From Phallusia mammillata (Eukaryota), in the NCBI GenBank assembly GCA_965637545.1, contig OZ281495.1:21948001-22012000 (forward strand): a stretch of 64,000 bases of DNA, read 5' to 3'. The notes beneath the pieces were generated by a model. The model searched no databases and was not told where the DNA came from. It saw only the letters and a list, made by a program, of their open reading frames with translations. The position numbers and the translations under genes are program-made. This document shows positions 1-64,000 of the stretch, one piece after another; position 1 is the first letter of the stretch; the number at the start of each line of letters is the position of its first letter.

Positions 1-2835
1 ACAAAATGTTATCATGTTACAAATAAGAAATTTGCAATGATGATTTGACTTTAAAAAACTCGACCGCATTGTTTGCATACCATGAGCTCGCGCGAAGGGC
101 GATCCGGTTAGTGACCGGGAGCTGGAATTATTATACCAAGTCTTTCTGTTCTTCGAACAGCAAGGGAAGTTGTTGTTTTCGTTTATGCGCTCATACCAAG
201 AAAGTCATTGGACGAAATCCGTGCTGTGAACGCCATTCACTTTCGAATACTCTTTTAATTGTGTAAATACTCTTTTAACATTTTATAGTTTTTGTAGGAT
301 ATTTTCTATATTTTTTATGTGCGCTTTATATATAATTTTGCTGTTTTATTTTGAAATGATGGCGTGCGACAAACACAGAATAAAGAACTGTTGGCATTGT
401 GTTGTTGAACTATGGGCACAATCTTGACCCAAGAAAATCGCTTTCAACGGAGCGACCAATTTTGTGAAGATTTTCAAACGGCAAGGCGCCAAACAAATAA
501 GCAAGTAAACAGGGTTTGTTGTTTCTGTTACGTACATGGCGGAAAATTGTCACAGTAACATTGCTGTGTCATTTCACCACAACAAACTAGTATCTTGGTG
601 TCCAAAGTTCGCAGGTTTCAACATGCCTGTGTAGTATAGTTTCTGGCAAAAAAGCCCTCAAAAATTAACAGGAAAACTGCCAACGCAAGTGAACAAAAAT
701 AAGTTTTATATTTCAGCTTTCAATAATGTATTAGTTTTTTTCAGCTGAAACAACTTATCACTGGGGATGTCATTCTTAGTACCGCATGCTTTATTTCCCA
801 TTTAATTTTGACGCGCCACGCAACTTTAGGCAAAATAGTAAGTGATTTAATACAAAAGTTGTAGAAGCACACAGAATAAAAAAAAGTTTCTTGTTTCACA
901 TCGGCTTAACCTACATGTTTCCGATCACACAACAGTCACCATTTTTTACTGTTGTAGAAGCATTTACCTAAAAATTATATTTACTATTTTTTTCTTTGTT
1001 GGCCCATGTTTTTAATGTGTCAAACATTTTTTGGTCTTTGAATCATTCCACTGTCATCTTCACCCAAGGGAGAAAATCATATCAGCAAACAGGTTTTTTT
1101 TAAGGTTTGGTTTGGGTGACCGCTAAGTAGTTTTAAGAGACCGCAAGTGTTTCATTTAAATACCCAAAAATAGACATATTTGCTTATTTGGGAAACCGCT
1201 GGAGAAATTTCCAAAACACCTTAAAAAAAACACTGTCAGCAAACAAAACAAACTTGACAATATTTTTAACAATATCAAAGCAATTAAATTCACGGTTTTG
1301 GCATCAAGTGAAGGTAGGTGTCAAATTCAAGCACATTATTGTTTTTTTTTATGTTTGCAAGAAACTTAAAACTTTTTTAGTGATTGTCCAAATTACCTAA
1401 TCATTTGCTGCTGATTGATGGGTTTTTCAGTAATGATTCGTTGTTATGTCGAATGTTGTTTTTTCTAACTCAAGTCCTGTAAATAATAAAATCAATATAG
1501 GTTGTTTTTATAATTAAAACTATGTTTCTTCAGTCAATTTAAAGTTTCTAGAAATTTATTTTTATTAAATTACTTTCTCAGCGAGTATACAGTATACATG
1601 TTATACATCTGCCTCGGGTGTTTCCATGTTTCATCAATATTTGATGTGGCAAGAAACTCTGTTCTCACGCAGAAAGATTTAAAATTCGCAATTATTGAAA
1701 AAACGTCAGACCATGACGTTTGAATTCGTAGCGAAATTTTTTTACCTAGTTTATTACGCAGAATGTCATGTCATAAAGGTCAATGGATTCAAGTTACGCA
1801 AAAACAACGTACACCGACGTAAAGTTTTGGTATTTTGGGCTTTAAACTAATCATAATACCTTCTTTCATTATACCGATAGCAAGAAGATACTGCGTACAA
1901 AGTGATAACAGCAATGTATTGGACAATAATATGAGTAGCGCGGGCAATTGACTACTATATTAGGTACCATTTGCGTCAGGTGCTTAGCGGAGAAAGAGCG
2001 TCACGGGCGAGTACTCGGCGGTGGGGTCGCGCGCAACCTTGTGCGCTGGTTTGGACGGACGATGTTTATCTGAACACGAATTTCGTACTTCTGAGATGTT
2101 GGTGCACGACTTGCGCCATGGCTGAGTTTGATACAGTATTGAGGCGTTTTTTTGACGCCAAGCAGTTATAATGTGCAATTAGAACATTTAACAGGAAATG
2201 CTGACACTGGCAAGATTTGCCGTTCATGGTTTGTTTATGTTTCTTTCCTTTGTGCTGTACGTTAACATCTTCAGGATAGCCTACAGCTAGAACCAAGTGA
2301 AGTGCTTGCAGAGGCTGGCACAGGACTAATAGATTTATGTCCTTTGTAAAAGCTAAGTGTAGCGGAAGAAAAGTGGCATGTAAAAGGGCTAGGTGTAATG
2401 TCGCAACCGAATGTTATTTATAACCACTTAGAGTCTTAGTGATGTGGAATCTAATCAGAGCGGTACAATGTCACCTACTAAACAAGACGCAAGGACAATA
2501 GTCCAAAGTCGCAAAAACTTAGCCACCATTGTTTCTTGATGTAATGATGATAAACTGTCTTGACGAAACCGCACCGGTTAAACAGACAATTTAATAAAGC
2601 CGGCCACATAATGGTAGGGTTTATGTTCCCGCAGATTACAAACCGCAGGATTAAGATTTTTTATTGGATTTGTAAACAATGGTCGCTTCACATAAGAATC
2701 TTTTTTTACCCTCCATAAATTAAATTGTAAATAGGGTCCTGATGCTATATTTGTGTCTCGTAGGAGATAATTTAGTTGTTTAGAGTTAGTTTGCCTTTTT
2801 GTTGCTGATTTACAATCAAATCGGAAAAGTTCAAC

Positions 2836-5800
2836 ATGAAATTGTCATTATTTTGTGTCTTTCTCTGTGCGGTTTCTTCCGCAGTCGGATGTGGTTTAAT
2901 AGGTAAGGGTATGTTTAGTTAACATCACACAAATTCACCTATAAACGGAAACAATAGTCAAATAATACACTGCGCACTTCTGTTAAATATTCTTTCCCTG
3001 TGGGAAACCCTAAAGTATTAAAACTCAATACAGACACCAAGCACAAGTTAAAATTTGCGGTAGTAATTTTTTATTGGCATCAATGCAATAATAGTTGAAG
3101 AAGATTTACAACATATCAAGTAAATTTAGGAACAACCTTTTTGTATATTAGAGCGAATATTTTTTTACCGTAACATTACTCCAAGAAGTGAAACCATGAC
3201 CGAGTTATGAACATCTACAGACTACAGACATGATGTTACATTGTGACTTTTTCACAGGTTTCAGAAGAATAATCGAAATCGACGGATGCAATTCAGTTTC
3301 AATTGATATCAATGCTTGCAAAGGTTGTTGCCAATCCACCAGTTATTCGTCCGACCTCCAAACCATAGCCAGGTCGAAGGGAAAACACAATATCATATCA
3401 AAATCATCTTGCTGCGTTATTCATTCCATGATGGAGGTAAAAAATCCAATCAATTCAATTTTAGTCTTACGCCATTTTGTGACTTGTCGGGTTAAGATTA
3501 TTTGTTGTATTTGTATTAGTAGGCTTATTTCATTTCGTTAAATAGGAATACGCATTTGTCTATAACATATAGTACGGTTGTATAGGTGAAAAAGTTTAAA
3601 TTTTACACAACATAAATGAAAAAGAGTTTGTCGATGTGATATAGAGAAACGTCGTTCATTTACCGTTAGGTTTTTTGAAAAAATAAACAATTTTTTTAAT
3701 TAATCTTGACATTACCAATATAGTGACCTTGCTAAAAATGAGCTGATCTGTCCTCGCATAAACAAATCTTAATTTAAGTTCAGTATCTTTTCTAAGATGT
3801 AAACAAGTTTGATAAACGTTGTAGCCACATGTAATTTTGTTAAAAGGTTACAAGCTGCACTAAACGAAAAAAAAATATCTGGTTATTAGTGGAACATTAG
3901 CCTGCATGAGAACAAAAGTACAAATCTAAATGCGATACCTTCACATTTAATCCAGGTGTAATTAGCACACATACAAAACAAAAAAAACTTTTTTACTTAA
4001 TTGACTGTTACATTTTTTTTGTACATCCACACGCACGCAAAAACTAACTGTCAAAAATAAGCAATATAAAAGAAAATGGAGAAAATTGTTACACGCACTA
4101 AAATAAAAACATACTGGTACGTTCTATTGATATATCTGTATGCACGAATAACAATGTAATTATGATACGTAACATAACTTGTAATTTGCGCATTGGGACC
4201 AAAATGGACTTCAAATTAAAGAAAAGCTAACTAAATGGGTTCACCAAATATCACACATACTAACAAACCCCAATGATATCAAACAAACCGCTCCTCCATG
4301 TCAATCAACTCAGAGAACTTGGTCGGTGGCACGCAAAGAGGGCTTGGTGTTTTGCATAAATTGTGGACCCAGAACCAGCTATTGTCCGAAAACCGTTTTT
4401 TCATTTGCTCGGAATTTGGACTTCGAGATTGGAGAAACTCGTGTTGGGATGGGTCGTTAGTGTTTGCATAACTGTTTGTTGGAAGGCGATTAAATCTTGC
4501 ATAAACACGTTACGCGTCATAGTTTTGTAATTGTTTGTTGAGTAAAATCTCCGTCCTCTGTCCGTGTTGCTTTAACCCGTAAGACAAAGCGCAAGATAAC
4601 CAACGTGAATTAGCTTTGGCAGTAAATAGCGTTTGGGGTCGTTATGTTGAAGGTGCAGACCGCGCATCGAGCAATAGAGAAAGGCTGTGTATAGGCGTAT
4701 AATAAAGGCAAAATTTGGGACTTTGATAAATTATGCATCGGTGCAAGATTGACGACGTGTCGAGAAATCGGGGAATCAGGGGTATGGCGACCCTTCATCG
4801 TGGGAGACAATCTGCAAGCGCGTATCGAAGGAATTTCATTGTAATTACTTGCAACAACGCTTCAGGTTTTCGATACCTGTCGGGCGCGGGGCGTTGCTGT
4901 GTATATTTGCAACTGAGATGCGAGCGCCGATAACGGGTTTGCGCTTGATATTTTAATGCGAAAAGCTGCAATTAAATTCAATAGCGGCGCTGGCAAAAAT
5001 CCTCCCCGAACCGCGGTGATTAATTAAGGTGTCCCGTTGCAGACGAGTGCGAGGGAACTAATACTTGCAGCATAGATTGCAAAAATCGATGAAAAAGATT
5101 GACTTGCACCCAACAGATTCTGAAATCACAACCTTTGCCCTGAGATTTGCGGTTTCTGTTCTCCCCGTTGTTGATCATTTTGCCACTTTTCTGCGCATGT
5201 GCAACGATATCAGTACGATTTCGTGCGAAAAGGCACAATGAGCGATGAATATCAGCAACCCTTGTGATGGGACATGTCAAAAAAACGCTTGATAATCTTG
5301 CAGCAATGCATTACACAGCGCGCCCATGTGTCAATATGTGCTGCCTCGAAGCGAAAACGCCTGTCAGGCAAGGACATGCGTGCGAGGCAGAAAGGTTGGC
5401 TTTTTATCTATTTTTATCGGTTTAGTGTCGTTGTTTACGCCAAAAGCAAATCAATGCCTGATCTTTAGGGCCTTGTCACGCATCCCTGTCGAAGAAGATG
5501 TTTGTTATAAGCACTCGCTATGCTGTCACTTGTTTACGGGCTCAATGACCTCTATTCAGCTTTCTAATCAGAAGCAAGTATCAAAACAAACAAAACTAAT
5601 TCATTAACGCAACATTCTCCTTCCGCCGAACGACAATGCTTACAATTCATTTGCGCACTACCCGCCTGATTCGTCCGAATTCCTACAGTCGTGCACTGAG
5701 GCAACGGCACAAGGCTCTTACAATCTGGAAATGGCCTTGTTGTTTTCGTCGTGGCAAAATCATTGTCACGAGCGCACATGGTGTGTCGTAGGCTCGTTAA

Positions 5801-8800
5801 TGCGATAGACTTAGATCAAATCAGCTAGTTTGAACTGTTTTGACCAAAGGCGATGTAGATGATCACCGATTTCTCACAAAAATTTTCGTACACGACCAGG
5901 CATCCTGTTTTGTCACAAGTCGCGACATGACGCGTTTTTGACGTCACAATCTAATCTGGAGATGGCCTTTACATTCCAGCGATTCGCTAATCGCCGGTGT
6001 CAGAAACTCCGCAGGCGAATATCGCGGTTACCAACAACCGCTGACTTGCGGGAAGTCGCACCGCTTTGACGGCGCATCTGCCTGCGCGGGACTATTGTCA
6101 ACATACGCCACACTCGCGTGAGAGCCGGTTAGCCCGCGCCTCTGTTTCGTAAACAAATCCCGCGAATCGAGCAGGTTCAATGTGCATCATAGTAGCAAAG
6201 TGGCTTGCGCGCTAAACACATGATAGGCATCTAGCTTCATGCAATCGACAACCATCGCCCTGCTTACCAGGCGACGCTGGACGATCAGGTGCAAGATCCT
6301 GACACGATAAAGGAAAATGATTTTCGAATGTGCTGTGTCATGTGTCAATTCCTTTTGGCGACGCCGTGATTGACAGATGCAGCAGCGAGTGATTGTAGGT
6401 CGGCGGTGCGTGCAAGGGCTAATATAATCGGGTAAACGTTGTTTTTCCAAAGGCCGCGCCGATCGCCGTGGTGCATTGTTGTGGTGTGGCCCAACACCAT
6501 TTTACCAATTACATGATAGCGCCAATGGCCAGCGAAAATGCTAATTCCAAGGCCGGTCTCCACGCGACAAGTTACACAAATATTATTACTGATTCGTTCC
6601 CTTAACAATCAGTCCCCCCTCGTGTATACCTTGTGACGTCACTATCGCTTGATCTCGCCTGCCACTCAGCGGCGAGTGCGCATTGGGACGACGCACGCTT
6701 CGACAGATGAGCCCTGTTTATCTCAAAGGCCATTTGCAGGCGACGACGTGACCACCGTTCCAATATGACTAAAGCCTGCCGTTTCACGGTTGTCACTACC
6801 ATGACAAGATATTGTCAAAGCGTCGAAACTCCGAGGTTTTTATTTAACGACCTCTTTTGTTCGTACTGCTCTCTAGTTTGACATAAATTTTTAAGGGTTG
6901 TTTTGTTTTCGAGTGACGCACATAAGGTAACCTTCGCATAGAAATCCGGCTCGATCTGAAGAGTTGATAAGGTAATGTGCAGCAAGTGACCACCTATCTG
7001 GGAACTTTCCACAAGAAATCACTGAATGACCGCACAAAATTATTAGATGGTTGTTTATTGCGCAGTGGGAAAAAAACTGACAGGCGCAAATATATCACAC
7101 CTCCGGGTTCACTTCGGTTGAAATGCGGCGGAAAACCACAGAATGCCGTTCAGTGGCAGTTACTGGAAAGCGAAAATCGTCCGCGTATCGCCCTCCTAAT
7201 ATTATGCTTAATTGGCTCGTTCAACCTAACCGTAAACGATAATCTCGCAGATGACAGGTGCCCGCTGACCGCACACATTTGTCAGGATATTTTGATTGCA
7301 GACCTTGGGTCATCAGCAACGAAATTGCGTGACAAGGAGACATGTAGCTGTTTGCAACACTTAACGTAAAATTTTCTGAGGACTTAATATCTGCGACATA
7401 TTTTGGCTTTTCCCACTTTGCTTACCAGTTTTCAAAACAGTTTTTCTGTTTCAATAATACATTCACTGCCCACTGTTCATAAAACCAGTATCAGCTGTTT
7501 AGGAGACGCCGATAAAACATAAACAAAATGGCGACCACCGTGTGTTTTTGGATCAATTTTACATGAACCTTTCAACTTTTGCCTTCTGGTCGTCCATAAA
7601 TAGAAATGGTTCTGATGCCGTAAAGTAGCGGATTCATGAGGTAGTCACACCTACATACCGGGAATGAGTCATTCTGTGGTTTGAACTCGTTCATCATTAA
7701 TGCTTAACATTTCAACCGACGCGCTTGAGATTAGGATATTGGCAATCACCTCTGCATGAAACGAACTTGTGTTAAAGTGTTAAGAGGGGGCGTGAACACT
7801 TTAACCGGTGTCACATCGCGAAGTATGACAAAATCTACTATGGATTGCGTCAACTACCGTATACGCCACACCATCAACTATTTTCCCCAAATTAATTTTG
7901 ACCTTCTGTATAATTTTTTATTTTTGTTGATGTCAGTAAATCTTGTCAATTCTTGGTGGTGATGTATATGAAGCCAAGTTTTTTTTTACAATAATCTCGC
8001 TGTATGTGATGTCAATAATACAACGGCGTGCTGTTAATAAACCACTTTATCCCTGTGTTTAAGCGTTACTACACGGATTACGACAAAGTTTGACCGTTTC
8101 GGCTATACATTATGGACAATCCGCATCTGCTTTGGAAATAGATGAAATAAATTTTCGAAACAATCTGGGAGGTCCTTGTCTTACTATGATTATCTTAAAA
8201 ATCTGATGTTGGGCGTGTGACTTATTGACCCAGATTTCATGTCTACATGAATAGATGGGTCGTTACCCAGAAATTATGCATCAACAACGTAGTGTTTTTT
8301 ACGAATGTTGCACACCCTTTCCTCAAATTGGCATTTCTCACAAACTGAATAATAACTACCACACACGCACATAGAGCAATCGCCAAGTAAGGAACTTAAA
8401 AACGAAAGATTGAATTTTTGATAATCAACAAACAAACCCATTAGTTTACTGGCAGATCCTACGTCACGTTTGACATAGTTATAAGATTTCGTGGCCCATG
8501 GAAGCCCAGCCCCTGTCGAGATACAAGGTGATCTTCCAACTTCTCGGAAAACTGTCAATCTGGCACACAAATGTTGATCGTAAAACGATGTAACGGGGTC
8601 TGACGCCCTCTTTGTAATTATTTTCAGACGTTTATTTGGCACTCAGTGATCTTAAATTGACAGAATCTTAGTGCTTCTGAAACTTTCCAGCACGAGCAGC
8701 TGATCCGCAATTTCACGGTTGTTCTCGAAATTTCCATTTGCGCCGCGATCGCATACGGAGCGTGTACCGGTTGGCGAAAATTACTGAAACGTCACAAATC

Positions 8801-11800
8801 ACAAGGGTATCATCTAGAATTCCACGGGGTGACATATGACACATGCGGCGTAATCATCGCTTTCCGTACTAGTCACCAAACAGAACTGAAAATGTGGCGC
8901 GTTCCTTAACACCTCTGTCACTGCTTGATCCCACGAAAATAGCCAACATAAACCGTAACGTCTGTTCAATGTGGTAAGGCCGAAAAATCAAAACGCTATT
9001 TGTGGCTTGTCCTGAGTCAAATATTACTGAAATGAGACAACCTGCGCATTTTACGTAACATGGCCATGTTACCGATGTTCAATTCTCATTGGAAAACGCC
9101 TTGCAAATTAACTTGTTTATGAATTTCAGCAGCAAAAAAACAACATCAGGTGTTATGAATACGTGCATGTTCCCAGGCAACCGTATTTCCATATATGTCA
9201 GGTGATCGTGGTCATGCAACTTGTCATGTTCGTGCCTTGTCGGATAAACTATGTCCTCGAGATATCGATACGATACTAGGGTGCTACGCACGATACTAAA
9301 ACGTCATAAGATTTCATAGACTCTAAGAAATCGTGGAGAAAATGCGGCGACACTTTCCGTATTTGGGACCAAGTGGGTTAATCGCACTTGAACTACATCT
9401 TTTATCGTAGATTCGCCCAGGCGAATTTGGACTGAAACTATGATCAATATCTCGCGCGAGTGAAGCGAAGGGCTTCCCGAAACCACCGTACATTAAACAG
9501 ATTAAAAAAAAACAGAATTTTTTTCCTGTAGCACGCGATCCAGTGAAACTTGTTTAATCACCGACATCAAAAAAACATCATCTGAATCATATCTTTAAAT
9601 GTCATGTCCTGAAATATACGTATGTATGGCAACAACTACAAACTTAATTATAAACCCGCGGTGATGTAAAAATTATTCTGCATTTTATGCATCTTTTGGC
9701 GGTTGGACCAACCAACAATCAAATAGTGTTGCAAGTGCGTGTGTCTTCCAGATTTTCCGAAGAGGGCGGCGTTTTTCAACTTTTCTAGTGATACATAAGT
9801 CATTAGACCGTACAAGGCCACACACTCAGTTGTGAATAATGAGAAATGCATGTTAACTGTGATTTTCGCTTTAACCGGTACTTCGAGATTAGTAAGTTTC
9901 TCCAGGTGTTCAGGAAACCACAGTTAGTTTTCCAAATTTGGTCTAACTAGCAAATGAAAATAAAAAACTACTTAAGGGTAAACAACGACAAACTCTTACA
10001 ACATTCGCCTTTGTATACGACACGCCCGATATAACGGAGCAAATTAAAACGCTTTGGCAACCACCACAAAGCCCGCGATATATTCCGCGAAGTCTGTTTC
10101 TCGGAAAGCGAAGTTTTCAGAATTTGCTTGCAAACCGTAATGCCCTTCTATGTCTAAACATACCCAGCAGCAAGTTTAACATTTTGAACACCATGAAGCA
10201 AAAAATATTAGCTCACCAGGGTACATCTTTAACTTGCTGTACGTTGGCTAATTCGCCGCCTTGCGTCGACATGTGTTAGCTGTATAAACAGCATCGCATA
10301 TAACGTACGTCATTTCGCCACCGTCTCTTGATTGGAAAACACAGACTTCTCCTATGTAGACTATACGAATTTTGACGAGGCGCCAGGTTACGGTAATTGT
10401 GGGTCAATGTACGTGGGTTGTGGGTATTTTTATGTATACGCAATTAAATAATAATTCTATTGCAATGCACGCTACGACCTTAAAGTATGGATGATGCAAA
10501 CATACCACCATGGGTGTGACTACCATAAATTTTAGCGAGAGGCACGCCAATTTGTAGACGCCAAAATATATTTTCCGGTTAAATATTTTAAAATGTTTTC
10601 ATGCAAATGTTTTATAACAATGATTTTGTATTTAATTCAGTTACTGTTAACAGCAAAGTGTATTTGGATGCAACAGTACTTAGATCAGACTACTGAGACT
10701 AGACGGCTTTTAGACAGAGATCTTCAAAAGGCATTAATTTAATTGCAAGGCTAGTGGCGTCTATTATCACACTGATGCATCGGGGATAACTCCTTACAGG
10801 GCACCCTAAATGGAAAGGCCGCAATCATATCGCAATTCACATGCGGAAAACTCCATGAAAATGGCCTTTGCGGTGCTAGGAAAGTCCACTAATTCACGCA
10901 GGACCTTTATCGGATCGTTTTCGATCCCACACAAAGCAAAGATCTGATGTTACGTCACATCGATGGAGCCATCGTCTGCAAACTGGATAATTTAAAACGG
11001 AAATTGATAACTATATGGGCTGAGTAAAGTCAAATTTCCTGTGGCTTATTACAGGCGGATGCTTTAGTTTTAAGATTGTCCGATTTGGTGGAAGTGCGTG
11101 GCAGCGTGTTTCCGACATTTAGCGTTTATGTTGATGTCGAACAACCATGGTCGTGACACATAAATATGTTGCTCTTCGGGACTTCAATCACTGATCCCGT
11201 AGCGCGGACGTGTGAATCAGTGTCTTATCGCAGTTGCCCGTGATGAACGGCTTAACGCACGCGAAGGCGTCACTCTCGTGTGACAGGCCGCAATTTTACT
11301 TAATATCGTTCCCGCCGATCGAGCTATTAGGGTCGTCCCTTGCTGCTCGACGAGAAGGTAAAACTGCCGCCACACGCGCTAAAGCCCGCAATTGAAGTGT
11401 TGATGGTCCGTCAGACTACGCGATCATATCTCGGCGTATGACGTTCAAAAGTTCGGGCGACTGGCTTGCGCGTTAAGCTGGATCCGATAAAATGAACACA
11501 TTAGGGCTCGGGGTGCCGCAGCTAAGGTATTAGGGATCAGCAATTACTGCACGACCCCGGAGAAGAATGCGATTTTAATGCGTAGAGTGGCGTGACCAAT
11601 TGCACGCCGGAGAAAACAAAACATCAAGGTCGTGGTTTTAAGCAAGCGTAAACATATCAGTACGATCCATGGTGCGTGGTTACTCCAGGCTTTGAAACTT
11701 TGCTTGTAAGTAAGCTATGGGAAAAAGGTCATATACTTCCCGGATCAGTTCAGCTTAGGGTGTTTATGCTAGTCAAACAATGTCGTCCGCACCAGTACTT

Positions 11801-14449
11801 TGACATGATCAGTCAAAGAAAGCAAAGTGACACACGAGTTCAAGTTGGTCGCTCTTATCTTATCCGTTCGTGAAAAACACGTCCGACGACGTACGAGCGT
11901 CGGTTTTTGACGAGTTTTTGATACGAACCAATAAGCACTCCCAAAAAAGCGCGTCTACATAACAGGATGTTTGTTTTGCGCGCCGGACACCAGAAATAAC
12001 TCCTTGAGTTGATGTGGCATGCGGGTCCGTTTTACACATCGCAATGGTTGCGTTAGTGGATCGGGTTTCAGTTCTGAACCCTTGTACTGGCAATGAACTA
12101 CGGTGTGTTGCAATAGTTCAAGCGGTAAATATTTATCGCCCTCGTGGACTGCCTTGTTTGGTCACAACAGACCTGGAACGCCATCTGCGACAAATATTTG
12201 GCACACTGATGCAAACGTATCAAGAAATGGCCGGTTTATCCACTTGTTTATAGTACACAGTGGGCGGAGGCGTTTCGAATGTGTGAAACCGTCACAAGCG
12301 ATTACGTTGCATAAGACTGTGGATAGATGATAACGCGTTATTGTACCAAACAAAGAAGCGCTTATGTGATTTTTGCACATGTGCCCTGTGGGGTAATTTT
12401 GTCACTGATATCTCATGTTATTTTAGGCGCTTATAGGGAAAAAATTAAATTCCACTGTTTCGTGTTATCCGACATGTCGCAAAAGATACCGACCACCGTG
12501 TTGCATAAGTGATAAGGCATCGCGGATCGTTAAACCTATTCTACAGTGACCCTGCAACACAGCCTACACGTCACCAGTGGTGAATGTCGGGCAAAACGGT
12601 GGTGGTACTTCGCACAATCTGTTTGTCGTAAAACATACACTATGGGACGAGTTTCAAGACAGTTTAAGTTGAACCTATAAGCTTGAATGCGAAGAAATCA
12701 TTTTGTTTGCAGGTCGCAAGTGTTAAACCGCGCCTGTGCGAAAGCGACGCACGAAGTTGTTGCAAAATGTTTGTCCCGTCAACCAACTAGAGCGCCGTTT
12801 GTCACTGCGCGGTCGCTAAGTCATCGTTTCACAATACAACACAATTGGAACTAATTACAAACGTAATTAGTTAAACATTTTTACCTTGCGCCGAGCCAAA
12901 AAAAGTGAAAAACACGAAATATGTTAATTTTAAGGTTTGCTAAATTCCAGCAGAATTTTTTTTAAAGAAACAAAAACTTACTTTACCCTGTGACTATTTG
13001 AACATATTTTGCTAAACCGTTAGTGTTTATATTGGGCACCTTCATATGTTTGTTTATCAATAAACACGGTATGTTGCAAACTTGCACTGTTTCGTTGCAT
13101 CCGGACTTATCTCGTGCTGTTGTCAATCAAATAGTGTTGCCAAAATTATTTCAACACAGCAAAATTTACTAAAATTTGCGCCTGCTTTCACATACCACCC
13201 TGTACGTTCTAGTATTATAATGTTTACTATTAGGTCGCGTAAGAAGTTGTCCGATTGGCTGTTTCTTGGAACGCATAGTCTACAGAACGCATGAAGACAC
13301 CACAATGCCACACACAAACTACAACTTCTTATGTACCCAAATAACGCAATAGATTTGGTATTTGGTACGTGTACACCTTAATCAGAAATCACGTTCCCAC
13401 TTGTTATGGTTGTTTGCATCGTTCTTTCTAATGAAATTGGCAGTTAAAAAGAAGTTACTATCTAAACACAACTAGGTTTTGAGATTGACACACATTATTT
13501 TCCATAAAACATATTAATTCAAAACATCGAAATTTTAAATTCTGAACAAAACTCTAAAATAGCTATTTAAATGCTAGGCAATTTGTTGTACATCAACATT
13601 TCGTGTATTGGTATGACAAATTTAAATATGAAAACCAGCAATATGATGTTTTGAATGTAAAGAGCAAATCTTTTGGCCCTTAAGTATCTAGATAAACCGT
13701 CGAAAGGCAATGCGAACAAAAACTGATCCAATGGCTTGATGAATTAAAGTGGCATCTCATAAACCCCAAAACTATTTTCTTGTGAATATTACAAATATTT
13801 AGTTTCTGGAGTCATTCGCTGTCGATTGGCCAATTCAGCCACACCTTTATCCAACACAACAACCTGACATTTAATAGAGCAATTTGCATTTTGCACATCA
13901 GCAATACGTAGCTCGACGCAATGACGCGGCATGCCCGTGTACTGTCATTTACGGTCCTCTGGCAGATCGCACGTGCCAGGGATGCGACGAGCAAATAAAC
14001 AAAATACACCTAATGCAGAGGAAAATCGCACCATCTCACGTGAGGCAATATATCTGCCAGCAATCGAAATCCTGTAATTACCGGCTGGCATTTATCCACG
14101 TTCCATCAATGGCCTTTAGATGCTGCATTAGGACCGATTTTGATCTCATTCGATTGTAAACAGGGTTTCACTTGGGCCTCTTAATTATTGGCCATTTTAA
14201 CCATCGCTTCCATGACGTACTTCTTGACCAAATATTTCATTTTAACGCCCGGAAATGAGAAAATCAAATCCATTACCTTAATGCGTTTGTTCAAATAGTA
14301 ATCAGCTGCCTATTTCTCACACAATTATCACAAATCATTTGTCTTTCTACTTGCAGTTAACGTTTGCCATCAGATGCGGCGGGGAGAATGTGACGAAGAA
14401 AATCTTTACAGCCACCGAATGCAGATGCGGACTTTGTGAGGTTGATTAA
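2836..14449 (+). CDS. GPHA2: Glycoprotein hormone alpha-2 (thyrostimulin alpha)-like cystine-knot hormone subunit, 3 exons, 112 aa
   Basis: Exons 2836-2902, 3258-3436, 14357-14449 join in phase through GT-AG introns: MKLSLFCVFLCAVSSAVG (signal) CGLIGFRRIIEIDGCNSVSIDINACKGCCQSTSYSSDLQTIARSKGKHNIISKSSCCVIHSMME/LTFAIRCGGENVTKKIFTATECRCGLCEVD*. Cys pattern (CxGxC, S-x-CC, C-x-C-xx-C end), HNIIS and IFTA segments match GPA2. Confidence 0.88.
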
Positions 14450-14766
14450 CAACCGTGTCCACTCTAAATGCCGTGGTGGTTTTAGACGCGGCCCACAAAT
14501 CACATTTCACAGCGTGTACTAAAGCAGCAACGCGGTGCTCTTTGCTTGCTTTTTCTTCCGAGTTAAAATCCTGCATTATTTTTTGAGATACCTTTTTCTT
14601 ATTATTTTCAGCATGTGAAACTGTTATTTATGAAATTGTAAAGTGTTTGTAAAGTTACATGTATAGACTTGCAACGGTACCTTACCTATTCCTTTTGTGT
14701 GGCGGTAACCCAACCCCTTATCGCAGGCTACTGTTATTCCAATATAGTCTGCATGGATCGCATGTA

Positions 14767-14772
14767 AATAAA
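14767..14772 (+). terminator. Candidate poly(A) signal of GPA2-like gene
   Basis: First AATAAA downstream of the stop codon (about 320 nt); no transcript support. Confidence 0.3.
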
Positions 14773-17333
14773 CACTACCCCTGTCAGCACAACAGGGAAA
14801 CAAATACAACATTGGAATAAATCTTATCGCACAAGCCACATGCACAAGTTTATTTTAGTTGAGTCGGCCACGTTGCTTTTTATTAAGTCCAGAGCGTTTT
14901 GCATGATTCCTTTCTGCCATGAATATTTGTGTGTTTATTTTTCGTGTGACATTCGACGTTATGTCTATACTGCCATGGCGGCGCTTGCAAAATTCGCTCT
15001 GTAATAAAACACCATCATGTCGTACTTGATTTTTAATCTGATACGAGCACAAAGAGGCATCAGTGCACCGGAGAGTTAGATTAAAGACACGGCATCGTAT
15101 AAGATGTGGACAGGCGATTACATAGTACAGGTTGCCGCAAATTTCCCGATAGGTTCCAGTCTAAACACTGACATATTGGACCTTGTGTGTCTGCGTTAGT
15201 GATCAACAACGATCTGCAGTGTGAAGATCGGATACGACGGACCAGGCCGGAAATTAGTGGCGTTTACGATGTGCCACCGCTTAAAGTCAATTGTCGTAGG
15301 CAACTGGTACAAAGTGTAGCTAATTGTTAAACCACCATTTGATTTTATCGCTTCCATGCCATTTTGGTGCTTGGTGCGCTTTGTAACGACTATTTGGGTT
15401 CGAATTTCTATTTCAGTTCAACACTGCGCAAAAATTCCAATATTTAAAGCAGGCAAACATTAGGTAAAGATATGTTCAGCCCGGGCTCTCGTTTTAACCC
15501 ATATTTGACCACAAACATGTCGCGGTTTGTCGTAATTGGCGGGGTACAAATGCGTCTGTTTATGCCTAATTAACCGTTTCGAATGCTTATCAATCATCAT
15601 AGGTGAAAACGTGATGGGCAACGTGTTTGATAGACGTGCCGTCATCGTTTGACAGCCGGTGAGTTTCTATTTTTAGCCAATGTTGGGTAAGTCTTCGCCG
15701 AATATAGGACGAAGAGCGAAAGGCAACAATCGATTTGCGGTCGTTTCAACAAGGTGCGGGGTCGTTATCGGTTAGCGGACTTGCAATCTTGAGCTAATTT
15801 TCAACCGCAGAAAAGTTTACAATATCGCGCTGGTTTCGTTGTCAAGAAAACAACGAGGTTGTGTCGCAGTCCAGGAAATCGTGAAAACCGGTCAGAACAT
15901 GTTATGATAACAAAAACACCGCGAAGGGCGTTGTTGCCGACCATTAGGGCTACATAAACAGTGTATGGTTGTCCTCTGAGCAATTGCATTTGATTAAAAA
16001 AATTCTAGGCAAGTTACAAGATATTGCATAGCAGGTAAAGACGAGGTCATTCACACGCAGTACATCTCACCCGCCGTGTCAATATTTATGAAAAAACATG
16101 CGCTCGGTGTAAAGGTCGATACACGAAGAATGTTAGATGTTCGGCGGTCTGCAAAGCCAGCGCAGGTATTCCGCAAATACAAGAACTTCAGGTGTAGCTT
16201 AATTTGACCTTTGGGAATTTACCAATAAGCTGATGTGGAAATTGAAAACTGCCAATGATGCCAGTTTTTATTTCCATTTAAATGGTACCAAACACTTCGT
16301 TACAAAAAAGCTCGCCTTAATAAGGAAATATTTCGTGTTTTATTTTACTACATACCGGACAATAAAACGTGCGTGCTCGCTGTTCTTTGATACTTGTGCA
16401 CCAACGTATTTACTACTTTGTGGAATATCACCAGGTTACAAATTCTCCTAAATCGAATCGAATTTATCGGTACAAAGTTATGTGACAGAAAAATAATTGG
16501 AGAAAAAAACGTCGAATGTAGCAACATTCATGCAACAGTTCAAAATTTCGAAAAACGAAATTAAGCAAATATATCCGTTCGCAACGGTATTGCATATTTT
16601 TTCCATCTATGTGCCTGAAAAGATCTTTTTTTCTAAAACGCTAAACTCTTACTCATTAATGTTCACACAAAAGCAACCAAGCAGTCAGTACCTTTTTACT
16701 TTTGTCACTTAACATTTACCAAAACACAATCCAATAAACCATTTCCTTCCTTACTTCCGAAACACCAAAGTAATTCGATTGTGGGACGGAAGAAGCCATA
16801 CATGGTAGACGCTTTGCGTACCTTTTCCAAGTGAGTCAGTTTACTAATGGTGTTAAAGAGGTATTTGTGTAAACTTTGTAAACGTAGGGAGAAAACAATC
16901 TTGCTTTCCAAATACTTTTGGGTTCACTGCCGAGACGTTTGTTCTAAGAAAGATGTATAGACTGTGTTTAAACAAGCTGGTTTTCGTGAAGTCCCTATGG
17001 TGAATCACTATCCGATTGAGTCACAAAAAATACATAACATTTCATTCCTTGTACCGATTTCTCATCGCTAAATTTCCCAATTTTTCTACAAAAAAAACTT
17101 CCATTCTCTCCTTTCGTTCAATCGCTTAAAGTCCACCAGTATACGTCAGGATTTTTAGTTTTTATTAAAACAAAGCACAAAAACAAAATCACAGCAAAAT
17201 GTATACATTTGAAGAGTGGTGCAAATCACAAGGGTTTAAAACTTCAATAATATTCTAAATTGGGATAAAATGTCGTGGTTGACGTTGGGGTGATTTATCA
17301 AAATCATTCTGACGCAAAACGTAAGTAAACTCC

Positions 17334-17339
17334 TTTATT
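17334..17339 (-). terminator. Candidate poly(A) signal of GPB5-like gene
   Basis: AATAAA on the minus strand about 350 nt after the stop codon; no transcript support. Confidence 0.3.
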
Positions 17340-17684
17340 AGCATGAGACTTGCGCCTTGGACGTATTTTCGCCTTCATGCAGTTATAGTTCCTATGATTT
17401 CCGAGGATTGCGAACCCTGAGGCTGCTTGCATAGATTGGGAGTGACAGTCCGACGTCATTTGACGGGCTTATCGTCTCGCTCAGGGCGAGTGGCGAGACA
17501 CTTCGGAACAACACAGAGTTCGGTTTGACGCTTCCAGCGGGAATGTGCAAATGTCAGTGAAACAGTGGGATAGGGCCGCCCTCGCAAGGCTTGCGTGCGT
17601 GCCAGCGCTCGGTGCCGCGAGTTCAAGCGGCCTCGCGATTTGAGGTCTCAGACCACGAAGCAGATGTAACTGTGGTGGCATTCC

Positions 17685-18401
17685 TCACTGCAGATTCCGG
17701 CAGGCCATGCGGCTTGACGAACAAGGTGCGCATGTGCAGGATTCTGGATAGGTGATGTTGTAGTAGGGATTCACATTGGGCGCACAACCTTTGAATCGTA
17801 GTTTTCGGGTGACTGCCTTAAGCGGGCTGCAGACAGTGTGATTGTACTCACTGTGGCGTGGAGATACGTCGGGAATCTGAAAGGAAACAAAATCCGTTAA
17901 TTGAATGAAGACAGAAGAGAAGAGTATTTTCATAAAAGCACAATTTACACAATTTTTTTAATGTTGAACAATTTAGAATTTTGCACACACCTCCCAAGTC
18001 TCACATGCTCCGGCGCACAATTTGACCCGGATCTTCGAAGGAAAACATCCCTGCCTCGAAACTTTCATAATACCATGGCTGATATTGCATGATGCGCAAG
18101 CAGAATGTGCAACTCCTTTTCGTCCAGCGGAGCGCACGAGTCTTTTCAGGATGGATGTCTTCACAACTGGGACGTCTTGCACTTCAAGAAAAGTTGAGGT
18201 ACTGCGCTTGTTGACCTCAATCAACTTGGATGCAAATCCAGCAAGTTCGCTTCCACTCGCTGCTCGCTCTTCGGCCGTTGCTATGGTGCATTGGCTGAAG
18301 AACATCACGATACTGAGGTAGATGAATAGACTCAACATGGTCTTTGCTCCAATGACTTTGCCACTGACTGACGAGTTCTGCTTCTTCATGATTATTTCCA
18401 T
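17685..18401 (-). CDS. GPHB5: Glycoprotein hormone beta-5 (thyrostimulin beta)-like subunit with N-terminal pro-region, 2 exons
   Basis: Exon 1 ends at 17991 (..CAGACETWE|gtgtgt); exon 2 is 17876-17685 (tttcag|IPDVSP..HTVC..GCAPNVNPYY..SCTCAPC..C). CETWE motif and Cys spacing match GPB5. Start uncertain: ATG 18401 (first after the TATA box, 200 aa), 18389, or 18338 (MLSLFIYLSIVMFF signal, 179 aa). Confidence 0.9.
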
Positions 18402-18506
18402 TTTGTGAACCTTTTGTAGTGCGTATTGCAACTTTTTTGAGATCAGCTATATGATGCGTCTGCTGCTCAGGCTGAATTAGGATGGCTCAACTACTTGCTG
18501 CGCGCC

Positions 18507-18514
18507 TTTATATA
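18507..18514 (-). promoter_or_regulatory. TATA box of GPB5-like gene
   Basis: TATATAAA on the minus strand about 105 nt upstream of ATG 18401, in CpG-rich context, with a GATA motif (plus GATAAG, 18551-18556) further upstream. Confidence 0.55.
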
Positions 18515-19512
18515 GGCTCTTCTGGTTCGGCTCGGGCGCTACGGGCCAATGATAAGATATGCGGGCGCGCTCATCGCCGTAAATAAATAAATCAACGAAG
18601 GATCCCGAAGCTGCTCCTATACGCCGCAATAATCTGGCATTTACATATTCAAGAAAAACTCGGAGCATAAATCATTTATACCACGCAATATTGCGACCAG
18701 CGCAGCCTTCTTTAATTCAACCCGGGGTGACCGTTGGCCTTTTTCCGTGCATCTCGCTGTTGACGCACGCCTCAGGTTGCCGTGACGTTTCACGCAATGC
18801 GTAAGTATCGATTGAGCACAGACCGTAAAGCTTTTAGCTGAACGTAACACCATTAGTGCCAACAACCTTGCTAAGCTGCGTTTCCTTTCTCAAGTTACAA
18901 ATGACGTAAAGATTTCATCTATCGTGGTTCCACTTATGTTAGGTTCTACTCGGTTAGTAATAGCCGTGTCACAAGGTAATTACTAATACTCCATTCCAGT
19001 ACTTAACATACCTGTCAGGTTAGTTTTCGCAGTAATTGCTTGTCACCAATCTTGATCAATAGACCACCAAATCTAAAACGAGAAGCGATTAGCAATATGA
19101 TTTATCATTGTTGTCTGAATTTGTTAAAGCCTCATTATTGTATCTTGTCGCAAAATATTATGGTTAAAGTTCTCACTAGAAATAAAATAACACACATTCG
19201 GTGTGATTAATGTGACATTACGAGACTTAAACTTATAAACACTGAAAAATGACTAAACACTGAAAAAAAACACATCTTGGATTAAGTAGGTATAGATTGG
19301 TTGGAGCCGTATAAAAATTAACACATCGCTCAGACTTTTTACCCCGAGGTTTTGTGTCATATCCTTTTGCTGCTTTCGTGTACATTATTTATAAGATACT
19401 TATTTGCGCCATATGTGCATTTTATTTGAATTTTTGGGTCGAGAAAAAACAAAGTTTTTTACGCCGTTCGAACCCAAGGAGCGGAATGCACTTGGCCGAA
19501 TGGTCCAAGGCG

Positions 19513-19582
19513 CCACATACAGATACGAAAAAGAAAAGTCAAGTGGACTCACATACAGACACGAAAAGAAAAGTCAAGTGGA
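19513..19582. repeat. Tandem duplication of a ~35-bp unit
   Basis: cacatacagatacgaaaaagaaaagtcaagtgga followed by cacatacagacacgaaaagaaaagtcaagtgga. Confidence 0.75.
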
Positions 19583-20021
19583 AATTTTCGCTGATTTTGA
19601 TCCTCAGCGGCATCTTGTGATAACTAAACAATACGAAACCGACATTGGCTGCCAAACTCGTAACAACGAAAACTCGTACACTAACATGCTTTTTACCCTC
19701 TAAAAACGATATAAAAAACATTAGTGATTTAAACGAAGTGAAAAAAAACACATGGTCCTAATTAAACCGGCGGAAATACGTTTTATTTTCAGTTTATCTA
19801 ATCTTGCGTTTAGTGACCATGCGACATAACGTAGAGCATTTGAACTGAATCTTTTTCTGTGCACCCGTGGTTTTCCGGTCACGGAGGATCCAGTTTGGGT
19901 CCATTTAACCACAGGTCCTCCTTAACCCTCCGTAATTACGTTTGAAGCATTCCGGGTTCTGTGGTCCAACGTCGGGCCTGATCTGTTAGCGCTTTTACCA
20001 CAGCTCTCTTTTGGTGCAGAG

Positions 20022-20432
20022 CAGAGGTCACCCACCTACGGCCGGCGGGCCGAATCCGGCCCTCGAAGTCATTTCATCCAGGCCGCGACCACATTTTTTG
20101 GTTTGTCAAATCGTATTGATAACTTGGTAACATTCAAAAAATATTCTGCTCCTTACGAATGTTTCCGTTCCGTGCGCATAAATTGCCTTCTTTCGTTACT
20201 TGTGACATAATATACAAGCATTCCTCGTAAGATGAGACTAACTATACAATTTACCAGTCGCATTGCCAGATTTTAAATGAGATTATATAAAGACCATGTC
20301 TTGGCGGCACTATAAAAATCGCCTCGCGGGCTAAGTTTGGAAAGACGGCGCTAAGGCCTAAAAACTATGCGACAAGGGCGAATCATTATTAAACTTATCC
20401 GGCCCGCAGTGAAAATAGTTTGGTGACCCCTG
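20022..20432. mobile_element. Non-autonomous hAT (Charlie-like) MITE
   Basis: TIRs cagaggtcacccacct / reverse complement caggggtcaccaaact; subterminal cggcccg motifs; 8-bp TSD gtgcagag (20014-20021) / gtgtagag (20433-20440). Confidence 0.8.
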
Positions 20433-20679
20433 GTGTAGAGAATGGTGAGATGTAAAATTCAAGTAGCGCCTGGTGCTCGTTGGTTTGTGACACCCGCGTG
20501 GAAAGTTTTCCGTCTGTCGCTATTATAATTTCTACATCCAGCAGGGGAAGCCGGTTGTTAGTTTGCAATGCCATGATGAATAGGAGGGATTACACCATTC
20601 ACCACGGAATTGCAAACTAAAAAAAATTAAAAAAGTCAACATCCTACGTCAGATGCTGTCGCATCCCAAAGACTACATT

Positions 20680-20960
20680 GATGTGCAATGCCATTACATC
20701 GACGAAACGGGGAGGTATTTGAATACGCGCCGAAAAGATCATGAAAGGGATGTAGCCAAGAAAGATGCAAAAAATTGGCATGAGCAAAACATGCTACTGT
20801 CCATAATCACACCATTATTTTTTCTGCTGCCAAGGTGTTAGCCAGAGATACCGACTTTCACAAGCGAGGTTAGTCGTGGAACATACATTCTCACAACAAC
20901 ACGCTGAACGTTTTACCCTACCCTAATGAAGGTGTCTCCAATGGGACATCGAAACGTAAT
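20680..20960 (+). mobile_element. Penelope-like retroelement remnant (GIY-YIG endonuclease fragment plus degenerate hammerhead motif)
   Basis: CHYIDETGRYLNTRRKDHERDV resembles YIGETGRxLxTRxxEH; then AKVLARDTDFHKR..SWNIHSHNNTLN; then ctaatgaag-ggtgtctc[caat]gggacatc-gaaacgt at 20923-20957. Confidence 0.7.
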
Positions 20961-21479
20961 AAATAGTGCTGGAAAAGCTAATAATTTGTTGATATGCAAA
21001 TGCAATGCTCGAGTCAGTTTGTGCAACTGCTCGGCCGAGCATCAAAAACAGCGATGCTCGGTACGGAGTACTCGGGTTCTGACCCGACTTGGCCCATCTA
21101 ATTTTTATCAATCTGACCTTTTAATATTTGTGAACCAATCGGACCGTCCTTTTACAAATACGTTTTTTTTAATAAATTAATTTTATTACTGTTCAGGTAA
21201 AATGTTTCTGCCACGGTTTGGGCAGCGTTTCTCAAACTTTTTCAACCCTAGAAGTAGAACCACTTTTTCTTTCATTTGTTTAGCAACATTAAACAGATTT
21301 GCTTAACAGTGCTCTCTATATGGTCCGGGTAGTCTGAATACCGACTTTTGTTTTTTTTATTTTTTTATTTATAAAGGCGAAGCACTACCCGGTGAAAATC
21401 CGACTCATTGGTACATTTAAATACTGGGACACCATCATCATGAGAACACAAAATTATCGTGTTCTAAGACCGTGCTACT

Positions 21480-21860
21480 GTGTCTAACAGATAATCCGGC
21501 CTTCTGTAAGACCAAATCTTCGAATATAGGGAGTGGAGTGACTTTTATTCAGTGATAACCAAACTTGTGTACCATTCAAAGGCAAAGTGTATATGGAAGA
21601 CAAACTACACTACACGCAAAAATGGTAAAATCAGGGCTATCCATCGGCGGAACACCACTGCTTTATTGTTAATACCTCCAAACAAATTATTTTAATACAG
21701 TTTTACAAGTGTATCAAAATATTTTCAAACAAGTAGTTCATTCTACAATTTCTATTTGGAACTATCAGTAATAATTAAGCATAAACCGCACTGCTGGCAA
21801 CAACTATTGAAATAGTTTTGATCTAATTTAAAACAATCAAAAACTTGCCCCAGTTATACT
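21480..21860 (-). mobile_element. Degraded LINE (CR1/L2-like) reverse-transcriptase C-terminal remnant
   Basis: Frameshifted minus-strand segments ..IALILPFL.. and ..LNKSHSTPYIRRFGL.. resemble the LILPxLxY and SHTxPLFxxLxxL motifs downstream of L2/CR1 RT domains. Confidence 0.4.
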
Positions 21861-21982
21861 TTTTACCCGAATGGCCGAAGTCCGATTGAATCAATGCCCA
21901 TGAGAGCGGGATGCATGTTTGGACGTTGCTTACACTCAATTAATCACAAAACTGTGGAACGGCACACATCGTGTTGATAATA

Positions 21983-22063
21983 ATCAAGTTTGTAGAGCTC
22001 TTCTGGCAAATGTAATTTTATTTCCGAAAATTACATTTGCCAGAAGAGCTCCACAAACTTGAT
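21983..22063. repeat. Near-perfect 37-bp-stem hairpin flanked by 14-bp direct repeats
   Basis: Arms 21983-22019 and 22027-22063 (one mismatch, 7-nt loop); atcgtgttgataat at 21968-21981 and 22091-22104. Confidence 0.85.
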
Positions 22064-22257
22064 ATTATGCCTGGCAGCAATAGCTTATATATCGTGTTGA
22101 TAATGTTCGATAAGGCACTTAAATTTCAAGTGAGATGCAAGTCACAACGAATCACGCAGTCTTTTGTTGTCACTTAAACGCTAGTTTTACCAGATATTTT
22201 CATTTCGCTTTAACTGTAAACTGTTTTGGGGGGAACAAATTAAACCAGAATAGAGCT

Positions 22258-22506
22258 TGTTGTGGAACGCAACCGCGCTATTCCCGAGCATGCGGCTCGA
22301 TGCATTCTTGTGTTAATTTAATTGCTATGCGTTGTGTGTGTGTACGTTTGCAATTACTTCGTGAGCCTATAAAAGGCTGTTCACTTACTACGTTTCTATT
22401 CTATTATACTAATTTCGAATGAATACAACCTAAGTTACAACAAGCAAACTGTGCTTATTTGGACTCTGTAAAGAAGCAAGGCGCAAACGTGATTGAAAAC
22501 ATAACA
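22258..22506 (+). repeat. 5' LTR (249 bp)
   Basis: Matches 26359-26646 apart from 6 substitutions and a 39-bp indel; contains TATAAAA and a (GT)n tract. Confidence 0.95.
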
Positions 22507-22513
22507 GAGTTTT

Positions 22514-22531
22514 TGGCGACGAGGATGGGAT
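22514..22531 (+). other. Primer-binding site complementary to the 3' end of tRNA-Ser(GCU)
   Basis: TGGCGACGAGGATGGGAT is the reverse complement of ..AUCCCAUCCUCGUCGCCA, the recalled metazoan tRNA-Ser(GCU) 3' end. Confidence 0.8.
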
Positions 22532-25500
22532 CGCTGAACTGAACGACTTGTCTCAATCTCAACGTTTGTGTCAATATGGAGAAGTTATTGGAGACGATGC
22601 AAAAGCAGATGCAAGAGCAACAACGACGTCATGGAGAGCAACAACGACAGCATGAAGAGCAAATGAATCTTATCCTGTCTGTGTTGGAAAAGTCTTCTGG
22701 TCCCGCCGTTGCCAATTCTTATGTTGCTGCACCTAGCTTTAACCCCTTTGATTCCAGACAGAATTGTGGGACGACTACTGATTTCGCTTCTCAACATTTG
22801 TGAAGGCTCATGCAATATCCGAAGAGGGTTGACCAAGTGGTATTGACGAACCAAACCACTACAACCTACAAGCTGCTGTCCAATTTAGCAGGACAAAGTT
22901 CGCCAGCGAAAGACGTCAACGATCTAACAATGAAGGAGATTGAAGGCTTCATGAAAGATCAATTTGATCCCAAGCGTTTTATTATTTGCGAAAGGATCCA
23001 AGAAGCAGTCTACAAAATCCGCACCGAATGAGAAGCCCAAAGAAGCTGTCCAATGTTATCGCTGTGGCAAAACTGGTCATTTTGCGCCGGTTTGCCGTCA
23101 CAAGAATGCTACGTGTCGATATTGCAATCGCATAGGTCATACTGAAGATGCTTTGCCGTAAGAAGAAGTCCGATGTGGTCAATTCGATGACGAATGTTCA
23201 TTTTCTGAAGTCAATTTCCACTCATTTCCCACTACACAAGTTGGAGGTTGTGGTGTCACTTTTTGCAAATTTTGCGAGTTTGAGCTGGATACAGCAACCA
23301 GTGGAAATTTCTTGTCTGTCCACAATTGGAAGAGAATCGGGTCGCCTAAGCTTCGGGCTCCTGATCGACGTTTTAATTCTGCGACAGAGCACCCAGTGCC
23401 TTTGTTGGGTATGTTTACGACGCCAACTACGTATGGTGGTCGAGTCTTTGATCAAGATTTCTTTGTCACGAAAGTTCCGCTTAAATTTGCTTGGTCGCAA
23501 TGCCATTTGTACTTTGGAGATTTCGGTTGACGACATACTGCATCATTCATCTTCCGAAGATTGTGTGAATTCCGTTGTTACGTCGGGCGACCAACGCTAT
23601 CTGCCTTTACAAGATGCTTGCCGAGGTCTTTGCAACGAGTTTAAAGACATTTTCAAACCTGAACTTGGTTGCTTGAAAGGTTTAGAGCTTGAAGTGAAGT
23701 TTCAAGCGGAGGCTAAACCGGTTTTCTTTAAGCACCGTTCTTTGCCATTTGCGCTACAAGAAGATGTTGCCCGTGAATATGATGCAGGAATTGCCCGAGG
23801 ACTCCAGTGAAGTTCAATGACTGGGGTACACCGGTGGTTCCCGTTCGAAAAGCACCGTTGTCAACTCACAACAGGCCACGACTAAGACTTTGCGGGGATT
23901 TCTCAGCCACGGTAAATCCCCAATTGGCACTCCATCGACATCCACTACCCCTTTCAGATACTTTGATGCAGAAGCTTCGAGTAGGATTTGGTTTCACGAA
24001 AATCGATCTTGCAGATGCGTACAACCAAATACGTTTCGGTCCCGAAAGCCTGAAAAGGTTGGCTTTGAGCACTCACCGAGGTGTCTTGCTGCAAAATGCA
24101 TTACCGTTTGACATCACCTCGGCTCCGGGATACTTTCAACAGATTATGGACGAACTGACGCAAGATCTCCCAGGAGTGTATATCTCGATGATTTACTTGT
24201 CATCGGTTCATCGGCAAAAGATCACTTGAACAATCTTCGTCGATTGCTTCAACGTTTAAGTGAGAAGGAGCTTCGCTGTCGTTTCGAGAAATGCAAGTTT
24301 GTACAACCCACAGTTGAATACTTGGATCATATACTTTATAAAGAAGGCATCAGGAAAGCTTCTAAACTCGATGCTGTGCTCAATATGCCTGCACCGAAAG
24401 ACGTATCGACGTTACGTTCGTTCCTTGGGTCGGTTCAATTTTATAGCAAATTTTTGCCATCAAGTTTTTCTTCCATTGCTGAACCTCTGTATCGTCTGAC
24501 TCGAGACAAAGTTCTTTGGAATTGGAATAACGAAGAATCAAAAGCTTTCCGTCAATTGAAGACATGACTGGCTACTGACAATGTCTTAACTTACTTTGAT
24601 CCCTCTCTTCCTATTGGGATATCTTGTGATGCGTCCAATGTTGGCATTGGTGCCGTACTTTTTCATCGCTATTCGGACGGAAGCGAGAGGCCAATTGTCA
24701 ATGTCTCAAAGTTACTCTCATCCAGTCAGCGCAACTACAGCCAAATCCAAAAAGAGGCTCTTTCAATTATCTTTGCACTGAAGAAGTTTTACCAGTATCT
24801 TTTTGGTCGTGAATTCATTCTTGTCACCGACCACAAGCCATTGTTGGCACTTTCTGGTCCTACCAAGCCAACTCCTCCACTTGCGGCAAATCGGTTAGCA
24901 CGATGGGCGCTTTTCCTTGGTCAGTTTAAATACAAAATCGAGTACAGGAAGACCGCCAGTCACCAGAACGCCGATGCACTCAGCCGTTTACCAGAAGGGG
25001 AAGATCCCTTTTTTGACAAAGAGGAAACTACAGATGATGTCGACACTGTTTGCACCATCACTACGCTAAGTCGTCAAATCCAGCACACATACCCCAACAC
25101 CATGAAGAAGGAATCCGGAAAAGCTGATGTTCTTTCCCGAGTCATGCGTTTTTTCCAACACGGTTGGCCAACAACTCTTTCCTCGAATGATCCAGCTGCA
25201 AAATTTCGCAGGTCTGCTGATTTATTGACAGTTTCTCACGGTGTTTTATGGAACTCGATTGGTTATTCCGCAAAAGCTACGATAACATGTGCTACAACTG
25301 CTATACCAAGGTCACTTTGGCATTCAAAGGATGAAGCAGTTGGCTAGGTCTGCAGTGTACTGTCCGAACCTTGATGACGACATTCTGGTTCTTTGCCGAA
25401 AATGTTCTATATGTCCATCCATGGATGATTCCTGAAAAACCATGGAGTCGTGTTCACATCGACCATGCCGTAAACTTCGTGGGAAGCAATTGGTTGCTCA

Positions 25501-26358
25501 TGATCGACGCCTATTCTAAGTACCCGTGCATTCATGCTACTTCATTGATGACGTCCAAGGCGACTATGAACTTGCTCGAAGAAGACTTCGCACATTTTGG
25601 TTATCCACACACTATTGTCTCGGATAACGCGCAGGCTTTCGTTTCGGCCGAGTTCCAGGATTTCTGCCGGCAGAGGGGTATTGTTAATCTAACGGGTGCG
25701 CCTTATCACCCGTCCACATATGGCTCCGCCGAACGGCTAGTTCAAACGTTCAAGAAGGCAATGAAGAAGTCAGAGAAACCCCCGAAAGAAGCTTTACAGG
25801 AGTTTCTTCTTCAGTACCGAAGAACCCCAAATTCTAGCGGTTTCTCCCCGAACGAGCTGCTCAACGCTCGACAAATTCGATCGCTCATTGACACGATGGT
25901 ACCATCACCTTCACATGTCTTGCAACGCCAGCAACAAAATGCCGTGTCGAAGAACAATAAACCAGTGCGTATTAGTTTCCGAAATGGTGATCCATGTTAC
26001 GCGCAATATTTTGGATCTAGACACGTTGGTTCGAAAAGATGGGTTCCTTCCACTATTGTTAAATGCTGTGGGAGTAGAACATTTAACGTGTATTTCCTCC
26101 AATCTGGAGACGTCACCTTGACCAACTTCGCCTCAGATACCCTAATGAAGACGATGACCCGGGTGAGCCTGAACTCTTATTTCCGTCAGAGCATATTCCG
26201 CTGGTCCCGTCCACTGATATACCAGCATCATCCTCATCTACTACTCCCGATTCCCCGAGGTTTGGTCCCGACAATCCCCGTCGCTCGAAGAGACAACGTC
26301 TACAGCCGAGGAGGTTCGGCTACGGTGTTCAGGGTGAACAATAATTTAAAAGGAGAGG

Positions 26359-26646
26359 TGTTGTGGAACGCAACCGCGCTATTCCCGAGCACGCGGCTCG
26401 AGGCATTCTTGTGTTAGTTTAATTGCTATGCGTTGTGTGTGTGTACGCGCTTGATTTGTGCCTACTGCAGGAATGTGATTGGTGCGTTTGCAATTACTTC
26501 GTGAGCCTATAAAAGGCTGTTCACTTACTACGTTTCTATTCTATTATAGTGATTTCGAATGAATACAACCTAAGTTACAACAAGCAAACTGTGCTTATTT
26601 GGACTCTGTAAAGAAGCAAGGCGCAAACGTGATTGAAAACACAACA
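26359..26646 (+). repeat. 3' LTR (288 bp)
   Basis: Begins directly after the polypurine tract; identical termini to the 5' LTR. Confidence 0.95.
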
Positions 26647-27199
26647 GAGTTCCACCGCTATTATGTAGATTATACACTTATTTTTCTTGTCAAGCTCTAA
26701 AACAGGAGATAATTGTACGTTGCAAAACTATTCCGTGACACAATAGGCATTTCCTCACGGCACCATAGTTGGACTAACAAGTAGGCAAAGTAAACTCCAG
26801 GTTAGTGGAAATATAGCAACAAAACAAGAAAAATTCAGTTTTGGATTGGTGTAGCCTACTCGCCACCAAAACACCAGTCACAGGCTACCAATACTGTTTT
26901 GGGTACCAAAACCATGGCCTCTAAAGTGCCACGATACAGTGGTTAAAAGTGCCAGTTAAACTGTAATGAAAGTAAGTATAAACTTACCATTTTGGATGTA
27001 AGGTAGGTAGGTGAAAGAAGTCATGAAAGTATACCAGACCCGAAAGCACACGCTAGATGACATTCACCAAGTTTCACTTGTCACCTGACACGTTTCATTT
27101 CATAATTTAACCCGTTCTGCAGCGTCTCTGCACATTTAATCAACACAAAGTCGCACGACTCACATCAACCAACCAGTTTGATTTGATTGCAATCCATGA

Positions 27200-27290
27200 A
27201 AAACCAATAGTTACTTCACAAAGTCGACAACTTTCGCGCCAAAAAACGTTACACCGATTCGCGCTGTTACACTCGTCTATTTGAAAATGT
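27200..27290. promoter_or_regulatory. CpG-rich promoter-like segment with E2F, CHR-like and CCAAT motifs
   Basis: CCAAT near 27204, TTTCGCGCCAAA at 27232-27243, TTTGAA at 27280-27285; lies between a minus-strand ATG|GTAAGT (26990) and EIF3D. Confidence 0.45.
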
Positions 27291-27470
27291 AAGTTATTTC
27301 TTGAACGTGTAAGGTTTTGATATATGAATAGTTACAAAAAATGCAACGTTTATAGTGATTTATAGATCTTAATAATGCCGATAAACAGTTGCGCATTCGG
27401 AAAAATGCGTTGTGCTGATGAGAATACCCATGACCACGTGACAATGTGTTTGCCGGCGCATGGGTGAAGA

Positions 27471-27894
27471 CGCTGCCATTCTAGATATTTTATAGGTAGA
27501 TTTGGATAATTTGGTTAATCCTAGATGTAAAATTGGGGATCTAGATGATGGCTATAAAATTTAGATACCTTTTTTAACGTTTGTAAAGGCTATAGGAACT
27601 GTACAAGCCTACAAACGTTGCAGTTATAACTGTAACAGAAAAAATACAGGGAAAAAACTGAAGAAGTACAGGAAACTAAGCTTTTTTAACATCTAATATA
27701 GAGCAATTTATATTAAAAACCTTCATATGTGTTGTTGTTTGAGTAATATATATATTACATTAAAGTGGATAATTTTATGTGTAGATATATATTTTTTGAT
27801 GTTTCGTTTTTCAATCTAGATGATCATGATTTTAGATATTTTGGGGGTCAAACTAGATTATTTCATTCAAACAAAAGTGGCAGTGGCAGCCCTG
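27471..27894. mobile_element. Probable hAT-type MITE with a damaged left end
   Basis: Right end reverse complement cagggctgcca; left end only gctgcca; flanks gtgaaga / gtgaagta resemble an 8-bp TSD; repeated ctagat motifs inside. Confidence 0.45.
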
Positions 27895-28784
27895 GTGAAG
27901 TAATGTCGATTGTGTGAGAAATATGTTTGATGTAAATGCGTAAATTACGCAGAATAGAAGAGACCAATAATTTTGAAGAATTTTGTTGTTGTCTATGTAA
28001 ATCTTAATATGTCTAAGAGTATTTTTAAAGAAGTATGTCCTGTTTAGCGGTGTGGAAATCACAACACAACAAAGAACAAACCAAGGGATATTTAAACAGG
28101 AACACCATCTTTGTGATTGTTTAGTGATATTGTGCAGCTATGTTTTCGAAATAAGCTCAACTTGACCAGGTGGCAGGTCAATATTTTAAATATTTTCATT
28201 GTAGTAAACTTTCTAGCAACCAGTTCAGCTGTTACCTTGACTTGACATGTGTCATGTTATTTTTTTTATCCAACTAAGTAATTGGATAAGTGGTTTGGGT
28301 AAGATTTTATGCATAACATTATTGCAACACTGTCCATGCCTGAAACAGATTCAGAGATTTCCTGATGTTCTTCTGAATGGTTTTGTAACAGTTTCGTTGC
28401 GCAGGCATTTTTCGTGATATTCTAAAAGTTTTCATGTTGTTACAAATCCTCATCTAAACCAAAATATCACTAACCATCGTGTTTTTACCTACCAAACAGT
28501 GGTTTTCACCAGAAAACTCGGCAATTGCTGAAAACTGGTTTATATAGTTCTAATTCTATGTTATTTCATCACAAAACCCCCAGCTACTTATACACCGGCG
28601 CCCTAAATGTGGGTGGAAATTGAGTTCAGCATTTTAACATTGCCCTGCTGAATTGCCTGAATTTTCTGCAAACATTTTCTTTTTAGTATGGTGATTGGTC
28701 CCACAGTACGTTGCAATAGGTACTTATATATTTGCATTGTTAATTATCTGTATCCTAATTTTCAGAAATAAATTTTGTATAATT

Positions 28785-31700
28785 ATGGCTAAATTTATAC
28801 CACCTGAAATTCAAGACAATGATGATGGATGGGGCCCAGTTAATTTGCCAGAAAAGTTTAAGGATATGCCTTATCAACCTTTTAGCAAGGGTGATCGGCT
28901 TGGAAAGGTGAGAAGTAACGCTTTGCTCTATGAGCTGTATCGTTTTTATATTGTTGAAATTGTGAGGATTGTATGATTATTCTATTTCTAAACCAGGTTT
29001 CTGATTGGAGTGGGAACACCTACCAGGATCGGCGCTTTATGAATAAGTACAACTCTCAGTTCGGTGGTGGAAGCCAGTATGCTTATTTTCATGATGAGGA
29101 TGAAAGCAGTTTTCGATTGGTTGACAATACTAAGGTTTGTTTGTTTGTTTGTTAGTGGCATTAACACTTGATTTTTTATTCTCATTGTGTGATGTGTGTT
29201 GCTTGATTGTTTTTGTATTACACCATTGGTTGAATATTTTTTACTTTTAATATACTTGTTGTAGTTAACTGTATTGTAATGGCTGTCTAGGCACAAATTT
29301 CCATTTTTCTATTTTATTGAAATATACTTTGATGATGTGTTGGTAGAAGGTTAGTGCAGTTTTTCACACTAAAATATATTTTGTACGTGATTACTTTGTT
29401 TTTTAATCAGCTGACAAAATTTTTGAAGCTGTTGTTGTTTGAGTTTTTAAAACAAAAACAAAAAGTTTTAACCATTTGGCGAGGGTAAATTTGGCTATAT
29501 AATTTTATAATAAACCATGTTTTGAAAGTTACAAGACTACATTTACACAACATTTCGCAATAATGGGGCAAACATCTTACAACTATGACTTTTGCAATAG
29601 CAAGAACTGATCTTTGACGTTAGGCATACTGTTTTAGAGTTTTCAATTGTGTTGTATTGCCATTCAGGTTCAAAAGCCTGCATACCAACGGAACCGCTTT
29701 AGATTTAACCAACTTCGGCAAAGACAGCAACAACAGAGGCAACTACGAGAAGCAGGGGGTGGTTCTAACCAAAAGCCTTTTACAAAACTGGAAAAGCGCA
29801 AGGAGCGTGAGAGACAAAGGCTTCAAAGAAACATGCAAAGGCAGTATGGACAAAGCAGGTTTCGGTGGAAGGAAAGACAAACACAATCTCAACAGAAACG
29901 CAGAGATGCATCTGTTACAGTGGCTGAGACTTGGGAGGTATAATATTTTGCTATGTTTGAACATTTCTTAATCATGTATTGATTGCCACATTAGACATAA
30001 CACTCCTAGACCTACTTACTGCATTCAGTTTTGTCAAAAGCAAAAACGTTTGGCTTCTTTGCAGGTGCTGGAGGAAATGGATTTTAATCGTCTCGCTAAA
30101 CTCAAGCTGCCTGATATTGGTGAACCTGAAGATCTATATCAATGTGGTGAACTGTTGCAATATGACAAAACCTATGACAGGGTTTCAGTTAAAGCTGAAA
30201 AACCTCTGAAAAGATTCAATAAAGAATTTCACAAGGTAAGTAGGGAAAACCCTGAGGAAACAATTGTTTGTTTGTGTTCAGAATCTTTAGGAATTATACT
30301 TTTTTTAGGTTACTACAACTGATGATCCAATCATTCGCCAGTTGACTAAAAAACCTGGCAATGTTTATGCCACTGATGCAATCTTGGCAACTTTGATGTG
30401 TTGCACGAGGTCCCAATATTCATGGGACATTATTGCGCAGCGAGTGGGAAAAAACAAATTGTTCTTTGACAAGCGAGATGATTCAAACTTTGATTTGCTG
30501 ACAGTGAGCGAGACTGCTAATGAGCCACCGCAGGTACATTGCAAAACCAATTGCAGACAATTTTTAAACATATAATACATTACCATGTGGCATGTGTTTT
30601 GGCCATGGTGTATTTAACTTCTATGACAAGTAGTGTTGACTGCTCTGGGCCACAGAACTACAATAAATTTAGAACATAGCATTTAAGGCAACATGATAAA
30701 ACACCTACTTGAGAAGACGAACATAAATTCATAACTGAGATCAGCCCTGAAGCGTCTTCAATGGGCCTGGCGTACTGTGATTTACTTGAGAAGACATTTC
30801 ATTTCTGCTTGGTGACAAACTATTGTTGTTTTGTAGGACGAAGGAATCAATGCCCCCTTAAGTTTAGCAATGGAGGCAACATATATCAATCACAACTTTT
30901 CTCAACAAGTTTTGAAATCTGGTGAAAAGCACAAACTTCCGAACCCGAATCCTTTTGTACAAGGTATGAAAACGGTTTATTTGTACTGTGGTGGCAAATG
31001 TATTTATTGATAAAAAACAATTGTATGTGGTTATTATTCTCACATTACCATTTAGTTTATTCCAACAATAAACAAAAATAAGTTCATTTTTTCAGGGGAG
31101 TCTGACAACATTGCATCAGTTGGCTACAAGTACAGAAAATGGAATTTAGGCAACAACATTGAACTTATAGCTAGAACTGAGCATGATGCTGTACTAAGCA
31201 CATCAAGTGGTGAAAATAGCTTTATCAATGTCAAGGTATAGTCCACTTCTAATTCATTGATTTCACTGTAATATCAATTCAAACTTTTCAAAAACTGCAA
31301 ACAGACTCTTAATGAGTGGGACTACCACCACTGCAATGGTGTCGAATGGAGAAGGAAATTGGATTCACAGCGAGGTTCAGTGCTCGCCACAGAATTGAAA
31401 AACAACAGCTGCAAACTAGCAAAATGGACTATGTGTGCTTTGTTGGCTGGGTAAGAAATCAAGCTCTTTGTATGTAATAAGCTAAACTGTGTTATTGTGC
31501 ACTATGAATTTTTTTACTGGGGATGCATTACAAACAGGTCAGAATACATGAAGATGGGCTACGTTTCCCGTTATAACATCCAGGATTCATCGCGACACGT
31601 AATTATAGGAACCCAACAGTTCATTCCCAAAGAATTTGCTTCTCAAATCAACCTGTCTGTGTCCAACGCTTGGGGAATTCTTCGTTGTATCATTGACTTG

Positions 31701-33082
31701 TGCATGAAGCAGCCTGAAGGCAAATATTTGATTCTGAAGGTATGATAGTCCACTAGTTATGGGTGCCCTTCTCTGCGGGGACACATATTTATTTTACTCG
31801 AATTTGTTTTTGTTTTTTTTCTTTTGTTTTTTTTTCTTCCCAAAGTTTGTCAGATTCGTTTTTCTATCAAATGTTTGATGGATTTGGATGAAATTTACAC
31901 AGATGGTAGATAGAAGTATGTAGATGTGCATCCCACTTTGTTTTTGTTGATAACCCCCAGTATTTACCCCGCTAGCCCCCTAAAATGGGTTATTTTCTGC
32001 CTAAAGTTTGTCAGACTCATTTTTCCATCAAATGTTTAATGGACTTGGATGGAATTTACACAGGTGGTAGATATAGGTATGTAGTTGTGCATACCACTTC
32101 GTTTTTGTTGATAACCCCAGCATTTACCCCGCTAGCCCCCAAAAATGAGTGCGTTTGTAAACAATGTCGGAAATGGCTGAAATTTGGATTGCTTGTAGAG
32201 TATGGCATTTATAGGTGTCGATTGTTGTGTTCAACCCTGTAGCCCTAACATTTGTGCCACAAGCCCCCAAAGTGTAAAACGTATTTATATGTTACTGGGC
32301 ACCACAAACGAAAGAATTCTGTGGCGCAATAGTGTTACGCCAACCAGTTGTATGTTACTCTTGATGGGTTGCTTGGTGGACGTTTTTGCGCCATGGCAGT
32401 TAGGGGGTTGTTAACAGCCCTATGACGTCAGAAGCATTAACGGTTGTTGCTCAAAACACCTCTAGTGGTCAAGATTTTAAACATTGGCAGATTGGGCTAA
32501 AATTTTGCAGTACTATTGATTGAGTCATTGAGGTTTCTTATTTTTTTAGTTTAGTGTCAAACCCCATTAGTTACCCTACTAGCCCCCTAAAATGGGTAAG
32601 TTCATAAAACAGTGTCGGAATTGGCTAAAATTTGGGTAGCATGTGGACTATGGTTATCTCTTGAAATGCACTATTTTTAACTTTACATGTATGGGGAGTG
32701 GGGACCCATGAGTTTCTGCCTGCAGAAACAACTAAGGTTGTAACAGACGATGGCTAATATGGGACCCAATGCAAAAAAGCATAGGAAATATATTTATGTT
32801 TTAAAATAGGTTATAGTGTAAATGCAACGACAAAATGTGCTAAGCCACTCTTCTAGTTCTGTATGCTATCCGTGTAGTCAACATATACTCTTTATGTATG
32901 AAGTGCATTTATGTAAAAGCGCTGTATGTTTTAAAATGGTTCATTTGTTAAAGGATCCTAATAAGCCAGTTATTCGACTCTACAAACTTCCAAGTGGCAC
33001 TTTCAGTTCGGATGAAGAAGAAGAGAGTTCAGACGAGAACGACGACGGAGAAAGTGAAAGCGACGAGGGGGCTGAGAAATAA
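28785..33082 (+). CDS. EIF3D: Eukaryotic translation initiation factor 3 subunit D, 10 coding exons, about 556 aa
   Basis: Exons 28785-28907, 28997-29134, 29668-29937, 30065-30235, 30309-30533, 30837-30963, 31096-31235, 31305-31450, 31538-31739, 32954-33082, all in phase. Motifs [53 protein letters not shown], acidic tail. Confidence 0.97.
31839..32650. repeat. Unclassified repeat in EIF3D intron 9: two tandem ~160-bp units plus a partial third
   Basis: Units start near 31839 and 32000 (aaagtttgtcaga..tagccccctaaaatggg); a related segment recurs at about 32564-32650. Confidence 0.7.
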
Positions 33083-34879
33083 TCTCATCAATACATTCGT
33101 GTCTTTGGTGGTCAATAGGAAAATTCAAATGCCGGAAACTGTCTTTCGACACTTTTTTGATTTAACAGGGTTTGCATTTACACGCAAATGGTATTTTTTG
33201 TTTAATTGATAAGGTAATGGAAAGTTATGGATTTTGTTCCCTGTATTGTGCATGTAAACGAAATGAAAAAGACAAGGGTACTCTACGCGTGTTTTCTTTA
33301 TTTCTTTAACACCGTAAAAGTTAGATTACGGTAACTGATTTGGAAGGAAGTTCATGGGGTAGTTTGCTCATTTTAGAGGCTAAGCGGCGGGCTTAAAGGA
33401 GCTGCATAAAGCACAATACGCATTGGGTCACGGAAGTTATTTGAGCAGTTGAACGATAAAACAAGCAATTATGCACGATTGAGATCTATAGCTGAATGCG
33501 GCAAATCGGATACATTGTTTATTAACGGCCATTATAAACTACAAAAAATGCATTCCACGACGTATTTCAGCTTAAGAGCAGTCTGTGGTAGAAAATCCAG
33601 TAGGCGAATTCTAGCTTGTTTCGCTGGAAAGTCACACGAAGTTTGAAGTGAAATAATATTTGAATAAAGTTGGTAAGGTTCTGTGAGTTTTTGATAGTAT
33701 TCGATAGTTTCGGTCGAATAATGATGGTTTATTAGCTCTTACGTCTTATAAAGGTCATCCTACACATTTGGTGGTAGTATTTAGTATACTATACTAGTCC
33801 CTAATCCGTACATAGTGTTTCCAAATTAATCTCTCGTGCTGCTCCGGTCCCTGTGTTTCATTTGGCTTTACCACCTTCCACATGCAGTGGTGTAGGCAGC
33901 AAACATTTTTGTAGTCCAATGTCGGTTACGTAAGATGTTTTATTTTACCAAGCACGTGGTTTTCCAAACAAGGGTTCGACGGGACAACTAAAAGCTTTAT
34001 TTACTGATTTTACATCTACATGAAATGAAATATTTGTGGATTTTGAGTTACAACTCGGTGACAACAGTCGTTTTTGGAAATATATTTTTTCCTTTGGTAA
34101 TTTTGTAATGATGTGATACAAAACTGCACTTAATTCAAGTTTCTCAACCTACACAACTTCAAGAATTTGGGAGGGCCTTGGTCCCTCCCTAACTACGCTA
34201 ATGTTTGCAGGCTGCGTGTTGCGTGCAGGACACACCTTTTTAGTGAAACTGACTTGAAATATATATAATGCAGACTTCTACAGGTAGGTAGCCTACCATC
34301 GGTAATCCTTAAACGTTTTCCAATAAATAATGACAGAATTCCCGAAATTTAAATATCATCGCCGGTTAAAAAATTAATTTAGTCTTCCAATAGCTGCTTA
34401 ATGCCCATCGTTGGATTGCCTTCGCACATGCACCAAATTGTTTGCTGAACAGGCGGACGAAACGTTTCGTAAATACAACTGCTTACAATTGACATTTTTA
34501 TTAAATTCGAGAGAAGGAAAATAGAAAAAAGCATCGTTGAAAATTAGAGAACAAGAAAAAAGTTCGAATTGCCAGATACGGATCGCTGATTTTCGACACA
34601 ACAATTTAGTACGACGTAGTAAAGAAAATGGATAAATTTAAACATGTTCCAAAGGTTGTACGTTGCAAACTCAACATGTTATTTCGGTCAACGGTAACAG
34701 AAACAGAATTTGATATCAAAGTTCCACCTGCATTTTTTTTAAAAACACGGTTACAATTTTTTACATTTTACAATACACTGTCTTCTGTTAAAAGAAAAAA
34801 AGTAATTTTGGTTAGCCTACTGGTTTGTATTTGTGCCCCGTTCCTCCAAAAGAGCAATTCAAGCGCAATTATACTCCAC

Positions 34880-35003
34880 GTGATGACACGGAAATGAACG
34901 TTCGTGACGTCATATCAATAGAAGACTCCTATTGGTGATCGCGATTGCGCCCCTTATTTTAGCCTAGTGGTTCCCAACCACCAAGCCTGTCCTCATGATG
35001 AAG
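34880..35003 (+). promoter_or_regulatory. Probable promoter and first non-coding exon of BICRA-like gene
   Basis: CpG-rich segment with TGACGTCA (34905-34912) and ATTGG, ending in a strong donor aag|gtaagt at 35003/35004. Confidence 0.5.
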
Positions 35004-35726
35004 GTAAGTTTCTTTTTTGTTTAATATATTCACTCGTTTGTTGATGCTGCGGCGCAACGTGCGTGTTGTGAATGAGAATTTTAAATGTAGAGCATTCTCA
35101 CAGTCCTGGGCTGTGCGTATAAAATCGCCGCCGTAATGGATGATTTAACAAATTTCATATTTTTGTGACACTGCTACCTTTTTCCTATAAACACTGTAAA
35201 ATCGACAACGCTTACACTTACTATTTATGGTATAGGTCAACAGTGTAACAAACATGCTAATGTATAAGTTCACCTTTTTCATTGACCGCATCACCAAATC
35301 AATTCTGTATTTTTTTGCACTAAACCACAGCTTGGGCGAGTTGGAACGAAGTGCTGACTCGGTTTATGATCACGTGCTTCGACGCCATTTTGTAAACATG
35401 CAACGAGAACATTAAATTATTTTCCACTTTGCTCGTAGGTTTCGAAAAAAGAACCCGCCAAATATTTGAATCGTAACAACTATTAAAAGCTTTACATTTT
35501 TTATGTGAAACTGTTGGCCTGCATTATGACTTGGCCTTAAACAAAAATTATGGAATTGTTGTGCATAAGTGTAGGTTTTGTTTGTGACGAAGCTGAACTA
35601 CTTGTTTGTTGTTAAACTTCTTGTGAGCTTTACATTGTGTTTTAAATCAACACACTTAATTCCATCAACTATGGAAAGTAATAAAATCTATGAGAAAAAA
35701 ATGTTTGTAGACCTTGTCATGGACAG

Positions 35727-38700
35727 ATGGAACACAACAATAACATGTTCGGAGAATATGGGTATGCTTGATTGCCCTATATTGTATTAATAGGTAATGA
35801 CTTCAAGAATATACCAAATTCTTTTATACCAAATTTTTAGTGACAACAATATATTGGAGGAGTTGGTTAGTGGAAATGGGCCCAGTGATTACAACCCAAA
35901 TGAGGTGGGATTTGTTTTAGTGCAAATCTACTTTTTAACATGATGTATTTCTAAGCTTGTTTTTGCTTTTAAACCAAGTACATATATATATTGATGTTTA
36001 ATTTGTAAATTTTATCTTCTACGCACACTTACTAAAAATTTTGTGGTTTTGGGCTTTGTGCCAACTAATGTTGGCAATGAATGATTGTTTGTGTTTAGCT
36101 GAACCAGCAATATGATGGTGGATTTGACATTCTTCAGCAGTCATTAAAAGCTGCTGACATACTAGGAAATGAAGATGCCACGAATTCACCATTTGATGAG
36201 CTAGGGCTAACGTTCAGTGGCGATTCACTTTCTGCTCTCCCGCCAACAAATCAGGTCACTTTAGAAGTTCCCAGAGCAGACAGCGTGCGTCTTGACAATT
36301 CATTTGATACATCTCAATTCCTAAACATAACTAGAGGTTCAACACACCAAGCACATTCTCAGCAAAATAATAACAATGCGACATACTCTAAACATGACAG
36401 CACAAATGTGTTTCATGCACCTGAGGCCAACAATCAGTTTTCCAATCCCTTTTCCAGTTCTCCTGGTTTAGCACAACCTTTACCAAGAACTTTATCACCA
36501 AATCCACAGGTTGTAGCAATACAAAGAACTGCTTCTCCAAATCCAGTAATAGCATCAATTCAAAGAACTTCTACTCAACAGGTTGCAGCAATACAAAGAA
36601 CTGCTTCTCCAAATCCAGTAATAGCATCAATTCAAAGAACTTCTAATCCACAGGTTGCAGCAATACAAAGGACTGCTTCTCCAAACCTACCACCTGCACC
36701 TTCTGCTACTCAAAACCAGTACAGTTTGCTGAAGGTCCAAATTTCCCCGAATTCTAATGTTGTTCAGCCATCAAGATCGTATGTTATTCAGGCACCGACA
36801 CAAAACACGCAGTATGTTATTGCTGGGAATCAACCCGGTTTGTACAATGCAGGTGCCAATACTTCCACACCAGTACAACTTGTGAAAGGAAGTGTCCAAC
36901 CGACTTTAATGTCTACTCCTGTTATGCTGAGTGTGGCCAAGCCACAAGTAGATATTCAAACAGGCCATCCAGCAGTCCAGCAAACTACTGCTGTTCTGAG
37001 TCAAAATCAGAACTTGGCAAACACCAATACTACATCCTCACAGAGCATTCACAACCCAAATAGTTTTATCTTGGGCTCTAATATAACTGTTAGCAATCAA
37101 GAAGAACAGACAAACAAATTAGCACTGCTTTTGCAAAACAAAGCAAGTCAACAGTCTGGAAGTGGAAAACCTGCTGTTTTAAAAGTCGGAAATCAAAGCA
37201 TTAACATTTCAAACCCCAAAGTTGCTAAAGCCTTGGCTGCCAACATTCTGCAACAGCACATGAGACAACAAACTAACAATAATGTTCAGCAGACACAGCA
37301 ACAAGTAGTGAATGTCACTAAAAGCCAAAACCATGCGTTTATTAATCTTTCAAACATGCCAACACAACCTCAAGTATCAAGTGGAGTTCAACCTCAAATG
37401 AAAGCTCAATATGTTATCAGCACAATGGCTCAAACAGTGCAACAATTGCCACCAACTTCCTTTCAAACCCAAAGTAATAGCAAGGTAATCTCACCAGAGG
37501 TTTCTACTGCCAGTAATCCAACACAGTATGTGCAACTTGCTGTTTCGAAAAATAACAATCAAGTTCCTATAAATCGTATACAAATTGCCAGCGTAAATAT
37601 TCCAATTTCTGTTTCCACAACCAAAGCATCGGACTCGTCAAATCTTGGTTACTCGTCAAATACATCGCACTCAGTTCCAAGCATATTTTCCAGCAATCCT
37701 ATTACTATTAGCTCCACTTCCGCTCACAACCATTACACAACTGTAACACAAAACATGAATCCAATGGAGAGTGTTGAACCCCAAGCTAAACCAATTAATA
37801 AAGATCAACTGACAAAAGCATGGAATCAGGTAGCTAATATTTATGTTTGGTAGCATACAAGTTGCCTTATTTGATTTTTGTTTTTTATTGCAGCAAAACA
37901 GTCAACAAAAGATTAACAGTTTGACTGTAACAACGAATAGCACACAACCTGCAAGCACCACAATGCCAATAACCCTTTCAACACAATCAAAACTATCGGA
38001 CAGTTTTCAGGTAATGTCTAGGATATAATGTATATATATATACGTACAGTAAAGTTGAAAGAAATAAAACAAATATGTGTTTTTAACGTGCATGAAATAA
38101 ACTGATTTATCGCATTTCTTCAGAAACCGACTATGGCATACGTTACATTTCAAGTAGAACCTAATTTGACATTACAGCAAGTAGAACAGGTGCAGAATAT
38201 TATATCTCAAAAGACATCTCTGTCGAAGGTATGACTAGATAATACGATTAGCTGTTTATTAAGCGCAAGTAGTTCATGAAAATAATATTTAGATTCCAGC
38301 GCTGTCAAAAGAACAAAAGCAGTTACTGGCTGCTTTTCGAGCCCAACTTCGCACCATGGAAGCCCCAGTGCAACAATACTACCTACGTAATCCCCAACTT
38401 TTTTTGCAAAAGGTGCATATTGCAATTGTATTACAGTAATAAATTGAACATTCACTTAACAAACTAAATTTTATTTAAGGTCTACCAACATCTTCAGACT
38501 GGTAAACCATTTGTTATGCACATGAAAGTAGATAAATCCAAGCTGACCACTTTACAAACAGTCAGTTCTTCTCCGACTGTTGTCTCACAGGTATACATTT
38601 CTTGAGCAATATCTAAAGCTAAAAATCATTTGACAAAAAAACATTTGCAGTTGGTCAAAGAAGAGCATCCTACTATTTCATTGACAAGCAATTACCCTCG

Positions 38701-39788
38701 AGCAAGTTCTCCATCATCTCGAGTGAAACGCAGTGCCACTCCAAACTCCCAATTAAAAGCACCAAAGCGCCTAGCTACTGACACCACAACTGCTATGTCA
38801 CCTGTAACAAGGCCATCACTGTAGGATTATTAGGTGTTTTGGTGTACACAAAAACTTACATGTAATTTTTTTTGTAGAATATTAGAGCAATTGCAAAAAC
38901 ATAGGGAGTTGGTTGGAAACCCTGATATAGTGACTCCATTTAAAACAATGAGAGACGCAGTAAGAAGATTGCTCCCTTATCACACTTGCAACACTGCAGA
39001 GGTATGAAAATCAATAAAAGCACCCACCAACGAACTTTAATTTGTAGTGAATGTATCAAGTTGCAAGAAAAACTCTTGTAGCAGATCTGTTAATATTTCA
39101 GTAATTTTGTAGACTAGCTAATTTGTTTTTGTCTGGTGTTTAAGGAACATGTATGTTGGATTATTTTAGGTTAAGCACAAGGATTTTGTTGAGAGTGAGC
39201 CACTGTTTGAAGTGATATCTGATAAGCTGACATCGAAAGTAAATGCAATGTTTTCTAAATATCATCACCTTGCATGCAGGGAAACCACAGTAAGTACCAA
39301 TAACCCATCTGTTTTCCTTTTACACTGAAATTTTTAACAAGAAAAATTTGCAGCGAAATGAGTGTTCGGCTGATGTTGTTATGTTACAACGATCATTTTT
39401 GCAAAGTGAACGAGCTGCAGTAGTGGAAATTAAACAAAGAATCACAAGTACTGGTTTGTTGTCTTATATAACTTAGGATATTTGTTTAATACAAGCTATT
39501 TGTTTAGAAAATCCAAGTGCCATTCGGGAGTTCATCTCAAAAGGCCAAAAAGATAGTGCAGTAACAACCTACTTTAGTGGTAAATTAACTGTTATGTTCC
39601 TATTTCAATGTTTGTTCTGATAATAATACTTAGTCTTGCTGCTTTTTTTAGCTGAGGAAGCTAAGAAAATTGACAGAATGGAAAGTACTCAGGACACCAA
39701 CCAATCCAAAGTAAACACAAATGACCATTCACCTGTAGAAGTTGAAAAAGATGTTTTGTTGCAAGAAGCTGTTTTGAGCATTCTTTAA
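35727..39788 (+). CDS. BICRA: BICRA/BICRAL (GLTSCR1)-family ncBAF subunit, 13 coding exons, about 1000 aa
   Basis: Exons 35727-35761, 35841-35904, 36099-37829, 37894-38010, 38124-38228, 38293-38412, 38480-38590, 38651-38820, 38878-39001, 39170-39289, 39354-39453 (or 39447), 39508-39579, 39652-39788. Motifs FDILQQSL, GLTSCR1 domain ILEQLQKH..PD..TPF....DAVRRLLPYH, C-terminal LQEAVLSIL. One-to-one orthology (BICRA vs BICRAL) cannot be resolved. Confidence 0.85.
36501..36686 (+). repeat. In-frame 72-bp coding tandem repeat (about 2.6 copies) in BICRA exon 3
   Basis: NPQVVAIQRTASPNPVIASIQRTS / TQQVAAIQRTASPNPVIASIQRTS / NPQVAAIQRTASPN. Confidence 0.92.
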
Positions 39789-40490
39789 ATTGGTTGTAAT
39801 GCATACAGCGCTCTTCTAAAATATTCTAAATGGCATTTGCAAGCAATTGTTGCTGATGGATCTCTACTGCATCTCATATTTTTAAAACACTGTGGAGTTT
39901 TCGGTTACAATTTGGTGATACTGTAAGTTACATTTCTCAACCCAACAACATATTGAATTATTGTGGGAATGTAACATGACTGCAGATACTGTCTCTTTCT
40001 TTTTATGGTGCTTCTATTCTTGATGTTTCATCCGTCCACTCATCAATCATGTTTTCTTTTGTGAAGTGTTTTTTGCACTGTTAATTTGCCTTTACACCAC
40101 CAAAATATATGCATTCAATAGTGAAAACTAGGAAATGAATGTTCAGATTTACAAAGTGGTCCATTCTGTGTTTGTTTTTTTGCCATTGTGTTTTTTGTGT
40201 TAGATGCAATTGATCAGAAACAATATCTGTTGAAAATAGGTTTGTTTCACATGCAGCAAGTGCTTTGCACCTATCCGAAGTTTAGGCTTTTGTTCTGTTA
40301 GTTTTGTGAATATGCAAGTGGTAGTGCAGCCAAATATATGTTAGGCAGTTTGGGGTGAAACTGAAACTATTCACTTCAGTCCAACCTAAACAGATGACTT
40401 GGGCAGTGTATGTGTTGGAATTAACGAAATTTAAAGGTTCTGATGCCCACAAAGGCGTTTTTGCCCAGTGCATCTAAATTACACAAGATC

Positions 40491-40608
40491 GTTTAGTGCA
40501 CTTGTATATCGCTTGATGCACCTTTATAGCGCTTGGTGCATGCTTTTATGGCTTGGTGCACCTTTATAAATGTTAAGGTACACCAAGCTATATAAAGGTG
40601 CAACAAGC
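40491..40608. repeat. 20-bp minisatellite: four direct units followed by two inverted units
   Basis: Consensus gcttggtgcacctttata; direct copies at 40491, 40511, 40531, 40551; inverted copies at 40575-40608. Confidence 0.75.
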
Positions 40609-41237
40609 GATGTTAATGTGCAGTGTTGTGCACCATGTGATCCTGTATATTTTGATGCACCCGCTCTTGCCAAATTACCAAGCTTTGGTGTTAATTTTAT
40701 CAAAATGTTAGCTGTGATGGAAAACCAACTAAAGGGCAATTTGGTTTTAAGAGGAGCCAAACCAAAGAACAAAGATTAAAAAAATCGCACCTTTCTCAGT
40801 GGTGCCAAGCAAAAAATTAAAAATGCAGATTTCTCGTTCTTTTATACTTGCGTTTTACCGTGTTTTTAGGTTACCAGAAACTAAAGGTTTCACAAAAATT
40901 AAAAATATGCAAGACTATGACGGTTTTGGACACTATCTGAACAAAGTCTATGTTAACTGTTAAGTGTTTTTGTTTAGCGAGTGACTGTTTCATTATGGTA
41001 AATTCCCTGGGAAATCCCCTAATAAATTAATGTCCCAGAAATAGTTACCTCTGACACCTTTTTTGTCACGAAATTATTTAAGTAGTTAGGACAAACTTGA
41101 TTTATCTACTATACGTTGGTTTGCCAGTTTTTTAATTAAATGTTTATTGTATTTTATTTCTGTTTTTTCTTGATGGAAAAAAAATGTACTGTGGTGGTCT
41201 GTGACAACACACCACGTTGGTATGTGCTCATTGCTTA

Positions 41238-41747
41238 CGGTGCCTTCGAAAACTGCAGGTGCGCTAGGTGCGCTTGGTCCGCTAGGTACTTCGCTTGGTA
41301 AACTACAGGTAACTCGTTTTAATTCAACAAAGCCTGTAAATAGTGCAGGTAACCTTTTTTGAAACGAGTAAACTCGTAGTTACTGCGACGTAACGTAATA
41401 ATGCTATATGTACTGTTTTTAAGGTTGGGTTAGGGTTGAGGTTAGGGTTAGGGTTAGGGTTAGGGTTAGGGTCAGGGATCAGAGTTTAGGGTTCAGAGTT
41501 TAGGGTTTTGGTTGTGTGTTGGGACTATCGTAACACTTTTCCAGCATTATTTGCGTGTTATAACGTTAACTGCAGTATTTATGATTTGTCGCATAAAAAC
41601 AGGACAGCTGTAGTATTTTCGAGTTATGTCGTACCTATTCTGAGTTTAATCGCACCAAAGAGAGTTACCTGCACTATTTTTAAGTTACGTTGCACGAAAA
41701 AAGGTTACCAAGCGCACCTAGCGCACCTGTAGTATTCGAAGGCACCC
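41238..41747. mobile_element. 510-bp MITE with ~40-bp TIRs, 9-bp TSD and an internal telomeric-repeat tract
   Basis: TIR (c/g)ggtgccttcgaa.act.caggtgcgctaggtgcgcttggt; perfect TSD cattgctta at 41229-41237 and 41748-41756. A 9-bp TSD suggests the Mutator superfamily (inference). Confidence 0.88.
41423..41510 (+). repeat. Interstitial (TTAGGG)n-like tract
   Basis: Run of perfect GGGTTA units with degenerate flanking units, inside the MITE. Confidence 0.9.
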
Positions 41748-41855
41748 CATTGCTTATGCTGGTTAGTTGTTTGCAGAACCACTTTTCTTTTTTATCAAAA
41801 ATGTGCTTTTACATGTGCAGAACTAGGGCCTAATTTGAATACTTGAAATATAGCT

Positions 41856-44800
41856 ATGGTGCGGAAGAAGGTGGACAATCGCATACGTGTCCTTATAGAA
41901 AATGGCGTGGCAACAAAACATCGCACCATGTTCTTTATCCTGGGAGATCAATGTCGAAATCAAGTTGTTATTTTACATCACATGCTCTCCAAGGCACAAG
42001 TAAAAGCACGTCCATCAGTTTTGTGGTGCTATAAAAAAGAACTTGGTTTCAGCACGTAAGATTTCTTCATAAATTTTTAGACTAAAAAATGCATCGAAAT
42101 TTGTTTTTCTTGCAGGCTTGTTTAAAGTGGGCTACTCTAAAATACGCAATCTACGCTATCTACGCAATCTACTAAAAAAGCTAACTAAGATGCTGACGGT
42201 TAGGGCTATTAGGGTCTGGGTGAGGGTTTATAACAAAAATAACAGATACCTTTTGGGCTTAATTTTCTTACAAGTGTTGACATGCGGAACCATACGGTAT
42301 TTAGTGCCACTCTCAACACACATGTGAATATTAAGCCTAAACTGGGCATCTAAAACTAAATTATAGTGTTATTTTTATTATAAACCCTCACCCAGACCCT
42401 AAAAGCCCTAACCGTTAACATTTTTAAAGGTTGCATACCGTATTTACTTGATTGCAAGCCGCCCTCGTTTATAAGCCGCCCTCGATTGTAAGCCGCATGT
42501 TGAGGTGTTAAAAAAATAATGTATGCCGCCCTCGATTATAAGCTGCACGCTGGAATTTTAGATACGATTGTTTCTTAATACATCTTTCAGTTGTTATATG
42601 ATATGACTATTTGCCCATATCTGTGAGTTATGTTGATAACTGTACCCAACAGAACGTATATCGACATATAATCTGTAAACGCATACATGTTTTGAACCCC
42701 AAATAATTTAAAATGTTTGAGTGTAGAAACAATTTCGGTATAAAATGGAAATACAAGCCGCCCTCGATTATAAGCCGAACAAACGGCAGCTAAAAAACAA
42801 TGTAAGCCGCGGCTTATAATCGAGTAAATACGGTACGTTTTATAAGTAGATTGCGTATAGATTGTGAAGATGTATCAAATATAGGTGCATAAATAACAAT
42901 TATCCTGTTTTACAGACACAGAAAAAAGAAAATGAAACAACTACAAAAAAGAATTTCAAGCGGAACCTTGGATGTTAAAGAAAATGACCCATTTGAACTC
43001 TTTGTTGCAGCAACAAGTGTAAGATATTGTTACTACAAAGAAACTCACAAAATTCTTGGAAACACATATGGAATGTGTGTTCTTCAGGTAGTATAAAGTT
43101 TATCAAGTCCTTAAAATTTATGAGTAAAACTTATCACATATAATATCTAGGATTTTGAAGCACTGACTCCAAACTTGCTAGCTCGAACTATTGAGACTGT
43201 TGAAGGAAGTGGAATTGTTTGTTTTCTTCTTCGGTCTATGAAATCTCTAAAACAGCTTTATACACTTACTATGGTGAGCAATCTGGAAATTAATTGCTGC
43301 AAACAAGGCTTCAGTTTTATTTCACTGATACTAAAACCATATACACCACTACCTTGGCAGTAATGTTTATGATTAAACTTCTTTTCAAATCCGTGTATAG
43401 TGTTCCTAAAACCATTATAATATCAGACATTTGGTTGTTGTACTTTGTAATTACATACAGATGATGTAAGTAAAAAGTGAGAACACAAACAATTTCTTAA
43501 CTGTTTTGTGATAAAGGTACAGTGTCAAGCAACACAGCAAATTGTATTGCTTTTAATCCTGTATTCCAAAACAGTCAACACCATATTACCATCCATTAAA
43601 ATCCTATGGATAAAAATCAATTGAAAATCGATGTTTTATTTGTGTTTTGGTGTTTGTTTACAGTTATATATACTATTCTCTATTCTGTGAAAATGTGGAC
43701 AAATTGTTCATTGTTTTTTCTTACCTTCTAGTTCAAAAAACATCCGTTCTAATGATAGAATATTTTGTTTTAATATTTCTAAATCCATGATTTTTTGTCT
43801 TAGGATGTCCATTCAAGGTACAGAACTGAATCCCATAATGATGTCATTGGAAGATTCAATGAAAGGTTTGTATAGTATTGATTTACTGAAAAATTATTCT
43901 CCTCTCAATTTTTATTTTGGTGTTTGTGTTTTATTTTAACATTTCACAGTAGACACTGTTATTGTAGTGTATTGAATATGTACTGCTTTCTTGTATCTTT
44001 TCAGCAGTTACCATTATTTTATTGCGAAACTTGAATAGTTTGGTAAAGTTGGTGTGTATGTATCACTAATTCTCTAGGTTGCTTTTCTGTAAACACCCCA
44101 AATAATCAACTGATTTAAAAATGTATAAATTTATAAGTCATGTCGACAATTACTTTAGGTTTCTCTTATCGGTTGCATCTTGCAAAAATTGCTTGGTTAT
44201 CGATGACAATTTGAATGTGTTGCCTGTATCCTCCCATGCCCAAGCCATTGTTCCTGTTCCACCGAGACCAGCTGATGATTCTCTAACACCCTCTGAAAAA
44301 GAACTTGCTGAACTAAAAGATTCCCTGCAGGTCTGTTCAACCCAAATGTTAAACTAGGACAATTGTTTGTGGTGTGTGCTGAATACCTGAACAATGTTAA
44401 ATTTTACAGGACACTCAACCTATAGGTTCCATAGTAAATTGCTGCAAAACAATTGACCAGGGCAAAGGACTGTTAAAGTTTGTTGAAGCAATATCAGAAA
44501 AGACTTTGAGAAGCACTATAGTTATGACTGCAGGCAAGCACATGTAATGTAAAACTACCTTTAAGGCCAAAATATTAAAACCTTGTTTGGCTTATGTAGC
44601 AAGAGGACGTGGAAAATCAGCAACTTTGGGGTTGTCTATTGCAACTGCAGTGGCATTCAGCTATTCAAATATTTTTGTTACTTCCCCAAGTCCTGAAAAT
44701 TTGAAAACACTGTTTGAATTTGTCTTCAAAGGTTTTGATGCTCTTGAATACCAGGTGCAAACTTTTGTTCATACAGTGGTGAAATATCATAGTCAAATCT

Positions 44801-47800
44801 GCTTGTTTGTTTTGCACTTGTTCAATAACATTATCAACCTACAATTTGAAAGTTTTAATTGGTTTTAGGAGCATCTTGATTATGAACTCATCCAGTCCAC
44901 AAACCCTGAATTCAACAAAGCAGTTGTGCGAGTGAACATTTTCAAAGAGCATAGACAAACTATTCAAGTATATATTTTGAATCAATTTTGTAAATTACTT
45001 TAGTAAAATTTATAACATAACCATTTTATTTATTTAGTATATTCATCCAACTGATGCTGCCAAGCTGAGTCAGGCTGAACTACTGGTCATTGATGAGGCT
45101 GCTGCAATTCCTCTACCAGTTGTCCAAAAACTTTTGGGCCCATACTTAGTGTTCATGTCATCAACTATAAATGGGTAGGCTTTTTTATTTTTCTACTTTA
45201 CTGAAACATGATTTAAAAGTAGGATTTATGATTTTAAGGTCTTTATCTGTTTTGGGACTGGGGTAATGAGAAAAAACTGAATATGATTGATATTAATAAT
45301 ACATATTCCAAATGAAAACTTTATTATGGTGTCTGTATTCATGTGGTATTAAAGTTTTAAATGCATATAGGTATGAAGGAACTGGAAGATCCTTGTCACT
45401 AAAGTTAGTCAAGAAACTGAGGCAGCAGAGTGTTACTTCAAACAATGCAATGTCAAAACAGGTTTTTTATTTAAAATACAGCCATTTTGGTTTAGTCAAG
45501 TAATTTGTCATTCAGTAACATTCCGAAACATGTTAACTGCCAAATATTGAATGGTTAAATATATGTATTTATTTAGACAAATGATTCTCCTCTTGGGCGC
45601 AGTCTTCATGAAATCACCCTTGAAGAGTCAGTTCGATATGCCCCTGGTGATCCAATTGAGGACTGGTTGAATCATTTGCTCTGCCTTGACTGTGGATCAT
45701 CACCTATGTCTCATATATCAATCGGACTTCCACCTCCGAATGCATGTGAATTATATCCTTTGCATTTGTAGTTTGACTTGTATTTCGTAACTTCACGTAG
45801 GGATAGGCAGGTTAGAATAGCGAACTCTGATGACATTAATCGTAAATTATTATCCGAATCGAAACAGTCAGTTTTAACCGAGTAGTAGGATTCGGTCCAG
45901 ATCACGCTTGCCGACATTAATCACTTTACTTTTTTCGTGTTTTCGGTTCGGAACAGTTGTGCGCAACAATTGTTCAATGAAATCACGTACGCAGACATTC
46001 TTTTTGGTCCGTTGCTGTAGTTGTTTGATGCATCTTGTAAGTACAATTTTCAAAATCGTAGAAATGAAAAAAAAACTCCCAAACAGAATAGGATCGGCAT
46101 TTTGACTTAACTTAACTATTTTAGAATAATTATACATTATAATGAATAATGTTCTGAATTGCCCATCCCTATACATGTCCAACTCTTTTTGTGTGTTTTG
46201 TTCAAGCAAAACAAGAGTTAAAGAACAAAAAGTTGCTTCTTAACTTTTTATATTTTGACTGGTCTCACGTATTATGTAAACCGTGACACACTGTTCTGTT
46301 ACCACAAGGCTTCGGAGGCATTTCTACAACGACTAATGTCACTTTACGTTGCTTCACATTACAAGGTATGTGTGATCTGTAACTTTATTTCATTAAAAAG
46401 CACTGAAAGTAATGAAATAAGTAATTCGATTGAGAAAATTCAATCATCTCATTTGTTTTCGTCAGAACTCGCCCAATGATCTACAGATGTTATCCGACGC
46501 TCCGGCTCATCACATATTTTGTCTTTTGCCGCCAGTTACCTCTGACCAAAGCTCTCTGCCAGACGTTTTGTGTGTTCTTCAGGTTTGATTCGTGAAGTCA
46601 ATATGTAATGCTCTACAACGTTTATACTAAATTTGAGTTAGACATCGGGTACATGTCAAGTCTTCCTAAAAATACAAGCTAAAAATGCTATTAAAAGCTA
46701 TTTTAGTTGTTTGTCTAAAAATGTACAGTTACAAATGCATAAAAATATTAACAGAAGCAAATAAAATGTGGTTTTGGCCTAACTGTGCAGTAAATGTTAT
46801 CAGATTTGTCTGGAGGGCGAAATTAGTAAGAAATCGATCAGCGCCAGTCTATCCCGCGGAAGTCGTTCATCGGGAGATCTCATTCCATGGACAGTTTCAG
46901 AACAATTTCAGGATCCGGATTTTGCTGGACTCTCCGGTGCACGAGTGGTAAGTTTCATCCACTAAGAATAAACAAAAACTCATAATACCCTTTCGTTGTC
47001 TCATATTGTATATTTTTGATTTGCACATTTCGTACAGGTTCGCATTGCAACACATCCCGACTATCAGGGTATGGGTTATGGTTCACGGGCAATCGATTTG
47101 CTGGAGAAGTATTACGAAGGTCAACTGACGAGTCTCGATGAAAACGACGAGAGTGAATCTGACAAACAACAAGCGAACATTGTGTCCGAAGAGGTCAGTA
47201 AAAAAACTCACCAACGCTTATTTGTTTAAGTCGTTTGAATGAAGTGTTTGACATGTTAAAATGTGGTGGTATGACTTGTAGGATGTTGGTCTGATGGATG
47301 AAGTCCTTGCGCCAAGGAAGAACCTCCCACCGTTGTTATGGAAACTGGACGAGCGCCGACCTGAACGGCTCGACTATGTCGGTGTCTCGTACGGCCTCAC
47401 AGCACCTTTACTTAAGTAAGCAACTTTAGGCAAAATAGTTTTACTGGAATAAAACAACTCTAGCCAACTTTTTTTTAGGTTTTGGAGTAGGGCTGATTTC
47501 ACGCCGGTGTACTTGCGACAAACAGCCAACGACCTTACCGGCGAGCATTCGTGCATCATGATCAAAGCCCTCAATTCTGGAAGTGGTGGTGACTGGCAAA
47601 CCGCCTACTTTGCTGGTAAGGCCTTAAGTGAAACGTCCATCGCAAGAATAAAATTGCTCATTTTTTGTGCGTAATTTCTTTCGCAACATTTAAATTCATG
47701 CAATTGTCCTAAAAAATAGCTGCTGTATATGTATATCAGAAAAAGTGCATGTGTTGTAGCATGGCCTGGTCTGACATGTACAAATCAATTGCTTCCATTG

Positions 47801-49932
47801 CGCTTACCGAACTGTAAACGTTTTTCAGATTTCCGTCGGCGCTTTGCTTCACTGCTTTCGTTCGAATTTGCCGCTTTCAAGCCGGCCACGGCCTTGCAGG
47901 TTTTACACCGAAGAAAAAAGAAGACACACCACGGTGATGACCAACACACTTGTTCAACCAACAGAAAAGACGCACTAAGCAAGCAAGAGCTCGATTTTCA
48001 TTTCAGCAGCTATGATATGAAGAGACTGGACATGTATGCCAAGAGCATGGTTGATTACCACCTTATTCTCGATCTGCTACCACCACTTGCAAGACTTTAT
48101 TTTGCCGACAAGATCAGTACTAATATATCAGTTGCCCAGAAGGTAAAACAATCTTGATGTTGGAAGGAATTATTTTAGGCGTCCAAAATGTCCTGGTTTG
48201 GCGAATAACTGTGGAGGCATTATTTTCTTACAAATAGCATTCCAATAGTTTTAATATTATTACAGTTTGTTGTATGTGTTTAACAGGCGATTTTGCTCGG
48301 GTTTGGACTTCAGCATAAATCTGTTGAAACGATCGCCAGCGAAATTGATTTGCCCTCCTCACAGGTAAACAATGCGATATATATGTTCTTAGGTTCCATC
48401 CACGGTCGCATTACATTAGTTGGCCGCAAACCAATGATTTTTTATCAAAATTTTTTTTTAGGTTCTAGGCCTGTTCAACAGGACAGTGAGGAAACTCACC
48501 AGCTACCTGAAAGAAATCGAAAAGGCTGCGGCTGAAACTGAATTACAATCGACGCTAGGTGGCGCAAATGCGGCGGATGACGTTCGCATGGAACCATTGG
48601 AAGAAGGGCTGGATAGTGAATTGGTGTGTTTAAGCCGAGAATATGTAGAACGCAATACTAAATGCCTTGTTTGCTAAAAATCGTTTAAATAATGACTTCT
48701 AGTTTGCTCCATACTGTATCAGTGGTTTGGTTTGTTACGTAACATTAAGTATTTTGTATTTGATTTCATAGGGTCTTTCTGTTACAGAATACTGCAGCCA
48801 GCGAAGTGCTCGGGAAGCAAAAAGAGGAGGTCAAGCAATCCCTTCTCGCCTTGGACCTAAAACAGTGAGTCCCGCTTGGTAGCGTATGCCTTCCAAACTG
48901 CGCCATAAAATGTGTTGGGAAAATTATCAATGATCTGTTTACCGAGCAGCAAACTATACTGTGCACGAGGTTGCACTATATTGGTCGCCGCCGTTTCTCC
49001 AAACTGAACTTCCGAAAATGTATGTTTGCAATAAAAAACTGTTCAATCACGGTGATTAGCCGATTATCACACATTAACGCTGAAATTTTGACGCTACATA
49101 CATAGGTGTTTCGGGTAATTTTGGTAACGGAAAACAGACAGACTTTGTGAAGGTTTTAAAAGATCGATTGAAAAAGTTCCAGGGATTTGCCCCCCAAAAA
49201 TCTGTAACTGTCGGCCAATTTTTTTGGGCTGCACCAAAAAGTGATATTCGTGAAGGACATTTTCGTCTACTTTGTTTTTCCAACCTGCAGCAAAAAGCGT
49301 GATTTTGATAATAATTAACTAACAATAATGTTTCGTTTTAAGGTACGAAATCGGCGGAAGTGAAGAGGCGTGGAAAGAAGCACTTTCCGACGGTAAACAG
49401 CGAAATACTTTAAGTGTGAAAAGGTGGGTCAGAACGATTACGCTGTAGTGTTCCCACGTCTTTGAATTTTATCAGCCTATCATTTACCTTTTTTAACAAG
49501 TTCTTATAGTATAAAACTTATGATAGATGCACAAAAGATAAAATAGAAACATTAATTAAAGGAAAATAGTCGTTTGTGTACGAACTGATCACTCTATAAA
49601 AGATCACCCTGTACCGTTGGTATTTTTTCCGGTCAAAACTTGTTTTTGCACACTTTGGTTTTTGTTTCCATTTTTAAACACGAAACCAACCGCAAAAAAA
49701 CGCACGTACAGGTCAGCAGGTCAGCAAACCTATAGTTATATTTGGTACAATAAAACGTTGCCCCGTGTGTAAATCAATTCTGTGCGCACATGCACCTCAC
49801 GGATGTGCGTCAAACATTTGCAGCGACAGGAAACGAGACGCATCGCCGAACAACGTTCCACGGGGCGGTGGTGTTGACAAAAAGAAGCGCAAAAAGAAGA
49901 TGAAAAAAACAAGCTTCCAAACCCAAAAGTAA
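41856..49932 (+). CDS. NAT10: RNA cytidine acetyltransferase NAT10, 23 coding exons, about 1038 aa
   Basis: Exons 41856-42055, 42916-43087, 43151-43273, 43804-43865, 44159-44330, 44410-44533, 44600-44754, 44869-44967, 45038-45174, 45371-45461, 45577-45752, 46269-46365, 46466-46582, 46804-46947, 47038-47193, 47282-47415, 47479-47615, 47829-48142, 48287-48364, 48462-48623, 48788-48864, 49343-49423, 49824-49932 sum to 3117 nt in frame. Motifs MVRKKVDNRIR, ARGRGKSA, VIDEAAAIP, YEGTGRSL, RIATHPDYQGMGYG, basic tail. Confidence 0.97.
42140..42870. mobile_element. Foldback/MITE with long imperfect inverted arms containing telomere-like repeats, NAT10 intron 1
   Basis: atgctgacggttagggctattagggtctgggtgagggtttataa (about 42189) is the reverse complement of about 42366-42420; outer arms tacgcaatctact / agtagattgcgta also pair once the nested element is removed. 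Confidence 0.7.
42438..42833. mobile_element. Tc1/mariner (Tc2-like) MITE nested in the right arm of the foldback element
   Basis: TIRs ccgtatttact.gatt..aagccgc; TA TSD at 42436-42437 and 42834-42835; repeated aagccgccctcg motifs. Confidence 0.85.
44534..44599 (+). other. GC-AG intron in NAT10
   Basis: cag|gcaagc...tatgtag|ca restores TA-A-RGRGKS; nearby GT donors give the wrong phase or a stop. Confidence 0.8.
45753..46268 (+). other. U12-type AT-AC intron in NAT10
   Basis: 5' site ATATCCTTT, branch site TTCTTAAC at 46237-46244, ends ..ctcAC; splicing restores CELYYVNRD. Confidence 0.92.
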
Positions 49933-52859
49933 AGGAATCCTGCACTTGGACGTGACGCTTTGTATGGACCCTGTCAATAAATTTATCGCGATTTCTTTTT
50001 GTGTGTGTTCCTTGCTTGTTAAAAGCTAGGTAATGTCATATCGACGAGAGAAAACGCAGCTTCTAGTTCACTTAGGCTGCACACTGCTGTCTGTTTATTT
50101 TTCTTCACCTCCTATATCAACTATTCGAAAACGTATTAGTAAGCAATGAAAAGTGTATTTTGCGGATGGCCTTGACAGAAATAGATCCCCGATCTGTGAG
50201 TTACAGGACCAAAATATCACCGCACGTCATTTCTAGGTGTATATGTGGGTGATTTTCAACTGACAAAAGGTGGACGTGTTTGACTTGCAGTAAACCTGCT
50301 CTTTGACAACCGTAAAACTACAATTTAATTTGTTGCGACAAACAGTACCATTAATTGTGTGGTTTTGCAGGCTGTTAATTATAATAAACCTGAAGTCCTA
50401 AACTAAAATCGTTTCATCTGCATAACTATTTAGCTGAAACGACAAAACGAAGTGAATTCAGATGATAGTTGGTTTTGTTCTTCAAAACGAGCAAACAGAT
50501 AAAACTTACTTCCGAACCCGGAATATTTCCATATCGTCGAGACCAAATCCGGCAATTTGCCTCACGTAGAAGTGTGTTCAATATTTTACTGAAAACGTGA
50601 TGTGATACACATACAATAAACCCGTCAGTTTTGCGTGACAACAATGGAAAACCAACATCTGTCGACAAGGATTTTTAATTCGGTACCACTCGGCGGTTTG
50701 TTTGGGCGGATAATAATAATTGACAGGTTACCTTGATAACTGCGCACTCAGGCGATCATCATTGTGTTGGCTAACCTTTATTTTTGATATTTAACTAAAA
50801 GAAGGTTGTAGATGCTGCATCGATCCTTATACCTGAACGGCGCCGTGCCAAAGGTGACTGTCGAGTGATCGCACGATGGGGACATATCTTGTACGTGCAA
50901 ATTTACAGGCATCTTTGAAAAGGATGACTATTTTGGTTGGTGACAATTTTAACAAATAATTAAAACAGAGTCAAAACCTGAAAATAGAAAAACAATATTA
51001 ACTGCGTGAACAAAAAAAATTGAAGAAAGACGAAATATATGTTATTTTCCATCTAACCATAAATAAGAAAATTCATCCATCGTTTGTTGTTGTGCGACAA
51101 TTTGCGGCAATAAACACCTAAAAGTGTCACGAGATCGATGACGTAACCATGGCGTATGAAGAGGAAACGCCCATCAACGGACAAACCGCAGCTTGTGGGT
51201 CGCGGTAGCTTCGGACCAGAAATACCTCTATGTCCAAGAGCACATTGACTCCCGTTTCCAGGAATTCACTCGTAAAAACAAATCTGGGTTTTTACCAATG
51301 ACGGAAGTCCTGCGATTCTGTGTCCTACGGTTGAACGTGCTGCTCAGACAATGGCGGATATGGGACAATGTGATTGGTGATGCAACCGTTCACGCCGTAA
51401 TTGCTCATATCGTTTGCCAAAGTTGCTGGGGTGCCTCAATCTCTTATAAAATGATGTTATCAAGCGACAAATGCTCACACGCAACTGTTTCACACACCAT
51501 GAATGAAACCAACCACTTTTTGGTTTTGGCTTGAAGATTTACCGTTTGATTTTGAAAGGACTTAAACACCCCAGCAATATCACCTAGAAATCGATCAGCG
51601 ACCCGATAACCGTTGTTATATTTTTGAAAAACATGTCACCCACTTATAAAGTAACAAACTGCCGACTATGAAACTCTTGATATTGAAGTGAGATATGTTC
51701 ACCATCAGTATTCAAACTTACAAGTGCATTAAAGTTGCACCACGAAGCATTTTATCCGCAAACGATTTGTTTCAATTTTAACGAAATAACTTATAGTTCA
51801 CAAAATTTCGCAAAATCGTATTACGAAATTTATGCAGTATCTGTAGCAAAGCATTAAATATGCGTGTATAGCCATATGGATGCAGTTTTAAAATCAATCA
51901 GAATATATTAATTTTTTTATTGCAATGAAAAAACGACGATTGTTTTCGGACATCCAGAAGCTGTCTGATGCCATAGTGCCTCCATGTTGTTGTTGTTTGC
52001 TTCCTCTTAGAAATCACTGCGCAAATGTGGGCTCGCGGCCTTAGAAACAATCATAGAAGCGGCCGTGGTAACAGGCCTGTTAGCGGGTCCCGTGATTTCC
52101 GACAATATAAACCTGATATTCGAGCTGCGCTGGGTATGGGGACGAAATGACAGGTGGCGCAACACGCTTTAAGAGCGAAGCAAAGTGGTGCGCGGTCGCG
52201 AGTATGAGCTTGTCATGGATAATTTTGTTTTTAGATACCTTGGGGACCAGGGTGAAAGATGGAGAGGTAAACAGAGAGACGAGACAAAACGGACTTCGCT
52301 ATTTGTAAAGCAGTTGTGGAAATGTCATTTCTCTGTTGGGACGTTGGCGCAAACCGTGTTTTCAGTTTTTTGCGGTGGTACTTAAAAGCCAGCAGCCGGA
52401 AAAACACTTCGAGTAGAATAGGGCAAGCAAGTCAATCAATCTCTGTAGGACAGAGTATTGTTTATGTCCAGAGCAGCCTTGTGCAGGGCAGGATGTTACG
52501 CATGCGTTTCTAGCACCAGCAGAGCAACTGACGTGAGCACACATTTATGTCAACAGCATGAACGCCAAGCAGGTTGTTATTTTCGTGAGAGATGACCACA
52601 AAAATGTACACGCTATCAAAGTTAAGTTAACTACAGTTGTGAGTCAGAGATAACAGGTTCAGTGACACGGAGATAATACATAGACTTTAATCACATGTTC
52701 AATGTTTATGTAGCTGTGTTGATTGTAATGAGGCTCAGGCTTGTTGGAAATTAGAGAAAAACGACTGCAATGTTATTGTACGAAATGAATTGTTTATAAC
52801 TGACAGTTTTGTACTAGGATGTGTGAAATTACCTAATAAAATCAACTCAGTGTTGTAAA

Positions 52860-54648
52860 ATGAGTTTTTCTGCAACTACTGCTATTAGCAGTAATTCAAC
52901 AAGTGGAAATTCTGCGACTGTTCTTAACTCAATGGCGTCTACAATTGATCCGCTGACACCATGTCCAAGAGAGGTTTTTGAATTGATTCTGGGTCTGATA
53001 TTTGGTGCTTTGATCGTGATGTCAAACCTTGCTTCCATAAGAGTCACACTCACACAAAAGGTCTCAAATCATCCCCAGAGCAAGTACTTTATCGTCAATC
53101 TAGCAGTCAGCAATCTCTTCTGTGGCGTTGCCTTATTGGGAACGAACACTTTCGACTTGATCACTGCGTCACGAATGCCTGGCCTAACACAGAAGATATG
53201 CTACGAGATTTGCCGCTATTGGGCACCGGCATACATATTGTTTGTTATGGTGCCGTATGTGGCCCTCGCTGGTTTGGGGGTTGACATAGCAGTTTATTGC
53301 CACAGACCAATGGATTACGATAGAAGAATGTCAAGACCTATGCTGTTGATGAGCATTACATTATGTTGGCTCTATCCTATTTTAGTCATTTTGGTGGCAA
53401 TGATGTCTGAAGAAAAAATTCTCTGTGACATGAAGCATTGGGAGGTGAGAAATGTTTTAGATTTGTCCATTGTGTCATACTACGTACCCAAGCCGCATTT
53501 GCATACAACGTTCATATTCTGACACCACCAATATGCATTAAAAATGCTTCCGGAGTCTAATGGAATAAGATGATCTAATTTGCATGTTGCTTCGCCATAC
53601 TTTGTAAATAGTAAAGACGGTAACGCAATAAATTTATTAGATTGTCGCACCCTATGTAATTGTTTTCCGGCATGAAATGTAGGCACATTCGATAGAAATG
53701 CCTGGGCATATTTTCTTGGAAAAGATGTTGTGGTCTCCATTGTTCGGGATATGTACTGACAATTGCATCTTTAATGTATTTTAGTTAAACATCTACATCA
53801 TATTCTTCCCCATCTTGTTGATGCTGCTGCCGGCCATCGTGGTTATCGTTATATTTTCCCACATTCTGCATCGTTACTGGGCCGAATCGCGCCACTTGGC
53901 TCGTCGCATGAGTCTTGCACAGATTGGAAGCGCCAGTGACACGAGAGGTCGAATGGTCCGGCGGTTTCTGATGAAGTTCTCTCATCTGATTGTCTTCTCC
54001 ATCCTGTGCGGTTTACTCTTCACCTTTCTCACCGTCATTGAGGTGGTTCTCGAAGTCAATACGCACCAAAGGTCAGCGCATAATATTCTTGACATATAAT
54101 ATCCGACACTGCTTGCCACGACCTTTATTTGGACATATTGATGCTTCCAGAAGATGTGCTATTTAAAGATCCTATTAAAATGGGTTAAAGTCATTTATTA
54201 TTTAAATGAGTTGTATAATAGGGGAGTAAATACGCTTTGTAGGTAATTTAGGTTTTTGTTGGGTTGCTGGGTCAGAAGACTCTTTCTGAGTTGGTCGCGT
54301 TTCCTTTGTACAAAAAGAGTTGACAAAGTGAAGTGTTTTTCAAACTCCTGAATTGCAAAGTATACAAATTTTTCTACTTTTAGAATTTGTGTTCTATACC
54401 GACTGGATCGTCTTTTGATCTCCCTCAACTCCTTGCTAGCTCCTTGGATCCACTCCCTGGCGACAAATCAAAACCGGCAGAAGTTTAAAAGAAAGTTACA
54501 AGCGTGGTGTCACAACCATGCAAATAAGAACGAGTTTTCTTTGCGACATACAACACGAAAAAGCAGAACAATTTCTTCGCCCGACAGCGCAGCTAGTGTT
54601 CAAAAAGAACCGCTGTCGCCGCCGCCTTTGGCCGAAAACAAATTTTGA
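52860..54648 (+). CDS. Divergent class A (rhodopsin-like) GPCR, 3 coding exons, about 378 aa, ligand unknown
   Basis: Exons 52860-53444, 53785-54071, 54384-54648 are in phase. Seven hydrophobic segments; TM1 SN, TM2 NLAVSN, TM3 VDIAVYCHRPMDY, TM4 CW, TM7 NSLLAPWIH; N-terminal NST sequon. Confidence 0.82.
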
Positions 54649-56189
54649 CTTTTGCTTAAGGCTATAATAGTGCTCATAGCTCTTCAAGGTGCTCACTGAA
54701 AGGTGTCTTAATGCTGTATGTTCCTTCAATACGTATTTGGCAACAAGCTAAAAATTTATTTGGTAATGTTTGCTTTATTGGCATAGTGCAACTGGTATTC
54801 AAAAAAGTCGCCTTTCCGGGTGTCCTGCATAATTTGCCTTCTTTGCTAAAACGTAAAACTTCAAAATACTTATGCAAAGTGGCCATTTTTAATTAGTATA
54901 AACCTGATTATAACCATGCCAACCAGCCTATTTTTAACTGTATCCACACATTTGCATGGACTATGATAACAGATCATAATCATGTATCTTTTTTTAACAA
55001 GACCCAACTGCTGTGCTGGTATTAATATGATTTTGGTGTTTGATAAAGTAACTGTGGTTTTGAGTTTTCTATTTACTTTACATGTTCTTCAACTCCATTG
55101 GGACTTGTGTTTATGTTAAGCTTTTTAAGGTTGCAATGTTGCCTTGTTGAAAGTTTCAACCGAACTGTGCCATTTTCTTTTTTACAATATTACATGAATA
55201 TTGTCTAGAAAATTTATTTCAAAGTTTAGATGCATTTATAAATGTAATGAGTCATATTTTAGAAGATACAAATCTTGCATTCAGAAGTGCCACGTTTTTG
55301 TGGAGATACAATAGTATTGTTTTGACGTTAAAATTATCACGTGACTTCAGTAACACTGGAAGAGATCGGTAGTTTCCTACAAGCGTGACGTCATCTCATT
55401 GTTCCCACTTTATAACGTCAACCTATTCAATATTTAGGCGCGTGATCGTTCATTGAGGTAGCATGCGAAGTAGAAACAACGTCACTACAAGAAGTTTATT
55501 ATCTGAGCTGACGTAGTTTCATCTTGCAAAGTTTTGTGTTTTGAAAGTGTTTGGAAATGTCCAAAACAGGGCGACCACTCAAACTTTGTTTTCAATGTTG
55601 GGTAATGATACCAAAAACCTAAGCAAACCTTGAAACAAATATGTAGGCGCACATTTGACATTGGTGGTATGGTGTGAATTAGGTTGCAAAATATAGGTTT
55701 GTTGTACAAGCTTTAACCTAACTAGCGATGATCCGCAAATTTGCCAAGTCATTATTCACTTTAAGCGCACTTCCTTATTGAGCACATGCTTGACTGGCAC
55801 TTCACTGTAAAATAACGGGCAAACGTGCACTGGCCGCTAACAGAATTAAATGATAACAATAAACAAATAATTTTGACGTTAAGAATACGTGAACCAATAA
55901 ACCTTCTGTTTACGAATTACGAAATCGAATTGTCTTTTATCCATTTGGCATACTGATCAAACGCATCAAATGCAGAAAATTTGTTTTGATAATGTTGAAT
56001 AAGTCTTTGTGTTATGTACGGAATCAACTTTTTGCAGTTTTTTTTATTTGTGCAGGCACATAAGTTTACGGCACATTAAAGTGGAAATGTTTGAAGTGCA
56101 AAGTTGCGTTTGGCAAATAAGCGAAAAAAATACAAAAATGAAAAATATGGTTTTGCAAAGACTAACAAATGGTAATCGCAAAATGCATA

Positions 56190-58218
56190 TCACACTTCAA
56201 AAGCGTTGCGGAAAAACAGTCCATGCATTCTTCCCATCTTCATCAGTGTACTAGGCTGGGGGGTTTGGATAGTGGGTGCATACGTTGCTGGCCCTGGAAC
56301 TTTCTGTAAAAAGCCCGTGTGTAGTTAAACAACTGTACCAGTAAGTAATTCACGTCCATCACTTCTCAATCAACAGGATGCACAGTGAGCAACGTTTTGC
56401 CGCACATCAACTGCGTCAGTGATTTGCGTCATTTTGCGTCAACGTACCAACGATTATTTTGTCACTGACGCAACTGAGTTTGATACGGACTACAAAAGAG
56501 TACACTAAATGTTTGCTGCTAGAAATGATTAACAAACCAGACCATTTATTAAAATATGCAATACTCTGTACATGCTTCCGCGGTGCCGAAATTAGCAACT
56601 GTGTGAGCCGCTTTGTAAAATAACTGAGACTCACGTCGGGGATCATAATCATGGGAGTATGAATGTGGCGAGGATTTGGGGTAAAACTGTTTGTAAATTT
56701 TACAACATTAGGAGATGGTTAGTTTTATAAAAGTCACCAACCGTCTGCGATGTGTGAAACCGTGGAGAACTTGATTTAAAGCTTGATGAGATTACAGGTG
56801 ATTTATCTAAGTATCGAGGCTCGTAGCTGCCTGGCGGTGGTCCTTCTTTCTGCATATTAAAACGAAACGCTGAATTAGATCAATTAGTTACTCATACTTG
56901 ACAAAAACTTTTTGGCGATTTTGCAATCAACCATAAATAGGCATCTAACTCCATCTAGCGGACATACCGGATTAAAGTATTTGGTGGGAAATCGAGGTGA
57001 TTGGGATTTAAATGCACCGTGCCTGTAAAACAAATAGTCCGCTGTTATTAAACAATAAGCAGTAAGGAGTGTTTATGAATAAGATGTTGCTGACCTACAT
57101 ATTGTAAAAACTTATTGCATTTCAAGCAGATTTTTATTGAAAGGCAACTGACGTTTCGACGTCCCAAACGAGGCGCCTTCAAGCCGATAAGAACGTTGTG
57201 TTTTTCAGCGTGGTGTTATCCTAAAAAAGGCGTCTTGTGTGGGACGTCGAAACGTGGGTCACTTTACAATGCAAATCTGCTGGAAGTGCGATCATTGTTA
57301 TAGATGTGTGTGTGTTGACAGGGGTGTATTGTACAATTCAAATCGGCATGAAAAAAAAAACAAAAAAAACGATACACAGGTTATTTTAGTTAAAGATTTA
57401 TCAACAGAAAACGACGTTTCAATTTAAACGCCTGAAGTCAAAAACGTAATCTCTTTTATGTTGTGTTCTTCTTAAGTACTTACGAGATTGGAGTCTTTGC
57501 CACGGGCTTACGCTCTGTCTTGTATTGAGACGGTGACACATTGCAATCCCTATCCTTTATTCCAGGTAAGGCTCTTTTACGACCCGCGCTTTTAAACTGG
57601 TAGGTGTACGGATGCTTCTCTAATGTATCGAGGAAGTCTTCATGCTCGTAAGCCCCGGGAAGAAGAACATCCCCATTGCTTGTTGATGTCCTCAAGTTTT
57701 TCTTGCGACCCTCTCCCTTAAAGTTGTAAGTAGGCTTGATGCGGTTTAATTCTTTCTCCTGAAGAAAGTCTTTAATGTCGTAAGTTCCGGGAACCGGCGT
57801 TTCCTGCAATTTACAATAGAGTTGTTAAGCGCTTTCAGAACCGAATAACAAAAGATCGGTTTAGCTTTATCGAGTCCTGTGATAAAAGGGCGTTACTGAA
57901 ACATTTTAATTAAAACTCGACATCATAAACTTAAGTGAACAAACACTGTTTAATTTATAAATCTTACCTTAAGTGTCACCCTCCACCATTCTCTGTCTGT
58001 CAACTGTGGTGTAAAAATCTCTTTAGGTGTGTTTCGACCCTGCGAGATCATAAGATGATTAAGATTATATAACGTCCTTTTCACGATATAAACCAAATTA
58101 TTTTACATAACCTAACTATGTTACATCGAGATACCTTAGTATAAGTTGAGTAAGCTTTGATAGGTGGAAAACTGGACTCGTTGACGCTATTAAGCCTTCC
58201 TGAAATTGCAGACGCCAT
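56190..58218 (-). CDS. STPG4: Sperm-tail PG-rich repeat protein STPG4-like, 6 exons, 250 aa
   Basis: Exons 58218-58135, 58039-57968, 57803-57484, 57022-56968, 56849-56742, 56303-56190 are in phase. REWWRVTLK/ETPVPGTY, TYNFKGEGRKK, RFPTKYFNP/KEGPPPGSY, KVPGPATY, MKMGRMHGLFF match recalled STPG4 motifs. Confidence 0.85.
57117..57289. repeat. Imperfect palindrome of two inverted Penelope-type hammerhead-like units (STPG4 intron 3)
   Basis: Arms 57117-57183 and 57221-57289; each carries aaggcg.ct....tgggacgtcgaaacgt, closely matching 20929-20957. Confidence 0.75.
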
Positions 58219-59259
58219 GACCCAGTAAACAATTCCAGCCTACCAAGTAATGCACACAGGCCCGACTAACTTACTTTTATAACCTCACGGTTTTACTGCT
58301 TCTCAAACAAATCCCATCTCATTGTGTTATAGTTGGGGCTTGTAGGTCGCAACCAGTGTGGCGACAGTTTCGAGTCAATACATAGTCGACAACTGCCGAG
58401 TGGCACATGACAATATTGTAATGGCCCTGCGCGTGTTTACACAGAAATACAGTTTCATTCATCGCTACCCTTTCATATGCTCCCCGCTATGTCTGGTGGC
58501 CCACATTCGTTTGTGTTACTAGTTCAGAATATGATTGAAGTGTTGCGAAATAGTTTGTATACCGCCGGGTAAGGTTTGTAAACTCAATTTGAATGACACA
58601 TTGACTCTGAAAATTCATTAATAGTTATTAATGTAATCAAACCAGCCGCGCTAATAGTAAACCGACCTAATCACCAACCATATGTTGTATCGACAGACAG
58701 GTGAGAAAAATAAATATATGCACACATAATAAACAAATGACAAGTTTGACCTGAATATGAATATACATACAAATACACATTAAGATTTGTGCTAGTGAAC
58801 TGACCCTTCGTGGAATGGTGCGAAGCTCTCGAAGAGAAATTGAACTTCTGACGCCGGACAAAAAATAACCACGTGACGCTCGTCTCGCCGCTAGAGGCGT
58901 CGTCCTGGAAACCGAAAGATCGGGCACGAATTTCATTTGTGTTGGTGGGTTGGCCATTATTGAATTATAAAAAAAATGTTGCTAAAAAAACTGTAGGGTG
59001 TTCTATTAGGTATAATAGGTTAGCATTTCTGACTTTGCAAGTCGTGAAAGCAACAACAAAGCGAATATTTTTTTACAAATTGTACAAGTACATTTTGTGT
59101 TGTTTTTTTAACCGCGTGATTAAAAAACAAACTTGTAATATTATTGTATCCTTCTCGTTGTGCAATTATAATGTTTAGACTGTAGATCCCCTGTCTGTAT
59201 CGATTTCCTGCCCTTCTCAACCTCCAACCCCGGCCACACACATACCTCGTTTGTTTTAG

Positions 59260-59630
59260 ATGTTTACTAAACTTTGCTATTGTCTTACTGCAACAACCAC
59301 TCGAATAAGCTACCCAAGTTTATCCACAAACATCGGCAACATCGAGCCAAACGAATGTCCTCCAAGTATTCGTGTCATCCTTGTTTCGAGTGGGTTGCCA
59401 ATCTAGCAGCTATACTTCACGGAAACATGACACCAGTTTGGTTTATGTGTCGTGTAATGTTACTAGAAGGGCTCACAATTCCCATAATCTTGTTTTGAAA
59501 GCAACGTTTAAATGACACTGGTAGACTATATTGGTCGAACCAGAACTTTTTTGCTGATTTTGCGTAGCAGTTAATTGCTGAATATGCATTGCCTAGTGTT
59601 TTCAACACACTAATTGTGCATTTCACAGCT
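59260..59630 (-). pseudogene. Probable GT31 (beta-1,3-galactosyltransferase-like) pseudogene fragment
   Basis: One frame reads QTGVMFP*SIAARLATHSKQG*HEYLEDIRLARCCRCLWINLGSLFEW, in gap-free register with recalled B3GALT1 SGTGYIFSADVAELIYKTSLHTRLLHLEDVYVGLCLRKLGI. In-frame TGA at 59419-59417 and 59377-59375. Confidence 0.45.
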
Positions 59631-61099
59631 TCTGAAACCTTTCAGAAACTGCAAACACACATTTTGTTATGCGAGTGTGCAAACCGGACATACCTTACTA
59701 CGCCAAAAGCGGCAATTTGCAGCAGCTGGTCTTTGGTTTCATTTTACCAGCAAACCACTAAAGACAATTAGCGAAGTTTCTTTGTGGCTTTGACCCACTT
59801 AGGGCAATGCAGGTTGTGCAAAATAACCAGGTAAGGCAATTTCGCTTGGAATGCGCAACGGGCGCCTTGCTGATCAAGTTACCAGTCACCACGCTAGCAA
59901 TCAGAAAACGAAATCAGTTTACACCACAAGAAGTGCCGAGGTTGTGCGCAAACAAAGATACGTAATTTAAAGGCGCGGAAAGTATTGTTACTGTCGACGA
60001 CTGCTTTGTGTTTAATTTAATTATTAAGTAGATTTTCGCTGTACCTGTCACGTGGAAACAGGAAACAAAACCTCCCCTGTACTTCACATTGTCTAGTTTA
60101 ACAGTGTTGTAAAAGGGATAAGTGCTTTTTCCGCCAAATTTATAATTTAAAATAAAAAATAATACCGTAAGTTCCGAAACATATTGTTGTAACCTATATC
60201 TTTAATCTTTTAATGTCGTTTATACAATACATGCTGGATATATAATTATTTGTACAAACCTGTATATGAATGGCAACGAAAGCCCACAAGGTGACGCTGC
60301 GGTTCAGTTAAGTGTTCTTTTGTCGCCATTAGGTACTGAATTAGACGTAAAATTATTTGAAGAGTATCCATTAAAAAACTCCAATAAAACAGATTTCCTG
60401 ACACCCGGCCATAAACTTTGATAAAAACCAAATGTGGTGCCAAATTCTCGGTGCGTGACAAATAGTCGTAACTTGCATTTTTTCGCAAGATCGTAGATTG
60501 TTGCTTCTCTGAATATTTTACCCACCAAGCGTTTTTGGAAGAACAGCAACTTTGGTTGTGAGACAAAGAGTTTTTGTATCATACACACCTCTTTTGTGGT
60601 CAACAGCAAATACTACAAAAGGAGTGGAAACTTGAGGGTGGAAAACAAAATTCCGCGAATGCCTTTTTCCGGGGGGAAATCGATTCTCCAAATGTGGACA
60701 ACCTTGTTGTTGCACCTGTTTGACCGATCCATGCCAAATTGATTCTCCCCCTGTGGAATCTCGAGAGCCAAGGAACCTCGGTCATTGTTGTATCAAGTGT
60801 TGTCCCTTGTCCTACTCGAACACGATGCTTGCTTTGTCAACTTGCACGCGCCATTTCAATGCAGGTCACGTAGAACCGAATGCGATTAATTCTGCCACAA
60901 AAGGCACCTTCGAGTGGCTTTTTTGATCATGCTCTCGTGCGAACACGTGTTTACAACTTTAGCGCTGAATGCTACATTTTCGGGAAATGAACACACGCAA
61001 AGTAAAGTGCTCCACTGCATTGCGACGATAAACATACAATTAAGCGACCAGGGTATAATATTCTGTAAATCCGATTTTAAGTTTCAATCATAATAATTT

Positions 61100-62200
61100 A
61101 CGTATTAATAAAATTGTATGTTAATTTAGATCGATGTAATAATATTGGGCATATTGCCATAAAGATCTGTTGTCAGGATGGCATATTTTTTTCTGCGGTT
61201 CAAGACTGTACTAGTTCGAAGTTTTTGCGTGTTTTTTTAATTTTAAATGTCCTTTTTAAAAAACTGTTTCCTAAACGTTTTTCAGGACCTGTTTTGTTAT
61301 TGCGATTTTTATTACACTTATCTATTATCGGTAGACGGGATTGATGGATATGTTTTTTCGTTGAATACAAGCGCAATGGCGTCATGCTATAAACTTTAAA
61401 GACCCAAAGCTTAGTGTGTGCCACTCAAGGATCAAAACGCAAAGGATAACTCAAAAAACGTTCTGCTATTGCGTTTGTTCAAACAGTCTGCAATACACTA
61501 TCACCAACAATAGGTTCTTGTGTTGTCAGAACTGATTGTTGGTAGATGTGTAATATACTGATCGATCGAAACACTATTCTTTGATCTATTAATCCCCTTA
61601 CAAGTGATTTTTGGCAACACCACCCACAATTCGGTCGTCGAAGCTTTAAAAGCATCCGTAACATTAAGCCCTGTGCCAATACAAGTGGTGAATCACGACC
61701 TTAATCCTCTTCCCACCTGCCCAAACTGCAATCTACCTTCTCAGCCACCAATGGTTGGCAGGCATGTTAACTCGTTGGGATTTGTGCCACCATTTTCGGT
61801 AATAAGGCTGCCTATTGCGGGAAAGCGGCATTTCTTCAAATCCATGATTCACCGCATCGGAGGCCTGACCCCAACGGTGTTTGATCAGCGGTGACAGAAG
61901 GATGAAATTGTAGCGGTCTGAAATCGCATTATCGTTATCGATGACAACTCGAGGCGCGGCATCGAGACTATGTACGGCAAGGCGAAAAGCACTTCATGCA
62001 TACATGGCTTCCAAAATGGTACTTTGCCCAATTCAAGTTCTTGTTTGGTCCTGTTATAAAACGCAGACGCTGCGAATAATCAACATTTCGGTGGTTTGTT
62101 GACGCCTCGACGATACGCTGATGGGAAAACTGTGACGCCAGGCGCAATGTGTTGACCAACAACAATGCCACCGCACAAACGAATAACAAGAATCAGTCAA
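61100..62200 (-). pseudogene. Possible disrupted type II membrane Golgi-enzyme gene
   Basis: Hydrophobic anchor FLLFVCAVALLLVNTLRL, then coding-like segments broken by stops and frameshifts; only weak GT31-like motifs (IKHRWG, W..C..FDD). Confidence 0.22.
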
Positions 62201-64000
62201 TCTTGTATAAAGCGTTTTTTTACAAAATGGTGATTTATGAAACGTGCTTACACTGATTCATTTGTCTGCTTCGATTTTAGCAGAAGCGAAAATAAGGTGT
62301 GTTTTTAAATGCCCGAATTGTTTGACGTACCAATAAAGTGATTTGGTAATGCTCCTGCTTAAATCAAAGTTCCACTAGTTTTTTCCAAAGGTTTCTTTGA
62401 AAAATGTAGTTGTCACAATATGTTAGCATTTTTATGTTACCTGTCCTTAGGTTTTGCACTTTTTGGAATATTCTGTCCTTAATGACAAGTTACTAAACAA
62501 ATTCCAATTTCGCTGTTTAACACAAACCCGCACTTTTTTGAGATGTCCATGTGTCTGTCAATTCGCAAATTTAAAAGTGAACGCATAACATGTGTGTGGC
62601 GATCCTCATATAACTAATTTAGGTTAATGACAGGCACAAGTCATGAATCACCTGGTTGTTTTGAGGTTGTAAAAAAAGTTCAAATGATTTGTGGCGAAAA
62701 ACATGCATTTTTCTTTACTTAAGCTGCAAGTGACGATCAGCAGTAGATGTTTAATTATTGTCACGATGCCCTGACGCTGTGATAACATTGTTTGCAATCA
62801 ACAGTGCATTTTTTCGTATCTAATACTTACTGGTGCCTGTAACAAGTTCGCACGGCTTAATCCGTCCAATCAACATTCTTCGCATACCTGTCTATAAAAC
62901 GCGAGCTACCGCCAATCGACCTTCCATATATGGCAGGTCGACCCGGCCATTCCATCACTCACCGCAAACCAGGGTATCAATAGCAGTGGGGCGGCCTGGG
63001 GTTAATTCGCCTTGGAACCCAAGCCCGTGGACTCAAGGAGCCACGGAAGTTTTTATAGGCGGGAATGTTGTTTTGATCGAACGTTTCAAGTCCGCTAACA
63101 GTCCGTGTGGTATTCACCTAACAAGTTCATCCATCAATGTAGCTTCCTATAATCCAAAGGTTTTAGCTTTTTTTGCCTAATTTAGGGTATGTCTCTTATT
63201 TCAACAGGTATCGTAACCAAACCGGGAAAACTGATCTTTCTCTTGGAGATTCGTTTCTTTGCGAACGCAGGAACCGTTTTCATTTGTGTTGCAAATGGGG
63301 ATTTAGGAGTTGTGGGAGTTGAGGAAACCTGATTTTAGCGATATTTGTTGAAAAGAAAAATGAATTTACCCATTGTACATCATCAATACCGAAAGGAGTT
63401 ACGGTTTTTATAGTTTTGTGGTTAAAATTTAAATGATAAACGCATTCCCGTATTGAACAAATTGCCCCACATCGTTTTGCTAAAATGTTAGTAAAGCCAA
63501 AAACAGGTGTGTCCTACTTTAACAACGATTTCCGAACTAACGCCACTTTGTTCCAAAAATATATCGCAGCACTTTGGACGAAAAAATACCAACTCCTCGA
63601 TGTAGAGGCACGAAATCATTTTCAGCAACAACTAGTCGTTGACCTGGGTGGTCGGTAATGGAACATTGTTTGTAAACTTTTTGTTGGCATTAGCTTTGAT
63701 ATCTTCCATACAATGGATGTGAACTCGACTCCAAGTTCTCACCCTCATTGTTTTCTGCTGAAGTGTATATTGCATAGGGGCGAGGCTGTATTTCGGCATG
63801 TTTTACTGAATAGTTAGAAAATCACGTTCCCACGCATAATTCACTTGTCGCACAATAAAGCCTAGCTAGTGTGTTGTGTTTTAAGCTATATCGTGCAAAA
63901 CAAACCATAATTAGGAGACCGGAAAATAATGTATTATCTTTTTGACAAAGATGAGTCCAAAGTATTTAAAGTTATCCACAATTTTGTGAAACAACCCTTT

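What the first reader, a model, noticed from the sequence alone, without database searches (positions are those of the whole stretch)
3258..18100. Complementary extra cysteines in GPA2 and GPB5: a candidate disulfide-locked thyrostimulin
Seen in sequence: both predicted mature subunits have 11 Cys. The alpha extra Cys is in the knot motif (CKGCC, exon 2); the beta extra Cys is three residues before the first knot Cys (SACASC). Established: human GPA2 and GPB5 have 10 Cys each; vertebrate CGA has CMGCC with Cys31 bonded to Cys7 of an N-terminal C7-x-x-C10; vertebrate glycoprotein hormones are non-covalent dimers, and GPB5 lacks the full beta seat-belt. Inference: the two halves of the CGA 7-31 bond are split between the subunits, leaving one free thiol on each near the dimer centre. 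This could give an inter-subunit disulfide replacing the seat-belt, and may bear on how the CGA bond arose.
Basis: partly seen in the sequence, partly recalled or inferred. Interest (0 to 1): 0.85.

Follow-up and report, generated by a model that had tools for sequence, protein, structure and literature searches.

The report
Ascidian thyrostimulin with paired extra cysteines
Two neighbouring sea-squirt hormone genes (GPA2 and GPB5) each carry one extra, unpaired cysteine, placed so that the two subunits could be locked together by a disulfide bond, and the same pair is found in a second, distant sea-squirt lineage.

Summary
The window holds one GPA2-like gene (+, 3 exons, 2836-14449) and one GPB5-like gene (-, 2 exons, 18338-17685), tail to tail.

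- **Cysteine count:** each has the canonical 10-Cys spacing plus one more.
  - Alpha has C-K-G-C-C in the knot ring, which aligns without gaps on C-M-G-C-C of human CGA.
  - Beta has C-A-S-C, an extra Cys three residues before knot Cys 1.
- **Transcripts:** RNA contigs from three runs confirm the alpha exon 2/3 junction.
- **Beta conservation:** the extra beta Cys is invariant in all six ascidian-type GPB5 sequences I could gather (Styela clava, three styelid-like, one metagenome species, the window).
- **Co-occurrence:** walking along the metagenome locus found its alpha exon 2, which reads C-R-G-C-C. Both extra Cys therefore co-occur in a second lineage.
- **Outgroups:** published tables for vertebrates, amphioxus, starfish, insects, molluscs and an annelid show neither.

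An alpha-beta disulfide is the best reading (about 0.6). Descent of the CGA 7-31 bond from this state is speculative.

A 2023 Styela clava paper (Yang et al.), not readable here, may already report the covalent dimer.

The parts
2836..2902 (+). GPA2-like exon 1. Start codon, signal peptide, and knot Cys 1 (Cys19). Ends in phase 1.
   Evidence: ATG at 2836 and donor G|gtaagg at 2903. An RNA contig of X7 carries 311 letters upstream of the exon 2/3 junction, which is enough for exons 1-2 plus a 5' UTR.
3258..3436 (+). GPA2-like exon 2 (179 nt). Loop 1 Cys, the ring C-K-G-C-C, loop 2 and the CC pair.
   Evidence: Acceptor cacag|GT and donor GAG|gtaaaa. Pfam PF00236 scores 26.8 bits against a cut-off of 25. 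Ungapped alignment to hCG alpha residues 25-64.
3326..3328 (+). Codon TGT of the extra alpha Cys (Cys46), inside the knot ring at the position of CGA Cys31.
14357..14449 (+). GPA2-like exon 3. Loop 3 Cys, C-x-C-x-x-C, and stop TAA.
   Evidence: Acceptor ttgcag|TTA. Contigs of X7, X11 and X13 join it to the end of exon 2.
14450..14998 (+). GPA2-like 3' UTR, as far as contigs reach.
   Evidence: Contig pieces at 14355-14998 in runs X7, X11, X13 and X15 (table 8).
17991..18338 (-). GPB5-like exon 1. Signal peptide, a pro-region of about 55 aa with basic sites, C-A-S-C, loop 1 and the ring C-A-G-A-C. An in-frame ATG also lies at 18401.
   Evidence: Continuous ORF with donor GAG|gtgtgt. The orthologues have the same layout.
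18096..18098 (-). Codon TGC of the extra beta Cys (Cys81), three residues before knot Cys 1 (Cys84, 18087-18089).
   Evidence: The column is invariant in six sequences.
17685..17876 (-). GPB5-like exon 2. Knot Cys 4, loop 3, C-x-C-x-x-C, the last Cys, and stop TGA. No seat-belt extension.
   Evidence: Acceptor tttcag|ATT. Pfam PF00007 scores 26.5 bits against a cut-off of 24. Aligned to LH, TSH, CG and FSH beta chains.

Best explanation
The window carries the thyrostimulin locus of an ascidian: GPA2 and GPB5, convergent, with their coding ends 3.2 kb apart. Each subunit keeps the full set of ten intrachain cysteines and has one more with no partner in its own chain.

Proposed mechanism:
- After the signal peptides are removed, the two subunits associate head to tail, as in all glycoprotein hormones. 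This brings the two cystine knots and the two N-terminal segments together around the pseudo-twofold axis.
- Alpha Cys46 (in the ring, at the CGA Cys31 position) and beta Cys81 (at the position that mirrors CGA Cys7) then form one inter-subunit disulfide.
- That bond would do what the seat-belt does in vertebrate LH, FSH and TSH: keep a heterodimer together at hormone concentrations.
- The unpaired thiols would also hold unassembled subunits back in the ER.

Shown: the gene models, the alpha splice, the Cys positions, conservation of the beta Cys, co-occurrence in a second lineage, and absence in outgroups.

Inferred: the pairing itself, ER retention, and the functional equivalence to the seat-belt.
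For: 1. Odd Cys number in both mature chains, on otherwise canonical GPA2 and GPB5 spacing.

2. The beta C-x-x-C is invariant in six sequences:
- the window (C-A-S-C);
- Styela clava XP_039248966 (C-G-G-C);
- P0004 and P0005 (C-G-Q-C);
- the P0007/L010 contig (C-G-E-C);
- the metagenome species (C-D-K-C).
The basic sites of the pro-region all lie upstream of it, so it stays in the mature chain.

3. The metagenome species also has C-R-G-C-C in alpha exon 2. It is seen in three metagenome assemblies (L021, L022, L023) and a fourth contig (L018). L023 comes from the same 69-kb contig that carries its beta gene. So both Cys co-occur in two lineages whose alpha chains are about 46% identical and whose beta chains are about 40% identical.

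4. Neither Cys appears in the published outgroups:
- human, Bos, Branchiostoma, insect, Aplysia and Capitella tables;
- starfish GPA2 with 10 Cys and GPB5 with 8 or 10;
- C. elegans alpha2/beta5, where all 18 Cys are intrachain.

5. Geometry:
- In alpha2/beta5 and in hCG a quasi-dyad relates the two knots, and the ring Cys emanate from the interchain beta-sheet segments.
- In CGA the ring Cys31 bonds a Cys three residues before knot Cys 1.
- In VEGF the Cys at the same ring position (Cys60, between knot Cys57 and Cys61) makes the interchain bond of an antiparallel dimer.
- The alpha chain here has only 0-2 residues before knot Cys 1, so it has no N-terminal segment of its own to cover the ring Cys.

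6. From memory, not verified here: engineered hCG cross-links alpha5-beta8 and alpha31-beta37 (Heikoop 1997; Moyle laboratory) place these four positions close together at the dimer centre.
Against: - No heterodimer model, S-S distance or biochemical result could be obtained.
- By the same quasi-symmetry, alpha46-alpha46' and beta81-beta81' homodimer bonds are also sterically plausible.
- Alpha contigs were found in four runs, but beta only as two flanking pieces in one run. Much alpha may therefore be made without beta.
- Alpha exon 2 could be read in only two species. Styela alpha was not found within 10 kb of its beta gene.
- Signal-peptide cleavage sites were set by eye. Alpha exon 1 of the metagenome species was not found.
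Confidence: 0.6

Rival explanations
1. The extra Cys make covalent homodimers: alpha-alpha through Cys46-Cys46' and beta-beta through Cys81-Cys81'. These are the main secreted forms. The heterodimer is minor or non-covalent.
For: - The quasi-dyad puts equivalent positions of two chains opposite each other near the axis.
- Single subunits or homodimers have been proposed as active forms in amphioxus, C. elegans and mosquito.
- Alpha is seen in more RNA runs than beta.
- Odd-Cys relatives (bursicon, the cystine-knot hormones of non-bilaterian animals) are presumed covalent dimers, some of them homodimers.
Against: - Both genes carry the extra Cys together in two lineages and lack it together in all the outgroups I could check. 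Two independent homodimer inventions would not predict this.
- The two positions are the two halves of a bond known from CGA.
- The genes stay linked and convergent.
Confidence: 0.2
2. The extra thiols do not bond each other. They may stay free, be capped (cysteinylated or glutathionylated), serve only for thiol-mediated ER retention, or link to a third protein such as the receptor ectodomain.
For: No chemistry is available. Odd cysteines in secreted proteins sometimes behave this way (general knowledge).
Against: A free thiol inside the 8-residue knot ring would risk scrambling the knot. The conserved pairing in two subunits argues for a mutual partner.
Confidence: 0.13
3. The odd counts are an annotation artefact. 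Examples: the alpha signal peptide is cut after Cys19, the exons are wrong, or the loci are decaying pseudogenes.
For: Cleavage sites were set by eye. The beta splice is not covered by contigs.
Against: - Cys19 is needed as knot Cys 1, and its spacing (13 residues to the next Cys) equals that of amphioxus and insect GPA2.
- The alpha exon 2/3 junction is seen in three runs.
- The reading frames are intact, all canonical Cys are kept, and the same features recur in other species.
Confidence: 0.05

Closest known systems
Thyrostimulin subunits GPA2 and GPB5 of vertebrates, amphioxus and protostomes
   Same: - Same Pfam families and the same Cys spacing.
- Same L1-L3 bridge Cys in both chains.
- No seat-belt Cys in beta.
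- The two genes are linked.
   Different: Those have 10 Cys each, all intrachain, and the dimer is non-covalent. Here each chain has an eleventh Cys, and beta has a pro-region of about 55 residues.
Vertebrate common alpha subunit (CGA), Cys7-Cys31 bond
   Same: The ring reads C-x-G-C-C, with identical spacing of 26 residues to the CC pair, and the alignment is ungapped. The partner Cys in CGA sits in a C-x-x-C with knot Cys 1, as it does in the ascidian beta chain.
   Different: In CGA both Cys are in one chain, and the L1-L3 bridge is lost. Here the alpha chain keeps the L1-L3 Cys, has almost no N-terminal segment, and the C-x-x-C is on the beta chain.
VEGF/PDGF family
   Same: These are antiparallel cystine-knot dimers in which the Cys at the same ring position makes the interchain disulfide. 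In VEGF this is Cys60, between knot Cys57 and Cys61.
   Different: The family and receptors are different. There are two symmetric bonds to a loop Cys (Cys51), and the dimers are homodimers or near-homodimers.
Bursicon and the cystine-knot LGR ligands of non-bilaterian animals
   Same: These are LGR ligands with an odd number of Cys, usually 11, and are presumed to be covalent dimers.
   Different: The interchain Cys are at other positions: 8-9', 9-8' and 14-14' in the AlphaFold models of Gong et al. These are not the ring and N-terminal pair seen here.
Styela clava Sc-GPA2/Sc-GPB5 (Yang et al. 2023, Int J Biol Macromol 229:401)
   Same: Same hormone in another ascidian. The Styela beta chain (P0001) has the same C-x-x-C.
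   Different: The paper is not held. As far as I recall its abstract, it reports an intermolecular disulfide between the two subunits, but I could not check this. If so, the covalent dimer itself is already described.

Membership tests
GPA2 (glycoprotein hormone alpha-2) | Matches the glycoprotein hormone alpha profile (Pfam PF00236) above the gathering score. | tested here: met
   Exon 2 alone scores 26.8 bits against a cut-off of 25, E = 5.4e-6. The best solved relatives are CGA chains.
GPA2 (glycoprotein hormone alpha-2) | Cys spacing: knot, L1-L3 pair, CC, and C-x-C-x-x-C. | tested here: met
   Spacings of 13, 9, ring, 26, 13, 14, 1 and 2 equal the Branchiostoma and insect rows of Alvarez Table 3.
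GPA2 (glycoprotein hormone alpha-2) | Ten Cys, all intrachain; ring reads C-x-G-x-C with no Cys inside. | tested here: not met
   The ring is C-K-G-C-C, giving 11 Cys in the mature chain.
GPA2 (glycoprotein hormone alpha-2) | Gene lies next to the GPB5 gene, as in most invertebrates and Ciona. | tested here: met
   The genes are convergent, with stop codons 3.2 kb apart.
GPB5 (glycoprotein hormone beta-5) | Matches the glycoprotein hormone beta profile (Pfam PF00007) above the gathering score. | tested here: met
   Exon 2 scores 26.5 bits against a cut-off of 24. It aligns to LH, TSH, CG and FSH beta chains.
GPB5 (glycoprotein hormone beta-5) | Human-type Cys spacing, and no seat-belt Cys (the equivalents of hCG beta Cys26 and Cys110). 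| tested here: met
   Spacings of 13, 9, 1-G-1, 19, 14, 15, 1, 2 and 6 equal the human row of Alvarez Table 2. The chain ends 4 residues after the last Cys.
GPB5 (glycoprotein hormone beta-5) | Ten Cys, with none before knot Cys 1. | tested here: not met
   C81-A-S-C84, giving 11 Cys after the signal peptide. The same holds in five other ascidian-type sequences.
CGA (vertebrate common alpha subunit) | N-terminal C-x-x-C in the alpha chain itself, and loss of the L1-L3 bridge. | tested here: not met
   There are only 0-2 residues before knot Cys 1, and the L1-L3 Cys (Cys33, Cys89) are kept. It is GPA2-like, not CGA.
Covalently linked cystine-knot dimers | One unpaired Cys in each chain. | tested here: met
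   11 + 11 Cys on canonical 10-Cys frameworks.
Covalently linked cystine-knot dimers | The interchain disulfide is actually formed. | not testable with these tools
   This needs a dimer model with coordinates, non-reducing gels or mass spectrometry.
Thyrostimulin (functional hormone) | The heterodimer activates a TSHR-type LGR. | not testable with these tools
   No receptor assay was possible, and no LGR lies in the window. The 7TM exon at 52860-53519 is an ordinary rhodopsin-type match.

The most novel reading that the evidence does not exclude
The ascidian alpha Cys46-beta Cys81 bond is the trans form of the vertebrate CGA Cys7-Cys31 bond, inherited from the common ancestor of tunicates and vertebrates. 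On this reading the ancestral hormone was disulfide-locked between subunits. After the locus duplicated, CGA kept the ring Cys and acquired its own N-terminal partner, turning the bond from trans to cis, while the seat-belt took over subunit locking. GPA2 and GPB5 lost both Cys.
Probability: 0.15. Interest if true: 0.8.

Novelty: new member of a known kind. Interest (0 to 1): 0.5.

Why it matters
Whether thyrostimulin exists as a stable heterodimer in vivo is an open question, because GPB5 has no seat-belt and the subunits dissociate at hormone concentrations. An ascidian hormone locked by a natural disulfide would be:
- a clean case of an obligate heterodimer in the sister group of vertebrates;
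- a natural stabilised ligand for receptor and structural work;
- a test of how cystine-knot hormones switch between covalent and non-covalent assembly.

The match between the two extra Cys and the two halves of the CGA 7-31 bond also gives a concrete, testable idea for the origin of a bond that Alvarez et al. called unique among 8-residue-ring knot proteins.

Tried and rejected
**Protein searches**
- Word-index searches with beta exon 1 and with alpha exon 2 (read on into the intron to fit the length filter) found nothing.
- A word-index search with Styela beta added only one more beta sequence, P0007.

**Styela and styelid-like loci**
- The Styela locus L001 (10 kb either side of beta) holds no alpha exon. 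A tblastn hit at 15516-15560 was spurious.
- The styelid-like contig L010 (7.5 kb) holds no alpha exon either.

**Metagenome species**
- Alpha exon 3 lies 14 kb from beta. Exon 2 was not in the next 11 kb.
- The gene calls on these contigs use code 4 (TGA read as Trp). A guessed ORF was not on record.
- Four further look-ups with clean ORFs reached exon 2. Its exon 1 was not found within 7 kb.

**Structure and literature**
- Beta exon 1 core against solved structures gave no hit.
- Paper searches for the engineered hCG cross-links and for Yang et al. 2023 found no readable text. Both are cited from memory only.
The structure tool returns no coordinates and takes one chain, so it could not give the S-S distance.

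**Readings considered and rejected**
- A CGA-like pairing within alpha (Cys19-Cys46) would leave Cys89 unpaired and loop 1 only 9 residues long.
- Removal of the beta Cys with the pro-region is ruled out because all basic sites lie upstream of it.
Full report
**What is in the window.** The region is eukaryotic, with about 40% G+C and no N.

On the + strand lies a three-exon GPA2-like gene:
- exon 1, 2836-2902: ATG, signal peptide, and the first knot Cys;
- exon 2, 3258-3436;
- exon 3, 14357-14449.

All introns are GT-AG, intron 2 is 10.9 kb, and the product is 112 aa.

On the - strand lies a two-exon GPB5-like gene. Exon 1 is 18338-17991 and exon 2 is 17876-17685, giving 179 aa, or 200 aa from an in-frame ATG at 18401. 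The genes converge, with stop codons 3.2 kb apart. A motif scan of all six frames finds no further alpha- or beta-like exon in the 64 kb.

Each exon 2 on its own passes Pfam's gathering score: PF00236 at 26.8 bits against 25 for alpha, and PF00007 at 26.5 bits against 24 for beta.

**Transcripts.** Contigs of three runs guessed to be RNA (X7, X11, X13; two studies) lie on 14355 onward. Before that point they carry the last 30 letters of exon 2, which confirms the exon 2/3 junction across the 10.9-kb intron. The alpha 3' UTR reaches about 14998.

For beta, only X7 gave contigs, at 17272-17621 and 18205-18571, so its intron is not confirmed directly. The same junction (CETWE|IPD) stands in the Styela RefSeq protein and in two contigs that read straight across it.

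**The cysteines.**
- Alpha has Cys at 7, 11, 19, 33, 43, 46, 47, 74, 75, 89, 104, 106 and 109. Cys7 and Cys11 are in the signal peptide's hydrophobic core. Cleavage after A16 or G18 leaves 11.
- Beta has Cys at 17, 81, 84, 98, 108, 112, 132, 147, 163, 165, 168 and 175. Cys17 is in the signal peptide, leaving 11.
- The alpha spacing equals the amphioxus and insect GPA2 rows of Alvarez et al. 2009, except that the ring reads C-K-G-C-C.
- The beta spacing equals the human GPB5 row, plus a Cys three residues before knot Cys 1.
- Alpha exon 2 aligns without a gap to hCG alpha residues 25-64. C-K-G-C-C falls on C-M-G-C-C and the CC pair on Cys59-Cys60.

Because all ten canonical partners are present in each chain, Cys46 (alpha) and Cys81 (beta) are the odd ones out.

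**Relatives: the beta chain.** The exhaustive HMMER search with beta exon 2 found four true relatives:
- P0001, Styela clava XP_039248966;
- P0004 and P0005, two Logan contigs close to Styela;
- P0002, an exon-2 ORF on metagenome contigs of an unnamed eukaryote.

A further styelid-like genomic contig came from a search with the Styela protein.

All six beta chains have C-x-x-C before the knot, reading C-A-S-C, C-G-G-C, C-G-Q-C (twice), C-G-E-C and C-D-K-C. All have a long pro-region whose basic sites lie upstream of it.

In the alignment, 11 Cys columns are invariant, against 13 of 97 other columns. The window, the styelid group and the metagenome species are only 35-47% identical to each other. 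The extra beta Cys is therefore as conserved as the knot itself.

**Relatives: the alpha chain.** No alpha exon lies within 10 kb of Styela beta.

In the metagenome species, alpha exon 3 lies 14 kb beyond beta on the opposite strand, the same convergent layout as in the window. I then walked along overlapping contigs (99.9% identical over 13 kb) and found exon 2 a further 17.5 kb upstream:
- It lies at L018:19648-19826(-).
- It is 179 nt, exactly as in the window, and in the same phase.
- Its ring reads C-R-G-C-C.
- The identical exon is in L021, L022 and L023. L023 comes from the 69-kb contig that carries the beta gene.
- The two alpha chains align over 90 residues with one single-residue gap and are about 46% identical.

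Both extra Cys thus co-occur in a second, divergent lineage. Exon 1 of that alpha was not found.

**Outgroups.** Several published sources show neither extra Cys:
- Alvarez's tables show C-x-G-x-C rings and no Cys before knot Cys 1 in human, other mammals, Branchiostoma, insects, Aplysia and Capitella.
- Starfish GPA2 chains have 10 Cys, and starfish GPB5 chains have 8 or 10.
- In C. elegans alpha2/beta5 all 18 Cys are intrachain.
- Alvarez et al. state that GPA2 and GPB5 have no Cys available for an interchain bridge, and that the ring-to-N-terminus bridge of CGA is unique among 8-residue-ring knot proteins.

**How it most likely works.** In alpha2/beta5 and in hCG a quasi-dyad relates the two knots, and the ring Cys emanate from the interchain beta-sheet strands at the heart of the interface.
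- In CGA, the ring Cys31 bonds Cys7, which lies three residues before knot Cys 1.
- The ascidian beta Cys81 is at the mirror-image position of CGA Cys7, and alpha Cys46 is at the Cys31 position.
- The ascidian alpha chain has at most two residues before knot Cys 1, so nothing of its own covers the ring Cys.
- In VEGF, the Cys at the same ring position makes the interchain bond of an antiparallel knot dimer.
- From memory only, engineered hCG cross-links alpha5-beta8 and alpha31-beta37 show that these N-terminal and ring positions of the two subunits lie within disulfide reach at the dimer centre. I could not find these papers in the library.

I therefore take a single alpha46-beta81 disulfide, standing in for the missing seat-belt, as the best explanation (0.6).

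The same symmetry allows alpha-alpha and beta-beta bonds. Alpha was also seen in more runs than beta. Covalent homodimers are therefore the main rival (0.2).

**Comparison and novelty.** The two genes are GPA2 and GPB5 orthologues by profile, spacing and linkage, but they fail the "ten intrachain Cys" feature. They are not CGA, because the L1-L3 bridge is kept and alpha has no N-terminal C-x-x-C.

They would work like covalently linked knot dimers (VEGF/PDGF, bursicon), using a pair of positions otherwise known only as the cis bond of CGA.

A functional study of Styela clava GPA2/GPB5 exists (Yang et al. 2023; cited) but is not held. My recollection of its abstract is that it reports intermolecular disulfide bonding of the two subunits. 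I could not verify this, so I rate the finding as a new member of a known kind. If that paper does not cover it, it is a new variant of a known kind.

The suggestion that the CGA bond descends from this trans bond is attractive but unproven. It needs six changes on my count, against four for independent gain. I give it about 0.15.

**Limits.**
- Signal peptides were placed by eye.
- The beta 5' end and splice are not confirmed by reads.
- The organism of the window and that of the metagenome contigs are not named by the tools. "Ascidian" rests on Styela being the nearest named relative and on the shared derived features.
- Alpha was read in only two species.

Noticed in passing
window 18100-18270 (-); P0001, P0004, P0005, P0007; L005:4864-5298: The beta pro-region is shared by all six ascidian-type sequences. 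It contains a conserved amphipathic stretch (F/Y-x-x-F-R/A-K/S-F/L-...) with basic or dibasic sites on either side. It may be a cleaved pro-peptide or a second product.
   Followed up: partly
window 18205-18571: An X7 contig runs from inside beta exon 1 to 18571. That is upstream of the TATA-like box at about 18513 and of both candidate ATGs. Either transcription starts further upstream, or the contig is DNA or pre-mRNA. No contig covers 17622-18204.
   Followed up: no
window 3437-14356; L018:2100-19648: Alpha intron 2 is very long in both species (10.9 kb and about 17.5 kb), in otherwise compact loci. The exon 2 length (179 nt) and its phase are identical in the two.
   Followed up: partly
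window 23100-26420 (+): A decayed LTR-retrotransposon pol, with reverse transcriptase (PF00078) and integrase core (PF00665) split over several frames.
   Followed up: partly
window 52860-53519 (+): A 220-aa ORF that matches rhodopsin-type 7TM receptors (PF00001, 32.1 bits). It has no leucine-rich-repeat part, so it is not the hormone's LGR.
   Followed up: partly
window 47729-48154 (+): An exon with a strong match to the 'possible tRNA binding domain' PF13725 (114 bits), as found in NAT10-type acetyltransferases.
   Followed up: no
window 36285-37853 (+): A 522-aa open frame rich in Q, N, S and T, with repeated A-I-Q-R-T-A/S-S/T-P-N-P motifs and no Pfam match. The local GC skew is strongly negative (-0.22).
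   Followed up: no
L011:14400-20189 against L013: One metagenome assembly carries a retroelement insertion (integrase- and RT-like ORFs) between beta and alpha exon 3 that the other assemblies lack. This is an insertion polymorphism in that species.
   Followed up: no
L002-L023 gene tables: The collection's gene calls on these eukaryotic metagenome contigs use genetic code 4 (TGA read through). Most listed 'genes' there are therefore artefacts and cannot be looked up by reference.
   Followed up: yes
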